A stretch of 64,000 nucleotides of DNA from an uncultured Mycoplasmatota bacterium. GTDB taxonomy: Bacteria > Bacillota_I > Bacilli_A > RF39 > UBA660. This document shows, one piece after another, positions 1-64,000 of this stretch (position 1 is the stretch's first letter; the number at the start of each line of letters is the position of its first letter). The notes beneath the pieces are model-generated. The model had not been told where the DNA came from, searched no databases, and was given only the letters and a program-made list of their open reading frames with translations. The position numbers and the translations under genes are program-made. Where the stretch lies: positions 4,778 to 68,777 of the forward strand of contig CAMSCJ010000010.1 in NCBI GenBank assembly GCA_947056845.1, given 5' to 3'.

Positions 1-69
1 ATCAAAACAATAAAACTGTTATTAAGCCTATATATTCAATAAATAATAAAAAAATATATCAATGATATA

Positions 70-1032
70 TTAGAAAAATTTCTTGCCTGAATTTTTAGTT
101 TTTAATTTTATGCATTTACAATTTTCGTCAACAACTACAGTATTATTATCTATTAATAATTTACTAAAATTAATTTGTGAATAAAAATTCTTATGAAATT
201 GTATTTCAAATTTAATAGCGCTAGGTAATGGTTCAGCATTTAAATTTCTCATGTCACTTAACGATGGAATATTAACAATATAATTAGATTTTTTATTTTC
301 AATACTAAATGGACTATGATAATGACCTTGTAGGACTAAATCATTGTGTAAAGAGACCGCTGATGTCATAGCGTTATATTCATTTTGATATTTATAGCCA
401 AATTTATGCATTAAGACAATTTTTCCTTTTTTGATGTTTATTTCTCCAAATCCAAACCCAATTGGTATAATATCGTGTCTATAATTTTTTAGTGTTGTTG
501 CTAAATTTTGTGATGTTTTCTGTAGTAAACTATAGTCATGATCACCTAATACAGCATAGTTTAATATTGAATTATCAAATGGATAATTATTTAATAAAAA
601 TTCAATTTGTTGTTCGGGGTTTTTGATTATCTTATTACTATCTCCATAAGTACCATCAATTAAATCTCCACATATAAATATATTATGGATTCCTGTTTTT
701 GCACAGTAATCATATACTTTATTAATAGCGTCTAACCTTTGTTTTTCATTTCCAATATGTAAATCAGATATGGCGACAGCTGTAAAGTCATTATTATTTT
801 CAGTTATAATATCTACATAATTTGTTTGCTTAATTGGTTTAATATTACTCTTTGGTTTATAAATAATATTTCCATTATCATAGTATTTTCTGTCAAATTC
901 AAAACCTTTATTCTCTATCATGCGTAAAATATTATATATTTGTTTGTTAGATAAATTAAGAAGCTCACATATTTCATTAATGGTTAACTCTTTTTTTATT
1001 AGCTCAAATAAATGTGTTGACATATCACGCAT
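70..1032 (-). CDS. metallophosphoesterase (calcineurin-like) with N-terminal HTH domain
   Basis: ORF 70..1047. Motifs DLHIGN / GDLIDG / GDHD / GHYH occur in canonical order. N-terminal HTH-like segment LTINEICELLNLSNKQIYNILRMIENKG. Start set to ATG 1032, just downstream of GGAGGGG. Confidence 0.7.
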   Translation of the reverse strand: MRDMSTHLFELIKKELTINEICELLNLSNKQIYNILRMIENKGFEFDRKYYDNGNIIYKPKSNIKPIKQTNYVDIITENNNDFTAVAISDLHIGNEKQRLDAINKVYDYCAKTGIHNIFICGDLIDGTYGDSNKIIKNPEQQIEFLLNNYPFDNSILNYAVLGDHDYSLLQKTSQNLATTLKNYRHDIIPIGFGFGEINIKKGKIVLMHKFGYKYQNEYNAMTSAVSLHNDLVLQGHYHSPFSIENKKSNYIVNIPSLSDMRNLNAEPLPSAIKFEIQFHKNFYSQINFSKLLIDNNTVVVDENCKCIKLKTKNSGKKFF

Positions 1033-1108
1033 ATAAAACCCCTCCATAAAATATAGAGTTTATTATAATATTAAAAAATATATATGTCAATAAAAAAAGA
1101 CAGAATAA

Positions 1109-2404
1109 TTAATTTATTCTGCCACAAATAGGACAAATCCTTTCATCATCACCTAATTCAGTACTACAAAATTGACAAGTTCGTCCAAGTGTCATTGGAA
1201 TATTACGTTTTGTTAACTTTTTAAGAGAGTCTTCCTCTTTTTTTTCTTTTTTCTTAGGTATATTTTTTTCATTAATTTTTATGTCGCTTGGATTTATTGC
1301 CATAAATTCTGGTTTTGGTTTATCTTCAGCTTGAATATTATTTATCATAATATTTTCATTAGTTAAAGATAAATCAGGAATTTCATTATCTAAATTTTCA
1401 TTCCCTACTTCACTATCATTCATTTCATTAATGTCAGTTGTTATAGCATCTTTATCATCATTGCTCTTTGTAGTATCTATATTTATACTGTTATCTTCTA
1501 TAATTTCTTCAAAGAAATCCTCATCATCTTTATATTCATACTCTTCTATTTCTTCCAATAATTCATCGTTTTCATCAAGTATACTAATTTTGTTATTATC
1601 GAAATCAATACTATCACTATAATTTTTATCTTCATCTTGTTCTAATTTAGAATCATTATCGGGATTGTTATTTTCGATATAATCGGTTGTGTCAACATTC
1701 TCGTCAACCTTTTCATTATTAATAGTCATACTATTAATATCTTCACTATCAGTATTCTCATTGGGAATAATCTCTTCATCATCTTTATTACTAACTTCAT
1801 TATTTTCGTGCTTATTAGCTATTTCTTTGTCAATTGATTCTAAATTATTTTCAATTTTATCATTTTGATTAATATTACTTTTGTTTAAAATGTCAGAAAT
1901 TGGTATTTGCTCTTCATAATCAAGCGAAACTTCCTCTTCAATAATATTTTGTGGCTCATTAACTTCAAAACCTATATCCGTAGACATTTCATAATTAATA
2001 GTGTCACTTTCTTCATTTTTATTATTTTTATTTGTTGTAAGTAAGCCACCTATTATATTAATAATTAAACCAATTGGATATAAAATAAATGCAATTCCAT
2101 AGCCAAAATCATCATGTGTTTTTATCAAATTTAATCCATCAATATTTAATATTTTATATATGCCATAGATAATTATTATTAAGTTTAATATAGTTGGAAT
2201 TAGCGATATTTTATATTTCTTTATTGTCACTAATACTAAATTAATCGTTGATAAAATTATAATGGCGAATGATAGATAAAAAAATTCATCAATAAACGCA
2301 AATGATTGATTATTAAATTTAATAATTGGTACAACTGTTGCTACAATCAATAATAAGCTTCCTATATAACTTAAAATAAATAATTTGTTTCTTACCTTTT
2401 TCAT
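1109..2404 (-). CDS. membrane protein with hyper-acidic D/E/N-rich region and C-terminal zinc ribbon
   Basis: ORF 1109..2422. About 4 N-terminal TM helices, a ~250 aa acidic low-complexity region, and C-terminal CQFC-x11-CPIC. ATG 2404 preferred over the upstream TTG. Confidence 0.55.
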   Translation of the reverse strand: MKKVRNKLFILSYIGSLLLIVATVVPIIKFNNQSFAFIDEFFYLSFAIIILSTINLVLVTIKKYKISLIPTILNLIIIIYGIYKILNIDGLNLIKTHDDFGYGIAFILYPIGLIINIIGGLLTTNKNNKNEESDTINYEMSTDIGFEVNEPQNIIEEEVSLDYEEQIPISDILNKSNINQNDKIENNLESIDKEIANKHENNEVSNKDDEEIIPNENTDSEDINSMTINNEKVDENVDTTDYIENNNPDNDSKLEQDEDKNYSDSIDFDNNKISILDENDELLEEIEEYEYKDDEDFFEEIIEDNSINIDTTKSNDDKDAITTDINEMNDSEVGNENLDNEIPDLSLTNENIMINNIQAEDKPKPEFMAINPSDIKINEKNIPKKKEKKEEDSLKKLTKRNIPMTLGRTCQFCSTELGDDERICPICGRIN

Positions 2405-2526
2405 ATTAGTCAACCCTTTCAATATAAGTATATCATAATTTATGGAACTTTAATAATGTTTTTTTAAGCAATTTGCAAAAAATGAAAAAGGATTTATACA
2501 GATTAATGTATAAACCCTTATCTAAA

Positions 2527-2964
2527 CTATAAACATTCTACAAAAGTATCTTGTAAACATCTTAAATTACAAACACAATTAAGATTTGTTGTAAAGAAAG
2601 AATTAGTTGCTACATATGGAATAGTTGCTACTTGAGTTGTATCTGGATTTGGTGCTAGGACTCTAAAAGTTGCACAACAGCCATCAATTTTCTCTACTCT
2701 AAATACAGGAGATGTTGTTGTACCAAAAACATCTTCTTTAGAAGTTGGCATAGCTAGTGGTGTACCAGCATTAGCGCAACATGTATAAAGCATTATAGGT
2801 CTTGTGTTACAACCAAGAGTTGTTGTTGAACATCCTAGAAATCCACGATCACAAGTATCTAAACAAGCGTCAGAACAACAACTAGCATTTTGTTGTAAAA
2901 TAGATATAACAGTTAAAATTTCGGCAATGCATTGGCAATTATTATTTTCATTATTATTACACAT
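2527..2964 (-). CDS. CotY/CotZ/ExsY-family cysteine-rich spore coat/exosporium protein
   Basis: ORF 2527..2973 with about 20 Cys. VFRVEKIDGCCATFRVL and NLNCVCNLRCLQD resemble the FFRVE..CCATL and DL.CFCAI.CL blocks I recall from B. subtilis CotY/CotZ. ATG 2964 follows AAGGGGTG. Confidence 0.65.
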   Translation of the reverse strand: MCNNNENNNCQCIAEILTVISILQQNASCCSDACLDTCDRGFLGCSTTTLGCNTRPIMLYTCCANAGTPLAMPTSKEDVFGTTTSPVFRVEKIDGCCATFRVLAPNPDTTQVATIPYVATNSFFTTNLNCVCNLRCLQDTFVECL

Positions 2965-3107
2965 ATAATCCACCCCTTCATATTATTTTCAATATAACAT
3001 ATTCAAAAAATATAAATTAGTGTAAACTATTACCTATAAATATTTAATAATAAATGATATCAGTTACCTAAAATAGATATTTACATATAATAAAGCGAGG
3101 TGAAATA

Positions 3108-3554
3108 ATGTATAGTATATATCAAGTTCAAGTTGGTGATACGTTAGATACTATCGCACAAAAAATAGGAACAACGAAACAGATTCTTTTGACTATAAAT
3201 GGATTAACTGATACAAATTTAACCCCTGGTAATTATATTGTTATACCTATGAACGTTAATTTGCCATTTTCAACATATACAGTAAAAAAAGGTGATAATA
3301 TTTATGAAATTGCCCGTCGTTATGGGGTTGATTATGAAACATTATTAGAAATAAATGGTTTAAATGCAGATGATTATATTTATCCAGAACAGGAAATAAT
3401 CGTTCCGAATCAAAATTTTAATGTCTATGTTACTCGTGAGAATGATTCATTAGCAACAGTTTCGGCTAAATTAGGAGCTAATCAGGGGGAAATAATTAGG
3501 GATAATGCTACTATCTATTTGTTACCAGAACAGTTAATTTTGTATCATAAGTAA
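3108..3554 (+). CDS. LysM-repeat protein (three LysM domains)
   Basis: Three repeats of Y.V..GD.L..IA...G type: YQVQVGDTLDTIAQKIG, YTVKKGDNIYEIARRYG, YVTRENDSLATVSAKLG. RBS GAGGTGA. Confidence 0.8.
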   Translation: MYSIYQVQVGDTLDTIAQKIGTTKQILLTINGLTDTNLTPGNYIVIPMNVNLPFSTYTVKKGDNIYEIARRYGVDYETLLEINGLNADDYIYPEQEIIVPNQNFNVYVTRENDSLATVSAKLGANQGEIIRDNATIYLLPEQLILYHK

Positions 3555-3560
3555 AACTTA

Positions 3561-3588
3561 AAAAGAGAAAAACTCTTTTTTTTTATTA
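3561..3588 (+). terminator. weak rho-independent terminator after the LysM gene
   Basis: aaaagag-aaaaa-ctctttt followed by a T-run. The stem is AT-rich. Confidence 0.45.
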
Positions 3589-3632
3589 AATTATATTATA
3601 TAATATTATTATAATTAGATGGGAAGTGAAGA

Positions 3633-4046
3633 ATGAAAAAGATATTTTTATTTATTATAACATTATTATTTCTTTTCACAGGATGTGGAAAAAAATTAAC
3701 TACATATGAAGAGTTGGAATATGATGAATTTATAGAGAAAATTGAAAATAAGGATAGCTTTGTGCTTTTTATTGGATCAGCTACTTGTCAACATTGTGAT
3801 GTATTTAAGGAAACAATCAAAAGTGTTATAAAAAATTATCAAATAAAGGTATACTATATTGATATACATAAATTTAGTGAGCAACAATCAAATAAATTTA
3901 AAACTTATATTAATTTTAGTGCTACACCAACAACTGTCTTTATATACGATGGCGATGAAAAAACAACATATAACCGTATAAATGGTAATTTAAGTTATGA
4001 TAAGGTTGTCTCTAAATTAACTAAGGCTGGGTTTATAGAAGAATAG
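3633..4046 (+). CDS. thioredoxin-like lipoprotein (CxxC)
   Basis: Lipobox LFTGC after a signal peptide. Active-site-like SATCQHCDVF in a thioredoxin-fold context. Confidence 0.7.
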   Translation: MKKIFLFIITLLFLFTGCGKKLTTYEELEYDEFIEKIENKDSFVLFIGSATCQHCDVFKETIKSVIKNYQIKVYYIDIHKFSEQQSNKFKTYINFSATPTTVFIYDGDEKTTYNRINGNLSYDKVVSKLTKAGFIEE

Positions 4047-4055
4047 GGGATAAAA

Positions 4056-5087
4056 ATGAAAGAAAATGATATAGAATTTTTAGATGAACTAGCTAGTGAT
4101 ACTGAAGAAGAACAATCAACTTTTGATATTACAGGAATAAAATTTAGTGTTTTAGATAATTATGGGGAGGATTTGACTGCAAAAAACTATATAACAAATC
4201 CTGCTATAGCGAGAGAAAGTGAACTAAAGAAATTAATGATTGTCCTACTGACTCCAGAAAAATCGGGTTTATTAATTGGTAAAGCTGGTATTGGTAAAAC
4301 GGCAATTGTTGAAGGCCTTGCTTATTTGATTCAAAGAAAACAAGTTCCTGACGCTTTATTGGGATATCGTGTCATTAAATTTAATTCAACCTCCTTGGTT
4401 GGAAAAGTTACAATCGATGGTGAAGAGCGCTTGGTTATGGGCCTTTTAGTTGATGAGTTAAAGGTTACTGGTAAGACAATTGTCTTTATCGATGAAATTC
4501 ATACCTTAATAGGTGGAAAAGGAACTGGGCCTATGGATTTAGCTAATATGTTAAAGCCAGGTCTTGATCGTGGTACTATAAAGGCTATAGGTGCAACAAC
4601 AACCATTGAATATGATACATATGTTATCCGTGACCGAGCTTTTTTAAGACGTTTTGATCGAATTGATGTTTTAGAACCAGATGAACCAACAACTGTTAAA
4701 ATTTTAATGGGGACATTACCCAAAATTGAAAAACAAACAGGTGTTAAATTTAAATATAATGATTATGTGGCTGAAAAATTGATTACGTCAATTGTAAGTG
4801 CAACATCTGAATTTAAAAGAATATATGGACTTGCGGCTATGTATCCTGATGTCTCATTATCAGTTTTGACCCAAGCATTTTCTCACGCTTTATATAATAA
4901 CAATCCTGTTGTAACAGTTTTAGATGTATATAATGCTATAAAAACAAGTAAAAGAATTTATCCAGATAGTATCGTAAAGGAACTATCATTATTTCGAGAT
5001 AAATTTAAAAAACTGTGTGAAGAAGAAGGTATTACATTACCAGTTGTTACTAAAGAAGAAATTGAAAGCATGCAAGAGGATTATTAG
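4056..5087 (+). CDS. AAA+ ATPase resembling a stand-alone Clp/Hsp100 first nucleotide-binding domain
   Basis: Walker A GKAGIGKTAIVEGLA, Walker B IVFIDEIHTLIG, GATT sensor and FLRRF arginine-finger block as in ClpA/B/C NBD1. No N-domain and no second NBD in its 343 aa. Confidence 0.7.
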   Translation: MKENDIEFLDELASDTEEEQSTFDITGIKFSVLDNYGEDLTAKNYITNPAIARESELKKLMIVLLTPEKSGLLIGKAGIGKTAIVEGLAYLIQRKQVPDALLGYRVIKFNSTSLVGKVTIDGEERLVMGLLVDELKVTGKTIVFIDEIHTLIGGKGTGPMDLANMLKPGLDRGTIKAIGATTTIEYDTYVIRDRAFLRRFDRIDVLEPDEPTTVKILMGTLPKIEKQTGVKFKYNDYVAEKLITSIVSATSEFKRIYGLAAMYPDVSLSVLTQAFSHALYNNNPVVTVLDVYNAIKTSKRIYPDSIVKELSLFRDKFKKLCEEEGITLPVVTKEEIESMQEDY

Positions 5088-5160
5088 TAATTAATTAAAT
5101 ATATTTGAAAATTAACTTGCAAAAAGATTACTCAGTTGATATAATTATATTGGTGATTTA

Positions 5161-5511
5161 ATGAGCGAAGATCGAGAGCAAGCCATTCAGTTAATTAAAG
5201 ATAAATTATGTAATAAAAGTTTACTGTCTTATGTTGATATAGCAAGACTTACTAATTATCATCCTAAATATATTTTAAAATTAAAAAAGGATATTATAAA
5301 TAATAATATAAATTATATTCATGGAAATAAAAATAAAAAGCCTGCTAATACTATCCCTATATTAGAAGAACAAAAAATTGTTAATTTATATAAACGTAGT
5401 AATGCAAGTATTAGAAGATTTTGTAAGTTTTATGGTAAGAGAAGTTATTCTTGTATATACAATGTTTTAAAAAGAAATGGACTATTAGATGATGAAAAGA
5501 AACCTTTATAA
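5161..5511 (+). CDS. small HTH-domain protein (transposase-N-terminus-like)
   Basis: Two HTH-like segments: LSYVDIARLTNYHPKYILKL and SIRRFCKFYGKRSYSCIYNVLKRNG. No catalytic domain follows. Confidence 0.4.
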   Translation: MSEDREQAIQLIKDKLCNKSLLSYVDIARLTNYHPKYILKLKKDIINNNINYIHGNKNKKPANTIPILEEQKIVNLYKRSNASIRRFCKFYGKRSYSCIYNVLKRNGLLDDEKKPL

Positions 5512-5585
5512 TAGGTTTTTTTTGTCGACTAAAAAAAATTCTATAAATATATTTATCTTTATATAGTTATATGGGAGGAATAACT

Positions 5586-8216
5586 ATGGAAAGAAATATA
5601 GAAGGATTAACGGAAGAACAAGTATTAGAAAATAGAAAAAAATATGGTAGTAATAGAATCACTACGTTAAAAAAAGAAACTTTTTTTAGCTTATTTATGG
5701 AATCTTTTAGTGACCCTATGATTAGGATTCTTTTAATCGCACTAGGAATTAAAACAATTTTTTTAATCAAAGACTTTGATTGGTATGAAACAGTGGGAAT
5801 AGTTATTGCTATATTTATTGCCTCTTTTATTTCCTCTATATCAGAATATGGTAGTCAAAAAGCTTTTGATAGACTACAAGCTGAGGCTTCAAAGATAAAA
5901 TGTAAGGTAAAAAGGAATGGTAAAATAAAAGAATTAGATGTTGATGATGTAGTAAAAGATGATATCGTTATTTTACAATCAGGTGATAGGATTCCATCAG
6001 ATGGTATTATTATTAAAGGAAATATTAGTGTTGATGAGTCATCCCTTAATGGTGAGGCAAAGGAACAATACAAATATCCTATAAATACCATGAATGTAAA
6101 ACCTGAGAAAACCAACATGGTTTATCGTGGAACAGTAGTTTATAATGGTGAGGCCACTATGATAACCACTAATGTTGGAGATAAAACTTTTTATGGAACA
6201 ATTGCTAAAGAGTTACAAGAAAAACAACCGGAAAGTCCAATGAAGATACGTCTTAGAAATTTGGCCAAAATTATTAGTAAAATAGGTTATGTATGTGCAT
6301 TCTTGGTTGCGTTTTCCTATCTTTTTTCAGTCATTATTATTCATAATAACTTTAATTTAGATGCGATTAAACATACTATTACTAATTTTCCATTAATGTC
6401 TGGATATATTTTATATGCCCTAACTTTAATGGTAACAGTGATTGTTGTTGCTGTTCCTGAAGGTTTACCTATGATGATTACATTAGTCCTATCATCTAAC
6501 ATGAAGAGAATGTTAAAGGATAATGTTTTGGTTAGAAAATTAGTTGGAATAGAAACAGCAGGGAGTTTAAATATTTTATTCTCTGATAAAACGGGAACCT
6601 TAACTAAAGGCAAATTGGAAGTGGTTGGAATTTTAAGTGGGACAGGAAAGATGTATTACAATAAAATAGAATTAGAAAAAAAACCTGAATATTATGAATT
6701 AGTTAGAATCTCACTTCTTTATAATAATGCTAGTTCTTATGATGAAACGACTAGAAAGATTGTTGGCGGTAATATTACGGATCGTGCGTTATTAGAGTTT
6801 ATTAATGATAATAGAGAAAAAAACTTAAAAATATTATCTAATATACCTTTTGATAGCAAAAATAAATATTCTATTACTGTTATTGATAATAAAGGTAAAA
6901 TGAATTTAATTAAAGGAGCCCCGGAAAAAATTTTACCTTATTGTCGTTTTTATTATACTGAAACTGGCGAAAGAAAAATGCTTTTTGATAAAAACAAGTT
7001 AACAGTTAATATACAGAATATCACCAAAAGAGGAATTAGAGTGTTAACTATTGCAACTTCCAATTCCAATGAGCCATCAAAATTTTCAGATCTGACATTA
7101 GTAGGATTTATTTACATTAAAGATGAAGTCAGAAAAGAGGCAATTGAAGGTGTAAAACTTGTTAAAGAGGCACATATACAGACTGTTATGATAACAGGTG
7201 ATAACAAAGATACAGCCTATGCGATTGGAGAAGAAGTTGGATTAATTGATAAAAATTCAGTCATTTTAACCTCAAATGAATTAAATGAAAAAACAGATGA
7301 AGAATTAAAACAAATTTTACCTAAATTACGAATTGTAGCTAGAGCTTTACCACAAGATAAAAGTAGGCTAGTTAGAATTTCTCAAGAACTTGGTTTAGTT
7401 GTTGGAATGACAGGCGATGGAGTAAACGATGCTCCAGCTTTAAAAAAAGCTGATGTAGGCTTTGCCATGGGAAGTGGTACGGAAGTAGCTAAGGAAGCTA
7501 GCGATATAGTAATTTTAGATGATAATTTTAAATCTATTACGAAAGCTATTTTATTTGGTAGGACAATATTTAAAAGCATTAGAAAATTTATTATTTTTCA
7601 ACTTACAGTTAATTTATGTGCTGTATCATTATCAATAATTGGACCATTTATTGGTGTTGATACTCCTGTGACCGTTATTCAAATGTTATGGATTAATATG
7701 GTTATGGATACATTAGCCGGTCTAGCATTTTCTTTTGAACCACCGCTATTAGAATATATGACGGAGGTGCCAAAAAGAAAAGATGAACCAATAATTAATA
7801 AATATATGGCAGGAGAAATATTGTTTACAGGTTTATATTCATCTATTTTGTGTGTTATATTTTTAAAATTGCCTTTTATAAAGAATTTCTTTAGAATGGA
7901 TAATAATAATTTATATTTAATGACTGCTTTTTTTGGTTTATTCATTTTTATGACAATCTTTAATAGTTTTAATGCTAGAACCAATCGATTAAATTTACTA
8001 GCTAACATTTTAAAGAATAAAATCTTTCTTTTAATTATTTTATTTATTTTAGTTGTTCAAATCATTTTAATCTATTATGGTGGCAATTTGTTTAGAACTG
8101 CGGGTTTAACATATACAGAATTCTTGATGATGATTTTATTATCGGCTACTGTTATTCCAGTTGATTGGTTACGTAAATGTTACCTTAGAAGGCAAGGAAA
8201 TATTGGTGGAGTTTAG
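5586..8216 (+). CDS. P-type cation-transporting ATPase, Ca2+ (PMCA/YloB-like)
   Basis: DKTGTLT phosphorylation motif, TGDN, GDGVNDAPALKKADVG, PEGLP in TM4, about 10 TM helices. ATG 5586 lies 6 nt after GGGAGGA. Confidence 0.9.
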   Translation: MERNIEGLTEEQVLENRKKYGSNRITTLKKETFFSLFMESFSDPMIRILLIALGIKTIFLIKDFDWYETVGIVIAIFIASFISSISEYGSQKAFDRLQAEASKIKCKVKRNGKIKELDVDDVVKDDIVILQSGDRIPSDGIIIKGNISVDESSLNGEAKEQYKYPINTMNVKPEKTNMVYRGTVVYNGEATMITTNVGDKTFYGTIAKELQEKQPESPMKIRLRNLAKIISKIGYVCAFLVAFSYLFSVIIIHNNFNLDAIKHTITNFPLMSGYILYALTLMVTVIVVAVPEGLPMMITLVLSSNMKRMLKDNVLVRKLVGIETAGSLNILFSDKTGTLTKGKLEVVGILSGTGKMYYNKIELEKKPEYYELVRISLLYNNASSYDETTRKIVGGNITDRALLEFINDNREKNLKILSNIPFDSKNKYSITVIDNKGKMNLIKGAPEKILPYCRFYYTETGERKMLFDKNKLTVNIQNITKRGIRVLTIATSNSNEPSKFSDLTLVGFIYIKDEVRKEAIEGVKLVKEAHIQTVMITGDNKDTAYAIGEEVGLIDKNSVILTSNELNEKTDEELKQILPKLRIVARALPQDKSRLVRISQELGLVVGMTGDGVNDAPALKKADVGFAMGSGTEVAKEASDIVILDDNFKSITKAILFGRTIFKSIRKFIIFQLTVNLCAVSLSIIGPFIGVDTPVTVIQMLWINMVMDTLAGLAFSFEPPLLEYMTEVPKRKDEPIINKYMAGEILFTGLYSSILCVIFLKLPFIKNFFRMDNNNLYLMTAFFGLFIFMTIFNSFNARTNRLNLLANILKNKIFLLIILFILVVQIILIYYGGNLFRTAGLTYTEFLMMILLSATVIPVDWLRKCYLRRQGNIGGV

Positions 8217-8224
8217 GGTAAAAT

Positions 8225-8250
8225 GCACGAAATGCATTTTTTCGTGCTTG
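8225..8250 (+). terminator. hairpin after the ATPase gene
   Basis: gcacgaaa (8225-8232) pairs with tttcgtgc (8240-8247). Only a short T tail follows. Confidence 0.45.
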
Positions 8251-8258
8251 AAAATCGA

Positions 8259-8287
8259 TTGCAAAAATTGTCAAAATATGGTAATAT
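8259..8287 (+). promoter_or_regulatory. sigma-A-type promoter candidate for agrA-agrC
   Basis: TTGCAA - 17 nt - TAATAT, about 60 nt upstream of ATG 8347. Confidence 0.4.
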
Positions 8288-8346
8288 TTACTAGTATAGG
8301 CCTAGGTTTGCTGGATGCAATTTTTTTATTTAATAGGAGTGATTAT

Positions 8347-9048
8347 ATGATTAATTTTATTGTTTGTGATGATAACAAAAATTTACTAGAAGATGTAGTA
8401 GAGCTTATTAACAAGTTAATGATGAAAAATCGACATGAATATAAGGTTCATGCCTTTACAGATTATAATGAAAAATTCATGAATATAATGAATGAAAAGC
8501 TATCATGTAAAATATATATATTAGATGTTGAGGTACCTAGCCAATCTGGCATTGATATTGCTAGGCAAATAAGGGATAAAGATGTCGATAGTGCTATAAT
8601 TTTCTTAACATTGCATAATGAGGTAGGACCAGTATTATTAAAAGAAGAAATTATGTTTTTGACGTTTATTTGTAAATTTGATAATGCTAATAGGAGATTA
8701 CAGTCAGCTATTAGCAAAGCTTTAGAACTTGTTGGCAAAAAGTTATCTGTTAGATTTGAAGATCAAGGTGCTATTTATACATTACCAGTAAAAGATATTA
8801 TTTATATTTTAACTGATACGATGGAAAGAAAAATTGTTATTAAAACAGATTATGCGCAATTTAGAGTATCTAAAACGCTTGTAGAAATGGAAAAACTATT
8901 ACCACATCAATTCAAACATTCACATAGAGCATGTATTGTTAATGTCGACCGAATTAGAATGATTGATAAAAAAAATAACACCATTATTTTTGATAATGAT
9001 GATATGGTTGATTTATTATCGAAAAGTTGTAGAAAGGAATTGGTGTAA
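8347..9048 (+). CDS. agrA: LytTR-family response regulator (AgrA-like)
   Basis: Receiver domain (FIVCDDN..., ILDVEVP) plus C-terminal LytTR-type DNA-binding domain (...FKHSHRACIVNVDRI). ATG 8347 follows AGGAG. The upstream part of ORF 8161..9048 overlaps the ATPase gene and its terminator. Confidence 0.85.
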   Translation: MINFIVCDDNKNLLEDVVELINKLMMKNRHEYKVHAFTDYNEKFMNIMNEKLSCKIYILDVEVPSQSGIDIARQIRDKDVDSAIIFLTLHNEVGPVLLKEEIMFLTFICKFDNANRRLQSAISKALELVGKKLSVRFEDQGAIYTLPVKDIIYILTDTMERKIVIKTDYAQFRVSKTLVEMEKLLPHQFKHSHRACIVNVDRIRMIDKKNNTIIFDNDDMVDLLSKSCRKELV

Positions 9049-10344
9049 GTGAAAATATTATTTGATTTTTTAGGTGCACTAATTTTATCTATATCAACCA
9101 CTTATGCTATTGGTAAAATAATGGATTTTTCTATTAAAAAAGTAGGTATTGTTAGATATATAATTGCGATATTAACACTATCAGTTTATTTAATTATCAG
9201 TTATCATAGTACTATGATTTTTTTAAGATACCTAATGTTCATTTTTGTAATACCACTAATTCTTATATCTATTATGAAAAGACAATTTAAAGAATCTTTT
9301 GTGACTAGCTTTTTGGCCTTTATTTTGATAGCCATATCTGAATTATTATTTGCTATATTTATATCATTTATACTAAAAACGGATATCGAAAACTTTTATG
9401 GAGTTTTGATTGGAAATATTGGCGTAGCTATAATTTTACTTATTTTAATAAAAATACCTAAATTATTGGATTTATTAAAAAGTTGGCTTGAAAAAATATC
9501 GACTTCTAAAAGGTATTATTTAATTGCTTTAATTGTTACTCTATGCTTTTCTATTAGTATAGTTGTATATATAAATTATTTTGATACAACTACTAGATTA
9601 AGATTTATTCTAAGTCTTATTGTAATTATAACTTATACAGTAATAACACTATTTTTATTTAATGAGAAGAATAATAGTAGCAAAATTCAGTATGAGTATG
9701 AGAATGCCTTAAATAACTTAAATGAATATGAAAAAATGCTTGATTTTCAGAAAGTCGCTAATCATGAAAATAAAAATCAACTATTAGTAATTAAAGGAAT
9801 GATAGATAAAAAAGATTCAAAAGTTAATGAATATATTGATAGTATAGTATTAGAAAAAAGTGAGGATAATGAAGATTTTTTATATCGCACTAATATTATT
9901 CCATCTGGCGGATTGCGAGGATTAGTTTATTACAAATTATTATCAATGAGAGAAAGAGGTATTAATATTAATTTAGATATTTCTAGCAAAGTACGAAAAA
10001 TAGAATTAGAAAAAATGGGAGTAGGATTAAATAAAGATTTATGTAAAATTATGGGCGTCATATTAGATAATGCTAAGAAAGCTGTAGAAGACTTAGAACA
10101 AAAAAATATCGATATAGCAATGAATTATATCGATAATGAGTTCGTTATAATAGTAGCAAATAATTTTGAAGGCGACTTAGATTTAAATGAAATGGATAAT
10201 ATTGGCTATACAACTAAAGGCAGTGGTCATGGATATGGCTTAGCTCTAATGAAACAGTTAATTGATAAAAATAGTCGTTTATATAACAAAAAAAATATAT
10301 ATGGACAGAAGTTTGTTCAAAAAGTAATATTGGATTTAAAATAA
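9049..10344 (+). CDS. agrC: AgrC-like (HPK10) sensor histidine kinase
   Basis: About 6 N-terminal TM helices. C-terminal GHKL ATPase with NAKKA (N-box) and GSGHGYGLAL (G-box). GTG start abuts the agrA stop. Confidence 0.8.
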   Translation: MKILFDFLGALILSISTTYAIGKIMDFSIKKVGIVRYIIAILTLSVYLIISYHSTMIFLRYLMFIFVIPLILISIMKRQFKESFVTSFLAFILIAISELLFAIFISFILKTDIENFYGVLIGNIGVAIILLILIKIPKLLDLLKSWLEKISTSKRYYLIALIVTLCFSISIVVYINYFDTTTRLRFILSLIVIITYTVITLFLFNEKNNSSKIQYEYENALNNLNEYEKMLDFQKVANHENKNQLLVIKGMIDKKDSKVNEYIDSIVLEKSEDNEDFLYRTNIIPSGGLRGLVYYKLLSMRERGININLDISSKVRKIELEKMGVGLNKDLCKIMGVILDNAKKAVEDLEQKNIDIAMNYIDNEFVIIVANNFEGDLDLNEMDNIGYTTKGSGHGYGLALMKQLIDKNSRLYNKKNIYGQKFVQKVILDLK

Positions 10345-10370
10345 AAAAACTGCAAAAATGCAGTTTTTTT
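10343..10370. terminator. bidirectional terminator shared by agrC and agrD
   Basis: A7-actgca-aaaa-tgcagt-T7. It overlaps the agrD stop codon (10369-10371). Confidence 0.75.
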
Positions 10371-10488
10371 ATTTTATAAGTGCTTTTGGGCATTCTGGTT
10401 CATCGATTACAAAAACGAAACAAGCACTACTTCCTAAAGAGGCAACAAATCCAGCAATTGAAGCGATTATTGAAGTTATAAATGACAT
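10369..10488 (-). CDS. agrD: AgrD-like autoinducing-peptide precursor (39 aa), absent from the ORF track
   Basis: Hand translation of the minus strand gives MSFITSIIASIAGFVASLGSSACFVFVIDEPECPKALIK. GGAGGAGG lies about 8 nt upstream. It sits 51 nt downstream of agrB. The layout is an amphipathic leader, a Cys+4 core and an acidic DEPE.PK.L tail, as in staphylococcal and clostridial AgrD. Confidence 0.75.
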   Translation of the reverse strand: MSFITSIIASIAGFVASLGSSACFVFVIDEPECPKALIK

Positions 10489-10539
10489 ATTAAATACCTC
10501 CTCCCTTTTATTCTATGTTTAAATAAAATTTAAACCATA

Positions 10540-11133
10540 TTATAAATATTTCTTATAATTGTTATAAGGCAATTTGAAAATGCGGTAAACGACAGGGGAT
10601 ATCATAAAACATTGCAAAATAATTGCTACTAATAAAGAATTAGCCCAAAAACTATCTTTAATAAATAAAGAACAAATAATCATACAAAGCGCTACCATAG
10701 TTGATATAACTTTTAAAAATAATCTTCTTTTTTTATTAATAATTGGTCTTTTATATGTATCTGCTGGTGCATTCTTGATAATGAATATCAAACCTATTAA
10801 TCCAATTGCTATTTTTAGATAATTTGGGATTTGAACCATTTTGCATACAACTGGAAGAACTATAAAAATTAATAATGATGATACTAAGCAAATCCAACTT
10901 TTTGTTGCATGTAGACCAAATGATGGTATTCTTATAAAATTATAGCATAAAAGAAAAATCAATGTTTCATGTATTAAACCTAATAAATATGAAACGGTTA
11001 AAATAACAATCATTTTTGTTATAAGAATATAGATTGATTCTAAACCATATTTTATAATTTCCAATCTTTCATCATCAAAATTATTATATTTTTGGATAAT
11101 TCCTAGTTGTTTATTTATGATAAAATCTCTCAT
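10540..11133 (-). CDS. agrB: AgrB-family AIP-processing membrane peptidase
   Basis: Polytopic 197 aa protein. FGLHATKSWIC has His and Cys 7 residues apart, like the catalytic H77/C84 spacing of S. aureus AgrB. Confidence 0.8.
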   Translation of the reverse strand: MRDFIINKQLGIIQKYNNFDDERLEIIKYGLESIYILITKMIVILTVSYLLGLIHETLIFLLCYNFIRIPSFGLHATKSWICLVSSLLIFIVLPVVCKMVQIPNYLKIAIGLIGLIFIIKNAPADTYKRPIINKKRRLFLKVISTMVALCMIICSLFIKDSFWANSLLVAIILQCFMISPVVYRIFKLPYNNYKKYL

Positions 11134-11457
11134 AAAATACCCCTTACCTTAATAACCATATCATTTTAGCTTTTACTTAATATTGTATTTTTTATGACCG
11201 AATAATTTTGGCGTTTGAATGTACAACATAACAATCGTTAATTAACATAAATTCCATTTATACAAAAAAACAGACTATTCACACACATAGCATTAAGAAA
11301 AACAAAAAACTTTGATAAAATACAAAGTAAAAATTAATATAATCCTTTTAAAACGATGCAGATAATGTCGGTTTTTGAAGGTTTGATTTTATTGAAAACC
11401 TATAGTTTAAACGGTATATTTATATTGTAAGCGAATTTTACAAGAAGGAGGATTTTT

Positions 11458-11670
11458 ATGAAAGGTAAAGTAAAATGGTTTAACAACGATAAAGGATATG
11501 GATTTATCGAATATAAGGATGGTGAGGATATCTTCGTTCACTATAGTACAATTTTATCGGAGGGATATAAAACATTAGTTGAAGGACAATATGTTGAATT
11601 TGAATTAGTGAGAACTGATAAAGGTTTACAGGCAAAAAATGTTGTCGAAATTAAAACTGCTCTTGTATAG
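11458..11670 (+). CDS. cold-shock protein (CSD family)
   Basis: [16 protein letters not shown] (RNP1) and DIFVHYS (RNP2). RBS AAGGAGG. Long 5' UTR. Confidence 0.9.
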
Positions 11671-11728
11671 TGGTTTTTTTTGTAATTTAATAGAAAGCGT
11701 GATATAATTATTATAGGAGGATGATATT

Positions 11729-12262
11729 ATGAAATTTAATATTAGAGGACAAAAGATAGAAGTCACAGCAGCTATAAAAGAATACGTTGAAAAAAAGATT
11801 GGAAAACTAGATAAGTATTTTGCTAAGGCCGATGAACTAACAGCCAGTATTTTACTAAAAGTTAGGGGTAAAGAGCAAATTGTAGAAGTAACTATTCCAA
11901 TAAAGAAGATTGTTTTAAGAGCTGAGGAAACGCATAAGGATTTATATGCAGCTATTGATTTAGTATCAGAAAAATTGGAACGTCAAATTAGAAAAAATAA
12001 AACAAGAATAGCTCAAAGAAAAAATAAAACTAATGATATAGAAATAAATACTGATTTTGACAACTCGGAAATAGAGGAAACAAAAGATAAAGTGGTTAAA
12101 AGAAAACAAATGGATACAAAACCAATGAGTGAAGAGGAAGCCATTCTACAAATGGATATGCTTGGTCATGAATTTTTTATCTATAAAGATGATGAAAATA
12201 ATAATATATGCATATTATACAAAAGAAAAGATGGCGATTTAGGAATAATAGAAACTAAATAG
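11729..12262 (+). CDS. hpf: ribosome hibernation-promoting factor, long form
   Basis: N-terminal S30AE/YfiA fold (MKFNIRGQKIEVT..., DLYAAIDLVSEKLERQIRK) and C-terminal dimerisation domain (KPMSEEEAILQMDMLGHEFFIY). Located upstream of secA as in Bacilli. Confidence 0.9.
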   Translation: MKFNIRGQKIEVTAAIKEYVEKKIGKLDKYFAKADELTASILLKVRGKEQIVEVTIPIKKIVLRAEETHKDLYAAIDLVSEKLERQIRKNKTRIAQRKNKTNDIEINTDFDNSEIEETKDKVVKRKQMDTKPMSEEEAILQMDMLGHEFFIYKDDENNNICILYKRKDGDLGIIETK

Positions 12263-12284
12263 GATGTTTTATCATCCTTTTTTC
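12261..12284 (+). terminator. terminator or attenuator hairpin after hpf
   Basis: aggatg-ttttat-catcct followed by TTTTTT. Confidence 0.6.
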
Positions 12285-12353
12285 TTCTTATTCTAATAAA
12301 AAACTATTATTTTCTATTCTTTTTTGATAAAATATAGATTAGGAGTTGATTAT

Positions 12354-14849
12354 ATGAAATTTTTAAAAAAGATATTTGATCATGAATATAAAGAACTTGA
12401 AAGATTTAAAAGTATTGCTGATAAAATTGAAACATTAGATTCAAAAATGTCAAAGATGAAAGACGATGAATTAAAAAAACAAACAGAAATTTTTAAAGAC
12501 AGATTATCTAAAGGTGAGACACTAGATGATATTTTGGTTGAAGCTTTTGCAACAGCAAGAGAAGTTGCATATCGAGTATTAGGGGAAAAGCCATTTTATT
12601 CTCAGTTGTTAGGTGCCATTGCAATTCATGAAGGTAATATTGCAGAATTAAAAACAGGAGAAGGTAAAACTTTAACAACAACTTTGCCAGCTTATTTAAA
12701 TGCTTTAGAAGGTAAAGGTGTTCACGTTATTACTGTAAATGAATATTTAACAGAAAGAAATGCTGATTGGATGCGTGGAATTTATGAATTCTTGGGTATT
12801 ACTGTTGGTATTAATAAACATGACTTATCACCCAAAGAAAAAAAAGAAGCCTTTGACTGCGATATAACATATACAACAAATAATGAAATTGGTTTTGACT
12901 ATTTAAGAGATAATATGGTTGTCAAAGCTGAGAATCGTGTTTGCAGGGGATTAAATTATGCGATAATTGATGAAGTTGACTCAATTTTAATTGATGAGGC
13001 TAGAACACCATTGATTATTTCTGGTGGTGTTATGCAATCGGCTAATTTGTATGTTCAAGCTGATAGTTTTGTTAAGCATTTAAAGGAAAATTCTGGGTAT
13101 GTATATGATGAAAAGACTAAAGCTGTTGTATTAGATGAAAAAGGGATTGCTGAAGCTGAAAAGAATTTTAATATTGCCAATCTTTATGATATTCAAAATA
13201 CCAATTTGGTTCATTATATAAATCAAGCTTTGCGAGCTAATTATAGCATGAAAAGAGATATAGATTATGTTGTCTCTGATGGAAAAGTGGTTATCGTTGA
13301 CCCTTTTACTGGACGTTTAATGCAAGGCAGAACTTATTCTGATGGATTGCATCAAGCAATTGAAGCCAAAGAAAATGTAAGTATTCAGCAAGAGACTAAA
13401 ACTTTGGCGACCATTACCTTCCAAAATCTATTTAGAATGTATAATAAACTATCTGGAATGACTGGAACAGCAAAAACTGAGGAAGAGGAATTTAGAGATA
13501 TTTATAATATGTATGTTATTTGTATTCCGACCAATAAGCCAGTTATTCGTGAAGATTGTAAAGATTTGATTTTTGCTACTAAGGATGGCAAATATAAAGC
13601 AATTGCTAAAGAAATAAAGGAAAGGTACGATAAGGGGCAACCTGTTTTAGTAGGAACAATTGCTGTTGAAACTAGCGAATTAATTAGTAAACAACTTAGC
13701 AAAATGCATATTCCACATGAGGTCTTAAATGCTAAAAACCATGCTAGAGAAGCTGAGATAATTGCTAAAGCTGGTGAGAAAAAAGCTGTTACCATTGCAA
13801 CTAATATGGCTGGTCGTGGAACTGATATTAAATTAGGTGACGGTGTAAAAGAACTTGGTGGTTTATGCGTAATTGGAACTGAAAGGCATGAATCACGAAG
13901 AATTGATAATCAGTTAAGAGGTCGTTCAGGACGACAAGGAGATCCTGGTTTAACACAATTTTGTGTATCATTTGAGGATGAACTAATGGTTAGATTTGGA
14001 ACTGACAGGGTAAAACCTATGCTTCAAAGATTAGGATTTGATGGTGAAGCTTCTATTCATAATAAAATGTTGTCTAGTTCTATTGAATCGGCTCAAAAAC
14101 GGGTTGAAGGAAATAATTTTGATGTTCGTAAACAATTATTACAATATGATGATGTTATTAATCAACAAAGAAAAATAATTTATGAAAAAAGAAATATTAT
14201 TCTTGATAGTGAATCAATCCATGAGGTCATTTTAGAAAGTTTTAAAAATCATGTTAGTGATTTAGTCTATGCACATATTAACAGTGATAATAATAAGATG
14301 GCTGACAATGATTTAAGTGAAATGTTAGAGTCGATAAATGAACAATTTTTAAGTGTTGCTATATCTAAAGAAGGATTAGAAGATAAAAATATAGATGAAA
14401 TAATTGATTATATTTATGGTAGATTAGTTGATGAATATGAGCACAAGTTATCAACAGTTCCAGAAGAAATTACAAGAGAATTTGAAAAAGCTATTGCACT
14501 TAGAGTTATAGATACTCATTGGATGGAACATATTAATACGATGTCACATTTAAGAGAAGGTATACATCTAAGAGGTTATGCTCAGGAAAATCCATTACGT
14601 GCTTATACTAAAGAGGGATATGATTTATTTGATCAATTGTTGATGACAATCGATAGGGAAACAACTGTTTACTTAATGAAAGCTGAAATTCGCCAAAATA
14701 TTGAAAGAAAACAAGTAGTTAAGGGAGAAGCTGTTTCAAATAAAGAGAAAGAAACTAAATCTTCGCCAAAGAGGGTTTCTAAAGTTGGTAGAAATGAATT
14801 ATGTCCTTGTGGTTCGGGAAAGAAATATAAACAATGCTGTGGGAAATAA
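12354..14849 (+). CDS. secA: preprotein translocase ATPase SecA
   Basis: MKTGEGKTL Walker A, DEVDSILIDEARTPLIISG, GRGTDIKLG, RQLRGRSGRQGDPG, C-terminal zinc finger CPCGSGKKYKQCCG. ATG 12354 follows AGGAG. Confidence 0.95.
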   Translation: MKFLKKIFDHEYKELERFKSIADKIETLDSKMSKMKDDELKKQTEIFKDRLSKGETLDDILVEAFATAREVAYRVLGEKPFYSQLLGAIAIHEGNIAELKTGEGKTLTTTLPAYLNALEGKGVHVITVNEYLTERNADWMRGIYEFLGITVGINKHDLSPKEKKEAFDCDITYTTNNEIGFDYLRDNMVVKAENRVCRGLNYAIIDEVDSILIDEARTPLIISGGVMQSANLYVQADSFVKHLKENSGYVYDEKTKAVVLDEKGIAEAEKNFNIANLYDIQNTNLVHYINQALRANYSMKRDIDYVVSDGKVVIVDPFTGRLMQGRTYSDGLHQAIEAKENVSIQQETKTLATITFQNLFRMYNKLSGMTGTAKTEEEEFRDIYNMYVICIPTNKPVIREDCKDLIFATKDGKYKAIAKEIKERYDKGQPVLVGTIAVETSELISKQLSKMHIPHEVLNAKNHAREAEIIAKAGEKKAVTIATNMAGRGTDIKLGDGVKELGGLCVIGTERHESRRIDNQLRGRSGRQGDPGLTQFCVSFEDELMVRFGTDRVKPMLQRLGFDGEASIHNKMLSSSIESAQKRVEGNNFDVRKQLLQYDDVINQQRKIIYEKRNIILDSESIHEVILESFKNHVSDLVYAHINSDNNKMADNDLSEMLESINEQFLSVAISKEGLEDKNIDEIIDYIYGRLVDEYEHKLSTVPEEITREFEKAIALRVIDTHWMEHINTMSHLREGIHLRGYAQENPLRAYTKEGYDLFDQLLMTIDRETTVYLMKAEIRQNIERKQVVKGEAVSNKEKETKSSPKRVSKVGRNELCPCGSGKKYKQCCGK

Positions 14850-14910
14850 TTTCATAAATTTTTATAAATTATAGAAAACTGTATAGACAGATTAGTGAAG
14901 AAAGTAAAAA

Positions 14911-14940
14911 GTCAACATTCGATAATGTTGGCATTTTTTT
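14911..14940 (+). terminator. secA terminator
   Basis: gtcaacatt-cgat-aatgttggc followed by T7. Confidence 0.7.
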
Positions 14941-15281
14941 CGTTTACTAGCAAATTTAATTATATTGGTTATATATTAGATTATCGCAACCATTTACTAA
15001 CAAAATATTGGCATATACTTCTTAAAAACTATATGTCGAGTGTTTTAAAAGCTGTTAGTCTTAAAATAGGCAGATTAAAAAGCTTACATTACTTATATCA
15101 AAAAATTAGAATAAATAAAAATTTCTTTATTATGGTTTTATAAAAGGTGATAGTAATAACCAATTTTAGATTAAAGTTATAAAAAATACAATATCAATAT
15201 TGTGTTTTTCTTTAAAGTAATTATCTAGTATTTTTAACTACTAAAAATAAATGTATCATATTACGAGAAAGGAGAAAGATT

Positions 15282-16388
15282 ATGAGAGAAGATATTGAAA
15301 ACATTTATTCAAGAAAGGATGGAAGATTTGAAATTAGATACCATTATGGATATAAAGAAGATGGTACATCTAATTATAAATCTGTATATGGTAGTAGCGA
15401 AAAAGAGGTTATAGAAAATTACAATCAAAAAATTGAAAGGTTAATTAGTGAAAATGATTTATTGATATTTGACAAGTCATATATTGGTTATGATATTTAT
15501 ACATGGCTGAATAATTCGAAAATAAAAAATAAGAGATCAACTAATTCTAATTATCAATATACTTTAAATGCGAGATTAATTCCAAAGTTTGCAAAAGTTA
15601 AAAAGAAAGCATTATCTTTAGAATTGATAAATAAATTTACGACAGATTTATTAGCTGAAGGCTTAGCGCCAAAAAGTATAAAAGATATATTAATAATTCT
15701 ACAACAAATACTAAAAAATGGAGGAACAGATATAAAAATTCCAATGCCTAAAGTACCTAAAGTTGAAATTCAAATATTAAAAAAAGAAGATCAAGCAAAA
15801 TTAGAAAGTAAATTACTTCAAAAGTTAGATACAACTACTTTTGGAATATACTTTTGTCTTTATACTGGTTTGCGTATTGGTGAACTATGTGCTTTGCAAT
15901 GGAAGAATATTGATATAGAAAATAAAAAAATATATGTTAATAAAACGCTTGTGAGAATACAAAATCCAGATAAGGATTCTAAAAAGAAAACTATCATTAT
16001 AATAGATGAACCAAAGTCAACGTCATCAATTAGAGAAATACCTATACCACATTTTTTACTATCCATTATAATTCAACTTGCTAAAGATATTACCCCTGAT
16101 ACATTTTTAATATCTGGCACTTCTAAATTTATTGAGACAAGAACCTATTTTAATAGGTATAAAAAAATTTTAAAAAAAACTAATTTAGACACCTATAACT
16201 TTCATGCTTTAAGGCATACATTTGCTACTAGATGTATAGAGAATGGCTTTGATCCTAAAACTTTAAGCGAGATATTGGGACACTCTAGTGTGAAAATCAC
16301 ATTAGAAAGATATGTACATCCTAGTTATGAAAATAAGGTTATTATGATGAATAATTTAAAACCAATGCTTAATGAGAATATTTCATAA
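15282..16388 (+). CDS. tyrosine-type site-specific recombinase/integrase
   Basis: LYTGLRIGELCAL (catalytic R), HALRHTFATRCIENG (HxxR), GHSSVKITLERYVH (H...Y). N-terminal SAM-like domain. RBS AAGGAG. Confidence 0.85.
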   Translation: MREDIENIYSRKDGRFEIRYHYGYKEDGTSNYKSVYGSSEKEVIENYNQKIERLISENDLLIFDKSYIGYDIYTWLNNSKIKNKRSTNSNYQYTLNARLIPKFAKVKKKALSLELINKFTTDLLAEGLAPKSIKDILIILQQILKNGGTDIKIPMPKVPKVEIQILKKEDQAKLESKLLQKLDTTTFGIYFCLYTGLRIGELCALQWKNIDIENKKIYVNKTLVRIQNPDKDSKKKTIIIIDEPKSTSSIREIPIPHFLLSIIIQLAKDITPDTFLISGTSKFIETRTYFNRYKKILKKTNLDTYNFHALRHTFATRCIENGFDPKTLSEILGHSSVKITLERYVHPSYENKVIMMNNLKPMLNENIS

Positions 16389-16633
16389 TTTTATATATGA
16401 TATGGTCTTTTTTTCTTTTTATAAGAGATAAAATGCCTATGCTAATTATTCTTAAAGTTTATAACTTTGTGATTTTTTGCATAAAAATTGCTATTATAAT
16501 AACATTTTTTCCCAAAATAAGCAATATTTAAACATTATTTTTTTGTCAGAATTATTAAATCTATATATTTTTACTAAACCATAACACAACTATCTATAAG
16601 TTATAAACTTGTAGAAAGATTGAGGAGAAAAAC

Positions 16634-18163
16634 ATGAAGTATGATGATTTATTCATAGAGTCAGGTAAACTTCCTAAACCATTATCAAAGAAAGAAATAT
16701 ATTCTTATTTAGAACAATATAAGTGTGGAAATTTAAAAGCTAGGGAGCAAGTAATAATTCATAATATTAGATTGGTATTGCATCAAGTAAATAAAAAGTT
16801 TGCAAATACACCTTATGATAAAAAAGAATTAGTCTCAATAGGAATAGTAGGTTTAATAAAAGGTGTAGATACATTCGATACTGATAAAAATTTTGAATTT
16901 GCTACATATGCAATAAGATGTATCGATAATGAAATATTAATGTTTCTAAGAAAAGGGAAAAAATCTGCTTTTGACCAAAGTATTAATACTCCAATAGGAA
17001 TAGATAATGATGGAAATGAAAAAAGGATAGAGGATATTTTAGAAGATGAGGCATCAGATTTTGCTTTAGAATATGAAAATCAAATTACTTATAATGAAGT
17101 GAGGGAAATCGTTTATAGTTTACCAGATAGAGATAGAGAAATAGTATTACTTCATTTTGGATTTGTTGATGATCATATATATACACAAAAAGAAATTGCG
17201 GATAAGCTAAAAATCTCTCAGTCGTATGTATCAAGGTTGATAGGAAAAATTGTTGCCAAAATAGGAATACAATTGCAAAAAAGTGGTGTAATGGAAACCG
17301 CTGGTAACCGAACTAAAAATATAAAATTAAATAAATCATCACAAACATCTAATGTTGTGCCTATAATAGATATCCAACCACAAGAAATGTTAGAGAATGT
17401 TAACCAAGATAAGGGTTTTAGAGAAAAATCTAGTATAAATGGAGAAGAAAGGAATTTTAAAAAAATGAAAGGTAAAAAATTACAATCAATATATGAATAC
17501 CTAAAAGGATATACAAGGAAAGAAATAGATATAATGTTAAGCAAATTAACAGAGGAGGAAATGTCTTTAGTAAGATTAAGATATGGTGACAATTTAGATA
17601 ATCCAGTTGCTTCATCAACATGGGGAAAAGAAGAAACAAGAAAATTTTATGGTAGTTTAATCCCTAAGATGAAAAGATTATTATCTAATCCAGAAGGAAA
17701 GAGAAAAAAATATACTAAAAGAACACAAAATATTTCAGGCGCAAATAATCAATCTAGTATTCTTTTATCAGAAGAACCAAAAGTAGAAGAAGTAACTCAA
17801 CCAGAATTGATTTCACAAAAAGTTGAAGATTCAAAAACAATTTTGCCTCAAACAACTTCAGAAATAGAAAAAGATGATTGTTTGAAAATTTTAGAATTAA
17901 TGAGAACACCAAGTTTTGGGGAAATGTTAAAATCATTAACACCAAAAGATGCAATAATAATTTGCTTAAAATTAGGATATGTAGATGGAAAATATTTTAC
18001 AACAGAGTCAGTAGCAGGTTTTTTAGGAATAGAAACAAGTGAAGTCATAGAAACTACAAAAAAGGTATTATTAGTTTATAAAGAAAATATAAATCAATTT
18101 ATTGATAAAGCTGTTGAAGTTGCAACAGGCTCTTCTTTAGTTTTAAAAAAGAAGGAAAATTAA
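16634..18163 (+). CDS. SigE/SigK-like sigma-70 family factor with a ~290 aa C-terminal extension
   Basis: Residues about 10-215 look like a complete sporulation-type sigma: LPKPLSKKE, HNIRLV, SIGIVGLIKGVDTFD, FATYAIRCIDNEILMFLR, region 4 HTH QKEIADKLKISQSYVSRLIGKI. The extension carries two further region-4-like segments: LTEEEMSLVRLRYGDNLDNP and LTPKDAIIICLKLGY...ESVAGFLGIETSEVIETTKKVL. Confidence 0.8.
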   Translation: MKYDDLFIESGKLPKPLSKKEIYSYLEQYKCGNLKAREQVIIHNIRLVLHQVNKKFANTPYDKKELVSIGIVGLIKGVDTFDTDKNFEFATYAIRCIDNEILMFLRKGKKSAFDQSINTPIGIDNDGNEKRIEDILEDEASDFALEYENQITYNEVREIVYSLPDRDREIVLLHFGFVDDHIYTQKEIADKLKISQSYVSRLIGKIVAKIGIQLQKSGVMETAGNRTKNIKLNKSSQTSNVVPIIDIQPQEMLENVNQDKGFREKSSINGEERNFKKMKGKKLQSIYEYLKGYTRKEIDIMLSKLTEEEMSLVRLRYGDNLDNPVASSTWGKEETRKFYGSLIPKMKRLLSNPEGKRKKYTKRTQNISGANNQSSILLSEEPKVEEVTQPELISQKVEDSKTILPQTTSEIEKDDCLKILELMRTPSFGEMLKSLTPKDAIIICLKLGYVDGKYFTTESVAGFLGIETSEVIETTKKVLLVYKENINQFIDKAVEVATGSSLVLKKKEN

Positions 18164-18376
18164 GTAATACCATATTTATAAAAAATAATAATATTGGTCT
18201 GAATTTAATTATATAATTGATACTAATTATTAAACAATAAAAAATCACAAAGTAAATCACTTGTAGAAAAAAATGATTAAAAAATCATGTTTTTACTGTT
18301 AATTTAGTAAAACATAAGAAAATTATTGATTTTTTTAATAAAAAAGTGTATTATAAATGTCAAATTTGGTGTAAAA

Positions 18377-18407
18377 AAAATCACAAAGTGATTTACTTTG
18401 TGATTTT
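18377..18407. promoter_or_regulatory. perfect 13-bp inverted repeat (operator or 5'-UTR hairpin) 14 nt upstream of the TPR operon start
   Basis: aaaatcacaaagt-gattt-actttgtgatttt. The same 13-mer recurs at 18241-18253 and, reverse-complemented, at 16464-16476 upstream of the sigma gene. Confidence 0.45.
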
Positions 18408-18421
18408 ACTAAAGGAGGTTA

Positions 18422-19426
18422 ATGATGGAGATTATATCAAGTGAAAAAGATGCCTACTTTAAAGGAATAGAATTTTGGAATAATAATGATTATAGAAATG
18501 CTCGTTATTATTTTGAGATGGCTTATAAATATCATGGCCAATTTGGAGATTTATCCTTATCTCGATTAATTCAAATAGATTTAAGAGAAGGAAAATATGC
18601 AAATGCAAGAAGTCTTTTAAAGAATAATCAAAGTAATGTTATAGAATTTAAACAAGTATATGGATTATTAGAAAATATAGAAAATAATTTTGAGAGAAGT
18701 AAAACCTATTACAGCCAATGTATGGCCGATCCATATATGCAAAATAAATCATTACTCGCTATATCAAAGTTATATATTCAGACAGGGGATAATGAGATTG
18801 CAAGAAAAATGTTAGAAACTCTACAATTAAATAGGGAGTTTTATACTCAATCTACAATTGGTTTAGTATGCTTAAATATACTTGAGCAGAATTATAAAGA
18901 CGCTTATAAATATTTAAAATCGATAAATTTTAAGCTCTTGACACCAAAATTGCTTCATCATTATAAAATACTAGAAATGTATTTGCTTAAAAATTTAGGG
19001 AAATTAAGACAATCAGATAATAGTTTTGATCCAGTAAAAGATTATATGATATATCGTTTGTTTGACGATAGTGAAGACTTGCTTTTGAGTCATATAAGTA
19101 AACACATGAATCAAAGGGAAAAATCTACGAATGGGTGTTTTTTCAAATATATTGATTTAAAAAAGTTATTAATAGATGCTAGAGAAAAAATAGAGAACAT
19201 GAACTCAAATCATTTTGAAGTTTCAGATATGTATAGATTTAGATTAGACACACCAATTGGTTTTAAGGGTGATAAAGAAACTTGTGATTTATGTGTTGTT
19301 ACTATGATTGGAACAAAAGACATTTTAACAATGTATCCTGTTTTATTATCTGATGAATTTGATAGAGAAGGTATGCTTGAAAGTAAAGACCTTTTACTAA
19401 AAAAACAAGGAGGAGTTAGAAAATGA
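18422..19426 (+). CDS. TPR-repeat protein with an uncharacterised C-terminal domain
   Basis: N-terminal TPR-like helices (GIEFWNNNDYRNARYYFEMAYKY...). C-terminal ~130 aa has no motif I recognise. RBS AAGGAGG. The stop overlaps the next start (ATGA). Confidence 0.55.
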   Translation: MMEIISSEKDAYFKGIEFWNNNDYRNARYYFEMAYKYHGQFGDLSLSRLIQIDLREGKYANARSLLKNNQSNVIEFKQVYGLLENIENNFERSKTYYSQCMADPYMQNKSLLAISKLYIQTGDNEIARKMLETLQLNREFYTQSTIGLVCLNILEQNYKDAYKYLKSINFKLLTPKLLHHYKILEMYLLKNLGKLRQSDNSFDPVKDYMIYRLFDDSEDLLLSHISKHMNQREKSTNGCFFKYIDLKKLLIDAREKIENMNSNHFEVSDMYRFRLDTPIGFKGDKETCDLCVVTMIGTKDILTMYPVLLSDEFDREGMLESKDLLLKKQGGVRK

Positions 19427-21993
19427 TAAATGAGGAAAATTTAAATAAGCTGTATAATGGGTTAATAGATGAAAAAGAATTGACTACAAAAGAATTAAAT
19501 AGTTATGGCTTTAATTCAAGGGATTTAGCTGATCTAATTAATGATGGAGTTATTGAAAGAATTAAAAGGGGCTATTACTCATTTTTATCCATAGATAATT
19601 TGTTTTATTATGGGAAACAACTTATTGCTTTAAAAGAATATGATAAAGCAACTGCGTGTTTTGAGAAATGTTATGAATTAAATCCAAATCATCTAGGTGC
19701 TTGTTTTCAATTGTTTTTAAGAGCTGTTCAATCAAGAGACTATTCAAAGGCATTTGCATATTTTGAACATTTTTATAATAGTGATAATGAATATTATAAT
19801 AATGATAGTAATTTTTATTTATATTTACTCAGTATGATAACAGAAATTCCTGAACATCATAGAGAATATGCTAAATACTTAAAATTAGATGATATTAAAA
19901 TTGATTTTAATGATAAGCGCTTTGAAGACCCATATTCCCAAAATAAAGTTAGAATATCTGCATTAAATCAAAAGTTTACCTTAGCTTATAAACAACTTAC
20001 TGAGTTAATTAAACAACATAGAAGATTTAGTGTTCAAGATATTATTGTAAGGACACTATTATCTCAGGCAATAGAAGTACAAAATGATATAAAAAAGAGT
20101 ATAATTAATTTAGTTACAGAAAAGAAATATGATGAAATAATATTTCGTTTAGAGGAAATACAAAACCAGCGTCATTTAAGTGTTGCAGATGAATGTATAT
20201 TATTTCTAGCAAGAGAAATTTCTAAATTAGAAGAAACAGGAATTATTCCAAAAAAAGAAGTGGTTTCTACACATAAATTATTTGAAGCTATTAATGGCAA
20301 GAATTTTGAACTTGCTTTATCTTTAAGTAAAGAATATATCGAAAGAAATAATATAAATCCAAGTGATAATGCCATGGTTATGTTGCTTAAAGATATAACA
20401 GAATTAATGGAAATGAAAACTAATAAATCTAATGAACAACCAGTAGCAATACCACCCACGAAGAAAGTTGAAACCGTAGCTACTAGAGAAGAAATAAATC
20501 CTGAGACAAATACTGCTTTTACGAAAAGTAATATAACTTTTGCTACGGTTATTGGTTATTTAATAAAACAAGATTTTGACAATTCATTTAGAGCATTAAG
20601 AGAATATTTGAATGATATTAATAAGAGTCAATATGAATTTTTAATTATCGATTTAATTAAAATAAGTTTAATAGAACAAGATATGGCTTTTTCAAAGCCA
20701 ATGATAGCTTTAACTTATGTAAGTAGAGAAAATCTTAATTTTGATATTTCTGAATATATTAAAAATTTTTATGAATCATTAGCACAAAATAAATTTTTAG
20801 AGGCAAGAATATATTTAGATATTATTTCAAATTCTAATAAACTAGGACAAGATTGTATTCTTACTGAGAATTTAGAGCAAGTATTAAATATTACCGAAAA
20901 AATGCTGAATTATAAAAGAAATAATGATGTTTTAGATAGAGTAGATGCCTCTATAAAAACATTAGAGCAAGAACCAATAATTCAAATACCTATTCAACAA
21001 AAAATGGTTGAAACTTCTGCACAACAGCCAATTTCGAGTACATCTATATATAGTGATGATGAAACCATTGAACTATATGAAATTATAGATTCTACTGTTT
21101 TCCCAGTTACACCAAAAAAAGCAAATTTAGAAACACCAAATAACGCTTATAATGATTCTGAATTTATCAAGGGAAAGTTAAATGAATTATATAAAAAGGG
21201 GATTATATTATTGAAACCAATGAATGATAGTAGAAGACAGAAAATACACGATATAGTAAAAGAAATTCCAGATATAGTATCATTTAGTATTGAGACTGAT
21301 GTAGGTAGGCAAATAGTTTTAAGATTTAAGCCATTTATAGATGAATATGTTGATTTATCAACCATCGCTAAGGAAGGAAATAGGGCCTATAGTGAAGGAG
21401 AATATGGTAATTGTATAGGAGCATATAGAGATATATTAAAATTTGGTACACCAAAAGCATGGGTATATGCCAAATTGGGATTAGCTTATATGAAAAAATT
21501 TAATAAAGAAACAGCAATCGATTACCTAACAGTTGCTACTGCACTTTCAAAAGAAGAACAAACTGATTTTGATTTTACTGATTTAATTGCATCTTTAAAA
21601 GGTTTAATAGATCCTGAAGATAAAAAACCAAGAGTTAGAATGACAACTAAAGATTTTGATAATGATACTGAAAAATATTATGGAATAGAAAATATGTATG
21701 AATTAGCTGAATTAATAGTTTCTGGTATTAGTATTGATGATGCATGTGTATCTTTAGGATTAAATGATGAGCAAAAAGCAATAGCAACTTTAGTTTTGGC
21801 AAGAGAAAGTTATACACAAGGAAACTATGCAATGGGTGACCAATATTTAAAAAAAGTAGAAAGAATAAAAAATAAAACTAAATTTGTAATTTCACTATCT
21901 GAGGAAATAAGAAGAAATAAAAAATTCTATAAAAACAGAGTTGATGAAAATCATAAATCGTTAGTTTTAACTTTAAATCAAAAAAATAATTAG
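19423..21993 (+). CDS. large multi-domain protein: N-terminal wHTH (AbiEi-like), TPR arrays, internal R3H-like segment
   Basis: N-terminus LNSYGFNSRDLADLINDGVIERIKRGYYSF. TPR-like repeats (YDKATACFEKCYELNPNH...). LKPMNDSRRQKIHDIVKEIPDIVSFSIETDVGRQIVLRF contains R-x3-H (codons at about 21235-21249). No P-loop seen. Confidence 0.55.
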   Translation: MINEENLNKLYNGLIDEKELTTKELNSYGFNSRDLADLINDGVIERIKRGYYSFLSIDNLFYYGKQLIALKEYDKATACFEKCYELNPNHLGACFQLFLRAVQSRDYSKAFAYFEHFYNSDNEYYNNDSNFYLYLLSMITEIPEHHREYAKYLKLDDIKIDFNDKRFEDPYSQNKVRISALNQKFTLAYKQLTELIKQHRRFSVQDIIVRTLLSQAIEVQNDIKKSIINLVTEKKYDEIIFRLEEIQNQRHLSVADECILFLAREISKLEETGIIPKKEVVSTHKLFEAINGKNFELALSLSKEYIERNNINPSDNAMVMLLKDITELMEMKTNKSNEQPVAIPPTKKVETVATREEINPETNTAFTKSNITFATVIGYLIKQDFDNSFRALREYLNDINKSQYEFLIIDLIKISLIEQDMAFSKPMIALTYVSRENLNFDISEYIKNFYESLAQNKFLEARIYLDIISNSNKLGQDCILTENLEQVLNITEKMLNYKRNNDVLDRVDASIKTLEQEPIIQIPIQQKMVETSAQQPISSTSIYSDDETIELYEIIDSTVFPVTPKKANLETPNNAYNDSEFIKGKLNELYKKGIILLKPMNDSRRQKIHDIVKEIPDIVSFSIETDVGRQIVLRFKPFIDEYVDLSTIAKEGNRAYSEGEYGNCIGAYRDILKFGTPKAWVYAKLGLAYMKKFNKETAIDYLTVATALSKEEQTDFDFTDLIASLKGLIDPEDKKPRVRMTTKDFDNDTEKYYGIENMYELAELIVSGISIDDACVSLGLNDEQKAIATLVLARESYTQGNYAMGDQYLKKVERIKNKTKFVISLSEEIRRNKKFYKNRVDENHKSLVLTLNQKNN

Positions 21994-21998
21994 AAAAG

Positions 21999-22022
21999 CA
22001 AAGATAAACTTCTTTGTTTTTT
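21999..22022 (+). terminator. terminator after the TPR operon
   Basis: caaaga-taaact-tctttg followed by a T-run. Confidence 0.5.
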
Positions 22023-22203
22023 ACTTTATTTCAAATCTTTTGTAGTTTTAGGGTATCATCGATACAAATTCAATATCTTTTTATTAAATGACTAATTGAC
22101 TTTTATGTTAATATATTGAAAAATATCCAAATATACGGTATACTCATTATAGTTTTTGAATGCCACAAATTTGGTAGATGTCGTATAGAGAGGAGATATT
22201 TGT

Positions 22204-22752
22204 ATGAAAATCTTAATTATAAATGGCTCACCTCATAGTAACGGAGACACGAACTATATATTAAAGAAAATAAAAGAAAAGTATCCAAAAGAAACTGAGT
22301 TTGAACAATTAATATTATATAAAGAAAATATAAAGCCTTGTATGGATTGTAGATACTGTTGGAAAAATCGTGGTTGTGCTATACATGATAAAATGGATAT
22401 TATTTGGAAAGATGATTATGATATTGTAATCTTGGCATCTCCCATTTATATGTTTAATGTAACACCACCAGTATTTTCATTAATTACAAGATTAAATATG
22501 CTATGGTGTAATAATTTTTTTCAAAAGAGGAACTTAAAATTAAGGGAAAAAAGAGGAATACTTGTTTTAGTTGGTGGAGGAAATGATGCACCAACTCATG
22601 CTATTGATATGGCGAAACTTACATTTAATTTTCTAAATGCAAAATTTGATTTGAAAAATGATTATATTTATTCTTTGAATACAAATGATATTGCTGCAAA
22701 AGAAGATGAAAATGTAACTAAGTTAATAAATAGAGTAATTGGTATAAATTAA
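22204..22752 (+). CDS. flavodoxin-like NAD(P)H-dependent FMN reductase / iron-sulfur flavoprotein-like
   Basis: MKILIINGSPHSNGDT FMN-binding N-terminus and a Cys cluster CMDCRYCWKNRGC. Confidence 0.65.
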   Translation: MKILIINGSPHSNGDTNYILKKIKEKYPKETEFEQLILYKENIKPCMDCRYCWKNRGCAIHDKMDIIWKDDYDIVILASPIYMFNVTPPVFSLITRLNMLWCNNFFQKRNLKLREKRGILVLVGGGNDAPTHAIDMAKLTFNFLNAKFDLKNDYIYSLNTNDIAAKEDENVTKLINRVIGIN

Positions 22753-22794
22753 AAATATTTACAATTTTAAATTTTTATTAAGTGAGGGGATAAA

Positions 22795-23406
22795 ATGACT
22801 AATAAAGGAATAAAAGATATATTAAATCAAATCAAAGAATTGTCAGGTAAGGAAAGAAGAGAGTTAACTTACGAACAGATTAAAAACATTATGGAATCAT
22901 TATCATCTGATGAAATTATTGAATTAAGTAATATTATAGGTTATCCAGTCTTTACAAGATTGTGCATGAATGAACTTAAGCATAAATTTGTTTTATTACA
23001 GGATGGGGCTTCAGCCATTATTGTTAATAATCAAAATCAAATATTGCTACAAAGTAGAGCAGATAGAGACATGTGGGGTCTTCCTGGAGGATGCCAAGAA
23101 TTAGGCGAAAGATTCGAAGATACAATAATTAGAGAAGTAAAAGAAGAAACAAATTTAGATGTTAAAGAAGAAGATTTAGAACTTATCGAAATTGTTTCTG
23201 GTGGCTCTAGGAGAAACAGTTATCCTAATGGTGATGTCGTTATAAATAATACTGTATTATATTGTATAAAGAATTATTCCGGCGTATTAAAATGGGATAA
23301 TGAATCAAAGGAGATGAAATTCTTTGATTTAGATAATTTACCAGCAAATAAAATTGATGGTGATTTAATTGATATATATTTAAAGTATAATATTAAAAAA
23401 AGATAA
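22795..23406 (+). CDS. NUDIX hydrolase
   Basis: Nudix box GLPGGCQELGERFEDTIIREVKEETNL. Confidence 0.85.
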   Translation: MTNKGIKDILNQIKELSGKERRELTYEQIKNIMESLSSDEIIELSNIIGYPVFTRLCMNELKHKFVLLQDGASAIIVNNQNQILLQSRADRDMWGLPGGCQELGERFEDTIIREVKEETNLDVKEEDLELIEIVSGGSRRNSYPNGDVVINNTVLYCIKNYSGVLKWDNESKEMKFFDLDNLPANKIDGDLIDIYLKYNIKKR

Positions 23407-23443
23407 CTTTTTATAACTATATGTGTTTGAATAAAGTGAGGAT

Positions 23444-24199
23444 ATGATACTTAATATGAATAATAATCTATTTATAAAAAAAGTAATTTTTGATAGAGAA
23501 AAAGTTGATGATTTTGACAAATACCCATTTAATATAGATATTATTAAGGGTTTTGATGAAATAGAATTTGAAAAGCCAGTTACTTTTTTAGTAGGTGAAA
23601 ATGGTGTTGGTAAGTCGACTTTTATTGAAGCACTTGCTGTATCTACCGGTTTAAACGCTGAAGGCGGTACACAAAACTTCAATTTTCATACTAAAGATAC
23701 GCATTCCATACTTTCTAAATATATTAAAGTTGCAAAATATGGGAAGCCTAAAACTAAATTTTTTTTAAGAGCCGAAAGTTTTTATAATTTTTCAACAGAG
23801 ATACAAAGATTGGTAGAGGAAGATTCCTATCATACATTATATAATGCTTATGGTGGAAATTTGCACGAATGTTCACATGGCGAATCATTTATAAAGTTAG
23901 TTCAAAATCGTTTTACAGAAAATGGACTATACATTTTAGATGAACCAGAAGCAGCATTATCCCCACAAAGACAGATGAGCTTATTATGTTTAATTGACGA
24001 TTTAGTTAAAAACGGTTCTCAATTTATTATTGCAACGCATTCACCAATTTTGATTTCTTATATTAATGGTAAAATTTTAGATTTGAATAATGATTTTAAA
24101 GAAATAAAATACGAGGAAACAGATATATATAAGATATATAAACTGTACTTAGATAATGCTTATGGCATGCAAAAAAGATTATTTAATGATGGTCTATAA
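23444..24199 (+). CDS. stand-alone ABC/SMC-like AAA ATPase
   Basis: Walker A GENGVGKST, signature-like SHGESF, Walker B YILDEPEAALSP, ATHSP. No adjacent permease. The start is ambiguous (ATG 23444 or 23456). Confidence 0.7.
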   Translation: MILNMNNNLFIKKVIFDREKVDDFDKYPFNIDIIKGFDEIEFEKPVTFLVGENGVGKSTFIEALAVSTGLNAEGGTQNFNFHTKDTHSILSKYIKVAKYGKPKTKFFLRAESFYNFSTEIQRLVEEDSYHTLYNAYGGNLHECSHGESFIKLVQNRFTENGLYILDEPEAALSPQRQMSLLCLIDDLVKNGSQFIIATHSPILISYINGKILDLNNDFKEIKYEETDIYKIYKLYLDNAYGMQKRLFNDGL

Positions 24200-24494
24200 T
24201 ATAGTAAAATTATACAAGTATTTGGAATTTATCAAATGCGGAAAGTGTAGAATTTAACTTATTAAAAATATATTGATAAAATTAAGTAAATCAGGTGTAA
24301 AAACGGTTTAATCAATATCTATTATAATTATCTATCCATTTCTTTATAAATATATTTTAGTTTTATTTTACCAAAATGTTGTAACAGATTATTTATAAAA
24401 CTTAACATCTAAAAAATAATTATTGCTTTAACAATACTGGGCATGATATAATAAATTAATCTAATTTGAGAAATGTGTGATTGTGAGGGTTTAT

Positions 24495-24938
24495 ATGAAA
24501 AATTCTGTTTATAACATGGTTAAAGCATTTAAAAATAAATACCCAATGACTATTTGTTGGCGACTAAAAGCTCATTCAAAAGTTATTGAGCGACATTTAA
24601 ATAATGATGAAGAAATAGAATATGTTTTTGCAGCCCAAAAAAATGCTAATCCCTTAGATATTATTACTACTTACATAATCGTTATAACTGATAAAAGAAT
24701 TCTATTAGGTCAAAAAAGATTATTATTTGGTTATATGTTTACTTCTATAACTCCAGATATGTTTAATGATCTAAAAGTTCAAACAGGAATTGTTTGGGGG
24801 AAAGTATTTATTGATACAGTTAAAGAGTTTATTTCTCTTTCCAATATTGATAAAAGTGCATTATCAGAAATTGAAACAAATGTAACTACCTATGTTATGA
24901 AAGAAAAGAAAAAATATGGTCTACAAAATCAAAAATAG
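24495..24938 (+). CDS. bacterial PH-domain-like protein (YokE-like), tentative
   Basis: LNNDEEIEYVFAAQKN...IIVITDKRILLG pattern. ATG 24495 follows GTGAGGG. Confidence 0.4.
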   Translation: MKNSVYNMVKAFKNKYPMTICWRLKAHSKVIERHLNNDEEIEYVFAAQKNANPLDIITTYIIVITDKRILLGQKRLLFGYMFTSITPDMFNDLKVQTGIVWGKVFIDTVKEFISLSNIDKSALSEIETNVTTYVMKEKKKYGLQNQK

Positions 24939-25068
24939 AATAATTTTAATAGAAATTTAATTTTCTATTTTTTTGTATATAATTAAAATTAATAACCAAT
25001 ATAAAATATATAATAAAATATTGAATTTTGTCGATTAATTATATATAATCAATGTAGGAGGTAATGAT

Positions 25069-26349
25069 ATGAAAAGGGTCGTTCAAATATTAATTTTACT
25101 TTTTGTATTTTATTATTTAATTCAATTAATTTTTAGTTTTTTTGATAAGGGGTATGAGATTACTTATACGAAGAATATAGACGATAAAGAAATAAATATT
25201 AAAGAAGTATATAGTGCTAATATAAAAGATGAAAGAAATAATTATTATTTTGAAATAAAAGTCGATAACAATGTTTTTTATTTAAAAACTTATGATAATT
25301 TTAAAAAAATGAAAAATATTATTAATGATATAAAATATTTTAAATCAGGCGATTATACTTGTATATTACCTATCTATAGAGGAAATAAAATATTAACAGA
25401 CATTATTTGCCAAACAGGACAATCAACGACTTATTATCATAACATTAGAGGTATAAATTCCCAACTTGATAATTTTGTCGATAATATTGAAGAGTATAAT
25501 ATAAATCAGTGGCTTGATAATGAAACCGAAACTAATAGATTGGGAAACGTGTATGTCTATAAAAATAATTTAGATAGTAACTTATACTTAGGATTAACTA
25601 ATTATAAAGGTCTATATAAAATTAATGAAAATGTTTCTAATAAAATTATTTCGATTGATGTTTTTAAAGATGACATTTATAACCCAAAGATTAATACACA
25701 GATTAGTCATTATTATTTAGTTGCCGATTATAATGAAAATTATGAATTTAATAAATTTTATTTAATTGATTTTTTAAAAAAAGAAACAGAGACGATCGAA
25801 AGCAAGCATAAAATATCTATAAATAGTTATATACAAGGCGTTGTTGGTAATAGTGTATATTTAATTGATATTGATAATAAAAAACAATATGAAATTGATA
25901 TTAAATCAAAAAAAATAATTGAGATAGGCAATAGTGATTCAAATGTCAAATTCTATAATGCTGGTGATTGGGAAGAACGAAATATGTTTGAAGTCATCAA
26001 ATCAGAAGAAAAATTTATTTACCAAAACGTGGATTTAACTAAATTCAATACTCAATATGAACGTATTGATCGAATTGGTAGTGAAAATTCTGGTTATTAT
26101 TATTTATATCAAAAAAATGAAAATGACTATAATGTGTTTAAGGCATATATTGAACAGCCTAACAAACCGATTTTTCTATTTAAAACTAGTAGTATAGAAA
26201 ATATCAAATATATTGATGACACAGTTTTATTTGTAGATAAGAATTTTGTTAAGATTTATAGTGATAATAATGGTATTAAAAATTTAATAAAATATGATGA
26301 ATTAGAATTTAATAAAAACATAGGTATCTTTGGTTATTACCAACATTAA
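25069..26349 (+). CDS. membrane-anchored hypothetical protein
   Basis: Strong RBS (AGGAGG), an N-terminal TM helix, and a 400 aa extracytoplasmic region with no motif I recognise. Confidence 0.5.
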   Translation: MKRVVQILILLFVFYYLIQLIFSFFDKGYEITYTKNIDDKEINIKEVYSANIKDERNNYYFEIKVDNNVFYLKTYDNFKKMKNIINDIKYFKSGDYTCILPIYRGNKILTDIICQTGQSTTYYHNIRGINSQLDNFVDNIEEYNINQWLDNETETNRLGNVYVYKNNLDSNLYLGLTNYKGLYKINENVSNKIISIDVFKDDIYNPKINTQISHYYLVADYNENYEFNKFYLIDFLKKETETIESKHKISINSYIQGVVGNSVYLIDIDNKKQYEIDIKSKKIIEIGNSDSNVKFYNAGDWEERNMFEVIKSEEKFIYQNVDLTKFNTQYERIDRIGSENSGYYYLYQKNENDYNVFKAYIEQPNKPIFLFKTSSIENIKYIDDTVLFVDKNFVKIYSDNNGIKNLIKYDELEFNKNIGIFGYYQH

Positions 26350-26438
26350 GATGAAATTTATAAAAAAACTTTAAAAATATTGAAAAAAAAGTTTTTTTTA
26401 GTTATAATATTTAATAGAATAAAAAGGAGGCTGATACT

Positions 26439-27230
26439 ATGGAAAAGATAGTAATTTCAAATGCTAATAATGAAAGTATGCAAGTCGATGTTGTGAGGTA
26501 TTTTAGTGAAACTAATAATAAATATTTTGTTTTTTCATTACATGAAATAGACGATCAAGGGCACATGAATATATATGTTACCAAAATAGTTGATCAGAAT
26601 GGTGTGTTAATTGGAACAAATATAATTGATGATGTAGAATGGACAAATCTAAAAACGAATTTGCAACGAATTATTAAAGAAAATAGAACAAATGGAAATG
26701 CCATTGTTAATGATTTATCATATAAGGATTTGGAAGGAATTAAAGTGGCTGACCGAAGAGCGCTAAAACTACTTGCTACATCTGTCGATATGTTAAATTT
26801 GGGTTATAATCCACAGGATAGTGGTTCCGAACAAGCTGGTGGAGAAAGTTTTGCACAGTCTAATGTTCAAAACCCTGTACCTAATGTAGATGCACAACAA
26901 ACAATTAATCCAAATAATCTTGATATCTTTGGAAATAATCCACAAAATATATCTAATAGTAATCAAAGTGTAATGCCTAATCCACAAAATATGACTAACA
27001 ATGTTCAAAACTCATCAATGGATGTTCAAAACTTTGCCAATAACAATAATACAGAATCACAACCTGTGCAAAAAAATGTTGATAACTCTATTTCTGATAA
27101 TTATAAAGATTTATACTTTCATGAAAAAGAAACTACTGCTAGATTAACCGAAGAAAATAATCGATTAATAAATGAACTAAATAATTGTAAAATGATTATA
27201 TCTGATATTAAAAATATCTTATCTAGATAA
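26439..27230 (+). CDS. hypothetical protein with Q/N-rich low-complexity centre and C-terminal coiled coil
   Basis: RBS AAGGAGG. Reiterated NPQN/VQN units. C-terminal LTEENNRLINELNNCKMIISDIKNIL. Confidence 0.5.
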   Translation: MEKIVISNANNESMQVDVVRYFSETNNKYFVFSLHEIDDQGHMNIYVTKIVDQNGVLIGTNIIDDVEWTNLKTNLQRIIKENRTNGNAIVNDLSYKDLEGIKVADRRALKLLATSVDMLNLGYNPQDSGSEQAGGESFAQSNVQNPVPNVDAQQTINPNNLDIFGNNPQNISNSNQSVMPNPQNMTNNVQNSSMDVQNFANNNNTESQPVQKNVDNSISDNYKDLYFHEKETTARLTEENNRLINELNNCKMIISDIKNILSR

Positions 27231-27279
27231 TAGATGTGATATTTTTTTTTTGCTATCATAAAATTAATTGGGTGGATAT

Positions 27280-28185
27280 ATGAAGAATGCAATAAATTAC
27301 TATTATAATTTATATCCAATTAATATTTATCAAAACGATAGATTATATAAATTTTCTATTCAAGGTGTAGAATATTATTTAGTTCCTTATAATAATGATA
27401 CAAGAAATTTAACAACTATTTATGAATTATCTAAAACACTTAAACAATATAATATATATTGCCATGAAATAGTAGAGAATAATAAAAAAGAATTGGCAAT
27501 TAATATAAATAATAAACAATATGTATTATTGAAAACTGCACAATATAATGATGAGAAGTTAAACTTTGATAATTTAATGTATTATCCATTGGTTACATCA
27601 TCACTACATCTTGAAAATATAATTCATCCAAAAAACTGGCGCAATTTATGGATGGACAAAATCGATTATTTTGAATACCAAGTATCTAATTTTAAAAAAA
27701 AATTTCCTTTAATAAGAGAAACTTCCAGCTACTATATTGGTCTAGCCGAAAATGGCATCCAAATGTTATTGGAGACACCTAATTCCCATGATTATTGTAT
27801 ATCCCACCATCGAATAAAAAATTACTATACTTTATTTGATTTATATAATCCGTTAGAATTTACTATTGATTCTAAAATAAGGGATATTACAGAGTATTGT
27901 AAGGAGGAATTTTTTTATAATACGTTATCTATAGATTCTGTTATATATTATATTGATAATAACATCTTTAATAAAGAACAGGCTATCATGTTTTTCAGTA
28001 GGCTATTATATCCATCATACTATTTTGATTTATGTGATGATATTATTTATAACAATTTACCCGAAAATATTTTATCTAATATAGTTAATAAAAATTATGA
28101 ATATGAACAATTTTTATCTATAATAATTAACTATTTAAATATTAAATTTCAAGTACCTGAAATCGAATGGCTTAAAAAAAATTAG
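27280..28185 (+). CDS. hypothetical protein (possible CotS/YutH-like spore-coat-associated fold, tentative)
   Basis: Long ORF with RBS GGGTGGA. Only weak overall resemblance; no clear kinase motifs. Confidence 0.3.
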   Translation: MKNAINYYYNLYPINIYQNDRLYKFSIQGVEYYLVPYNNDTRNLTTIYELSKTLKQYNIYCHEIVENNKKELAININNKQYVLLKTAQYNDEKLNFDNLMYYPLVTSSLHLENIIHPKNWRNLWMDKIDYFEYQVSNFKKKFPLIRETSSYYIGLAENGIQMLLETPNSHDYCISHHRIKNYYTLFDLYNPLEFTIDSKIRDITEYCKEEFFYNTLSIDSVIYYIDNNIFNKEQAIMFFSRLLYPSYYFDLCDDIIYNNLPENILSNIVNKNYEYEQFLSIIINYLNIKFQVPEIEWLKKN

Positions 28186-28188
28186 ATG

Positions 28189-28416
28189 TTATATACATCT
28201 AACCTCTTTTACCTCAGGAATTTCTTCCATGATTGTTGCTCCAATTAAATCATTAAGTGTAATATCTAACATACCACAGTTTTGACAAGCTCCTAAAATT
28301 TTAATATAAACGACATTATCCTCGTATTTAATAAATTCGACATTTCCACCATCTGCTATTAAGAATGGTCGAATCTCTTCAATTAATTCTTTAATTTTTT
28401 CTTCTTGTAAATTCAT
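28189..28416 (-). CDS. NifU-like (Nfu C-terminal domain) Fe-S cluster carrier
   Basis: IRPFLIADGGNVEFIKYEDNVVYIKILGACQNCGM with the CxxC motif typical of Nfu/YutI. Confidence 0.85.
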   Translation of the reverse strand: MNLQEEKIKELIEEIRPFLIADGGNVEFIKYEDNVVYIKILGACQNCGMLDITLNDLIGATIMEEIPEVKEVRCI

Positions 28417-28514
28417 AATTAATCACCAAATATATTATATAATAAAACAAAACTAAAGTAAACTTCTTTTAAACTTTAATAATATATGATATAATCTAAT
28501 TTAGAGGTGTTTCA

Positions 28515-28880
28515 ATGCCAAAGTATCAAAAAGGAAAAATCGTTGAGGGAATCGTGAGTGGAATTGAGTCTTATGGTATTTTTGTATCGTTTGATGAGTT
28601 TTATAGTGGATTAATACATATATCAGAAGTTTCTAGAAATTTTGTTAAAGATTTACATGATTTTGTAGAAATTGGGGAAAATATATATGTTGAAATCTTA
28701 GACATTGATGAAACCCAAAATAAGCTTAAATTGAGTATAAAGAATATTAATTATAAGAAAATAAAAAGAAAACCAAAAAGAAAAATTATTGAAACAGTAT
28801 CTGGATTTAATACATTAGCTTATAAATTGCCAACATGGATAAAAGAAAATTTAGAAAAAAATAAAAATGTTGCCAAATAA
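28515..28880 (+). CDS. S1 RNA-binding domain protein (YugI/GSP13-like)
   Basis: GKIVEGIVSGIESYGIFVSF...GLIHISEVS...GENIYVEILDID S1 fold with a basic tail. Confidence 0.85.
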   Translation: MPKYQKGKIVEGIVSGIESYGIFVSFDEFYSGLIHISEVSRNFVKDLHDFVEIGENIYVEILDIDETQNKLKLSIKNINYKKIKRKPKRKIIETVSGFNTLAYKLPTWIKENLEKNKNVAK

Positions 28881-28893
28881 TGTATAAAATATA

Positions 28894-28922
28894 TTGACAA
28901 ACTCTTTTCCAAATGGTATCAT
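28894..28922 (+). promoter_or_regulatory. sigma-A promoter of tRNA array 1
   Basis: TTGACA - 17 nt - TATCAT, 24 nt upstream of the first tRNA. Confidence 0.55.
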
Positions 28923-28945
28923 TAAAGACGTCTAGTGAGTTTATT

Positions 28946-29022
28946 GGGCGATTAGCTCAGTTGGTTAGAGCACCTGCCTTACAAGCAGGGGGTCATAGGT
29001 TCGAGTCCTATATCGCCCACCA
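28946..29022 (+). tRNA. tRNA-Val (anticodon TAC)
   Basis: Cloverleaf folded by eye: acceptor gggcgat/atcgccc, anticodon loop cttacaa, T-arm atagg-ttcgagt-cctat, encoded CCA. Confidence 0.9.
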
Positions 29023-29026
29023 TTAT

Positions 29027-29102
<76 letters not shown>

Positions 29103-29110
29103 TTTTTTAT

Positions 29111-29194
29111 GGAGGGATAGCGAAGTGGTCAAACGCGGCAGACTGTAAATCTGTTCCTTCGGGTTCGATGGTTCAAATCCATCTCCCTCCACCA
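29111..29194 (+). tRNA. tRNA-Tyr (anticodon GTA)
   Basis: Acceptor ggaggga/tccctcc, loop ctgtaaa, long variable arm, encoded CCA. Confidence 0.9.
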
Positions 29195-29208
29195 TCTGTT
29201 TGTGTTAT

Positions 29209-29284
29209 TGCCTCGTAGCCAAGCGGTAAGGCACCACACTTTGACTGTGGCATTGCGCTAGTTCGAATCTAGCCGAGGCAGCCA
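29209..29284 (+). tRNA. tRNA-Gln (anticodon TTG)
   Basis: Acceptor tgcctcg/cgaggca, anticodon stem ccaca/tgtgg with loop ctttgac, T-arm gctag-ttcgaat-ctagc, encoded CCA. Confidence 0.85.
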
Positions 29285-29295
29285 TTTATTTTTAT

Positions 29296-29371
29296 GTCCC
29301 GTTAGCTCAGCAGGTAGAGCATTTGACTTTTAATCAAAGGGTCGGCGATTCGAGTTCGCCACGGGACACCA
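29296..29371 (+). tRNA. tRNA-Lys (anticodon TTT)
   Basis: Acceptor gtcccgt/acgggac, loop cttttaa, T-arm ggcga-ttcgagt-tcgcc, encoded CCA. Confidence 0.9.
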
Positions 29372-29381
29372 TCTAGAAATT

Positions 29382-29413
29382 AAGCTTTTACAGTCGTAAA
29401 AGCTTTTCTTTTC
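29382..29413 (+). terminator. terminator of tRNA array 1
   Basis: aagctttta-cagtcg-taaaagctt (9-bp stem) followed by ttcttttc. Confidence 0.7.
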
Positions 29414-29733
29414 TGTAATTGCTAATAAAAAGTCAGCAGTAGATGCTGATTAAGGAATTATAGTTACCAATCTATCAAAAGCGTATTTGATGTGACTATA
29501 TAATTAAATAAAATTAAAAATCAACTAGCTTATAATTGAATAGATATTTTTTGATATCTAGTCGTTTTTGCAACTGGAATTTATGCTTCCAAAGATTTAA
29601 ATGTAGATTATACTATGACCTTTTATACTCCAAATTTAATAATATAAAAAACAATCATCCTAATTTGTTATAGTAAAATAAAACTGGAGTATAAGCAATC
29701 ATATATACTTTTAGGCATGGCTTTTGAATAATT

Positions 29734-30969
29734 TTAATGCTTTACTTTAATTTTTTTCGTTTTTTTTAAAATCCTTTTAAGTATTAATAAACTAATAAAT
29801 AAAATAATAATTATTACGGGATATATTAATTTTGTTTGTATTAAAAAACATATTAAACTAAATTTGACATTAGTATTAAGATAAACATCAATGGTATCCA
29901 TTAACTGATCATTATATATAATATCAACAGACCCCAATTTCTCACCTAAAACATTCTTATGAGATATAACATTAATTCCATTATATTTATATTCAATATT
30001 TTTAGCATCAAATGAATTATCCAAAAACTTAGTAATTGATATTGGTGAATTTATTACATAATTTTTTTCTTTAGAATAATTAATTTTTATAGTTGCTATA
30101 TAATCATTTGTATTAATTAAATTTTTATAACTATAGTTTTCATCAAAATAGCTATATATTTTTATCGCATCTAATAATTGCCTAGGGGTATTTCCATGAT
30201 AATCAGCTCCAGCTGTAACTAATAAATAATTAACCCCATTATAATTAGCAATACTTGACATACAAAGTCCAGCTTCATCGGTATAACCAGTTTTTGAGCC
30301 TTGAATATGAGAGACATCAATAGTATAATTATTTGATATTTTTTTTAAAGTACTACTAAATTTTAAATTATTAGTTGTAGTATATTCTCTTGTTGTATAT
30401 ATTTCCTTAAAAGTATCATTTTTAAGGGCATAAATTAATAATGTAGCTATATCTTGAACTGTTGAATAATGCCCATTAGCTTCTAAACCAGTTGTATTGA
30501 CGAAATTGGTATTAGATAAATTTAATTCTTTAGCCTTGGCATTCATTAATTTAACAAAATCTTCTTCACTTCCAGCAATATTTATGGCAAGGGCTCTGGT
30601 GGCATCAGCTCCAGATGGTAACATTGCTCCCATTAGTAAATCCTTATATGAAACATTTTCACCATATTTAAAGCCAGCTACTGATGCTTGTGCCTCAACT
30701 AAACCAGAAAAAACATCTTTTCCCAATGTTACTTTGGCATCAAGATTTTCAATATTTTCAATAGCAACAATGCAGGCCATAATTTTAGTTAAACTAGCAA
30801 TAGATGTTTTTTCATTAGCATTATCTTCATACAATATTTCATTTGTATCCATATTGTATAAAATCGCGTATTTTGAATCAATATCTAAATTTTTGGCATA
30901 AATGTTGTTTAAATTGAATAAAAATAAGATAGAAATAATTAATATTTTAATTAAAAAAAGTTTTTTCAT
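29734..30969 (-). CDS. D-alanyl-D-alanine carboxypeptidase (S11, PBP5/DacB/DacF-like)
   Basis: SIASLTKIM (SxxK) and SKTGYT (KTG), signal peptide, C-terminal membrane anchor. ATG 30969 preferred over GTG 30978. Confidence 0.85.
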   Translation of the reverse strand: MKKLFLIKILIISILFLFNLNNIYAKNLDIDSKYAILYNMDTNEILYEDNANEKTSIASLTKIMACIVAIENIENLDAKVTLGKDVFSGLVEAQASVAGFKYGENVSYKDLLMGAMLPSGADATRALAINIAGSEEDFVKLMNAKAKELNLSNTNFVNTTGLEANGHYSTVQDIATLLIYALKNDTFKEIYTTREYTTTNNLKFSSTLKKISNNYTIDVSHIQGSKTGYTDEAGLCMSSIANYNGVNYLLVTAGADYHGNTPRQLLDAIKIYSYFDENYSYKNLINTNDYIATIKINYSKEKNYVINSPISITKFLDNSFDAKNIEYKYNGINVISHKNVLGEKLGSVDIIYNDQLMDTIDVYLNTNVKFSLICFLIQTKLIYPVIIIILFISLLILKRILKKTKKIKVKH

Positions 30970-31068
30970 ATATAACACATCCTATTGTATAAATTATAAC
31001 ATAAACTCATTAAATTTAATTGAAATTATTATTATTTCGTAAAAAAGTAAAAAAAAATAAAAAAATTG

Positions 31069-31097
31069 TTGCAAAAACCTATTTTTTATTATATAAT
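31069..31097 (+). promoter_or_regulatory. sigma-A promoter of tRNA array 2
   Basis: TTGCAA - 17 nt - TATAAT, about 60 nt upstream of tRNA-Leu. Confidence 0.5.
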
Positions 31098-31157
31098 GAA
31101 GTAGTCAATTTAATTGTTGACCTTAGTTTTGCTAAATAGACAATTAAATGAAATGAT

Positions 31158-31246
31158 GCCTGAGTGGCGAAATTGGTAGACGCACAGGACTTAAAATCCT
31201 GCGGGAGTCAAATCCCGTGCCGGTTCAAGTCCGGCCTTAGGCACCA
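31158..31246 (+). tRNA. tRNA-Leu (anticodon TAA)
   Basis: Class II tRNA with long variable arm, loop cttaaaa, encoded CCA. Confidence 0.9.
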
Positions 31247-31254
31247 TCTTTTTT

Positions 31255-31345
31255 GGAGAAATACCCAAGTCTGGTTGAAGGGACTGGTCTTGAAAACCAG
31301 GAGGTCGGCGACGGCGCGGGGGTTCGAATCCCTCTTTCTCCGCCA
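31255..31345 (+). tRNA. tRNA-Ser (anticodon TGA)
   Basis: Class II tRNA, acceptor ggagaaa/tttctcc, loop cttgaaa, encoded CCA. Confidence 0.9.
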
Positions 31346-31359
31346 TAAAATTATAACAT

Positions 31360-31436
<77 letters not shown>

Positions 31437-31437
31437 T

Positions 31438-31513
31438 GGTTCCGTAGTGTAGCGGTTATCACGTCTGCCTGTCACGCAGAAGATCGCGAGTTCAATTCTC
31501 GTCGGAACCGCCA
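31438..31513 (+). tRNA. tRNA-Asp (anticodon GTC)
   Basis: Acceptor ggttccg/cggaacc, loop ctgtcac, encoded CCA. Confidence 0.9.
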
Positions 31514-31521
31514 TTTATTTT

Positions 31522-31597
31522 GGCTCTATAGCTCAGTCGGCAGAGCACAAGACTGAAAATCTTGGTGTCGGTGGTTCAATTCCACCTGGAGCCACCA
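31522..31597 (+). tRNA. tRNA-Phe (anticodon GAA)
   Basis: Loop ctgaaaa, T-arm ggtgg-ttcaatt-ccacc, encoded CCA. Confidence 0.9.
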
Positions 31598-31621
31598 TTT
31601 ATAAATTACAAATAACTAAGT

Positions 31622-31698
31622 GCGCTCGTAGATCAATTGGATAGATCGTTTGACTACGGATCAAAAGGCTATGGGTTCGACTCCTATCGGGCGCACCA
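31622..31698 (+). tRNA. tRNA-Arg (anticodon ACG)
   Basis: Acceptor gcgctcg/cgggcgc, anticodon stem tttga/tcaaa with loop ctacgga, encoded CCA. Confidence 0.9.
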
Positions 31699-31701
31699 TT
31701 T

Positions 31702-31778
31702 CGGGAAATAGCACAACTTGGTAGTGCACTTGGTTTGGGACCAAGGGGTTGCAGGTTCAAATCCTGTTTTCCCGACCA
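31702..31778 (+). tRNA. tRNA-Pro (anticodon TGG)
   Basis: Acceptor cgggaaa/tttcccg, loop tttggga, encoded CCA. Confidence 0.9.
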
Positions 31779-31786
31779 TCTAATAT

Positions 31787-31862
31787 GGGGAATTAGCTCA
31801 GCTGGGAGAGCGCCACGTTTGCACCGTGGAGGTCAGGAGTTCGATCCTCCTATTCTCCACCA
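31787..31862 (+). tRNA. tRNA-Ala (anticodon TGC)
   Basis: G3:U70 identity pair (ggggaat/attctcc), loop tttgcac, encoded CCA. Confidence 0.9.
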
Positions 31863-31872
31863 TTTAGAATTT

Positions 31873-31905
31873 AACCGTTGAAGTTCAACGGTTTTTATTT
31901 TTTAT
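31873..31905 (+). terminator. terminator of tRNA array 2
   Basis: aaccgttgaa-g-ttcaacggtt followed by a T-rich run. Confidence 0.75.
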
Positions 31906-31991
31906 CTAATAAATATCTAATATTTTTTATAAATTATCTAATAAATCGACAATTAATGTTTTATATGTTATTATATATATGGAGGTTTTTT

Positions 31992-32279
31992 ATGAACCAG
32001 GAACAAAGAAAAATAATTAATAGAAAAATTGGAAAATATTATAAGCAACTAAAGATGGCCAACTCTGATTATTTAATTAGTGTAGCATCAGATATTCTAA
32101 TTTTTTTGATCATGGCACATCAAATTAAACAGGGAGCCACAACCCATATAGAAATTTTCTTTTTAATAGGGAGTGTTAGCCTTATTTTTACGATGCTCAA
32201 TATTTCTAGAAAATCTATTTTAGAAATGCGCATTATTCAACTTAAAGAGCAATTAAATTTAAATAGATATAAAAAATAA
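31992..32279 (+). CDS. small two-TM membrane protein
   Basis: ATG 31992 lies 6 nt after GGAGG. The upstream part of ORF 31878..32279 overlaps the tRNA terminator. Two hydrophobic helices. Confidence 0.45.
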   Translation: MNQEQRKIINRKIGKYYKQLKMANSDYLISVASDILIFLIMAHQIKQGATTHIEIFFLIGSVSLIFTMLNISRKSILEMRIIQLKEQLNLNRYKK

Positions 32280-32331
32280 TCCATATTTATAATAATGAAC
32301 AAAATCACTGTATGCCAGCGATTTTTTTATT

Positions 32332-32366
32332 TGTCGTATGATGTCGAAAAATGTCCAAACTTGTCG
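32332..32366 (+). promoter_or_regulatory. four TGTCG/TGTCC pentamers at exact 10-bp phasing upstream of a -35-less extended -10 promoter
   Basis: tgtcg 32332, tgtcg 32342, tgtcc 32352, tgtcg 32362. TGtTATAAT at 32398-32406, with no good -35. Confidence 0.4.
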
Positions 32367-32447
32367 TTTAAAATAAAATAAACATAATGACTGCCAATGT
32401 TATAATAAAGGCGTAAACTGCAATTAATTATGTATAAGGAGGTAACT

Positions 32448-32885
32448 ATGAAATTTTTAAAATACTTAACAGGAATTTTTGCGGTAACTTTACTTTTAAA
32501 TTGTATTGGGGTAAATGCATCAAATTATTTAATTTTGAATAATGTTGCTGTACCTATGAAACAACAATCAAGTCCAGCTGTAACTGGCAAAGATGAAATA
32601 TCACAACAATATGTACAAAATACAACTACATCTCATAATAGAGGTTTTCAAGCTCAAGTGCTTGGGAAAGATATTTTTGGGAATACATGCTCAACAACAT
32701 ATAAAAACTTACCAAAAAACACTTGGACTACACATGGAAATTATACTACCGATGGGTGTGGCTTAGAACCAGTAGGAGATAAAGCATTCTTAAATGTTAG
32801 AACATCTTCTAGTTACAATGATACAACGTTCTTTTGGGGAACTTGGATTACTACTGAATCACTATATAACGCTATGACTAAATAG
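32448..32885 (+). CDS. small secreted protein of unknown function
   Basis: Sec signal peptide MKFLKYLTGIFAVTLLLNCIGVNA. Mature part is about 121 aa, T/N/S-rich, with 2 Cys. RBS AAGGAGG before ATG 32448. Confidence 0.6.
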   Translation: MKFLKYLTGIFAVTLLLNCIGVNASNYLILNNVAVPMKQQSSPAVTGKDEISQQYVQNTTTSHNRGFQAQVLGKDIFGNTCSTTYKNLPKNTWTTHGNYTTDGCGLEPVGDKAFLNVRTSSSYNDTTFFWGTWITTESLYNAMTK

Positions 32886-32934
32886 AAGAGAAGAATCATC
32901 ATAATTATGCAGTTTACATTATTAGGAGTTAAAT

Positions 32935-33837
32935 ATGAAAAAGATTATGCGAAAATATAAATTTTTAATAATAATTACTTTATTATTATGCCTTTATTTT
33001 TTATATTGTGCGATAAAGTATAATATAAGTTATAATAAAACGGTTAGCGATGTTAATAGGATTATTGCTGGTCTTGAGGATGGAACCTTACAATCATTAG
33101 GCAACAATTTTAATCCACAGGTACCAGTTAAAACTGACGCTATTTCATTATTTTTTTCAATATTGAATAGTGATTTTCGTTTTTTAATTTCAATATTCCC
33201 ATTATTTATATTATTACCAAGTTGTTATAATTTTTACCAAAAAATGAAATCAGGTATTATTCGTAGTGAAATAATACGGCAGGGTTATAGTAAGTATATT
33301 AAGCAAAATATTACTGAAACATATAAAAGTGTATTAATTGTTCCTATATTTTTAATAATTAGTTTTTTAATTAGTTTTATAATCTGTGGTAGATTTGATA
33401 TATGGAATTCATATAATAATATTTTCTACTATCAAATAGAAAATCCATTAGCTCAAGAATATATTTTGATCTTGCCATTATTTCTTGTTCTTTATCTAAT
33501 TAACCACATTTTATTATCTGGATATTATATAAATATTACATTAATATTTATAAGAAAGAAAATGCCATACTTAGTAAGTTGTGTTGCAGCATTTTTAGTT
33601 ATTTTAGGAATATCTGTTTTTTTAGAAATTGTTATAGGTAAGTGGTTACTAGAAATTTTATTCGGAATTAAGGGGATGAATGCAACATTTAATAGCTTTT
33701 GCTTTTGGATACCAGGTGATCATTCTAATATATATATTCAATTTTTTATCTCACTATTTTTATTAGTAATTTCTAGTTGCCTAGTTCATATTTGTTATAA
33801 AGATAAAGAAAAGGTGTTAATCGAAAATGAATTATAA
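32935..33837 (+). CDS. polytopic membrane protein (ABC-2-type permease-like)
   Basis: About 6 TM helices with a large first extracytoplasmic loop. RBS AGGAG. Same operon as the ATPase at 35258. Confidence 0.55.
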   Translation: MKKIMRKYKFLIIITLLLCLYFLYCAIKYNISYNKTVSDVNRIIAGLEDGTLQSLGNNFNPQVPVKTDAISLFFSILNSDFRFLISIFPLFILLPSCYNFYQKMKSGIIRSEIIRQGYSKYIKQNITETYKSVLIVPIFLIISFLISFIICGRFDIWNSYNNIFYYQIENPLAQEYILILPLFLVLYLINHILLSGYYINITLIFIRKKMPYLVSCVAAFLVILGISVFLEIVIGKWLLEILFGIKGMNATFNSFCFWIPGDHSNIYIQFFISLFLLVISSCLVHICYKDKEKVLIENEL

Positions 33838-34585
33838 AGATATAAGTAATAATATAAAAAATTTTATAAATACACCGATATTTAAAGTAGTATATATAAT
33901 TTCACTCATTATAACTTTTTGTATTTTACTAGGTACTAAGCAATCATTACCAGAACTATCATATTTTGAGTTATACTATGTTTTACTCACTAATCCATCT
34001 TTTGTTTTATTTAATTATTTTTTTATTTCCTTAATTGCGTCTATTAGTTTTTTTTATAATATAAATAAAAGATATTCATATATTATTCGCCTAAAATCGA
34101 AAAAAGAATATTTGATTTACTTACTTAAAAATATTTGGATAGTAAATATCTTTATTTTTATTATAATTACACTTAGTTGTTTAATTTTATTAAATATATT
34201 CGGAAATGATTTTAGTTTATCACCATTCGCTAATTACAATATACCAAATATTATCTATATTATTTATATATTAGTTCGCTTGTTGATTCTATGTGGATTA
34301 TTATCAGTTATTAGTGTTTTATCATTGCTATTAATTAATAATAAAATTGTAATTGTTGCAAATTTATTGTTATATGGGATGATTAAAGAACAACCAATTC
34401 GCCTTAGCTTAAGACAAAGTTTAACAGATTTTACTTTTTGGATAGGTAATTATATTATACCTGATATATATAGTTCTTTTTTATTAGATATATGTTGTAC
34501 AAGCTTATTTTTAATCATAATAATTATATTAATTATTATAATCTTTAACTTTGTATTAAAAAAAATGAATCAAGTAGGTGTATAA
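33827..34585 (+). CDS. polytopic membrane protein (permease-like)
   Basis: About 6 TM helices. Overlaps the upstream gene by 11 nt. Confidence 0.5.
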   Translation: MNYKDISNNIKNFINTPIFKVVYIISLIITFCILLGTKQSLPELSYFELYYVLLTNPSFVLFNYFFISLIASISFFYNINKRYSYIIRLKSKKEYLIYLLKNIWIVNIFIFIIITLSCLILLNIFGNDFSLSPFANYNIPNIIYIIYILVRLLILCGLLSVISVLSLLLINNKIVIVANLLLYGMIKEQPIRLSLRQSLTDFTFWIGNYIIPDIYSSFLLDICCTSLFLIIIIILIIIIFNFVLKKMNQVGV

Positions 34586-35261
34586 AATGTTTATAATCAA
34601 AAAGGATTTAATTAAATTTGTTAAAAAAAATTACAAAATACTTTTATTTATGATAGCAGTCATTATTATTTTTTGCATATATGCTAAAAAAAATTATCCA
34701 AATACAAAAGAATTATTTATGCTTACATTAGGATTAACTATATACCAAAATAGTTTTCCTATTGATTATATTATTTTTGTTTTTCATATCGGGATTAATT
34801 TATATATAACTTTATATCTATTTTATAGTTTATTTAAAAATGATATTGAAACTATATTTTTAAGATTACCAGTTACTAAATGGTTTTTATATAAGGAAAT
34901 TTCTATTATGAGCTTATTATTTACCTTTAAATTTGGTTTATATTTCATTATATCATTAATTAGTCAATATAAATGCCTTGATATCATTAAATTTCTACTA
35001 ATAGATAATCTTTTAACATTTAATATTGGATTACTAGCCATGCTATTATTGGTATTATATTATAAAAACAAGATATTAGCAATTATATTTTCTATATTAA
35101 TAGTGCTGGTAGCTATAACACTTAGATTACCCTTAACAGTTTCAGATTATACTGATTCATGGCTTTATCTAATTTTTAGTTATATTTTAATAATAATATT
35201 GCTCATAAGATTTATTAAAAATCAATATATAGTATTATTTGAAAGGAGTTTAAAAAGATGA
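34578..35261 (+). CDS. polytopic membrane protein (permease-like)
   Basis: About 6 TM helices. Overlaps both neighbouring genes. Confidence 0.5.
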   Translation: MYKMFIIKKDLIKFVKKNYKILLFMIAVIIIFCIYAKKNYPNTKELFMLTLGLTIYQNSFPIDYIIFVFHIGINLYITLYLFYSLFKNDIETIFLRLPVTKWFLYKEISIMSLLFTFKFGLYFIISLISQYKCLDIIKFLLIDNLLTFNIGLLAMLLLVLYYKNKILAIIFSILIVLVAITLRLPLTVSDYTDSWLYLIFSYILIIILLIRFIKNQYIVLFERSLKR

Positions 35262-35902
35262 GGATTGAGGTTAAAAATTTAACAAAAACTTTTAAACAAG
35301 CTACGATTATTGAAAATGTAAATATTACATTTGAAAATGGTAAAATATATGGACTAATTGGTAGAAATGGTAGCGGAAAAAGTGTTTTTTTGAAGATGCT
35401 ATGTGGTTTCTATTCTCCCACTAATGGTGAAATATTATTTGATAATGTTAATTGTATAAAGCAAAAAGTATTCCCACCAAATACTAGGGCTTTGATTGAA
35501 AAACCAGATTTTATATCAGACTTAAGCGGATATGAAAATTTAGAACTTTTAGCCAAAATTCAAAATAAAATTGGCAAGGAAGAAATCATTGATGCCTTAA
35601 AAAAAGTTAATTTATTAGATGATATGGATAAAAAATTTGGAAAGTATTCATTAGGTATGAAACAAAAACTAGGTATTGCTCAAGTTTTAATGGAAAATCC
35701 TGAAGTTATGATTTTGGATGAACCATTTAATGGAATAGAAGATGATACAGTTGATCTTTTAAGAGAATTATTGATTGATGAGAAAAAAAAGGGGAAAATT
35801 ATCATTCTAGCAACGCATATTAAAGATGACATTTCAAAGATTGTTGATGAATTGTACAGATTTGATAAAAAAAATGTAACTAAGGTAGAAAATTTTAAGT
35901 AA
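35258..35902 (+). CDS. ABC transporter ATP-binding protein
   Basis: Walker A GRNGSGKS, signature-like YSLGMKQKL, Walker B MILDEPFNGIED, H-loop ATH. Confidence 0.85.
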   Translation: MRIEVKNLTKTFKQATIIENVNITFENGKIYGLIGRNGSGKSVFLKMLCGFYSPTNGEILFDNVNCIKQKVFPPNTRALIEKPDFISDLSGYENLELLAKIQNKIGKEEIIDALKKVNLLDDMDKKFGKYSLGMKQKLGIAQVLMENPEVMILDEPFNGIEDDTVDLLRELLIDEKKKGKIIILATHIKDDISKIVDELYRFDKKNVTKVENFK

Positions 35903-36011
35903 GTTATTAATATACATTCTAAAATATAAGCAAAATAGTTTTGATAAAATACACGCGTTGTATTTTTTTTTTGATTATTAGGAACTAGTTCTACAAAATT
36001 TAAAAAATTTA

Positions 36012-36210
36012 TTGTGTTACAAACAAATGTATGCTAAAATATATTTGCAAACAAGGTGATAACATGATAATAAATAAAGAATAAAACAAAAACAAGTACG
36101 GTAGTGACTATCGGATTTTAAGTCTATGGAGATGAGTAGGTAACGAAGGCGATGAAGTAGAAAACTTTAAGTGTGAACTTAGAGACATTCAAAATTTATT
36201 TTGAATTTTG
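36012..36210 (+). ncRNA. candidate leader/small RNA of unknown class: promoter, 6-codon mini-ORF, structured segment, terminator
   Basis: TTGTGT - 17 nt - TGcTAAAAT (36012-36040). AAGGTGA precedes ATG 36064 (MIINKE stop, 36064-36084). Locally GC-richer segment at 36100-36185 with a taagt-GTGA-actta hairpin. attcaaaat/attttgaat hairpin (36187-36206) followed by TTT. Confidence 0.3.
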
Positions 36211-36331
36211 TTCTATTTAGATATAATATAAGCATTAATTATGTTTTTTGGTAGATTACTTTCAAAAGTTTCAGAAAAGGCTATTTATGTGTTACCATAT
36301 CATATTACAGATATTTTGAGAGGAGATTTAT

Positions 36332-36880
36332 ATGGAATGTATAAAAATAATTAAAGATGAAGATTTAGGTTTTAATAGTATACCATTTAAAGAAGAGTTA
36401 AATCGTTTTGGCTCAAGGGGAATTATATTAAATGATAATGATGAAATTGCTATGTTATATATGAAATGTAAAGGTATATATAAGTTAATTGGCGGCGGAA
36501 TAGAAAACGGTGAACAACCTGAAGATGCCTTTAAAAGAGAAGCCTTAGAAGAAACAGGTTACAAAATTGATATTGATAATTGTTTAGGTATTATTGAAGA
36601 GTTTAAATCCAAAGCCAATTTTCGACAAATATCATATGTTTATGTATCGCATGTAGCACAAAATACTGGCTATACAAATTTTACGGAAAAAGAACTAGAG
36701 AGTGGTGCAGAGCTTTTATGGTTGAATATCGATGATGCTCTAACAGCAATTCAAAATTGTGAAGAATGCATGGACCAATTAGAATTAGAAGAGGCTTATC
36801 AACTTAAGTTTATAGTTAGAAGAGATTATGAGATATTGCATTATTACAAAAATAATTATAAACATTTTTTTAAAAAATAG
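36332..36880 (+). CDS. NUDIX hydrolase
   Basis: Nudix box GGGIENGEQPEDAFKREALEETGY. RBS GAGGAG. Confidence 0.8.
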   Translation: MECIKIIKDEDLGFNSIPFKEELNRFGSRGIILNDNDEIAMLYMKCKGIYKLIGGGIENGEQPEDAFKREALEETGYKIDIDNCLGIIEEFKSKANFRQISYVYVSHVAQNTGYTNFTEKELESGAELLWLNIDDALTAIQNCEECMDQLELEEAYQLKFIVRRDYEILHYYKNNYKHFFKK

Positions 36881-36949
36881 ATGCCTGATTTTTATTGACT
36901 ATCAATGTTGAAATTGTTATAATATCCCAAAAAAAAGAAGTGATATATT

Positions 36950-37618
36950 ATGCAGATAATTAAAAATTTAACATATAATAAAAAGTTTTTATTAAAAGAT
37001 GATTTACAATTTAAAACTTATCGACAAGGTCTTTTCTTATCAAGACATTCATGTCAAGCGGATATAAATGACAGGTATTATTTAAATATTAAATTGTCAG
37101 AAGATAATAAATCTTTAGTTAATCAAGGATATCTATATTTTTATATAAACTTTGATAAATTACAAAGTGAACTCATTGGAATGGCGATTGACCCAAAATA
37201 TAGAAATTGTGGCCTTGCTTCACTCTTAATATCAAGCTGGATACAATTATGTTTAGAACAAGGTATCGAAAATTTAAAAACTATTCCCAAACAAAGAAAA
37301 CCGTTTCTATTGTATCTTTTAAAAAAATATGCATTTGAAATTGAAAATATTGAAACCTATGAGACATCTTCAAGACTAGTTTATATTTGCCGAGAAACTG
37401 ATACTGCTTATAAATTAATTATGTTTAAAGATAAGCGGGAGGAAAAATTATTTAGTAATAGTAATGTCATGAAAGAAGATAATTATAGGATAATTGAATC
37501 ATTAACTGATGATATAAAAATTATTGATAAGGTGGTTTTATATTCACCATATTTTTTACAAGATAATGAATTTGCGTATCAAAAATCATTAAGCATTTAT
37601 AATCAACATAAGATATAA
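36950..37618 (+). CDS. GNAT-like acetyltransferase, tentative
   Basis: IGMAIDPKYRNCGLASLLISSWIQLCLEQG resembles GNAT motif A. Confidence 0.45.
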   Translation: MQIIKNLTYNKKFLLKDDLQFKTYRQGLFLSRHSCQADINDRYYLNIKLSEDNKSLVNQGYLYFYINFDKLQSELIGMAIDPKYRNCGLASLLISSWIQLCLEQGIENLKTIPKQRKPFLLYLLKKYAFEIENIETYETSSRLVYICRETDTAYKLIMFKDKREEKLFSNSNVMKEDNYRIIESLTDDIKIIDKVVLYSPYFLQDNEFAYQKSLSIYNQHKI

Positions 37619-37822
37619 AAATAATTATAAAAAAATTTAATTTCAGGTTAAATAATATATTGAATTTTTGATAGAAATAATAAACTTTTATTTAATAAAA
37701 CAAGATTGCTAGAATTAATACAAAGTACAATATATAAAAAATATTTGAACTTACCAATATTAAAATTGGTATTATTGTATTAATACTTTAAAAGTATTAT
37801 AATGTAATAAAGTAGGTGTATT

Positions 37823-38497
37823 ATGGATTTTAGAATGTATTTTATGCTTTTTATTGTGTATTCTCTAATTGGGTGGCTTGTTGAGGTTATAGGAATTTTA
37901 ATTCAAGAAAAAAGATTTGTTAATCGAGGCTTTCTAATTGGGCCATATTGTCCAATATATGGTGTTGGTGGAATAACAATTATTCTCCTATTAAACAAAT
38001 ATATGGATGATCCTATTATTTTATTTATCATGGCTATCGTTATATGCTCATTGCTAGAATATTTTACAAGTTATATAATGGAGAAATTATTTAAAACTAG
38101 ATGGTGGGATTATTCTAACTTTAAATTTAACATTAATGGTCGAATTTGCTTAGAAACAATGTGGGCTTTTGGAGCTTTAGCGTGTTTTGTAATATATGTA
38201 ATTAACCCACCCTTAATTAGTTTTTTAAAGTCATTACCTGATATTGCTTTTAATATAGTTACTTACTTGATAATGGTATTATTTTTAATGGATAATATTA
38301 TCTCATTTAAAGTCATATCTAATGTCAAAGTAACAGCTAAAAATGTAAAGAAAGATAATACTGAAGAGATGACAAAATATGTAAGGGATGCGTTAAGTCA
38401 TAAATCTTTTTTAAACAAGCGACTTGTTAATGCTTTTCCTAATTTTCAAGCATGTATAAAAAATATTAAAGATGGTCTAAGAAAAAGAATTAAATAA
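37823..38497 (+). CDS. membrane protein of the 'putative ABC-transporter type IV' (DUF1113-like) family
   Basis: IGWLVEV...FLIGPYCPIYGVGG pattern, about 5 TM helices. Confidence 0.55.
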   Translation: MDFRMYFMLFIVYSLIGWLVEVIGILIQEKRFVNRGFLIGPYCPIYGVGGITIILLLNKYMDDPIILFIMAIVICSLLEYFTSYIMEKLFKTRWWDYSNFKFNINGRICLETMWAFGALACFVIYVINPPLISFLKSLPDIAFNIVTYLIMVLFLMDNIISFKVISNVKVTAKNVKKDNTEEMTKYVRDALSHKSFLNKRLVNAFPNFQACIKNIKDGLRKRIK

Positions 38498-38580
38498 TAA
38501 TGTAAAAAAGAAATATTTATAAATTATTCTTTTTTTTTGCTTATTTTGATATAATAAACTCAGAATGATTGGTGAGGAAT

Positions 38581-40356
38581 ATGAAATTTATTTCTAGTAT
38601 TGTTGGTATTGTTTTTTTTCTAATGCTTATTAAAGGATCAGTTGAAAGCGGTCCTTGGACTATCTTAGTTTTATTATTTATTACTTTTAGTATGATAAAG
38701 GATAAAAAGAAAAAAAGTAAGAAGAAAACAAAATTTAAAAAACAATCTAATAAAAAAATAAAATCAATAGAAAAGCCTAGTATTAAGCTTGATGATATAG
38801 AATTAGAACCAAAAAATTATAAAAATTATTATACATCAGAGCCAATAAATCAAACAGAACAATTTTTGAAAGATAAAAAAATTCTAAGCCAAATAAGGCA
38901 AATGAAAACTATGTCCATAAACCATGTTAAAACTATATCTGTGCAAGAGAAAGTATCTAAGCTATTTTATCTACAAGGTACGTTTGTTGATGACATTAGT
39001 GATAATTATAATATAAACATTCCCTGTGATTATCAGACACCAACCTATAATTCACTAAATGTTTATCAATTACGAAGTTACTTCTCATGGAGAACTTTTA
39101 TAAGAAATAACGATTTCAAAGTAACCGAAATTAGTTATATATATTTGTATATCTATGAGCTGATTAATAAAATTGGCGTTAAAAATGATATTGATGGTTT
39201 AAATAAATTATTAGAAATTTGGCAATATTATAGAAAATATGATTCAAAACTAGATTTATACTTACCTAATTGGGTGAAAGACTATTATATAATTAATAAT
39301 ATAAAAATTCCTTATCAAACTTTAGAAGAAGAGTATCCAATCAAACCTAGAAATGATCAAACATTAATTAGTGAAATAATACTTGGTAATTATGAAAATA
39401 AATTAGAATTCTATGACTATGACTCTGATTATCATATACTAAAAAGTAAAATAATGGAACATAAATATAGCTTTATTATTGAAATGGTTATCCCCATCAT
39501 TTTTGCCAATTTGGATAAACATTTTAATATGTTTGGTTATTCATTTAATGAAATTCTTTTTGGTAATATTAAGAGAATAGAATGGGAACCCTTTAAAGGT
39601 GCAATTTATTATTACAATTCTACTATGATTGATTTTAGTTTTTCATTAAATGAAACGGAAAAATATTTTAAAATAAAAAATAAATACTATAAAGAAATTT
39701 TTGTTAAATCGCCATATCATAAATCATTGATGGGTTATATATTAAAAAATATCGATATAACATTACGTGAATGTTTTAAAATATCTAGAAATTTGCGAAT
39801 AAATAATAATATGCTAGATGATATTTTAAAATATGATAGAAAATTATATGAATTTTTAACAGATGGCAAAATTATAGATATTATAAATATTACCATAAAA
39901 AAATATTTAATTGAAAATAAAACAGAAATTAATAATATTATTAATGAAAAAAGAAAACAAAATATCATTATTGATTCAGATAAATTTGCAAGTATTAGGG
40001 CAGCATCTAATCGTGTTCAAGAAAAATTAATTGTTGAAGAAGAGGAAGAAATAAAACCAAAATTTGAAGAATCAGAAGAGATTGTTAATGTATCAAATGA
40101 CATTTTTGAAAATTTAATCGGAAATTTAAATGAGATTGAATTAGAATTTATTAAAAGAATAACGGCTTTAGATAGTAGAGATAACTTAATTAATTATTGT
40201 AAGAAAAATAATATATTATATGAAGTGATGCTTGAGAATATTAATAGTAAGGCTCTTGAGACCATTGGTGATAATTTAATTGAAGATTATGATTCTGAGA
40301 TTATTATATATGCCGAATATATTGAACTAGTAAAAGAAAAATTGGGAGGTAATTAA
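38581..40356 (+). CDS. membrane-anchored protein, candidate TerB-N/TerB-C (SngA-like) component
   Basis: N-terminal TM helix, poly-Lys tract, then about 500 aa including YQLRSYFSWRTFIRNN...YIYLYIYELINKIG. The family assignment rests mainly on context with the next two genes. ATG 38581 preferred over TTG 38569. Confidence 0.5.
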   Translation: MKFISSIVGIVFFLMLIKGSVESGPWTILVLLFITFSMIKDKKKKSKKKTKFKKQSNKKIKSIEKPSIKLDDIELEPKNYKNYYTSEPINQTEQFLKDKKILSQIRQMKTMSINHVKTISVQEKVSKLFYLQGTFVDDISDNYNINIPCDYQTPTYNSLNVYQLRSYFSWRTFIRNNDFKVTEISYIYLYIYELINKIGVKNDIDGLNKLLEIWQYYRKYDSKLDLYLPNWVKDYYIINNIKIPYQTLEEEYPIKPRNDQTLISEIILGNYENKLEFYDYDSDYHILKSKIMEHKYSFIIEMVIPIIFANLDKHFNMFGYSFNEILFGNIKRIEWEPFKGAIYYYNSTMIDFSFSLNETEKYFKIKNKYYKEIFVKSPYHKSLMGYILKNIDITLRECFKISRNLRINNNMLDDILKYDRKLYEFLTDGKIIDIINITIKKYLIENKTEINNIINEKRKQNIIIDSDKFASIRAASNRVQEKLIVEEEEEIKPKFEESEEIVNVSNDIFENLIGNLNEIELEFIKRITALDSRDNLINYCKKNNILYEVMLENINSKALETIGDNLIEDYDSEIIIYAEYIELVKEKLGGN

Positions 40357-40357
40357 T

Positions 40358-41680
40358 ATGAATGAGGTTGTTCCAAGGAGAATAGCAACCATGCTTATAA
40401 ATGCTTTAAAAGGCGGTGTTGTTCCAAGAACTGGCTTAGGGTATATTGCAGTAGGCCGAGAAAAGGAAATTAATGCTTTATTAAACGATGTATCGATTAT
40501 TGAGGATGGAGGTGCCACATTTCGTTTTGTTGTTGGTAAATATGGTAGTGGAAAAAGTTTTTTATTGCAAACAATTAGGTCACATGTTATGGAAAAAGGT
40601 TTTGTCGTTGTAGATGCTGATTTAACACCCGATCGTAGATTAGTAGGGAATAAGGGGCAAGGTTTAGCAACTTATCGCGAATTAATTCAAAATATGTCCA
40701 CTAAAACACGCCCTGATGGTGGAGCTTTACCACTCCTGTTGGAGCGTTGGATAGCTAGTGTTCAAAATGAAGTATTAGAAGAATACCATATTACACCAAG
40801 CGATATAAAATTTGCTAGTTTAATGGAAACAAAAATATATGAAAAAACTAGTTGCATCGATGATTTAGTTCATGGTTTTGAATTTGCCAAAGTCATAAAC
40901 ATCTATTTTAGAGGTTATTTAGATTCTAATGAGGACCAAAAAAATAGAGCCTTAAAATGGCTAAGAGGTGAATACAGTAATAAAACAGAGGCGAAAAATG
41001 AATTAGGCATCAATTTAATTATATCTGATGAAGATTGGTATGAATATATAAAAATATTTGCTCAATTTATGGTTATGGCTGGATATAAGGGAATGTTACT
41101 ATTGATTGATGAATTAGTTAACATTTATAAAATTCCTAACCAAATAGCTAGACAATATAATTATGAAAAGATTTTGGCCTTATATAATGATACTTTACAA
41201 GGTAAAGCTAAATATTTAGGAATTATTATGGGTGGAACTATTCAATGCGTTGAGGATAATAAAAGAGGAATTTTTAGTTATGAAGCCCTAAAATCTCGTC
41301 TAGAGGATAGTCGTTTTGCCAATAATTCGTGTCGTGATTATTTAGCTCCAATTATCCGGTTACAAGCCTTGACACCTGAAGAAATGACTATTTTAATTGA
41401 AAAATTAACTAATATTCATTGTGATTTATATAATTATAAAACATCCATTACTGAAAATGATATGGTAGAATTCATTAAGGCGGAATATGCAAGGATTGGT
41501 GCTGATAGTCATATTACCCCAAGAGAGGTCATTAGAGACTATATAGAGTTATTAAATACTTTATATCAATATCCTGATAAAAAATTATTAGAAATTATTA
41601 ATGGTGATGATTTCAAATATTCGACTTCTACAACTACTGACGAAGAAATAAATATGGAGTTTGCGGATTTTGAACTATGA
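40358..41680 (+). CDS. DUF2791/BrxD-like P-loop ATPase (SngB-like)
   Basis: N-terminus INALKGGVVPRTGLGYIAVGREKEI, Walker A GKYGSGKSF, Walker B LLLIDELV. The start lies 1 nt after the upstream stop. RBS GGGAGG. Confidence 0.7.
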   Translation: MNEVVPRRIATMLINALKGGVVPRTGLGYIAVGREKEINALLNDVSIIEDGGATFRFVVGKYGSGKSFLLQTIRSHVMEKGFVVVDADLTPDRRLVGNKGQGLATYRELIQNMSTKTRPDGGALPLLLERWIASVQNEVLEEYHITPSDIKFASLMETKIYEKTSCIDDLVHGFEFAKVINIYFRGYLDSNEDQKNRALKWLRGEYSNKTEAKNELGINLIISDEDWYEYIKIFAQFMVMAGYKGMLLLIDELVNIYKIPNQIARQYNYEKILALYNDTLQGKAKYLGIIMGGTIQCVEDNKRGIFSYEALKSRLEDSRFANNSCRDYLAPIIRLQALTPEEMTILIEKLTNIHCDLYNYKTSITENDMVEFIKAEYARIGADSHITPREVIRDYIELLNTLYQYPDKKLLEIINGDDFKYSTSTTTDEEINMEFADFEL

Positions 41681-43809
41681 CCAATAATGTTTTTTCTAAA
41701 TTAGCGCCTTTTATTCAAAATTATATTTATAAAAATAATTGGGTAGATTTAAGGGAAATTCAAGTAGCTAGTTGTGATGTTATTTTTAATAGTGATGCCA
41801 ATCTATTATTAACCTCTATGACCGCATCTGGTAAAACAGAAGCAGCATTTTTGCCTGTTCTTACAGATATATATAATAACCCTTCTAAATCTGTTAGTAT
41901 TTTATATATTAGTCCGCTTAAAGCTCTAATTAATGATCAATTTACACGATTAAATGACATTATAGAAGAGGCTGATTTATCAGTCACCAAATGGCATGGA
42001 GATGCTAGCCAAAATAAAAAAGATAAAATCTTGATGAATCCTAAAGGAATTATTCAAATAACACCAGAATCGTTAGAAGCTTTAATTATGAATAAACCAA
42101 AAGACGTATATACAATTTTTAATGACCTAAGATATATTATTATTGATGAAGTTCACTATTTTATTGGAACAGAGCGAGGTATTCAATTAGAGTCATGCCT
42201 TACTAGATTATCAAGAATTATAAATCAAATTCCAAGGAGAATTGGGCTTTCGGCTACCCTTGGAGATTATGGAGAGGTAGAAAAGTGGCTCAATAGTGGT
42301 ACTAATCGCAACTGCATAACACCAACTGTTGCTAGTGGTAAGCGTACTATTAGTTTAGCCGTTGAATGCTTTAATAATAAAAATGATTTTTATAATTCAT
42401 TATATCAATCATCGTTAAATCAGAAATGCATAATTTTTTCTAACTCTAGAGCTGATGTAGAAGAAAATATTTCTTCATTAAAAGAAATTGCTAAGAACAA
42501 AAAGACAGATGACATTTATTATACACACCATGGAAGTGTTAATACTGCTTTAAGAGAACAAACAGAAGCCTTAATGAAAAATACAGACAAAAAAATTGTT
42601 ACGGGTGCTACGCTAACTTTAGAGTTAGGAATTGATTTGGGTAATTTAGATAGAATTATTCAAACCTCTACTCCATTTAGTGCCTCTAGCTTTGTTCAGC
42701 GTTTAGGGCGAACTGGTAGACGTGGGAATAAGGCAATTATGCAGTTTTTATTTGATAAGAGTGAAAAAGAAAAAAGTGAATTTTTTTATGATAATATAGA
42801 TTTTGATATTATCATGTGTATTGCTATTATTGAAATATACCTGAAAGAAAAATGGGTTGAACCAATGTTGATGCCTAAATATCCTTATGAAATCTTATAT
42901 CATCAAACCTTGAGTTATATAACCTCTATTCAAAGTATTAGTCCTAAAAAATTGGCAGAATATATGCTTACAATTGACATTTTTAAAAATATTTCTAAGC
43001 AAGATTATAAGACACTCCTAAATTATTTATTGAAAATAGGACATTTAGAGCTTACAGATTCTCAAGAATTAATAATTGGTAGTAATGCTGATAAAATGAT
43101 TAATAACTATAAATTTTTCTCTGTATTTCAAAATAAGTTAGAGTATATTGTTTATGGAGATTCAAAGCAAATAGGAACGATTACTGAAAGCATAAAAGTT
43201 GGTGAAAAATTAAAATTGGCTGGTCGAACTTGGGAAGTAACAAATATTGATAGTGATAAATTTAAAATATATACTAAATTAAGTAGTGGTACTTCTAGTA
43301 ATACTTGGAAATCAGATGCTGAAACTAATATTGATTTTAAGATAATACGAAAGATGTATGAAGTATTGAATAGTAATGAAGAATATCCATATTTGCAAGA
43401 TAATGTAAATTCATTATTGGAAACTAATCGAAAGATATTTCAGAAAAATAAGCTAAATGAAAAAATACTCATTCCTAGTGTTGATGATAAAATTATTTTC
43501 CCATGGCTTGGGACAAAATCATTAATAACACTATCATATATTTTAAAAAATGAAGGTATCAATAATAGCGTTTTAAAATGCAGTGGTATTCCAATAGGTT
43601 TAAAAACAGATGGGTTAATAACAGAAAATAGATTAAGAAAAATTATTGAAAAAATAATAGATAATAAGATGACAATTGATGAAATTAAATTGGATGATTT
43701 TAATATAAATAAAAAATATAGTGAATATATTCCTGATGAATTAAAAGAAAAGGAATTTAGATATGATTATTTAAACTTAGAAAAACTAAAATCAGAATTA
43801 AATCTTTAA
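41677..43809 (+). CDS. Lhr-like DExH-box SF2 helicase (BrxHI/SngC-like)
   Basis: Motif I TASGKTEAA, motif II IIIDEVHYF, motif III SATL, motif VI QRLGRTGRRG, plus a ~330 aa C-terminal extension. ATGA overlap with the upstream gene. Confidence 0.8.
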   Translation: MTNNVFSKLAPFIQNYIYKNNWVDLREIQVASCDVIFNSDANLLLTSMTASGKTEAAFLPVLTDIYNNPSKSVSILYISPLKALINDQFTRLNDIIEEADLSVTKWHGDASQNKKDKILMNPKGIIQITPESLEALIMNKPKDVYTIFNDLRYIIIDEVHYFIGTERGIQLESCLTRLSRIINQIPRRIGLSATLGDYGEVEKWLNSGTNRNCITPTVASGKRTISLAVECFNNKNDFYNSLYQSSLNQKCIIFSNSRADVEENISSLKEIAKNKKTDDIYYTHHGSVNTALREQTEALMKNTDKKIVTGATLTLELGIDLGNLDRIIQTSTPFSASSFVQRLGRTGRRGNKAIMQFLFDKSEKEKSEFFYDNIDFDIIMCIAIIEIYLKEKWVEPMLMPKYPYEILYHQTLSYITSIQSISPKKLAEYMLTIDIFKNISKQDYKTLLNYLLKIGHLELTDSQELIIGSNADKMINNYKFFSVFQNKLEYIVYGDSKQIGTITESIKVGEKLKLAGRTWEVTNIDSDKFKIYTKLSSGTSSNTWKSDAETNIDFKIIRKMYEVLNSNEEYPYLQDNVNSLLETNRKIFQKNKLNEKILIPSVDDKIIFPWLGTKSLITLSYILKNEGINNSVLKCSGIPIGLKTDGLITENRLRKIIEKIIDNKMTIDEIKLDDFNINKKYSEYIPDELKEKEFRYDYLNLEKLKSELNL

Positions 43810-43830
43810 GGAAACTTAAAGATTTTTAAA
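43801..43830 (+). terminator. terminator of the three-gene cassette
   Basis: Perfect 10-bp stem aatctttaag-gaaa-cttaaagatt followed by TTT. It contains the stop codon. Confidence 0.75.
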
Positions 43831-43943
43831 TTTACTAGATAAATGTATGTTTAATAGTGTAAAATGCATTAATATTTGAGACAAAACCATTGATATAAAA
43901 TATTTTTAATGATAAAATATAGCGAGTTAGAAGTGGTGAATTT

Positions 43944-45881
43944 ATGATATATATTCCAAAAATTGTTGGTCCTTGTGATGGCTCAAAAAACGCTATAGAT
44001 ATAATTTATAAATTATATGAACGTGAAAGAAAGAAAAAGAAACCAAAGAGGATAGTTATATATAAAGAAATTCTACATAATAAAAATATAATAGAAGAAT
44101 TAAAAAATAAAAATATAGAGTGCATTAATTCATTACAAGGGATAGACAAAAATACCATTGTGGTTATACGTGCTCATGGTGAAGGTGAGGATATATATAA
44201 TTATTTACAAAAAAATGCGATTGAATATTATGATGCTACTTGTAAAAATGTTTTAAAAATACATGATATTATTTATCAAAAGTATTACCAAAATTATGAA
44301 ATTATAATAATAGGTGAAAAACTAAAAGATGGGAATTATCACCCAGAAGTCGAAGGTTCTAATGGTTGGTGTCAACATAATGCCAAAATAATTTCCAATC
44401 CCTTAGAGGTTGACACTTTAGATATTGTAAAAAGTGATGTCTTGATTGTTTGTCAAACAACATTTAACGAAAAAGATGCATTATTAATTGCGGATAAGAT
44501 AAAAAAAAGATATTGTCAAAAAAATATTGAGTTTATTAACACGACTTGTGCAGGACCAAAATTAATTCAAAAATATGCTTTAGAAGTTGCTAAAAAATGT
44601 GATTATATGGTTATAATAGGTGGCAAAAATAGTCATAATACAAATGAGTTATATAAACTTTGTAGTGAAGTTACGCCAAGTATTAAAGTTTCTAATTTAT
44701 TAGAAATTTATGAATGGTTAAATAAAACTGACATTGATGAATCTACAAATATTGGAATAACAGGTGGTGCATCTGTACAAGCCAAACAAATTCAAGAATG
44801 CAAGGAAATAATAGAGTTTTATCTTTTTTATAAGAAGGAAAAAACAACTATAGAGGAATATATTAGAAATTATAATAAAAAACTTTTGAACAAAACGGAT
44901 AATTTAATAGTTCAAGATGCTATAAAAAAATTTACTAATATCAATACATCGGGCAAATATTTAAGATCTATTTTATTAAGCTTGGGTTATAAAATCGCAA
45001 GTGGTAAAACTGATAAATTCTATATTCCACTAGCAATCGCATTTGAAACTTTTCAAACCTCAATTTTAATTCACGATGATATTATCGATAATGCTACTAA
45101 AAGGCGTGGTATGGATACTATTCCTGTTGCTTATAGACGTCAATTTAAGAGCAATAACATAAATAAAAGTAATATAGTTGCAAATTCACTTGGGATATGT
45201 ATAGGTGATTTAGGATTCTATTTAGCTAATGATATTATTTTAAAAAATTATCAGCATAATGCTAATTTATGTAAAATACTAGAATACTATAATAAAATCA
45301 TTATCAATACAATAAAAGGCGAAATTATTGATGTTAAATTGCCTTATGATTTGCAGTATGAAAAAGTTAAGGAATGTAAAGAATCGGATATAATGGAAAT
45401 ATATTATTTAAAAACCGCCTGGTATACTACGATTGGACCATTTTGTTTAGGATGCATGCTAGCTGATAATAATAAAATAGAAATAAAAAAATATGAAGAA
45501 ATATTTAAAAATTTAGGGGTTGCTTTTCAGATAAAAGATGATATAATTGGTATTTATGGCGATTCAAATTATATAGGAAAATCAACTACTTCAGATATCA
45601 GCGAATTTAAGCAAACAATTCTTTATTCTTATGTTTATAATAATGAAAAAAAGCATCTAAAATATTTAAATAAATATTATGGCAAATCTAATGTAAGTGA
45701 AAGTGATATTGAAATAATTAAAAAAATTTTTATCAAATCTGGTGCTTTAGAATATGCTAGAAAAAAAATGGATAATTTATTTGATGAAAGTATTAGCCAA
45801 ATAAAACAACTCAATAATTTAGGTAAATATCAAAATATTATTTTAGGTTTGATTAATTATCTTAGAATTAGACAAAAATAA
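43944..45881 (+). CDS. fusion protein: IspH/LytB-like domain + trans-polyprenyl diphosphate synthase domain
   Basis: N-terminal half has IspH blocks GPCDG, IRAHGEG, DATCKNV, HPEVEG, CQTTF, NTTCAGP, GGKNSHNTNEL. C-terminal half has the first Asp-rich motif LIHDDIIDNATKRRG and the second motif FQIKDDIIGIYGD. Confidence 0.75.
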   Translation: MIYIPKIVGPCDGSKNAIDIIYKLYERERKKKKPKRIVIYKEILHNKNIIEELKNKNIECINSLQGIDKNTIVVIRAHGEGEDIYNYLQKNAIEYYDATCKNVLKIHDIIYQKYYQNYEIIIIGEKLKDGNYHPEVEGSNGWCQHNAKIISNPLEVDTLDIVKSDVLIVCQTTFNEKDALLIADKIKKRYCQKNIEFINTTCAGPKLIQKYALEVAKKCDYMVIIGGKNSHNTNELYKLCSEVTPSIKVSNLLEIYEWLNKTDIDESTNIGITGGASVQAKQIQECKEIIEFYLFYKKEKTTIEEYIRNYNKKLLNKTDNLIVQDAIKKFTNINTSGKYLRSILLSLGYKIASGKTDKFYIPLAIAFETFQTSILIHDDIIDNATKRRGMDTIPVAYRRQFKSNNINKSNIVANSLGICIGDLGFYLANDIILKNYQHNANLCKILEYYNKIIINTIKGEIIDVKLPYDLQYEKVKECKESDIMEIYYLKTAWYTTIGPFCLGCMLADNNKIEIKKYEEIFKNLGVAFQIKDDIIGIYGDSNYIGKSTTSDISEFKQTILYSYVYNNEKKHLKYLNKYYGKSNVSESDIEIIKKIFIKSGALEYARKKMDNLFDESISQIKQLNNLGKYQNIILGLINYLRIRQK

Positions 45882-45897
45882 ATAAGGAAGTGTAATT

Positions 45898-46944
45898 ATG
45901 GGAAAAAAACGAAAGAAAAATAATAGTTATAACCAAAATAATCGTGATTATAATCAAAAAAAGGCATTATCTTTATCAACAAAAGATGATTCTTTTAAGC
46001 AAATTTCTAATTCAAATAATGTTGAAATCCAAAAAGATTTTAAACAAGAGAATGTTAATAATGGTTTAGAAGAACAAACGCAAAGTAATCAAAGAATGGA
46101 AACTATACTACCTAATAATCCGCCTTCAGATAATAAACTAATTTTGGAGGAAAATAAGAAAAATGATATTGGGCAGATTTTTGATATAAATAAAAATAAG
46201 TCAAATCATCAAAAAACAAATGGTAGTAAGGGTTTAATAATTTTTTTAGTAATAATTATCATATTTTTAATAGAGCTATTATTAATTAATATAAATAAAA
46301 TAAATAAACTTAAAAATAATGAGTGTAAAATTGATGAGTGCCCCATCGAAAATAATAACCCAAAAGATGATGATAAAAACAATGAGACTAAAAATGAAAC
46401 ATACTTATTTTTAGGTGATTCCATTTTTTATCAATATAATACAGGTGATTATTTTAGAGATTATAATACTATTAATACTGGTGTAAATGGCATAACCGCA
46501 CTAAAAACTTTAGAAAGATTAGAAGAGAGTGTTTATCAATATAATCCAACTACTATATTTATCTTATTGGGAACTAATGATTTATATTATGATTATACAT
46601 CTGAAGAAACATTTAACCATTTAAAGCAATTAATAGATAAAATTCATTTAGATAAACCAGAAATTACTATAAATGTCCTATCAATTTTACCAATAAATAA
46701 ATCTGATAATCCTAAGGTTTCTAAAGAAGCAAATGGTAATAAAACTAATGAGCAAATCAATCAGGTTAATGAGAATTTATATAAATATTGCGAAGAAAAC
46801 CATTTAAATTATATTAATGTTCATGACTTATTATTAGATAGTAACAATGAGTTAAACTTGGCCTATTCCTATGAAGGATTACATATAACTGAATTAGGTT
46901 ATCATCATATTACAATGGAACTGTTGAAATATATGCAAAAATAA
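45898..46944 (+). CDS. membrane-anchored SGNH/GDSL hydrolase
   Basis: Block I FLGDSIF, block III GTND, and a central TM helix after a basic/polar N-terminus. Confidence 0.7.
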   Translation: MGKKRKKNNSYNQNNRDYNQKKALSLSTKDDSFKQISNSNNVEIQKDFKQENVNNGLEEQTQSNQRMETILPNNPPSDNKLILEENKKNDIGQIFDINKNKSNHQKTNGSKGLIIFLVIIIIFLIELLLININKINKLKNNECKIDECPIENNNPKDDDKNNETKNETYLFLGDSIFYQYNTGDYFRDYNTINTGVNGITALKTLERLEESVYQYNPTTIFILLGTNDLYYDYTSEETFNHLKQLIDKIHLDKPEITINVLSILPINKSDNPKVSKEANGNKTNEQINQVNENLYKYCEENHLNYINVHDLLLDSNNELNLAYSYEGLHITELGYHHITMELLKYMQK

Positions 46945-46976
46945 GGTAAAATAATATTAATTAAAATGGAGGATAT

Positions 46977-47933
46977 ATGAAAAAAATATTAAAGAGTTTA
47001 CCCTTACTAATCGTTATAGTTTTCACCCTATTTTTAACTAGTTGTCAAAAGAAGGATATTGAAAAAGAAGAGAAACAGAATGTTGAGAATACAACACCAC
47101 TTTTTTATAAAATAAGCAAGAAAGATTCTGATATTAATATTTATTTATTAGGTTCAATTCATGCAGCCGATAAAAAAATTTATCCACTAAATGATACTAT
47201 TATGTCAGCATACAATCAAAGTGACTATTTAGCTGTTGAAGTTGATACAATTGCCTTAACAAGTGATATGAATCTACAAATTTCGTTAGCCCAAAAAATG
47301 CTTTATACAGATGGTACAACTATAAAAGACCATATAGGAGAAGAACTGTATGATAAAATGGTTGCAAAATTAAAAGAAAAAGGTTCATATAATTCTATGT
47401 ATGATAATTATAAACCCGCTTTTTTTGAATCATTATTTGAGAATGCCATTATTGTTGATGCCAATATGGATGCTAATGCAGGTATTGATATGCACTTCCT
47501 AAAGCTAGCTAAGAGTGAACAAAAAGATATTTTAGAAATTGAAACCGCTGAATCTCAATATGACTTACTATTAAGTAATCCAATCGAATTAGACAAAATG
47601 CTACTTGAGGGGTATGTTGAAAGTTATGATGAAAGTATTTCTGAAATGCAAGATTTGTATAGTGCCTGGAAAACAGGAGATGCAGATGAATTAGAACAAA
47701 AATTAATGGCGACTTCTAGTGAGGACTTATTACCAGAAGAGATTGAAATGATAGAAAATTACAATAATGCTTTAATTAATGATCGTAATTATGTTATGGC
47801 TAATGCCCTAGAAAAATATTTTTCTGAGGAAAAAAATGTATTTTGTGTAGTTGGAGTAGGCCATGTTGTTGGTAATCAAGGAATTATATCTTTAATGGAG
47901 CAAAGAGGATATAATATTGAAAAGTTAAATTAG
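46977..47933 (+). CDS. TraB/GumN-family lipoprotein
   Basis: Lipobox LTSC, LLGSIH motif, C-terminal VGVGHVVG. Confidence 0.6.
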   Translation: MKKILKSLPLLIVIVFTLFLTSCQKKDIEKEEKQNVENTTPLFYKISKKDSDINIYLLGSIHAADKKIYPLNDTIMSAYNQSDYLAVEVDTIALTSDMNLQISLAQKMLYTDGTTIKDHIGEELYDKMVAKLKEKGSYNSMYDNYKPAFFESLFENAIIVDANMDANAGIDMHFLKLAKSEQKDILEIETAESQYDLLLSNPIELDKMLLEGYVESYDESISEMQDLYSAWKTGDADELEQKLMATSSEDLLPEEIEMIENYNNALINDRNYVMANALEKYFSEEKNVFCVVGVGHVVGNQGIISLMEQRGYNIEKLN

Positions 47934-47934
47934 T

Positions 47935-48924
47935 ATGAAAAGGATAATAATTGCCTTATCATTATTATTTGTTTTACCAATTTGTGGATGCGATAAAGAG
48001 GAACAGATTGAAAAAAATAATTTAGCAAGTTATAATGGTGATTTACAAATTAGTGGCATAAATTTGCAAAATCAATATGGCGAAAATTTCCGGCTAAAAG
48101 GTATTAGCTCCCATAATCTTTACTGGTTTGGTGATTTGATTAATTATAATACTTTAATGGAACTACGCGACAATTGGAATATTAACGCATTTAGGATTGC
48201 TATGTATACTGAAGAAGATGGCTATATTAAAAATCCTAATATAAAATATAAAGTAGTCAATATTATTAACGCTGCCATTAAACTTGATATGTATGTAATT
48301 ATTGATTGGCATATCTTGTCTGATAATAATCCCAATACTTATATAGAAGAAGCAAAATCATTTTTTAGTGAAATAGCCTCATTATATAAAGATAAACCTA
48401 ATATTATTTACGAAATATGTAATGAACCAAATGGGGAAGATATTATTTGGAATAATGATGTTAAACCGTATGCTGAAACAATTATTTCTACAATTAGAGC
48501 AATAGATGATGATGCTATAATTATTGTTGGTACACCAAATTATTGTCAAGATTTTGATGAAGTTATAACTAATTTATTGAGTGATAAAAACACTATGTAT
48601 GCACTTCATTTCTATGCTGGGACGCATAAAGATGAATTAATAGAGCATATAAGATTTGTTTTAGGTGCCAATATTCCAATCTTTGTAAGTGAATGGGGGA
48701 CCAGTACAGCTAATGGAAATGATGGCGTATTCTTTGAGGAATCCAATAAATGGCTTGACTTTTTGGATGCTTATAATATTAGTTGGATTAATTGGTCACT
48801 AAGTGATAAAAATGAAAGCTCTGCCATTCTCCAAAATAATACAGGTACTTTAGGAATATTTGATGAGAACTATTTATCGGATAGTGGTAAATATATAAAA
48901 AATAAACTAAAAATAAAGTCATGA
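47935..48924 (+). CDS. glycoside hydrolase family 5 (endoglucanase-like) lipoprotein
   Basis: YEICNEPNG (acid/base Glu), VSEWGTS (nucleophile Glu), lipobox PICGC. Confidence 0.85.
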   Translation: MKRIIIALSLLFVLPICGCDKEEQIEKNNLASYNGDLQISGINLQNQYGENFRLKGISSHNLYWFGDLINYNTLMELRDNWNINAFRIAMYTEEDGYIKNPNIKYKVVNIINAAIKLDMYVIIDWHILSDNNPNTYIEEAKSFFSEIASLYKDKPNIIYEICNEPNGEDIIWNNDVKPYAETIISTIRAIDDDAIIIVGTPNYCQDFDEVITNLLSDKNTMYALHFYAGTHKDELIEHIRFVLGANIPIFVSEWGTSTANGNDGVFFEESNKWLDFLDAYNISWINWSLSDKNESSAILQNNTGTLGIFDENYLSDSGKYIKNKLKIKS

Positions 48925-48931
48925 TTACTTT

Positions 48932-48956
48932 AAATACACATCTGTGTATTTTTTTC
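48932..48956 (+). terminator. terminator after the GH5 gene
   Basis: aaatacaca-tc-tgtgtattt followed by a T-run. Confidence 0.7.
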
Positions 48957-49050
48957 TTTGTTAGCATATTATATATTATCTTATATAATATTTACATACA
49001 ATTTTTGAAGTGTTATAATAATCTATAATAATTAGAAGTACTGGGGGTAT

Positions 49051-49713
49051 ATGATGTTAAGAATATCACAGATTGATCGAATAAAGTTTGAAAAATCTAT
49101 AGCTAGTGGCTATATTGAATACTTTAATACAGGTAGGTATTATGATTTTTTAAAAAATAATGACTTACTATCTTATGATGATGATGCTATTAGTTTTTTT
49201 TAGAATAAAAGTTATGCAAGTAATAAAGAATTTAGATTAGTTTTATCTAAAGGTATAAAAAATAAATATACTCATATAATAAATCCCAATTTACTATATG
49301 AAATAACATCTATTATTAATCCTAAAGAATTTAATCCAGAAGATACAGACGATATAGAAAATGATAAATTAAATGTAATAGCATTAATAGGTTTTATTTA
49401 TTTTGAATCAGTTGATAGTAATTTAGATATGGGCAGTTTTGTAAGTAAACTCAATATTTTAAAATATTTTGCCCAGCAACAATTAGATAATAAACAAAAT
49501 AAATTTAAAATAAGTATTGACGATTATCAATGCTTAAAAGATTATCCCCGTCTTTTCTGCACTACTATTGAAGATAAAACTATATATAAATCAAAAGAAG
49601 AAATAATAAAAATTATCAATAATGTTAATCAAATAACATCTGTTGATACCTTTAGTGAGGCTTGCGCAATTTATCAACAGCAAGTTTTTGGTAATTCATA
49701 TAAAAAGATATAG
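49051..49713 (+). pseudogene. 221-codon reading frame interrupted by one in-frame TAG (49201-49203)
   Basis: ATG 49051 follows GGGGG. The frame stays open to 49713 except for codon 51 (TAG), which comes right after a T7 run. The ORF track reports only the distal 94 codons (49429..49713). Confidence 0.45.
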
Positions 49714-49717
49714 ATTA

Positions 49718-52700
49718 TTATTCTATATCTTTTAACTTATTATCTAATATTGAATAAAGATAAGTATTGACTCGTTTTTTTGTTTTTTTTGCAATATAAT
49801 TTTTATATCCTAACAATTGCTTATGATAAGATATATCGTCAATATTTTTAAATTTATAATCAATTATATCGATATAATCATCATATTCAATCATTAAATC
49901 AATTACACCATGTCGTTTTATGCCATCAATAATTTCTATAAATTCATATTCTTTGTAAATAGTGGCATTATCTAGATGGCTAAAAATATCTAAATTAAGG
50001 AAATTTATAATGTGCTGTTTATAAAAACTATCTATTTCATAATTATCTATATCTCTTTTCTTGAAATCAATATTCTCTAATACAGAATGTAAATAAGTAC
50101 CTACCTGCATTTTTTTCTGTTCTTGTTTAGAAATAAAATATGTATTTGTTTTTGAATAAGTATCTTTTTTTTCTATTGTATTATTGATAGATAATTCATT
50201 AACCATAATTGGTTTTGTATTTGTTATAAATTTATTTAAATCATTTATTTTTTTATTTAAATTATAATCATGTGAAAGATAAATGGTATTAAAATCAATT
50301 TGTTTTTGATAAGGATTTAAATCATTATTTAAAAAATTTAACATATCCAAAAATGAACGAAATTTTAGTTTATCATTTTTTACTAAAACGTCATCATTTA
50401 ATTCAGTCACTAAAATAATTTGTTCTTTTGCTCGTGTTAATGCAACATAAAATAATCTAATTTTTTCTGATATTTCTTCTTCTATATATTTATTTTTTAA
50501 TAAATGTTTAAAGATTGTTTTGCCGATTCCTTCTTTAAAATATGGTGTAATAAGTCCATATTCTTTATCAAATAGAAATTTCTCGTTTAAATCTCTTAAA
50601 TTAAATTCTTTATATAATAAAGGAAAATAACAAAAATTAAATTCTAATCCCTTAGAAGCATGAATTGTCATTATTTGAACACTATTAGGACTTTCCTTAG
50701 AAAGGGAAAAACGAATGTTATAATCATTTTTCATTAATTCATCTAAATAATTACTAAATTTTTCAATTGTAAATCCTAATCTATCTAAATTGTTAGCTAA
50801 TTCGCATAAATAGTCTATTCTAATTATTCTATTCTGAATATCACCTAATTTAATTAAATTATCAAAGAATTTAAAATTATCCAATATTTCATTTATTAAC
50901 ATACTATTTGTATAAGTATCTAAGTATTTACACAAATTGGCTAATTTTAAATATACATCGTTATTAACAAAGTTATCGGTATTAAATATATCAAAAATAA
51001 CATCATCAGTATATTCCATAACAAAACTACGAGCAATACTTGTAAACAAATACTTAAATTCAGTATCAAAACTATTATTTTTGATTTTAATAATTAATTT
51101 AATAATATTTTTAATGACCACTATTTCTGTACCATTATTTAGGTTTTCCTCTTTATAGATTGTTAGGGGAATTTTCATAAATTCAAATATTTTTTTAAAT
51201 AAATCAAAATTAGTTGTTCGATCAACCAAGATAGCAAAATCTTTAAAGTCACAGTCTCTTAGGTTAGAGGATTCTTTATCAATTACTTGGTATTTGTTTT
51301 TTAGTTTATTCTGAATATCATTAGCAATTATAAATATTTCTAATTCTTCTTTAGTAAAACCTATATCTTTATTATAATCATAGTTTAAAATACTCATATT
51401 ATAATCTTGATTTCCACGTATCTTATCATAATTTTTATTCCCATAAACCATTTCATGACCATTATTATAATTAGCACCACCTACTGACTCTGTCATTAAT
51501 TTTGAAAAAAGTAGATTTATATTATTTAAAACCTCTTCTCTTGAACGGAAATTTTTATTTAAATCTATTTTTAAACCATTATCACCTTTAGAATATTCAT
51601 CATATTTTCTTTTAAATAAATTTGGATTAGCATTTCTAAAACGATAGATTGATTGTTTTATATCTCCTACCATATAAACATTATTATTACTAATTAATGA
51701 AATTATTTTTTCTTGTATATCGTTAGTATCTTGATATTCATCGATCATGATTTCTTGATATTGTTTTTTAATTTCTAAACAAACATCAGGATTATTCTCT
51801 AAAATATTTATAAGTAACATTGATATATCATTAAACTGAAAAATATTATATGTCCTTTTATATATTTCCAATTCTTTATCTAATCTTAAAATAATTTTAA
51901 TAATAACTTTAACATAAGCCTCTGTTGATAAAATAGATTCTTTGATTTCTTCTGCATTATCATATATACTATTTTCTTGAATATCTTTTATAATGGCGCT
52001 AATATTTTCTTTTAAATACTTTAAATCATCGTCGCTATTTTTAGGTAAATTAGGAAGTCTCAATTGTAAATTTTGTTTTATCTCATCATAATTATTAGCT
52101 TCTAATAAAGGCAGTAGAGTCTCATTTAATTTTACATAATAAGTATAATCAATATTAGAAATATCTTCTAAATAATTAGATATTTGTTCTTTTTTTGATA
52201 TAACTAAATCTTCAAATATTTTGATATTTTTATTAACATTATTATCTGTAAAAAAGTTATTTATATAATTATCTAAATAGCTTTTTTTATTAATTAATAA
52301 ATTAACATTCTGATAGATAGTTAAAATATCATTTCTTAAATCACTATCATCTTTTACACAAAAATCATTAACTAATTTTATAAAATCTAAATCTTTATTT
52401 TTATATAAGTCCTCAAAAATATTATTTATAATTTTTTTACTCTGTAAGAAGATTAGACTATCATCGGCAATATCAATTTGCTTGGGGATGTTTAATAGAT
52501 AATGATACTTTTTTAAAGTGGATAGAGCAAAACTATCAAATGTTGTAATATAAGACTGGTTGATTAATGTTAATTGGTCTTTTAATTCTGGATATTCTGT
52601 AATTTTTTTTCTAATTCTTTCACGCATCTCATTAGCAGCCTTATTTGTAAACGTTAAAATTAATAATTCGTTAATATTAACCCCATCTTTTATTTTTCGA

Positions 52701-52810
52701 ATGACTCTTTCTGTTAATACTGCTGTTTTTCCACTACCAGCCCCAGCACTTACAATAATTGATTTTTTATCTTCGTTTATAGCTGTTAATTGTTCACTAG
52801 TCCATTTCAT
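49718..52810 (-). CDS. addA: ATP-dependent helicase/nuclease subunit A
   Basis: UvrD-type motifs AGAGSGKT, LTFTNKAA, DEYQDTN, VGDIKQSIYRFR, and a C-terminal RecB-type nuclease (GVIDLMIEYDDYIDIIDYKF). ATG 52810 follows AAGGTG. Confidence 0.85.
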   Translation of the reverse strand: MKWTSEQLTAINEDKKSIIVSAGAGSGKTAVLTERVIRKIKDGVNINELLILTFTNKAANEMRERIRKKITEYPELKDQLTLINQSYITTFDSFALSTLKKYHYLLNIPKQIDIADDSLIFLQSKKIINNIFEDLYKNKDLDFIKLVNDFCVKDDSDLRNDILTIYQNVNLLINKKSYLDNYINNFFTDNNVNKNIKIFEDLVISKKEQISNYLEDISNIDYTYYVKLNETLLPLLEANNYDEIKQNLQLRLPNLPKNSDDDLKYLKENISAIIKDIQENSIYDNAEEIKESILSTEAYVKVIIKIILRLDKELEIYKRTYNIFQFNDISMLLINILENNPDVCLEIKKQYQEIMIDEYQDTNDIQEKIISLISNNNVYMVGDIKQSIYRFRNANPNLFKRKYDEYSKGDNGLKIDLNKNFRSREEVLNNINLLFSKLMTESVGGANYNNGHEMVYGNKNYDKIRGNQDYNMSILNYDYNKDIGFTKEELEIFIIANDIQNKLKNKYQVIDKESSNLRDCDFKDFAILVDRTTNFDLFKKIFEFMKIPLTIYKEENLNNGTEIVVIKNIIKLIIKIKNNSFDTEFKYLFTSIARSFVMEYTDDVIFDIFNTDNFVNNDVYLKLANLCKYLDTYTNSMLINEILDNFKFFDNLIKLGDIQNRIIRIDYLCELANNLDRLGFTIEKFSNYLDELMKNDYNIRFSLSKESPNSVQIMTIHASKGLEFNFCYFPLLYKEFNLRDLNEKFLFDKEYGLITPYFKEGIGKTIFKHLLKNKYIEEEISEKIRLFYVALTRAKEQIILVTELNDDVLVKNDKLKFRSFLDMLNFLNNDLNPYQKQIDFNTIYLSHDYNLNKKINDLNKFITNTKPIMVNELSINNTIEKKDTYSKTNTYFISKQEQKKMQVGTYLHSVLENIDFKKRDIDNYEIDSFYKQHIINFLNLDIFSHLDNATIYKEYEFIEIIDGIKRHGVIDLMIEYDDYIDIIDYKFKNIDDISYHKQLLGYKNYIAKKTKKRVNTYLYSILDNKLKDIE

Positions 52811-55193
52811 TATTTTCACCTTCTAAAAATTCTAGGTTCTTATATTCTTTTAAATTTACAATATCATCATCTGTTACAAAACATAGCTCTTTATATTTAC
52901 AGTATTGACAACCCACTAAATTTTTAATTCCAACCTTTTTAGGATTAATAAAAAATTCTCTATTTAAAATTTTATCTCTAGCTTCTTTAATCTTTTTATC
53001 CACTATTTTAAGCAAAGTATCTAGCGTTTCTTGACTAAAAATTTTACTACTTGCATGAAAACCTTTAGAACAAAGCTTTAATCCCTTTATTAAATTACTA
53101 TCTTGGTAACTATTGTCAAATTCCTTTAGAACAGCCTCCTCATCAATACTATAACCCTGTAATTTCAAATTTTCTAATTTTAAAGTAATATAATCTTTTT
53201 TAGGTGTAATACTAATTTCTTTGTTTAAAATCTTTTGAAGATAAATACCTACTAATTTGGGATCCTCAAATTCTTTCATTTTAGAACATAAATATGCATA
53301 AATACATAATTGCATTTCCAGACCATAGATAATATTATTCAAATTAAGACTAGGATTACCTGTTTTATAATCAATAATAGATATTAGTGTTTTTCTATTT
53401 TCGGTTTTATACATTATTTTATCGATAATTCCCTTAAAAATAACTTCAAAATCATCAGTTGACAAATCAATTTCCACTTTTTTTTCAAATAAATAGTTTG
53501 TTAAAGATGTATATTTTTCTTGTGACTTAATTGTGTCAATGATAAACATTAATTCTTTTTTTAACTTTTGGATAAAAAACGCTTCCATGTAATTAGTTAC
53601 TTGGTAATTGTCATTTATATATTTCTTAAAACCTACCTCAAAATTAAAATCATCATTATACATTATAGATAATATATAATGAAAAAGTTTACCTATAAAT
53701 AATGAAAAATCATTGTCGAAAATATTTAGTTTCAATATATTTTCACAATAATATCTAAACCCGCAACGATAAAAGTTATCGACTGTTGAATAAGATAATG
53801 ATAATTTACCCTTTTGATAATTTTTGAATGCGCCTTCTTTAATTGTTATATATTGATTATTATATTTTTTATAAGGGATGGTAGAAAATGTAGTAAAAAG
53901 GGTTGGCAAATTAGGATTTTCTACTCCGTATTTTAAGTATTCATCAATGTATTTAGTTAAAATTAGTTGTTCATTTAATTTTGAATAATGATTACGCAAT
54001 TTTGGATTTTTAATTATCTGGAATTTTTGATTATAAATAATTTCTGATTTATAATAAACATTAAATGGTGTTTTTAGTTTATATGAAATACTTAAATTTT
54101 TGATATTACTTATTTTTTCGATTAAACACTTATATGAATTTTCATTTTTTTCAATTGTTAATTCTAAATTAAGTATTTTTTTTAAATCATCAGTTATATA
54201 TTCATCATCCTTATATACAATTGGATAACTTCCTTGGTTAAAACCAATTATAAAAATAAATTCATCGTCATTAAAGACATTATTTTCTAAGGACACAAAT
54301 TCGACTCTTTTCTCCAAATTTTCATAAGCAATTTTTTCTCTTTTGAATTCTTCAATTAAGAGATTCTGAATTTTTTTAAAATTATCACACCAATTATATT
54401 TATTACAAATTTTAACAATTTGATTATACTCAATAATAGCTAATGCATCATTATCATTTAAAGTTACTCGCAAATCATCTAAAGTTTTTTCTATATTTTC
54501 AGTTAAAAGGTTAAAAAAATTTGCAACAATCTTTGTTGAAATAAGACAATCTGTTTTTAAGTTAAAGGGAATTTTAAATATTTTAAAGGTACGTTTAATA
54601 ATATTTAAATATTCACTACTAGGATTAATAATTTTTATTTTATTAATATCTATACCATTTGTAATAAGTTCGCAAATTTGGTGAGCTAAAAAAGTCACTT
54701 CCTCATCGATATTATCAAATTCGTAAATATCATGACTATAATTATTTTGTTTAAAGGGAATTATTTCAAAATTTAAATCTTTAAACATATTTTTAGAAAA
54801 ATTATCTATCAAGTCAAAACCATAAATATATATCTTTCTTTTGGCTATATTAATTTTAAAAAAGGGGTCAGTAATTAATAAATTATTATTTATTAATTCT
54901 TGTTTTAATCTAACTAAAAAATCTAATTTTGGATTTCTATAATTTTTGATACTTATATAATATAGATTATTTATTATATCTAAACAAAAATCATAAGAGA
55001 AATTATATTTTTGTATTAAAAAATATATCGTTTCGGTTGTATAATCAAAATAATATCTTTTTTTAAATTCATCTAAACCCATTATTTTAATATTAATCAA
55101 GTTTTTGTTTTCATTTAATCTTAACAATATTTTTTCTTTTAACTGATTAGGTATAATTAATATCGCATTATTTTCTAAATTTTTAAAATCCAT
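52797..55193 (-). CDS. addB: helicase/nuclease subunit B (AddB/RexB-like), compact form
   Basis: Located upstream of and overlapping addA. C-terminal nuclease GIIDKI...IIDYKTG. Cys ligands CGFRYYC ... CQYCKYKELC for an Fe-S cluster. I saw no N-terminal Walker A. Confidence 0.75.
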   Translation of the reverse strand: MDFKNLENNAILIIPNQLKEKILLRLNENKNLINIKIMGLDEFKKRYYFDYTTETIYFLIQKYNFSYDFCLDIINNLYYISIKNYRNPKLDFLVRLKQELINNNLLITDPFFKINIAKRKIYIYGFDLIDNFSKNMFKDLNFEIIPFKQNNYSHDIYEFDNIDEEVTFLAHQICELITNGIDINKIKIINPSSEYLNIIKRTFKIFKIPFNLKTDCLISTKIVANFFNLLTENIEKTLDDLRVTLNDNDALAIIEYNQIVKICNKYNWCDNFKKIQNLLIEEFKREKIAYENLEKRVEFVSLENNVFNDDEFIFIIGFNQGSYPIVYKDDEYITDDLKKILNLELTIEKNENSYKCLIEKISNIKNLSISYKLKTPFNVYYKSEIIYNQKFQIIKNPKLRNHYSKLNEQLILTKYIDEYLKYGVENPNLPTLFTTFSTIPYKKYNNQYITIKEGAFKNYQKGKLSLSYSTVDNFYRCGFRYYCENILKLNIFDNDFSLFIGKLFHYILSIMYNDDFNFEVGFKKYINDNYQVTNYMEAFFIQKLKKELMFIIDTIKSQEKYTSLTNYLFEKKVEIDLSTDDFEVIFKGIIDKIMYKTENRKTLISIIDYKTGNPSLNLNNIIYGLEMQLCIYAYLCSKMKEFEDPKLVGIYLQKILNKEISITPKKDYITLKLENLKLQGYSIDEEAVLKEFDNSYQDSNLIKGLKLCSKGFHASSKIFSQETLDTLLKIVDKKIKEARDKILNREFFINPKKVGIKNLVGCQYCKYKELCFVTDDDIVNLKEYKNLEFLEGENNEMD

Positions 55194-55349
55194 ATAACCA
55201 CCTAATTTATTATAACATATTAATCATTAAATTTAGTTGAGTTCTAATAAAATTCAAGAATAATTCTTGATAACAAATCAATACTTTTATTGACAAATTT
55301 AAACTATTATTATATTATAATAGATAAATTTTATAAGGAGTGAGAAAAT

Positions 55350-55829
55350 ATGAAAGCAAAAGCATGTGTCACAAAGGCATTTATAAAAAGATTAAGCAAG
55401 GAACAATTAAAGGAACTGATAATTTTATGTGGTAAGAAAGAAAATTTAGATGTGTTCAAAAGTCTTCAAAGTCTAGATGAGATAGAATTGAAATTTCTAG
55501 ATTTAGAAGAAGATGATGAATTAGATGAAGATTTATATATTAGGGCTTATATAGGAAAAGAGTTACAATTATACCAAACATATGCATTAAACGATTTTGA
55601 AATGACGGAATGCACAGGTTATGCTACAACAAACTATGATGAGTTATTACGAAAATATTTAGCGTGCCAGTTTGGAGAAGAATATATTGAATATGTATAT
55701 AATAAGCGTATTAAAGATGCTGATTATGAGAAACAAAGACTAGCTTCGTATTATCTAAATCATGAGGTACTATCAGAAATAAATACAATTAAAACACATC
55801 AAAACTATAATAGAAATCAGAGAAAGTAA
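55350..55829 (+). CDS. hypothetical protein
   Basis: RBS AAGGAG, a TTGACA-17-TATTAT promoter upstream, no recognisable motifs. Confidence 0.5.
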   Translation: MKAKACVTKAFIKRLSKEQLKELIILCGKKENLDVFKSLQSLDEIELKFLDLEEDDELDEDLYIRAYIGKELQLYQTYALNDFEMTECTGYATTNYDELLRKYLACQFGEEYIEYVYNKRIKDADYEKQRLASYYLNHEVLSEINTIKTHQNYNRNQRK

Positions 55830-55958
55830 AATCTCTGATTTTTAATTAAATATAATGTTTATAAAAGATATTAAGTAATCGGAATTTGGATTTCAATTTT
55901 AATTGATTTCTAAATGCTTGTATGATAAAATAAAATAAGAATGGAAGGTTGATATTAC

Positions 55959-56483
55959 ATGAAATCAAAAAATGTTAGTATACCTAGACGTAATTACATA
56001 ATTTTTTTTATAATGGTTATATTTACTATCACGTTAACCCTTATTCTGAGAAATTGGTATAATTTAAATAAGAACTTAAATCAAAAGAATACCATTATGT
56101 CGAAGTTTTTAGTTAGCGTTAATGAAGAGGAATTTTCTAATTACATTATGGAAAATAATAATGTTTTAATTTATTTAGCTAGTAGTAAAAATGATAGCTT
56201 AGAAGATTTTGAACTTGAATTCAAAAACATGTTAATTAAATATAACTTACAAGAACAGATTATTTTTATAGACTTAAGTCAAGTTGATAATGCCTTTTTT
56301 TCAAAATTAACAGAAAATTATTTTTCCAATAATTTAAAGAATATTGAGTTATCAAATTTTGATAATATTTTGATAATGGAAAATGGCAAAATTAACGCTA
56401 TATTATATACGAAACCTACTAAAATGAATATTGATGATGTTGATAAGTTTTTTTATGATAGAGGGGTTATTGCACAAGCATGA
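55959..56483 (+). CDS. membrane-anchored thioredoxin-fold-like protein without CxxC
   Basis: N-terminal TM helix. Layout resembles the 3633..4046 protein, but the active-site position reads SSKNDS. Confidence 0.4.
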   Translation: MKSKNVSIPRRNYIIFFIMVIFTITLTLILRNWYNLNKNLNQKNTIMSKFLVSVNEEEFSNYIMENNNVLIYLASSKNDSLEDFELEFKNMLIKYNLQEQIIFIDLSQVDNAFFSKLTENYFSNNLKNIELSNFDNILIMENGKINAILYTKPTKMNIDDVDKFFYDRGVIAQA

Positions 56484-56986
56484 TAAATGTTGTTTTATTT
56501 GAACCAGAAATACCAGGTAATACTGGGAATATTATGCGAACATGTGCGGGCACTGGGGCGAAATTGCATCTTATAAAGCCATTAGGTTTTTCTTTAGATG
56601 ATAAATATTTAAAACGCTCTGGGGTTAATTATATTGATTATTGTGATTATACAATTTATGAAAACTTTACTGACTTTTTAAATAAGAATAAAGGAACTTA
56701 TTATTTTTTGACGAGGTATGGACATAAACCACATGATTCATTTGATTATTCTAACGTGGAAGAAAATATTTATTTAATTTTTGGGAAAGAGAGTACAGGT
56801 ATCCCTAAAGAGATATTGAAGGACCATTTGGATTATTGCATGCGCATCCCTATGAATGCAAATATTAGGGCTTTAAATCTGTCTAACTCTGTTGCCATTA
56901 TGGTATATGAGGTATTGAGACAACAAAATTATCGCGATTTACTTAGAAATGAGCCTTTTAAGGGTGAAGATTATTTAGAAAGTTAG
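56480..56986 (+). CDS. trmL: tRNA (cytidine/uridine-2'-O)-methyltransferase TrmL (SpoU/TrmH family)
   Basis: LFEPEIPGNTGNIMRTCAGTG, FGKESTGIP, LNLSNSVAIMVYE. Confidence 0.85.
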   Translation: MINVVLFEPEIPGNTGNIMRTCAGTGAKLHLIKPLGFSLDDKYLKRSGVNYIDYCDYTIYENFTDFLNKNKGTYYFLTRYGHKPHDSFDYSNVEENIYLIFGKESTGIPKEILKDHLDYCMRIPMNANIRALNLSNSVAIMVYEVLRQQNYRDLLRNEPFKGEDYLES

Positions 56987-57045
56987 ACTTGTTAAACAGA
57001 GTAAATCGTGTTATTATATTGAAAGAATAAGAAAGGGTGCTTTTT

Positions 57046-58122
57046 ATGGATATAAATGCTTTTATAGTTGATAACTTTATTATAATTGTAATTATAGCTA
57101 TTGTTTTAATCATGACAATTATTGGTTTTATTGCTAAACAGACGGGGTTTGGAGAAAAAGTTTCATCTCGAAATAAAGAAAATAATTTGAATAATAATCG
57201 TGCCTCTGAACATTTAAAAGAAAATACTGAAACCTTAGATAATGACGTAGATAACAATGAGGATTTAGATGCATTAGATACAATAGCTCCAAATTTTAAT
57301 GATGGGGGATTAGTTATCGGCGATGTTAACCAAAATCCTGCTGTCACTAATCAAGAGCTTGGCATTTCGGAGGATTTATATGCCCCATTTGGTGATGACA
57401 CAGAATCTAAAGAGGTATCAATTGATGATTTAAAAATTGAGGATGTAGAAGAAACTGATGATTTTAATATTATCGATAAAGATAATGTAAATAATGAACC
57501 AGTTGATGAATTGGTTATTCAGGATGTTAATCCAACTACTGACACTTTTGAGAATGATCAAGGAATTGAAAATTTAAAAATTGAGGATGTAGATACAGTA
57601 GAAAATACTAATAGTGAAATTTCTGAAACTGTTGACCCTGTTGTCGAAGAGATTAACAATTTAGTTGATAATACTTTTGTAATTAATGATGGAACTTCTG
57701 ATTTTGATAAAAATGAAAATTCTTTAACAAAAGACGAGAATCAGAAAAGCGAAGAACCATTATCAGAACCTTCTAAGGTAGAACAATTTGATATTGGAGA
57801 GGGAGAACTTGATGATTCTGAACCAAGCGAGTTTGAAATAGAAGCTACTACTAATCTAAAGTTAGATGAAATTAATGAAAAAATAAAAAATTTGAAATTA
57901 GAAGATTTAGAAAATCAAAATTTGGATGATGATATAGAAGAGACCAAAAAACCAAAAAAGAAAAAAGCAGTTAGTATTAAAAGTGTTGATGAAATAAAAA
58001 GAGATTCGTCAAAAGGAAAAAAAGAAAATATAGATGTTGTCACTGACTTACCACTTCCTAGTTTAGATGAAGTTGGTGATGATAAAAGTATTAGTGAGGA
58101 AGACGACATTTGGAACTTTTAA
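57046..58122 (+). CDS. membrane-anchored hyper-acidic low-complexity protein
   Basis: One N-terminal TM helix, then a D/E/N-rich region with reiterated LKIEDV units. ATG 57046 preferred over GTG 57037. Confidence 0.55.
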   Translation: MDINAFIVDNFIIIVIIAIVLIMTIIGFIAKQTGFGEKVSSRNKENNLNNNRASEHLKENTETLDNDVDNNEDLDALDTIAPNFNDGGLVIGDVNQNPAVTNQELGISEDLYAPFGDDTESKEVSIDDLKIEDVEETDDFNIIDKDNVNNEPVDELVIQDVNPTTDTFENDQGIENLKIEDVDTVENTNSEISETVDPVVEEINNLVDNTFVINDGTSDFDKNENSLTKDENQKSEEPLSEPSKVEQFDIGEGELDDSEPSEFEIEATTNLKLDEINEKIKNLKLEDLENQNLDDDIEETKKPKKKKAVSIKSVDEIKRDSSKGKKENIDVVTDLPLPSLDEVGDDKSISEEDDIWNF

Positions 58123-58271
58123 AGGCTAAAATTTATTTTTTAGTTTTTTTCTTCGACAATTGTTGAATAATAAAATTTAGAATTTTTAATTACAAGATTA
58201 TACTCAATCAAAAAATATTGGTGTTTAGATTTATTCGTGATATAATATATACATAATATTGGAGGTATGAC

Positions 58272-59090
58272 ATGACAATAGATGGAATATTAGATTTACT
58301 AAAAAAATTATTAGATGTACTAATTGTTTGGTTAGTACTATACTATATATTAAAAAATTTAAGAAGAAATGTTAAAATGGTTCTTTTATTTAAAGGCGTT
58401 TTAGTTATTTTAATTTTAAAAATAATCAGTGATATTTTAAATTTGACAACAATAGGCTATTTGTTAGATTATGTAATTACTTGGGGACCATTAGCTTTAA
58501 TTGTCATTTTTCAACCAGAAATTCGTAATGTCTTAGAACAATTAGGGCGTAGTCAACTATTAGGCCGACATAAGGTTTTAACTGTTGATGAACGTGAAAA
58601 AGTCGTTTATGAAATTACAAGCGCTATGGATCAGCTTAGAAAAAATCGCATTGGGGCCTTAATGGTTATTGAAAGAGATCAAAGTCTTAATGAGTATATT
58701 TCCAAATCTAAAAAAATATATGCTGATATTTCTAGTGATTTGTTAATTGCCATCTTTTTTCCAAATAATCCCCTTCATGATGGTGGTGTAATTATCCAAG
58801 GAGATAAAATTACTAGTGCTGGAGCTGTGTTCCCAACTAGTGATAATTTACGTATTAGCAAACGATTAGGAACTAGGCATAGAGCAGCATTAGGGGTTGC
58901 TGAAGAAACAGACTGTATATCATTAATTGTTTCTGAGGAAACAGGTAGGGTCTCAATGGCTGTTAATTCTGAATTACATTATAATTTAACTATGGATGAA
59001 TTAAAGATTCTTCTTTTAGAAGAATTAAGACCTAAAAAGGTAGTTGTACCTGATGATGAGGAGGAAACAAGCAATGAAGAAAACAACTAA
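58272..59090 (+). CDS. cdaA: diadenylate cyclase CdaA
   Basis: Three N-terminal TM helices, DAC domain with GALMVIER, DGGVIIQG, GTRHRAALG, SEETG. Confidence 0.9.
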   Translation: MTIDGILDLLKKLLDVLIVWLVLYYILKNLRRNVKMVLLFKGVLVILILKIISDILNLTTIGYLLDYVITWGPLALIVIFQPEIRNVLEQLGRSQLLGRHKVLTVDEREKVVYEITSAMDQLRKNRIGALMVIERDQSLNEYISKSKKIYADISSDLLIAIFFPNNPLHDGGVIIQGDKITSAGAVFPTSDNLRISKRLGTRHRAALGVAEETDCISLIVSEETGRVSMAVNSELHYNLTMDELKILLLEELRPKKVVVPDDEEETSNEENN

Positions 59091-60423
59091 TAGTAACTTT
59101 TTTCATAAAATTGGTTCTTTCTTAGACAGAAAGATTATTATTCCTATTACTAAACTAATTTTAAAAATAACCGAGAAATTTGACAAATCCAGTCGTAAAT
59201 TTGAAAATTGGTTATCTAAAACAAGTACTTTACTTTTTATATCATTAATTATTGCAATAATTGTATTTATTGTCGTTGATCAAAAAATGCTGCTTTTCTC
59301 AGAAAGTTCAGCCGAACTACTAAAAAGCCAACCTGTTCAGGTAATAATGAATGAGGAAGCTTATGTTGTTGAAGGTTTACCAGAAACGGTCGATATCACA
59401 TTGATAGGACGCAAAGCCGATTTATATTTTGCCAAACAATCTCCGTCTCATGATGTTGTAGTTGATCTAACTGGGTTAAAACCAGGCACACACAGGGTAA
59501 ATATAAAATATAATCAGGCGCTTGCTTCAATTGATTATAACGTCAATCCTTCGACAGCCACAGTAATTATTTATCCGAAAATTTCTGAGACAAGAACGCT
59601 TACTTATGATTTATTAAATCAGGATAGTTTAGATAGTCGACTAGTTATTGATGACGTATCTATTAGTACCGACAAAGTTGTTATTAAAGGTGCTGAGTAT
59701 CAACTTAAAAAAGTGGCTACAGTTAAAGCATTAATTGATATTAATAATTTAGTTAAAAAAGAGGTTGGTGTAATTACTATTAATGATATACCACTAAAGG
59801 CATATGATGAAAATGGTAATGTTGTTGATGTTGAAATTGTACCAGAAAAAATTAATGCTGATATTACAATCACATCACCAAGCAAAGAATTGCCTATTAA
59901 AGTTATACCAGTTGGAACTGTATCGTTTGGAAAAGCAATTAGTTCAATTGATACTAGTGAAACTAACGTAACAGTTTATGGTGATGAAGAAACATTGAAT
60001 TCATTAACTTATATACCAGTAGAAATTGATGTTAATGATTTAAAGGGAAACAAACAATATAAATTAGAACTTGAGAAACCAGTTGGCATTAGACATATGA
60101 ATGTTAATAATATTACTGTTAATGTTGGATTAGATAATTCTACTTCGAAAGAATTAACTGGCGTTGATATTAAGTACCGAAATTTGGCTGATGGTTATAC
60201 TGTACAGGGAATTAGTGCTAATGATACGACTGTATCAGTCACATTAAAAGGTGTTGAGTCTGTTATTAAAAATATTAATAATGATGATGTCACTGCTTAT
60301 TTAGATTTATCTGGTTATGGTGAAGGAGTTCATGAAGTAGAGGTTTTAGTTACAGGTGATGATGTTAAAGTTGAATATGTTGCTAAGACAATGAAGGTTA
60401 ACATCAGAATAACAAAAAAATAA
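59074..60423 (+). CDS. cdaR: CdaA regulator CdaR (YbbR-domain repeats)
   Basis: Overlaps the cdaA 3' end. ATG 59074 follows GAGGAGGA. N-terminal TM helix followed by repeated YbbR-like beta modules. Confidence 0.8.
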   Translation: MKKTTNSNFFHKIGSFLDRKIIIPITKLILKITEKFDKSSRKFENWLSKTSTLLFISLIIAIIVFIVVDQKMLLFSESSAELLKSQPVQVIMNEEAYVVEGLPETVDITLIGRKADLYFAKQSPSHDVVVDLTGLKPGTHRVNIKYNQALASIDYNVNPSTATVIIYPKISETRTLTYDLLNQDSLDSRLVIDDVSISTDKVVIKGAEYQLKKVATVKALIDINNLVKKEVGVITINDIPLKAYDENGNVVDVEIVPEKINADITITSPSKELPIKVIPVGTVSFGKAISSIDTSETNVTVYGDEETLNSLTYIPVEIDVNDLKGNKQYKLELEKPVGIRHMNVNNITVNVGLDNSTSKELTGVDIKYRNLADGYTVQGISANDTTVSVTLKGVESVIKNINNDDVTAYLDLSGYGEGVHEVEVLVTGDDVKVEYVAKTMKVNIRITKK

Positions 60424-60445
60424 AAAAGCTTAGGCTTTTTTATTT
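60422..60445. terminator. bidirectional terminator between cdaR and the DUF378 gene
   Basis: aaaaagc-ttag-gcttttt flanked by A and T runs. Confidence 0.55.
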
Positions 60446-60640
60446 TGATTCTATATGACTAAATAAAGTATATATATTAATAATACCAGCAATACCTACA
60501 ATCATATAGATTACGCGTGTTAGCATACTGGTATCTCCGAAGAGATTAGCCACCAAGTTGAAATCAAAAAAACCGATTAATCCCCAATTGATTGCCCCAA
60601 TAATAGTAAATATAAGAGCAATTTTCTGTAATGTTTCCAT
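60440..60640 (-). CDS. DUF378 small membrane protein
   Basis: IGAINWGLIGFF motif, two TM helices. Confidence 0.7.
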   Translation of the reverse strand: METLQKIALIFTIIGAINWGLIGFFDFNLVANLFGDTSMLTRVIYMIVGIAGIINIYTLFSHIESK

Positions 60641-60754
60641 AAAATCTCCTTTCTATAAACTACTAATATAATTTACCAAAAAAAGAAATTTATTCATTCA
60701 TAATTCAAATATTTATTCCATATAATTAAATGAAATTAATTATGAGGTGAAAAA

Positions 60755-61759
60755 ATGAAAAAAATGTTTTTAGTAGGACTGTGTATATTTAGTATTTTCT
60801 TATTTTGTGGATGTGGCAAAAAAACGGAAAAAGATATTTTAAAAGATTTAACGAAAAAAATAGAAAATAGTAAAGGATATCATATAGTTGGTGAATTAGA
60901 AATTATTAATTCAGAGTATGTATATGATTATGATGTTGATGTTGCATATAAAGATGGTGATTTTTTTAGAGTCAGTTTAAAAAATAAGACAAATAACCAT
61001 GAACAAATAATTTTAAAAAATAAAGAAGGTGTTTATGTCTTAACGCCATCCTTAAATAAGAGTTTCAAATTCCAAAGCGACTGGCCTTACAATAATTCAC
61101 AAAGTTATTTGTTTCAAACTCTATTAAAGGATATCAAAAATGATGAAGAAAAATTATTTGAATCAAATGATAGTGAATATATTTATACAACGAATGTTAA
61201 TTATTCCAATAACAAAGATTTAAAAAAACAAAAAATATATATAGATAAGGATATTAATATAACTAGGGTTGAAGTTTTAACTGAATCTGATGAAGTGAAA
61301 ATGAAAATGAATTTCAATAATGTTGATATGGATGCTAAATTTGATGATGAATATTTTGAATTAAAACAAAATATGACTGTATCAACAGCGCAAATTGATG
61401 ATACAAAAACAACAAGTAAAATACAAGATATTATTTATCCTATGTATATACCAGCAAATACTTATTTAACTGGTCAAAATATTGTGAATAAAGATGATGG
61501 AGAACGTGTTATTTTAACCTTTTCGGGTGAAAAACCATTTATCTTTGTTCAGGAAACGATTAGTTATGAAAACGAAATGAACACTATACCAGTTTATGGC
61601 GAACCGCTCATATTAACAGATACAATTGGTGCATTATCTGATAATTCTGCTAGTTGGGTTAGCAATAATGTTGAGTATTATATTGTCTCTGATTCTTTAT
61701 CACAGGAGGAATTAGTTAGTGTAGTTCAATCAGTTAGTGTAATGCCAGTTTCAAAATAG
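60755..61759 (+). CDS. lipoprotein (LolA-like/DUF4367-like, tentative)
   Basis: Lipobox LFCGCG, otherwise a beta-rich sequence. Confidence 0.5.
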   Translation: MKKMFLVGLCIFSIFLFCGCGKKTEKDILKDLTKKIENSKGYHIVGELEIINSEYVYDYDVDVAYKDGDFFRVSLKNKTNNHEQIILKNKEGVYVLTPSLNKSFKFQSDWPYNNSQSYLFQTLLKDIKNDEEKLFESNDSEYIYTTNVNYSNNKDLKKQKIYIDKDINITRVEVLTESDEVKMKMNFNNVDMDAKFDDEYFELKQNMTVSTAQIDDTKTTSKIQDIIYPMYIPANTYLTGQNIVNKDDGERVILTFSGEKPFIFVQETISYENEMNTIPVYGEPLILTDTIGALSDNSASWVSNNVEYYIVSDSLSQEELVSVVQSVSVMPVSK

Positions 61760-61891
61760 AATATATAGGTCATATATTAGTATGACTTATTTTTTTTTTA
61801 ATATTTCTTAGAATTACTAATTTTTTATTAATACTATATTGTAATTGATTTTAAAAATAAAAACAGTTATAATGATATTTAGGTGATATAA

Positions 61892-62386
61892 ATGAAAAAA
61901 AATAATAAAAACAACAATTCGGGAATGGAAATGGGTAATCTATTTAAAATAGTTTTAGTAATCTTAATAGTTTTTGGTGCATTTTATATTTTTACATATT
62001 ATCTACAAAAAAATAAACAAATGACAAGTACTGAAAATAAACCTAATACAATTACAACTATCCAATATGATGAAATCCTAATAGGTAATCTTTTAAATCA
62101 AAAAGAAGGTGACTACTATGTATTGATAGTTAATAAATCCGATTATAGTGCTAGATATAAAAATTATCTAACCAAATTTAGTGGCAAAAATAAATTTTAT
62201 TATTCACTAATTGATAATGGTTTAAATAAAAAGTATATAACAGATAGTAGTAACTTAAAAGTAGATAATATTGAAGATTTAAAAATCAGCCAAACTTCAT
62301 TACTAAAAATAAATAATGGTAAAATCGTTGAGACTTATGATGGTAATGCATCCGTTATGGAAGCACTTATAAATATAGCTAAATAA
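61892..62386 (+). CDS. membrane-anchored hypothetical protein (thioredoxin-fold-like layout, no CxxC)
   Basis: N-terminal TM helix. RBS AGGTGA. Confidence 0.4.
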   Translation: MKKNNKNNNSGMEMGNLFKIVLVILIVFGAFYIFTYYLQKNKQMTSTENKPNTITTIQYDEILIGNLLNQKEGDYYVLIVNKSDYSARYKNYLTKFSGKNKFYYSLIDNGLNKKYITDSSNLKVDNIEDLKISQTSLLKINNGKIVETYDGNASVMEALINIAK

Positions 62387-62403
62387 TATTGAAAGGAAAA
62401 ATT

Positions 62404-63633
62404 ATGCAGAAGGATAAAGATATAAAAAAGACAAAAGTAGAGAATGAACTATCTGATAAATCAAAAGGCACGATTTTTGGTTTTAAGGAAGTAATAGGCA
62501 TAATTATAATTACAGCGATAGTTAGTTTTATAATGGGTTTTTCTGTCAAACAAAATAATGGGATAAAATCTTTAAGTCGATATGAAGAAGAATTAATTTC
62601 TAATTATGAATACATTTTAGAAAATTATTATAAGAATGTTGATGCTAGAGATTTAGTTGGTGTTGCCATAAAAGGTATGATAGACTATTTAGATGATCCT
62701 TATGCTGATTATATAAATACCGATGTCGTTGACAATTTTAATATTATAATTAAAGGTGAATACGAAGGAATAGGCATCCAAATAGGATATAATGATAATG
62801 ATGAACCAACTATAACTTATGTTTTCCCCAACTCATCAGCTGATATTAATGGTCTTAAAATAGGGGACGTATTAATAAAGGTTGACAAAATAGATGTTGT
62901 AAATAAAACCCTAGATGAAATAAAAGAATTAGTTGCTACGTTCGGTGATAATGAATTTGAAATAGTTTATAAAAGAATGAATGATGAACATAACGCTAAA
63001 TTAAAACGCGGGAAAATAACTATTGAAAGTGTAGAGAAACATATTTATAATAGAGAAAATAAAAAAATAGGATATCTAAAATTAAGTAACTTTGCTACTA
63101 ATTCTTATGAACAATTCAATGAAAAATTGCAAGAATTAGAAGATGAGAATATTTCATCATTAATTATAGATTTAAGAGATAATACAGGTGGAGAATTAGA
63201 AAGCGTAGATAGAATTGTGTCATTATTTATACCAAAAGGGGAAGTTATTTATCAAATGAAAGAAAAAGATAAAGTAACTAAATATTATTCTCAAAATAAC
63301 ACGACTAGAAATTACAAAATTGTTGTTTTAGTTAATAAAAATAGTGCATCGGCCTCCGAACTAATGACAGGCGCCTTAAAAGAGGTTTATGGGGCAACAG
63401 TTATAGGAGTAAATACATTTGGAAAGGGAACTGCACAACAAGTTATTACATTAAATAATGGAGAAAGATATAAATTTACCACTAGGGAATGGCTTACTGC
63501 CAAAGGAAATTCAATCGAAGGTATTGGGATTGAGCCAACAATTAGAGTTGAACAATCGGAAGAATATTACAATAATCCGATTTTAGAAAATGATAAACAA
63601 CTAACAGAAGCTTTAGATCATTTATGCCAATAA
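62404..63633 (+). CDS. S41 C-terminal processing peptidase with PDZ domain (CtpA/CtpB-like)
   Basis: PDZ segment (GIGIQIG...GDVLIKVD), DLRDNTGG, catalytic NKNSASASE (Ser) and GKGTAQ (Lys). ATG 62404 preferred over TTG 62389. Confidence 0.85.
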   Translation: MQKDKDIKKTKVENELSDKSKGTIFGFKEVIGIIIITAIVSFIMGFSVKQNNGIKSLSRYEEELISNYEYILENYYKNVDARDLVGVAIKGMIDYLDDPYADYINTDVVDNFNIIIKGEYEGIGIQIGYNDNDEPTITYVFPNSSADINGLKIGDVLIKVDKIDVVNKTLDEIKELVATFGDNEFEIVYKRMNDEHNAKLKRGKITIESVEKHIYNRENKKIGYLKLSNFATNSYEQFNEKLQELEDENISSLIIDLRDNTGGELESVDRIVSLFIPKGEVIYQMKEKDKVTKYYSQNNTTRNYKIVVLVNKNSASASELMTGALKEVYGATVIGVNTFGKGTAQQVITLNNGERYKFTTREWLTAKGNSIEGIGIEPTIRVEQSEEYYNNPILENDKQLTEALDHLCQ

Positions 63634-63705
63634 AGAGAATTATTTAAATTAATTCTCTTTATTTATTTTTAAAAACAGGATATAATTTTACTAGAGGTGA
63701 TGTAA

Positions 63706-64000
63706 ATGCATAAAATGTATATAGGAGATAAATTACAAATTCAATGCTATAAACATAATGGTAAAATTCACCGCTCTTGGGATGAGGCCGTATTATTAGA
63801 TATAAAAAAAGACTATTTAGTATTTGGTAACATGAAGACCTTAGTTACTGAGGCGGAAGGAAATACTTGGAGAACAAAGGAACCTGCTATAATGTATTTT
63901 TTTAAAGAAAAATGGTTCAACATAATATGCCAATTAAAAAAAGATGGTATATATTATTATTGCAACATTGCGACACCATTTATTATTGAAGAAAATACTA
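63706..64000 (+). CDS. DUF402-family nucleoside tri/diphosphatase (YgaC/Ntdp-like), 3' end outside the window
   Basis: MHKMYIGDKLQIQCYKHNGKIHRSWDEAVLL... resembles the UPF0374/DUF402 N-terminus. RBS AGAGGTGA. Confidence 0.55.
   Translation, partial: MHKMYIGDKLQIQCYKHNGKIHRSWDEAVLLDIKKDYLVFGNMKTLVTEAEGNTWRTKEPAIMYFFKEKWFNIICQLKKDGIYYYCNIATPFIIEENT

Follow-up and report, generated by a model that had tools for sequence, protein, structure and literature searches.

A sigma factor and a TPR protein pair downstream of secA probably lie behind two invertible promoter switches in an uncultured gut lineage of Bacilli

In E. coli, type 1 fimbriae are governed by fimS, a promoter-carrying invertible element with the tyrosine recombinase genes FimB and FimE adjacent to it, which turns the downstream operon ON or OFF. 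It is a single switch for a surface structure, and FimB and FimE are proteins of ~200 aa without an N-terminal arm-type domain. Mpi of Bacteroides is a serine recombinase, and invertible promoters in this group act for the most part on surface polysaccharides and proteins, scattered over the genome. In the gut Firmicute C. difficile, the flagellar switch is a 154-bp segment with 21-bp inverted repeats that was found via one strain aligning only as the reverse complement, and the tyrosine recombinase RecV serves several switches, whose inverted repeats have no common consensus (PMC5386303). Regulators are among the targets of these switches, with sigD switched indirectly (PMC5386303, PMC6837544, PMC9286219), and the flagellar switch is reported to act after transcription initiation, through Rho (PMC7446863).

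Here we describe a locus from an uncultured Mycoplasmatota bacterium in which secA is followed by four co-oriented genes with confirmed open reading frames, in the order int, sigma, tprS and tprL (Table 1); by "the window" we mean the whole 64-kb stretch of DNA analysed. We read this locus as a phase-variable regulatory module with two invertible promoter switches, at a probability of about 0.78. It is delimited by the secA terminator, whose hairpin (14911–14932) is followed by a T-run, and by a hairpin of about 21993–22022 behind tprL, and a further hairpin between secA and int is terminator-like or operator-like. The ATGA overlap at 19423–19426, read directly from the sequence, translationally couples tprL to tprS, and the overlap of the two genes is kept in ~20 species-level loci. 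The initial annotation had reported the gene order, this overlap and both terminators, all of which we recovered at the same positions, and had described four linked genes with a regulatory-looking cargo; both points are supported, and no match to a capsid, terminase, relaxase, toxin, nuclease or NTPase was found for the cargo in Pfam, PHROGs or PADLOC.

Table 1. Features of the locus downstream of secA, in window coordinates
Feature	Position	Strand	Basis
secA intrinsic terminator, left locus boundary	14911–14940	+	terminator scan; fold z = −3.9
AT-rich hairpin and U-run between secA and int	15182–15210	+	fold: 12-bp stem, z = −4.3
Tyrosine recombinase int, 368 aa, integrase-type	15282–16388	+	PF00589 at 7.8e-28
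sigma inverton	16449–16617	no strand	inverted core pair, spacer TTATA
Predicted promoter inside sigma inverton	16496–16524	−	TTGCTT-17-TGtTATTAT
Sigma factor gene, 509 aa	16634–18163	+	Pfam Sigma70_r2 and r4
tprS inverton	18243–18405	no strand	inverted core pair, spacer AAATC
Predicted promoter inside tprS inverton	18326–18354	+	TTGATT-17-TGtATTAT
tprS, 334-aa TPR protein	18422–19426	+	AF2 pLDDT 91, pTM 0.89
tprL, 856-aa TPR protein	19423–21993	+	wHTH, TPR, R3H-like alpha/beta domain, TPR
Terminator hairpin and U-run 3′ of tprL, right locus boundary	21993–22028	+	fold −11.8 kcal/mol, z = −4.1

Two intergenic regions, ahead of sigma and ahead of tprS, each contain one 149–156 bp segment between inverted AAGT-N5-ACTT cores, and a motif search placed all four exact copies of AATCACAAAGT within them. 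Exactly two such inverted pairs occur in the 64-kb window, compared with 0.00–0.02 in shuffles. The cores of the sigma inverton are AAGTTTATAACTT (16455–16467) and AAGTTATAAACTT (16598–16610), enclosing segment 16455–16610, and those of the tprS inverton are AAGTAAATCACTT (18250–18262) and AAGTGATTTACTT (18386–18398), enclosing 18250–18398; the 13-nt cores are perfect in both switches, and that of tprS extends to a 22-nt perfect inverted repeat (18241–18262 and 18386–18407). Both segments thus have the form of an inverton, being short, intergenic and bounded by inverted repeats. Each site is composed of a half-site (A/T)TC(A/T)(C/T)AAAGT, a 5-nt spacer and then ACTT(T)G(A/T)GAT, an architecture seen in 20 of 20 switch instances, and the spacer is private to each switch in the window, as within every genome each switch has a distinct one. 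This clear half-site consensus common to all switches, combined with private spacers, sets them apart from the RecV switches. The motifs common to the sigma gene and the TPR operon had already been noticed in the initial annotation, and they are indeed real, non-random and tie the two together; what had been taken for shared regulation is instead a set of inverted-repeat crossover sites, with both orientations occurring in nature.

Orientations were compared between consensus assemblies from different samples. In the window's own species, the tprS segment is reversed in two contigs (L044 and L045, 99.9% identical), and in L045 positions 2203–2315 correspond to window positions 18407–18295 at 100% identity, with flanks collinear at 99.9% and a left junction exactly as predicted for an L/R crossover. 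The sigma switch of the window's own species has a single orientation in 4/4 same-species contigs, and the orthologous switches of two further species, B and C, suggest that it can invert. Species B, represented by contigs L040, L041 and L009 (97–99.7% identical), has four segments of 177, 165, 151 and 175 bp that are inverted between contigs with collinear flanks and with junctions that map to the cores; the switch states vary independently among the contigs, and both the sigma and the tprS switches are found in both orientations. Between samples, contigs of species C match at 100% over 1.2–8.5 kb and differ only by exact inversions of a 159-bp sigma switch (7 vs 2 by orientation) and a 162-bp tprS switch (5 vs 3), and three of the four sigma/tprS state combinations were observed. 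Both orientations, with collinear flanks, were therefore seen within a single species for the tprS switch in all three species and for the sigma switch in B and C only. Exact inversion occurs in natural populations of these three species, with independent switch states, and switching is presumably reversible within a clone.

Each segment would carry an outward-reading sigma-A-type promoter. A consensus scan of the window returned 54 promoters against 58 expected, and at 26% GC such calls are weak alone; sequence comparison showed −35/17/−10 elements with TGn that are retained from species to species and gene-facing in one orientation, and species B, species C and locus L013 all keep the hexamers of the tprS promoter, with a variable spacer between them. 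Such recognisable, if predicted, promoters distinguish these segments from the C. difficile flagellar switch. The assembly has the tprS-switch promoter facing tprS and the sigma-switch promoter pointing away from sigma and antisense to int, an orientation set by comparing the switch ends with the ON form of species B (L009) and the ON and OFF forms of species C. The assembled window would accordingly represent a state with sigma OFF and tprS-tprL ON. In the mechanism that we propose, a site-specific tyrosine recombinase, most probably the adjacent Int, would flip each segment via crossover in the spacer, and the promoter would read into the downstream gene or genes in one orientation (ON) and backward in the other (OFF). 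The private spacers TTATA and AAATC would confine recombination to the two ends of one switch; as each switch has its own spacer, recombination should stay within it and the units should flip independently, which would yield four expression states for the sigma factor and the TprS–TprL pair, with spacer identity presumably enforcing orthogonality between the switches.

Int is an intact recombinase of the Tn1549-Int type: it matches PF00589 with 97.8 bits and the integrase family PHROG_1 at 1e-52, its best PDB match is Tn1549 Int (6en0, 1e-17), and the catalytic R..H-x-x-R..H..Y set that, with PF00589, marks the tyrosine recombinase superfamily is complete (R198, H308-x-x-R311, H334, Y344). The likeness to Tn916/Tn1549 integrases includes the catalytic-domain match and a ~80-aa N-terminal extension at the position of the arm-binding domain, but transposon ends, Xis and conjugation genes are absent here and the sites are paired in inverted orientation ~150 bp apart. 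A Xer-type dimer resolvase was rejected, as the best model, XerA, scored 87.8 bits against a cut-off of 220 and XerC, XerD and XerS scored lower. Orthologues of 70–77% identity adjoin the locus in L002, L014 and L040/L041, and in three species (the window's, L040/L041 and L014) an inverton starts 54–80 bp 3′ of the int stop codon; in the window itself, the first switch follows int at a distance of 67 bp. The L014 gene is frameshifted, L002 has int with degenerate sites, and loci without an adjacent int have switches that are mostly degenerate and ON-locked. Species C contigs with active switches contain no int in ~1.4 kb upstream (to the contig start) or in up to ~8 kb downstream in the longest, and therefore the enzyme can act in trans, or another recombinase may be responsible. 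Since the motifs are crossover sites and both orientations occur in nature, the recombinase is better read as a phase-variation invertase, and we infer that Int is most probably the one that serves both switches.

The initial annotation had instead proposed either a minimal integrative element or a decayed prophage regulatory arm. The former, in which Int would move the 6.7-kb block whole, the regulators would rewire the host and the invertons would either come on top or be the work of the same enzyme, seems unlikely to us, although the integrase-type matches of Int favour it, as does the annotation of the closest annotated relatives of Int as 'site-specific integrases' from phages or ICEs (at most 38% identity). 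The sigma/tprS/tprL block also lies in many chromosomal contexts among related species with TprL 70–80% identical, species B strains differ by a 3.4-kb cassette adjoining int, and the block may have been mobile in the past. Tn916-type integrases leave no target duplication or direct repeats. A repeat search gave none of att type around the block, the best flanking direct repeat reaching 78–81% over 27–36 nt with one copy within tprL. No tRNA target lies near the block (the nearest tRNA is 7 kb away), GC is 0.23–0.28 inside and outside it with no GC or skew break, and Pfam and PHROGs revealed no Xis, relaxase, replication, mobility or structural gene within it. An empty site was not found among the 3–4 same-species contigs with identical SecA or sigma, all of which carry the block as secA-int-sigma, and a look-up via the downstream gene gave no result. 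Relocated cargo copies are mostly without int, and the identity of Int between species is similar to that of SecA (62–72%), as expected for vertical descent; TprL lies ≤10 kb from secA in four further species-level loci (L002, L008/L011, L020 and L022), and searches of IMG/VR and of phage and plasmid collections yielded no relatives of it. A prophage arm, with an integrase and a phage sigma left after loss of the structural genes, is more improbable again: the N-terminal 200 residues of sigma are ~40% identical to sigmas of Bacillus phages and uncultured 'Bacteriophage sp.' contigs and match PHROG_351, and in species B int is closely preceded by XRE-type HTH genes, with a protein bearing a Tad4 (anti-Thoeris) domain encoded in the array, but the phage matches cover ≤55% of sigma, its C-terminal extension is absent from phages, no viral-contig relative of sigma was found, and TprS and TprL have no PHROG match. 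The family of sigmas with this extension has >417 homologues, many on long contigs of up to 436 kb, and the genes here are intact and conserved, with no decay.

The palindromic half-sites flank or overlap promoters in classic operator geometry and TprL has an N-terminal wHTH, so that the motifs could be pictured as operators for an HTH regulator such as TprL, with the inversions arising from incidental homologous recombination between short repeats. We give this very little credence, as RecA-type recombination between 13–22-bp repeats is very rare, whereas exact inversions were found repeatedly, at several distinct switches, in three species and in many samples, with the crossover always within the core, and a private asymmetric spacer per switch points to tyrosine-recombinase sites, of which it is a hallmark, and not to operators. 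An operator role and a recombination-site role are not mutually exclusive.

As a phase-variable module, the locus shares with the RecV switches (flagellar Cdi4, cwpV, cmrRST and pdcB) the gut Firmicute host, short segments, a tyrosine recombinase and regulator targets; those switches are scattered, whereas these follow the recombinase gene directly, one behind the other, and the enzyme is of integrase type and 368 aa long. A putative invertible promoter element with the recombinase gene adjacent recalls fimS, with the difference that the cargo here is a sigma factor and TPR regulators. Invertible promoters of Bacteroides (capsule loci with Mpi; Tsr tyrosine recombinases) and invertons known from other gut bacteria likewise combine many independent promoters with a consensus inverted repeat and combinatorial states, in a different phylum. 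The window has two tandem switches, species B as many as seven, and the cassettes of such arrays include the SigK/E-like sigma with a novel ~75-aa repeat, repeat-only proteins, a repeat-phosphoesterase fusion, TprS/TprL and a Tad4-domain protein. We tentatively suggest, as a possibility well short of even odds, that an integrase of Tn916/Tn1549 type has been domesticated to run a tandem series of spacer-addressed invertons, each gating one regulatory cassette, and that the array may exchange cassettes and occasionally be a mobile island. If so, the cells of one clone of these uncultured gut Bacilli would between them explore as many as 2^n transcriptional programmes, and the private 5-nt spacers would be natural 'orthogonal lox variants' that prevent deletion or scrambling of the array.

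The phase-variable reading turns a module of integrase plus regulators that could not be named into a concrete, testable mechanism, in which stochastic ON/OFF control by DNA inversion would act on an alternative sigma factor and on a pair of conserved regulators in an uncultured gut Bacilli lineage. Its common half-site and private spacers make it an attractive system in which to ask how a single tyrosine recombinase can keep several adjacent switches independent, and the sites could supply orthogonal recombination sites. For annotation, where an integrase accompanies non-mobile cargo and intergenic motifs recur, invertons should be looked for before an island is called; these switches also account for contig breaks in metagenome assemblies.

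Residues 7–216 of sigma are SigK/SigE-like and align over nearly the full SigK and SigE models, with sigma-K (8vjl) as best PDB match. The NCBIfam scores of 206.5 bits (cut-off 252) and 197.4 bits (cut-off 298.65) for SigK and 197.8 bits (cut-off 339) for SigE fall below both sets of curated cut-offs, and the pro-sequence is absent, as the alignment starts at model position 22–34, so that we rejected sporulation SigK/SigE proper. Unlike these proteins and the phage homologues, sigma has a ~290-aa C-terminal extension (residues ~220–509) with one ~75-aa repeat (nt 17471–17710) and a terminal region-4-like segment, which matched none of the annotated sigma factors compared. We speculate that sigma redirects RNA polymerase to some regulon. 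A known defence system (PADLOC, AbiE, MZA) was also rejected for the cargo: PADLOC matched sigma region 2 to MzaA only, with no Mza partner genes adjacent, and the match to AbiEi comprises a 35-residue wHTH, with no AbiEii adjacent.

TprS is modelled by AF2 as an N-terminal TPR solenoid with a small C-terminal beta domain, and its 119 homologues all belong to one lineage. The fold search with an AlphaFold model, as the initial annotation had advised, returned only generic TPR scaffolds such as PilW, NatA and APC, and an RRNPP quorum-sensing regulator was rejected, with no HTH and no PlcR, Rap or AimR fold match. TprS and TprL might, as a guess, form a DNA- or RNA-binding scaffold that modulates sigma activity, and the function of the cargo, once found, would tell what these bacteria bet-hedge on. 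The wHTH (AbiEi_4, 23.3 bits) and R3H (19.7 bits) matches of TprL are below the Pfam cut-offs, recur in the Pfam annotation of many homologues and fit the AF2 secondary structure.

The locus follows secA and its terminator and comprises four co-oriented open reading frames, encoding a tyrosine recombinase (Int), a sigma factor and two TPR proteins (TprS and TprL), after which tprL is closed by a hairpin and U-run. These gene calls, with the ATGA overlap and the flanking terminators, are as the initial annotation had them. The cargo gave no structural, conjugative, toxic or nucleolytic match in Pfam, NCBIfam, PHROGs or PADLOC, which agrees with the earlier reading that capsid, terminase, relaxase, toxin and nuclease-type genes are lacking, and an Rfam scan of 14000-23000 returned no RNA family at E ≤ 1. 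The AT-rich hairpin upstream of int may be a second terminator-like or an operator-like element. GC content of the window is ~26%. Every related locus belongs to a MAG of uncultured gut "Bacilli", the sampled sources being human, rabbit, mouse and chicken.

Genes and predicted signals of the locus, in window coordinates
Feature	Position	Orientation or strand	Remarks
Hairpin, AT-rich, 12-bp, then U-run	15182-15210		between secA terminator and int; fold z = -4.3
int, tyrosine recombinase	15282-16388	co-oriented with other three ORFs	PF00589
Sigma-segment promoter (predicted)	16524 to 16496	minus strand; away from sigma, antisense to int	TTGCTT-17-TGtTATTAT
sigma factor, 509 aa	16634-18163	co-oriented	
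tprS-segment promoter	18326-18354	faces tprS	TTGATT-17-TGtATTAT
tprS, TPR protein, 334 aa	18422-19426	co-oriented	
tprL, 856 aa	19423-21993	co-oriented	ATGA overlap with tprS

A repeat search located a perfect 22-nt inverted repeat upstream of tprS (18241-18262 / 18386-18407) and a related inverted-repeat pair upstream of the sigma gene, and the DNA bounded by such repeats was found in both orientations in nature. In L009, a contig of a related species (species B), the region upstream of tprS aligns with the window only after ~150 bp are reverse-complemented, and in L040 and L041, two human gut strains of the same species that are 97-99.7% identical, the tprS segment lies in opposite orientations between collinear flanks. 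Across these three contigs, four segments of 151-177 bp vary in orientation, each directly upstream of one transcription unit and each in a state that varies independently of the others. Among contigs of another relative (species C) assembled from different samples, stretches of 1.2-8.5 kb match at 100% identity but for exact inversions of 159 bp before sigma and 162 bp before tprS; here the sigma switch was OFF (promoter facing away from the downstream gene) seven times and ON (facing it) twice, the tprS switch ON five times and OFF three times, and three of the four combinations of states were observed. Within the window's own species, the tprS segment is reversed in two contigs 99.9% identical to the window (L044 and L045), and its junction is precisely the one expected if the two repeat arms had crossed over; the sigma switch showed a single orientation in four contigs. 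A JGI metagenome scan yielded only four loci, two of them decisive. Because the same exact events are found repeatedly, in independent samples, with different assemblers and in several species, assembly artefact is unlikely, and we place the probability that these segments are genuine invertible promoter switches (invertons) above 0.9. The functional linkage of the sigma and TPR genes, proposed initially from shared intergenic motifs, was borne out: the motifs are the related inverted repeats bounding both switches. As a separate observation, the inverted, OFF-oriented tprS switch of L044 and L045, which derive from two independent samples, is broken after 113 nt by a sequence (TGTAGTGTTACAATTGATGTGACACC...; L044 7720-7772, L045 2315-2368) absent from the window, and both contigs stop 53 nt past its start; it resembles a multi-copy insertion, for instance an IS element.

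One site architecture is common to 20 switch instances from five genomes, consisting of an outer half-site (A/T)TC(A/T)(C/T)AAAGT, a 5-nt asymmetric spacer and an inner half ACTT..., with segment lengths of 149-171 bp. The arrangement matches that of core sites used by tyrosine recombinases. The spacer is private to each switch inside any one genome (TTATA and AAATC in the window; GCATT, TTAAA, TAAAA, ATGAT, TAATC, GTAAT and AATCT in species B), and a strict search for such pairs recovered two, no more, across the 64-kb window, against none in shuffled sequence. Partner sites of Cre and Flp must match in the spacer, and by analogy spacer identity would confine recombination to both ends of one switch. 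A solitary AAGTAAATTACTT core in the int coding region (15806-15818), whose spacer is one base off that of the tprS switch and which has no inverted partner, is probably due to chance.

The predicted tprS-segment promoter faces its gene and its hexamers are kept in species B, species C and a further related locus (L013), with drift in the spacer sequence; the window is therefore tprSL-ON. The state of the sigma switch was assigned by matching its ends to forms that are ON, namely TTGACA-16-TATCAT in species B, which faces sigma, and TTGTAA-17-TGgTATTAT in species C, and on this basis its predicted promoter is in the OFF position. A direct repeat (D3, GTGATT-17-TATTAT, plus strand) had been a candidate for a sigma-facing promoter and was ruled out by the switch ends in the ON and OFF forms of both species. 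We also rejected an attenuator formed by a 13-bp hairpin and UUUU in the ON-state tprS leader: the hairpin is not kept in species B or C, whose outer half-site has degenerated, and thus it is probably just the palindromic recombination site. In species C, the OFF orientation of the sigma switch (L057-L065, ~1213-1415) faces a divergent gene made solely of ~75-aa repeats; sigma should be transcribed in one state and this repeat gene in the other, so the switch would be a two-gene toggle rather than an ON/OFF device. Seven species C contigs begin at the same base within this divergent gene.

In species B, seven candidate invertons stand in tandem after int (L041 1374-14187; L040 4819-12798), each preceding its own cassette. 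The cassettes encode two unknown proteins with Amidoligase_2 and GGACT; a repeat-HTH-metallophosphoesterase; a 153-aa protein; sigma; TprS-TprL; a 409-aa Tad4-domain protein (PF25186, 4.6e-21); and GNAT with a 393-aa protein. The 3.4-kb first cassette is present in one of the strains L040 and L041 and absent in the other. The nearest known counterpart is the set of RecV switches in C. difficile, where several switches are served by one tyrosine recombinase and the flagellar switch measures 154 bp with 21-bp inverted repeats (PMC5386303). The switches described here differ in that all share one clear half-site but have private spacers, they are packed in tandem beside the recombinase gene, that gene encodes an integrase-type enzyme, and the cargo consists of regulators, a sigma factor among them. 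The locus is one of invertible promoter switches of a well-known type with uncharacterised cargo.

Whether Int itself is the invertase is a matter on which the evidence divides, and we consider it somewhat better than an even proposition. Int has a complete catalytic set (R198, H308/R311, H334, Y344), matches PHROG_1 integrases and the Tn1549 Int structure, and scores far under Xer cut-offs; its viral relatives are only distant, and tblastn with int across the window found no paralogue. In its favour, an inverton starts 54-80 bp past the int stop codon in the window, in species B and in L014, a related locus, int orthologues of 70-77% identity adjoin the locus in four species, and loci without adjacent int mostly hold degenerate, ON-locked switch remnants. 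Against it, species C has active switches with no int in the ~1.4 kb of upstream and up to ~8 kb of downstream DNA that its contigs cover, int is present in L002, another relative, where the sites have decayed, and the L014 int is frameshifted.

The same gene had led the initial annotation to propose an integrative element, perhaps serving defence or sporulation hijacking. Interspecies conservation of Int is about equal to that of SecA (62-72%), which suggests vertical inheritance. A direct-repeat search for att sites over 14800-22300 gave AT-rich chance matches only, and the locus shows neither a composition break nor a nearby tRNA. No empty site was found, a SecA look-up giving island-bearing contigs only and a look-up with the downstream FMN-reductase product returning no match. 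TprL had no match in IMG/VR, INPHARED phages or PLSDB plasmids, nor sigma in IMG/VR. The tprS-tprL genes are a lineage-wide, usually overlapping pair found in about 30 GTDB species (>244 relatives for TprL and 119 for TprS), adjoined by a sigma gene, upstream or downstream, in roughly one third of loci. The pair lies <10 kb from secA in four other species-level loci, in convergent orientation, and its neighbours vary widely at the remaining ones, so ancient mobility or frequent rearrangement of the block is conceivable. An integrative element active at present finds no support in these data. Neither defence, for which a PADLOC search of the cargo gave domain-level matches only, nor sporulation hijacking gained any evidence.

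The N-terminal 216 residues of the sigma factor are SigK/E-like but fall short of the family thresholds, and they carry no pro-sequence. Its C-terminal 290 residues include a ~75-aa unit (residues ~280-359; window 17471-17710) that weakly matches the start of region 4, the sole Pfam signal being a partial Sigma70_r4. This apparently undescribed repeat family has 724 cluster representatives (E ≤ 1e-3), and reaches 19 tandem copies within a single protein. In 7 of the 10 top matches examined, the unit is preceded by a complete SigA-like sigma (r1.2-r2-r3-r4); one 1415-aa protein (P0360) has 10 copies in this position. Elsewhere in inverton arrays it occurs in an HTH-metallophosphoesterase fusion and in repeat-only proteins. 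In a distant species (L024 12679-17416), several sigma paralogues with varying C-terminal repeat number stand in tandem downstream of tprL.

AF2 models show TprS as a TPR solenoid with a small beta domain (pLDDT 91.2) and TprL as wHTH - TPR - R3H-like - TPR (pLDDT 75.7). The fold comparison suggested initially matched generic TPR scaffolds only (PDB and BFVD) and indicated no specific function, and a profile search against PDB returned designed or consensus TPRs only. We speculate that sigma might drive a phase-variable alternative transcription programme, and that TprS/TprL might form a nucleic-acid-binding scaffold interacting with the repeat-bearing sigma. In three contigs of one species (L006, L007 and L010), tprS (~8998-10001 in L006) is broken by a frameshift at one shared point, with TprL intact and the upstream switch degenerate.

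Two neighbouring regions were also recorded. Just upstream of the csp-hpf-secA genes, at 8161-11133, the gene table of an identical contig (L056) places an agr-type quorum-sensing locus with AgrB (10540-11133, minus strand), a histidine kinase and a LytTR response regulator, and L056 also has a small 39-aa ORF there. Downstream of the NUDIX and FMN-reductase genes, a 251-aa AAA_15/AAA_21 ATPase (OLD/AbiEii-like family; 23444-24199) may represent a defence-gene fragment.

Follow-up and report, generated by a model that had tools for sequence, protein, structure and literature searches.

Control of a sigma factor normally lies with a separate anti-sigma protein or a pro-sequence, and in some ECF groups with a fused sensor domain. 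Among described systems, those closest to the protein analysed here include SigE and SigK, which serve sporulation in the mother cell of Bacillota. The groups ECF41, ECF42 and ECF56 comprise ECF sigma factors with SnoaL-like or TPR C-terminal regulatory extensions (PMC4598750, PMC7826278, PMC7730460). PhyR, which mimics a sigma factor in the general stress response of Alphaproteobacteria, has sigma-2-like and sigma-4-like domains that have ceased to function as a sigma factor and serve as a protein-binding decoy (PMC4598750), and sporulation-type sigma factors encoded by Bacillus phages have been documented (PMC9429907).

Our analysis of a window of 64,000 nt, which is the whole stretch of DNA that was analysed, centred on a sigma factor gene whose SigE/SigK-like core is followed by a long C-terminal tail. 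The best overall explanation, which we hold tentatively and with slightly less than even confidence, is that the gene encodes an accessory SigE/SigK-clade sigma factor carrying a sigma-4-derived protein-interaction or regulatory handle and not a second DNA reader. The gene and its parts are as follows.

16622-16627, plus strand: ribosome-binding site of the sigma gene, a GAGGAG Shine-Dalgarno sequence 7 nt before the ATG.
16634-18163, plus strand: tailed SigE/SigK-clade sigma gene, 509 aa, complete (ORF call, full-length homologues, ribosome-binding site).
16652-17281, plus strand: sigma core, residues ~7-216, with regions 2.1-2.4, a short region 3 and region 4, lacking a pro-sequence (NCBIfam, Pfam, pLDDT 80-95, alignment to SigE and SigK of the same genome).
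17300-17473, plus strand: linker 1, residues ~223-280, predicted to be disordered (pLDDT <50 over 223-280) and variable in length and sequence.
17480-17698, plus strand: module A, residues ~283-355, a small helical module (pLDDT 80-92, hhalign, Pfam, charge).
17699-17869, plus strand: linker 2, residues ~356-412, rich in K, E, Q and S, predicted to be disordered (pLDDT <50 over 360-411) and variable among homologues.
17870-18127, plus strand: module B, residues ~413-498, a complete, acidic sigma region-4-like domain (hhalign, HMM, PDB profile, Foldseek, charge).

An earlier note on this DNA had described one long uninterrupted reading frame with a tail of about 290 residues, and homology searches bore this out. 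More than 400 full-length homologues of 440-560 aa were found at 98-100% coverage and 40-82% identity, and the alignment of 95 homologues passed through the core-tail junction without a break. The motifs quoted in that note (LPKPLSKKE, HNIRLV, FATYAIRCIDNEILMFLR, ISQSYVSRLIGKI, LTEEEMSLVRLRYGDNLDNP and LTPKDAIIICLKLGYVDGKYFTTESVAGFLGIETSEVIETTKKVL) were all present in the translation. The homologue alignment revealed invariant residues in both modules, which points to strong purifying selection on the tail, and these comparisons indicate that the 509-aa ORF is real and that the sigma-plus-tail architecture is genuine. An origin of the long ORF in assembly or sequencing error, or in a recent pseudo-fusion that joined a sigma gene to a separate A-B gene, can be regarded as effectively refuted; although standalone A-B genes exist and split versions are known (L013), the same uninterrupted architecture is retained by hundreds of assemblies that are independent and stem from different samples, and its recurrence at such divergence rules out a missed stop codon or frameshift.

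Pfam detected Sigma70_r2 at residues 49-109 of the core (45.1 bits against a cut-off of 24; pLDDT about 90) and Sigma70_r4, with its helix-turn-helix (HTH), at residues 162-209 (50.7 bits against 24.1), and the NCBIfam SigK and SigE models both aligned end to end over residues 7-216, verifying a SigE/SigK-type core. However, the tailed sigma scored below all four curated cut-offs, with 197.8 and 182.3 bits on the SigE models NF006158 and TIGR02835 (cut-offs 339 and 348.6) and 206.5 and 197.4 bits on the SigK models NF004471 and TIGR02846 (cut-offs 252 and 298.65), so that it is assigned to neither orthologous group. The genome's own SigE reached 312.5 and 294.5 bits on the two SigE models and was placed in the SigE clade; its own SigK, which has a pro-sequence, reached 316.5 and 305.3 bits, above both SigK cut-offs. 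In the tree, the tailed cores formed a separate clade (support 99/78, 100% of bootstrap trees), and the tail-less members L016, L021 and L042 nested within it indicate that a core of this kind can do without the tail. Since the genome also holds pro-SigK and a pro-SigE next to spoIIGA, the phylogenetic and profile comparisons identify the tailed sigma as a third SigE/SigK-clade paralogue.

Regions 2.3-2.4 of the tailed sigma were nearly identical to those of the host's SigE (76% identity, versus 52% to its SigK), CIDNEILMFLRK was identical between the tailed sigma and that SigE, and the region 4.2 recognition motif ISQSYVSR was common to the tailed sigma and SigE/SigK. Because the -10-reading segment is almost the same as that of SigE, the tailed sigma would probably direct RNA polymerase to SigE-like promoters. 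Three features set it apart from SigE and SigK: a 290-aa C-terminal cassette, the lack of an N-terminal pro-sequence and the lack of linkage to spoIIGA. As had been proposed, the protein begins where the mature parts of the genome's own pro-SigE and pro-SigK begin in the alignment, and it would be produced already mature. The spoIIGA gene (C3:100160-100915) abuts the true sigE and lies on a contig other than that of the tailed sigma. The genome encodes pro-SigE, pro-SigK, SigG, SigF-like and SigH-like sigma factors together with Spo0A and SpoIIGA, a complement that identifies the host as a sporulator with the full cascade. It also encodes two further tailed sigmas. A search of seven congeners yielded a single orthologue-like copy, and by this comparison the gene is accessory; it would thus represent an alternative sigma factor, accessory in nature, of a gut Bacilli bacterium that forms spores and has a small, very AT-rich genome.

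The earlier note had also described two region-4-like segments in the tail, separated by a linker rich in K, E and Q. The linker stood, in the form of linker 2, whereas the two segments proved unequal: module B is a complete domain, and module A retains the region 4.1 helix and turn only. The full-length AlphaFold model had a pTM of 0.28. Linker 1 differed in length by about 50 residues among homologues, and the tail is best modelled as two independent folded helical modules tethered by disordered linkers. A count of sigma modules with HMMs, which had been suggested, recovered r2 and r4 in the core, but Pfam on the tail alone gave a weak partial Sigma70_r4 match to module A (E 0.019, model positions 2-21), no other HTH family and no SnoaL or TPR match. 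Recognition of the tail's homology needed profile-profile and structural methods; with hhalign, the PDB profile and Foldseek for module B, and the partial 4.1 match for module A, the proposed derivation of the tail from sigma region 4 was upheld.

In module A, a helix and turn like those of sigma region 4.1 (LTEEEMSLVRLRYG) precede a conserved loop (DNLDNPV..W) and a basic helix (FYGSLIPKMKRLL); the modelled helices span residues 295-303, 307-317 and 332-351. In hhalign it matched region 4 with 76% probability (E 2.3e-5) over 33 columns, which correspond to the 4.1 helix and turn; in the PDB profile search its E value was 0.077. Cumulative r4 and r4_2 matches in arrays with multiple A copies reached only model positions 1-28. 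In the model a long loop takes the place of the first HTH helix, so that module A does not form a whole region 4 domain. Profile and model together characterize it as a partial sigma-4.1. The net charge was -4.4 in the N-terminal part and +3.75 in the last helix plus the next segment, giving -0.6 overall (pI 6.3).

Module B contains two extra helices N-terminal to the domain, and its last helix is lengthened by a conserved YKENINxFID motif. In hhalign it matched the family's own region 4 with 96% probability (E 4.8e-9) over 50 columns, as against 0.1% for the region-2 control, and its HMM also matched genuine region 4 in the genome's RpoD and SigE. When a tail-only profile was compared with PDB sequences, the top 17 matches were sigmaA region 4, the best being 1tty_A (E 4.5e-5), and 13 sigmaA entries gave E values from 4.5e-5 to 3e-3 for module B. 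The top 50 Foldseek matches were all sigma-4, with target-normalised TM scores of 0.71-0.81 and rmsd of 0.9-1.8 A for isolated sigma-4 domains. Sequence profile and predicted structure thus agree on a whole domain with the 4.1 helix and the HTH, and both identify module B as a full sigma region-4 homologue whose likeness is far beyond chance.

The DNA-contact face of module B is altered. Its net charge is -3.7 (pI 4.9) as against +3.4 (pI 9.1) for the basic region 4 of the core, and the recognition helix carries -1.3 instead of +3.8. R201 of region 4 is matched by E473 of module B, E470 is invariant, and in the PDB alignment the sigmaA segment TRERIRQ lies opposite EEEEVIE. The conserved -35-contact residues are R584, R586, R588 and Q589 (E. 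coli sigma-70 numbering), as established from the Taq sigma-4/-35 DNA structure 1KU7; the four corresponding positions in module B are E/E/I/E in place of R/R/R/Q, and a basic recognition helix is lacking. Because the module is acidic and these positions are replaced, DNA binding in the manner of sigma-4 appears unlikely, and the suggestion that the tail serves as an additional DNA-binding unit found no support in module B. The lineage-specific (A)n-B cassette probably arose from copies of sigma region 4 that were duplicated and then decayed. Module B has kept the sigma-4 fold and hydrophobic core but exchanged a basic DNA-contact face for an acidic one, and has presumably lost DNA binding.

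The general form of the cassette is sigma-(A)n-B, where n ranges from 1 to 13 or more and B is terminal in nearly all of the best 150 matches. It is carried by SigE/SigK-like and by RpoD-like sigma factors, and at least one A-B gene stands alone (P0160 in L087), which marks the tail as a separable cassette. A search with the tail yielded more than 1000 clusters at 50% identity. The cassette is confined to one family of small-genome, uncultured gut Bacilli. Pfam and NCBIfam hold no model for the cassette, and we found no description of it in the literature on sigma-4-like repeats or C-terminal extensions of group 1 and group 3 sigma factors. The cassette is thus common, occurring on more than 1000 proteins of uncultured gut bacteria, yet we found no published account of it. 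Its carriers, gut Bacilli that are uncultured and genome-reduced, have kept the sporulation cascade, so the cassette may bear on the wiring of sporulation and alternative transcription programmes in these bacteria, for which a SigE-like paralogue without a pro-sequence offers a simple test case.

The most likely role of the tail would be that of a tethered protein-interaction handle for post-translational control of the sigma factor, and this could take two forms. In the first, acidic module B would cover the basic region 4 of its own sigma factor or compete with sigma-4 for one of its docking sites, for instance the beta-flap, and the outcome would be autoinhibition in cis as a stand-in for the missing pro-sequence; the in-cis anti-sigma or decoy role that the earlier note had raised would be a plausible one. 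In the second, the tail would dock a shared partner. Replacement of a pro-sequence cannot be the general function of the cassette, because RpoD-type sigmas, which need no such substitute, bear the same tail, and simple autoinhibition does not obviously explain arrays of up to 13 A modules. Because RpoD-type and SigE/SigK-type sigmas carry the same cassette, its distribution marks it as a portable handle independent of promoter class.

The handle resembles the described systems in part. As in ECF sigmas with extensions, there is no separate anti-sigma factor or pro-sequence, and a fused C-terminal extension may modulate the activity of its own sigma. However, the core here is not of the ECF type but a group-3 SigE/SigK-like core whose best models are sporulation sigmas, the extension consists of sigma-4-derived modules on disordered linkers in place of SnoaL or TPR domains, and the cassette is repeated a variable number of times and is common to RpoD-type sigmas. 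PhyR provides a precedent for a sigma-4 look-alike that acts in regulation without binding DNA; PhyR itself, however, stands alone as a protein, has a receiver domain and works by titrating an anti-sigma factor, whereas here the look-alike is fused in cis to a sigma core, and Pfam found no Response_reg domain in the tailed sigma.

A more far-reaching version of the handle model, which we consider doubtful, is that (A)n-B is an unrecognised portable sigma-control device of one spore-forming, genome-reduced family of gut Bacilli. Module B would act as a tethered acidic decoy that masks region 4 or competes for the beta-flap or for a regulator directed at sigma-4; reach or valency would depend on how many A modules are present, and free A-B proteins would compete in trans. 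In the present gene the device would replace the checkpoint of pro-sequence proteolysis, allowing SpoIIGA-independent transcription of the SigE type. If this is true, a sigma-4-derived, non-DNA-binding repeat cassette on primary-like and sporulation-type sigmas would be a solution different from the usual modes of sigma control.

Alternatively, the tail may be an extra nucleic-acid-binding arm, in which the basic helix of module A, the K/R-rich linkers and possibly module B contact upstream DNA or nascent RNA and add promoter affinity or specificity in a genome of 26% GC in which sequences resembling the -10 element abound, with more A modules giving a longer reach. Both modules descend from a DNA-binding domain, the variation from 1 to 13 A copies resembles multivalent DNA binders, and the basic last helix of module A with the basic stretch that follows could, from its charge, bind nucleic acid non-specifically. 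A Sigma-70 promoter scan found 54 hexamer pairs, against 57.5 in shuffled sequence; since promoter-like pairs show no excess over shuffled sequence in this AT-rich DNA, the scan carries no information on actual promoters, and additional promoter specificity could be useful. We nevertheless consider such an arm unlikely, given the acidic surface and the E/E/I/E contact positions of module B, the missing first HTH helix and slightly negative net charge of module A, and the lack of any HTH family in the tail besides the partial r4.

Three neighbouring features lie on the same strand.

15282-16388, plus strand: tyrosine recombinase/integrase, directly upstream of the sigma gene, an island marker (Pfam Phage_integrase, E 7.8e-28; phrog_1, E 1.2e-52).
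18239-18270, plus strand: conserved element containing AAATCACAAAGT, just 3' of the sigma stop codon, kept at the equivalent place in L081, L083 and L085 (repeat family D2).
18422-21993, plus strand: two-gene operon, in which the first gene encodes a 334-aa TPR protein and the second an 856-aa protein that combines an AbiEi-like wHTH with TPRs and an R3H domain (Pfam, PADLOC); the ORFs overlap by 4 nt.

The sigma gene and the genes for the 334-aa and ~855-aa proteins are kept as a trio in the independent metagenomic loci L081 and L083, at 69-78% identity for the sigma and 76-86% for the TPR proteins, and L083 has a 75%-identical integrase close to its orthologous sigma. Helical peptides are common ligands of TPR domains, and a AATCACAAAGT motif is common to both leaders. 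The two TPR proteins could therefore dock on the tail as a dedicated anti-sigma or co-factor pair, and the trio would then make up a regulatory unit complete in itself on a small integrative island. This seems distinctly improbable, however, because the cassette occurs much more widely than the pair, which has no paralogues in the genome, is missing beside its two other tailed sigmas and was found, like the window's other neighbours, at none of 80 GTDB loci; the pair accompanies only close homologues of the sigma. In L085, a 64%-identical sigma occupies the equivalent chromosomal position after secA without integrase or TPR genes, and a tblastn search with the window's integrase detected no integrase remnant in the secA-sigma spacer there. 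The TPR pair was thus rejected as a general partner of the tail.

The upstream integrase also raises the question of whether the gene is a phage or mobile-element homologue of a sporulation sigma that manipulates host sporulation, with the tail as an element-specific addition, as the phage context mentioned in the earlier note might suggest. Like the Bacillus phage factors (PMC9429907), the tailed sigma is an extra, non-canonical sporulation-sigma homologue without the host's activation checkpoint: lacking a pro-sequence, it would escape SpoIIGA, and its accessory distribution would suit a mobile gene. However, in a search of 50,697 phage records, none of the 134 matching records reached 80% coverage or covered more than the sigma core (about 40-45% identity), and no IMG/VR contig encoded the tail. 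No phage structural, replication or lysis genes were found near the sigma gene, where PHROGs matches were limited to the integrase and the sigma itself. We detected neither att-type direct repeats around the integrase-sigma-TPR block nor an adjacent tRNA, the GC content of the sigma gene is that of its surroundings, and the syntenic slot in L085 lacks the integrase. With no phage signal in the neighbourhood, the phage records or IMG/VR, phage origin was rejected, and a wider mobile-element reading appears very improbable.

A defence system was likewise discarded as an explanation, since PADLOC returned only a weak MzaA-like match for the sigma and the AbiEi-like wHTH on the 856-aa protein. The element that closely follows the sigma stop codon, and whose counterpart in L083 reads AATCACAAAGTTAATCACTTTGTGATTTTTT, probably represents a degenerate form of the hairpin-plus-T-run terminator of the orthologous loci.

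The gene for the tailed sigma, a 509-aa protein with a SigE/SigK-clade core and a C-terminal tail of approximately 290 residues, is preceded by a ribosome-binding site (GAGGAG) 7 nt upstream of its ATG. The gene and the Pfam domains of its product are as follows:

16634-18163, plus strand: 509-aa ORF of the tailed sigma
Residues 49-109 of the product: Sigma70_r2
Residues 162-209 of the product: Sigma70_r4

All of the motifs quoted in the earlier note were found in the translation of this ORF. Searching 5.8 billion proteins with the full-length sequence yielded over 400 relatives; the best 120 of these were mostly 440-560 aa long, with 98-100% query coverage and 40-82% identity, confirming the claim that a SigE/SigK-type sigma is fused to a long tail. 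The alignment was unbroken across the sigma-tail junction in 95 of these relatives, and the family alignment revealed invariant residues in both the core and the tail. Given these full-length relatives and unbroken junctions, an artefactual ORF would be exceedingly improbable; the long ORF is genuine.

Residues 7-216 aligned to the NCBIfam SigK and SigE models, with every score below the curated cut-off (206.5 bits against 252 for the SigK subfamily, 197.8 bits against 339 for SigE, and 197.4 and 182.3 bits for the two TIGR equivalogs of SigK and SigE, respectively). The source assembly (1.67 Mb, 38 contigs, 26% GC, estimated completeness 90%) encodes the whole sporulation sigma cascade, including SigE with a pro-sequence (312 bits), whose gene lies directly downstream of that of SpoIIGA, SigK (pro-sequence present; 316.5 and 305.3 bits, both cut-offs exceeded), SigG (370 bits), and SigF-like and SigH-like sigma factors; Spo0A is also encoded. 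Since the genome already has this set, the 509-aa protein is an extra paralogue. A maximum-likelihood tree of sigma cores set the tailed proteins apart: one branch (99/78 support, recovered in 100% of bootstrap trees) divided them from the clade of SigE orthologues, to which the genome's SigE belongs, and from the genome's SigK; tail-less members from three related loci (L016, L021, and L042) were nested inside the tailed clade. The core is a new member of the SigE/SigK clade. It shares 46.8% identity with the genome's SigE and 40.3% with SigK of the same genome, and the corresponding values for regions 2.3-2.4, which read the -10 element, were 76% and 52%; within these regions CIDNEILMFLRK is identical between the tailed sigma and the genome's SigE. 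This resemblance suggests that the tailed sigma would read SigE-like promoters. When aligned to the genome's own proteins, its N-terminus coincided with the start of mature SigE and SigK; therefore it lacks a pro-sequence, as had been noted from the sequence, and it may be exempt from processing by SpoIIGA.

AlphaFold2 modelling of the tail with a 91-sequence alignment yielded two confidently folded modules of helices (pLDDT 85-95) with disordered linkers between them, and the full-length model (pTM 0.28) contained the same modules, with disorder at residues 223-280 and 360-411. The earlier note had described both as region-4-like, which holds in full for module B (residues ~413-498) and only in part for module A (residues ~283-355). 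Four independent routes identified module B as a complete sigma region-4 homologue. Its HMM matched the genuine region 4 of the tailed sigma, of the genome's RpoD, and of the genome's SigE; hhalign paired it with the family's own region 4 (96% probability, E 4.8e-9, 50 columns, 32% identity; region 2 as a control, 0.1% probability); and the top 17 PDB matches of a profile of the tail alone, derived from A-B proteins that lack a sigma, were all sigmaA region 4 (1tty_A, E 4.5e-5; Thermus sigmaA and 1rio_H, E 2-3e-4). The best 50 Foldseek matches of the tail model were likewise all sigma region 4; the E-values were modest (0.01-0.09) because the domain is small, and isolated sigma-4 domains (1rio_H, 4g6d_A, and 6onu_H) superimposed with target-normalised TM scores of 0.71-0.81 and an rmsd of 0.9-1.8 A. 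The similarity of module A to region 4 (hhalign 76% probability, E 2.3e-5) spanned only 33 columns, comprising the 4.1 helix and the LRYG turn, and its profile match to S. aureus sigmaA region 4 in the PDB was weak (E 0.077). A long conserved loop (DNLDNPV..W) occupies the position of the first HTH helix in the model and is followed by one long basic helix. The proposed Pfam scan recovered regions 2 and 4 in the core, and in the tail only a partial region 4 (module A, model positions 2-21, E 0.019).

Among 95 family members, the mean net charge and pI were +3.4 and 9.1 for the genuine region 4 versus -3.7 and 4.9 for module B, and the charge of the recognition helix was +3.8 versus -1.3. Module B retains the hydrophobic core (L163/L435, I170/I442, L173/L445, G176/G448, and I188/I460), and the recognition positions S-Q-S-Y-V-S-R of region 4 are replaced by E-x-x-E-V-I-E; R201 is matched by E473, and E470 does not vary. 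When aligned with PDB sequences, EEEEVIE of module B lies opposite the sigmaA segment TRERIRQ, which, as established from the Taq sigma-4/-35 DNA structure 1KU7, holds the -35-contacting residues R584, R586, R588, and Q589 of E. coli sigma-70. The last helix of module B is extended and carries a strongly conserved YKENINxFID motif that is absent from sigma-4. These substitutions indicate that module B has probably lost its DNA-reading face, and the suggestion that the tail is an additional DNA-binding unit is unlikely to hold for this module. The basic helix of module A would suit an auxiliary nucleic-acid-binding arm; however, with an acidic module B whose recognition positions are altered, such a role for the tail is unlikely.

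An exhaustive phmmer search of 1.84 billion representatives with the tail alone retrieved 1046 proteins at E <= 1e-3 (243 at E <= 1e-30). Classification of the best 150 with HMMs of module A, module B, and region 2 revealed the grammar sigma-(A)n-B, in which n ranges from 1 to about 13 and module B is terminal in nearly all; a close homologue of 533 aa (P0036) is an exception with a tandem double module B at its C-terminus. The sigma part is either SigE/K-like, as in the 509-aa protein, or a complete RpoD type with regions 1.2, 2, 3, and 4 (P0126, P0129, P0132, P0151, and P0165). The source genome encodes two more tailed sigmas, both RpoD-like with long N-terminal extensions, and a canonical RpoD:

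C1:72288-74489, minus strand: RpoD-like tailed sigma, degenerate module A and module B (HMM 3e-13)
C17:1099-2961, plus strand: RpoD-like tailed sigma, module A at its end (HMM 9e-9)
C9:46031-47143: canonical RpoD, 359 aa

Across 80 GTDB loci, the modules were nearly always joined to a sigma. The earlier question of whether the tail also exists as a separate gene was answered by P0160, a standalone 231-aa A-B gene located mid-contig between an NTP-transferase gene and an ArsR-type HTH gene; two other short entries (P0152 and P0235) are truncated gene calls that still contain region-4 remnants. In one GTDB MAG (L013, 328-1669), the core and A-B part lie in different frames, the result of either an assembly error or frameshifting in a pseudogene. 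The related loci came from MAGs of uncultured gut 'Bacilli', 'Tenericutes', or 'Mollicutes', and the cassette was present in six of seven congeners, 7 of 29 other genera of the family, and none of 24 genomes outside it. The cassette has no model in Pfam or NCBIfam, and no description of it was found in the literature; as far as we could find, this sigma-4-derived (A)n-B cassette is undescribed.

The intact core, the two flexibly tethered modules that derive from sigma-4 and fold independently, the charge reversal on the DNA face of module B, the grammar conserved across sigma classes, the occasional free-standing A-B genes, and the tail-less members of the tailed clade suggest that the tail may serve as a handle for protein interaction or regulation and not as a further promoter reader. 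In its most economical form, this would be control in cis: the acidic module B would be well suited to pairing with region 4 of the same sigma through the basic face of that domain, and it might also vie for a surface at which sigma-4 docks (the beta-flap tip, for example) or for a regulator directed at sigma-4. For a SigE-like factor produced without a pro-sequence, a brake of this kind would be expected. Each half of the in-cis idea has a precedent: ECF41-type sigmas resemble the tailed sigma in carrying C-terminal extensions, and in PhyR sigma-like domains function as a decoy, as module B might (PMC4598750). However, the same tail occurs on RpoD-type sigmas, the long module A arrays are left without explanation, and the basic helix of module A could still contact nucleic acid; the handle or autoinhibition reading, taken as a whole, is tentative, with slightly less than an even chance.

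At the locus, hpf and secA, the latter followed by a terminator-like hairpin, precede a tyrosine integrase gene, the sigma gene, and a two-gene operon encoding a 334-aa TPR protein and an 856-aa protein (the TPR pair), translationally coupled by a 4-nt overlap:

19423-21993: 856-aa protein with an N-terminal AbiEi-like wHTH (PADLOC AbiEi, 4e-7; Pfam AbiEi_4, 7e-5)

The architecture of the 856-aa protein is unusual, combining this wHTH with TPR repeats and a weak match to R3H, a single-stranded nucleic-acid-binding domain; it matched no PHROG or NCBIfam family. The sigma and the TPR pair recur as a trio in other metagenomes (identities of 69-78% for the sigma and 76-86% for the TPR proteins), which would fit docking of the TPR pair as the specific function of the tail in this subclade. 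However, L085, a relative's locus whose sigma is 64% identical, has no TPR pair, and the pair is not found beside the genome's other tailed sigmas and lacks paralogues there; therefore it is not a general partner of the cassette, and docking is a doubtful explanation of the tail.

Synteny between L085 and the window extends to both sides of the sigma (agr-like genes, hpf, and secA on one; bPH_3, YutH, and S1 on the other), but L085 also lacks the integrase; in one trio locus (L083), an integrase with 75% identity is located two genes upstream, in another chromosomal context. Because of this recurrence and this absence, the integrase-sigma-TPR block resembles a small integrative island, or what is left of one, sited downstream of secA. 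The adjoining integrase and island-like block would also accommodate a mobile-element sigma that manipulates sporulation; however, no flanking direct repeats, adjoining tRNA, or GC deviation were found at the block and no phage genes around the sigma, making this quite improbable. The tail was absent from all phage records and IMG/VR contigs searched, and the phage link raised earlier was not upheld.

The 670-bp secA-sigma spacer of L085 (7332-8000) contains short broken frames (e.g., MINIRKRGKVYGYR... and ...SYSDYLDYWI...) resembling an integrase N-terminus; tblastn detected no similarity between this spacer and the window's integrase and so did not confirm this reading. The 11-mer AATCACAAAGT occurs six times in the 1.67-Mb genome, four times within 2 kb of the sigma gene:

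16463-16474: AATCACAAAGT site
18243-18253: AATCACAAAGT site
18379-18408: AATCACAAAGT site

One copy overlaps a putative -35 region upstream of the sigma gene. Two copies make up a perfect inverted repeat, AAATCACAAAGT-GATTT-ACTTTGTGATTT, directly upstream of the ribosome-binding site of the TPR operon and downstream of a promoter-like TTGATT-17-TATTAT that is conserved in the related locus L081. The repeat might serve as the operator of a shared repressor (e.g., the 856-aa protein through its wHTH) or form a hairpin in the leader. An agr-like quorum-sensing set (8161-11133), syntenic with L085, lies upstream of hpf-secA:

8161-9048: LytTR response regulator
9049-10344: histidine kinase
10540-11133, minus strand: AgrB-like protein

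Two tRNA clusters (28946-29371, five genes; 31158-31862, eight genes) flank a 414-aa ORF in a locally GC-richer stretch (0.33):

29734-30978, minus strand: 414-aa ORF
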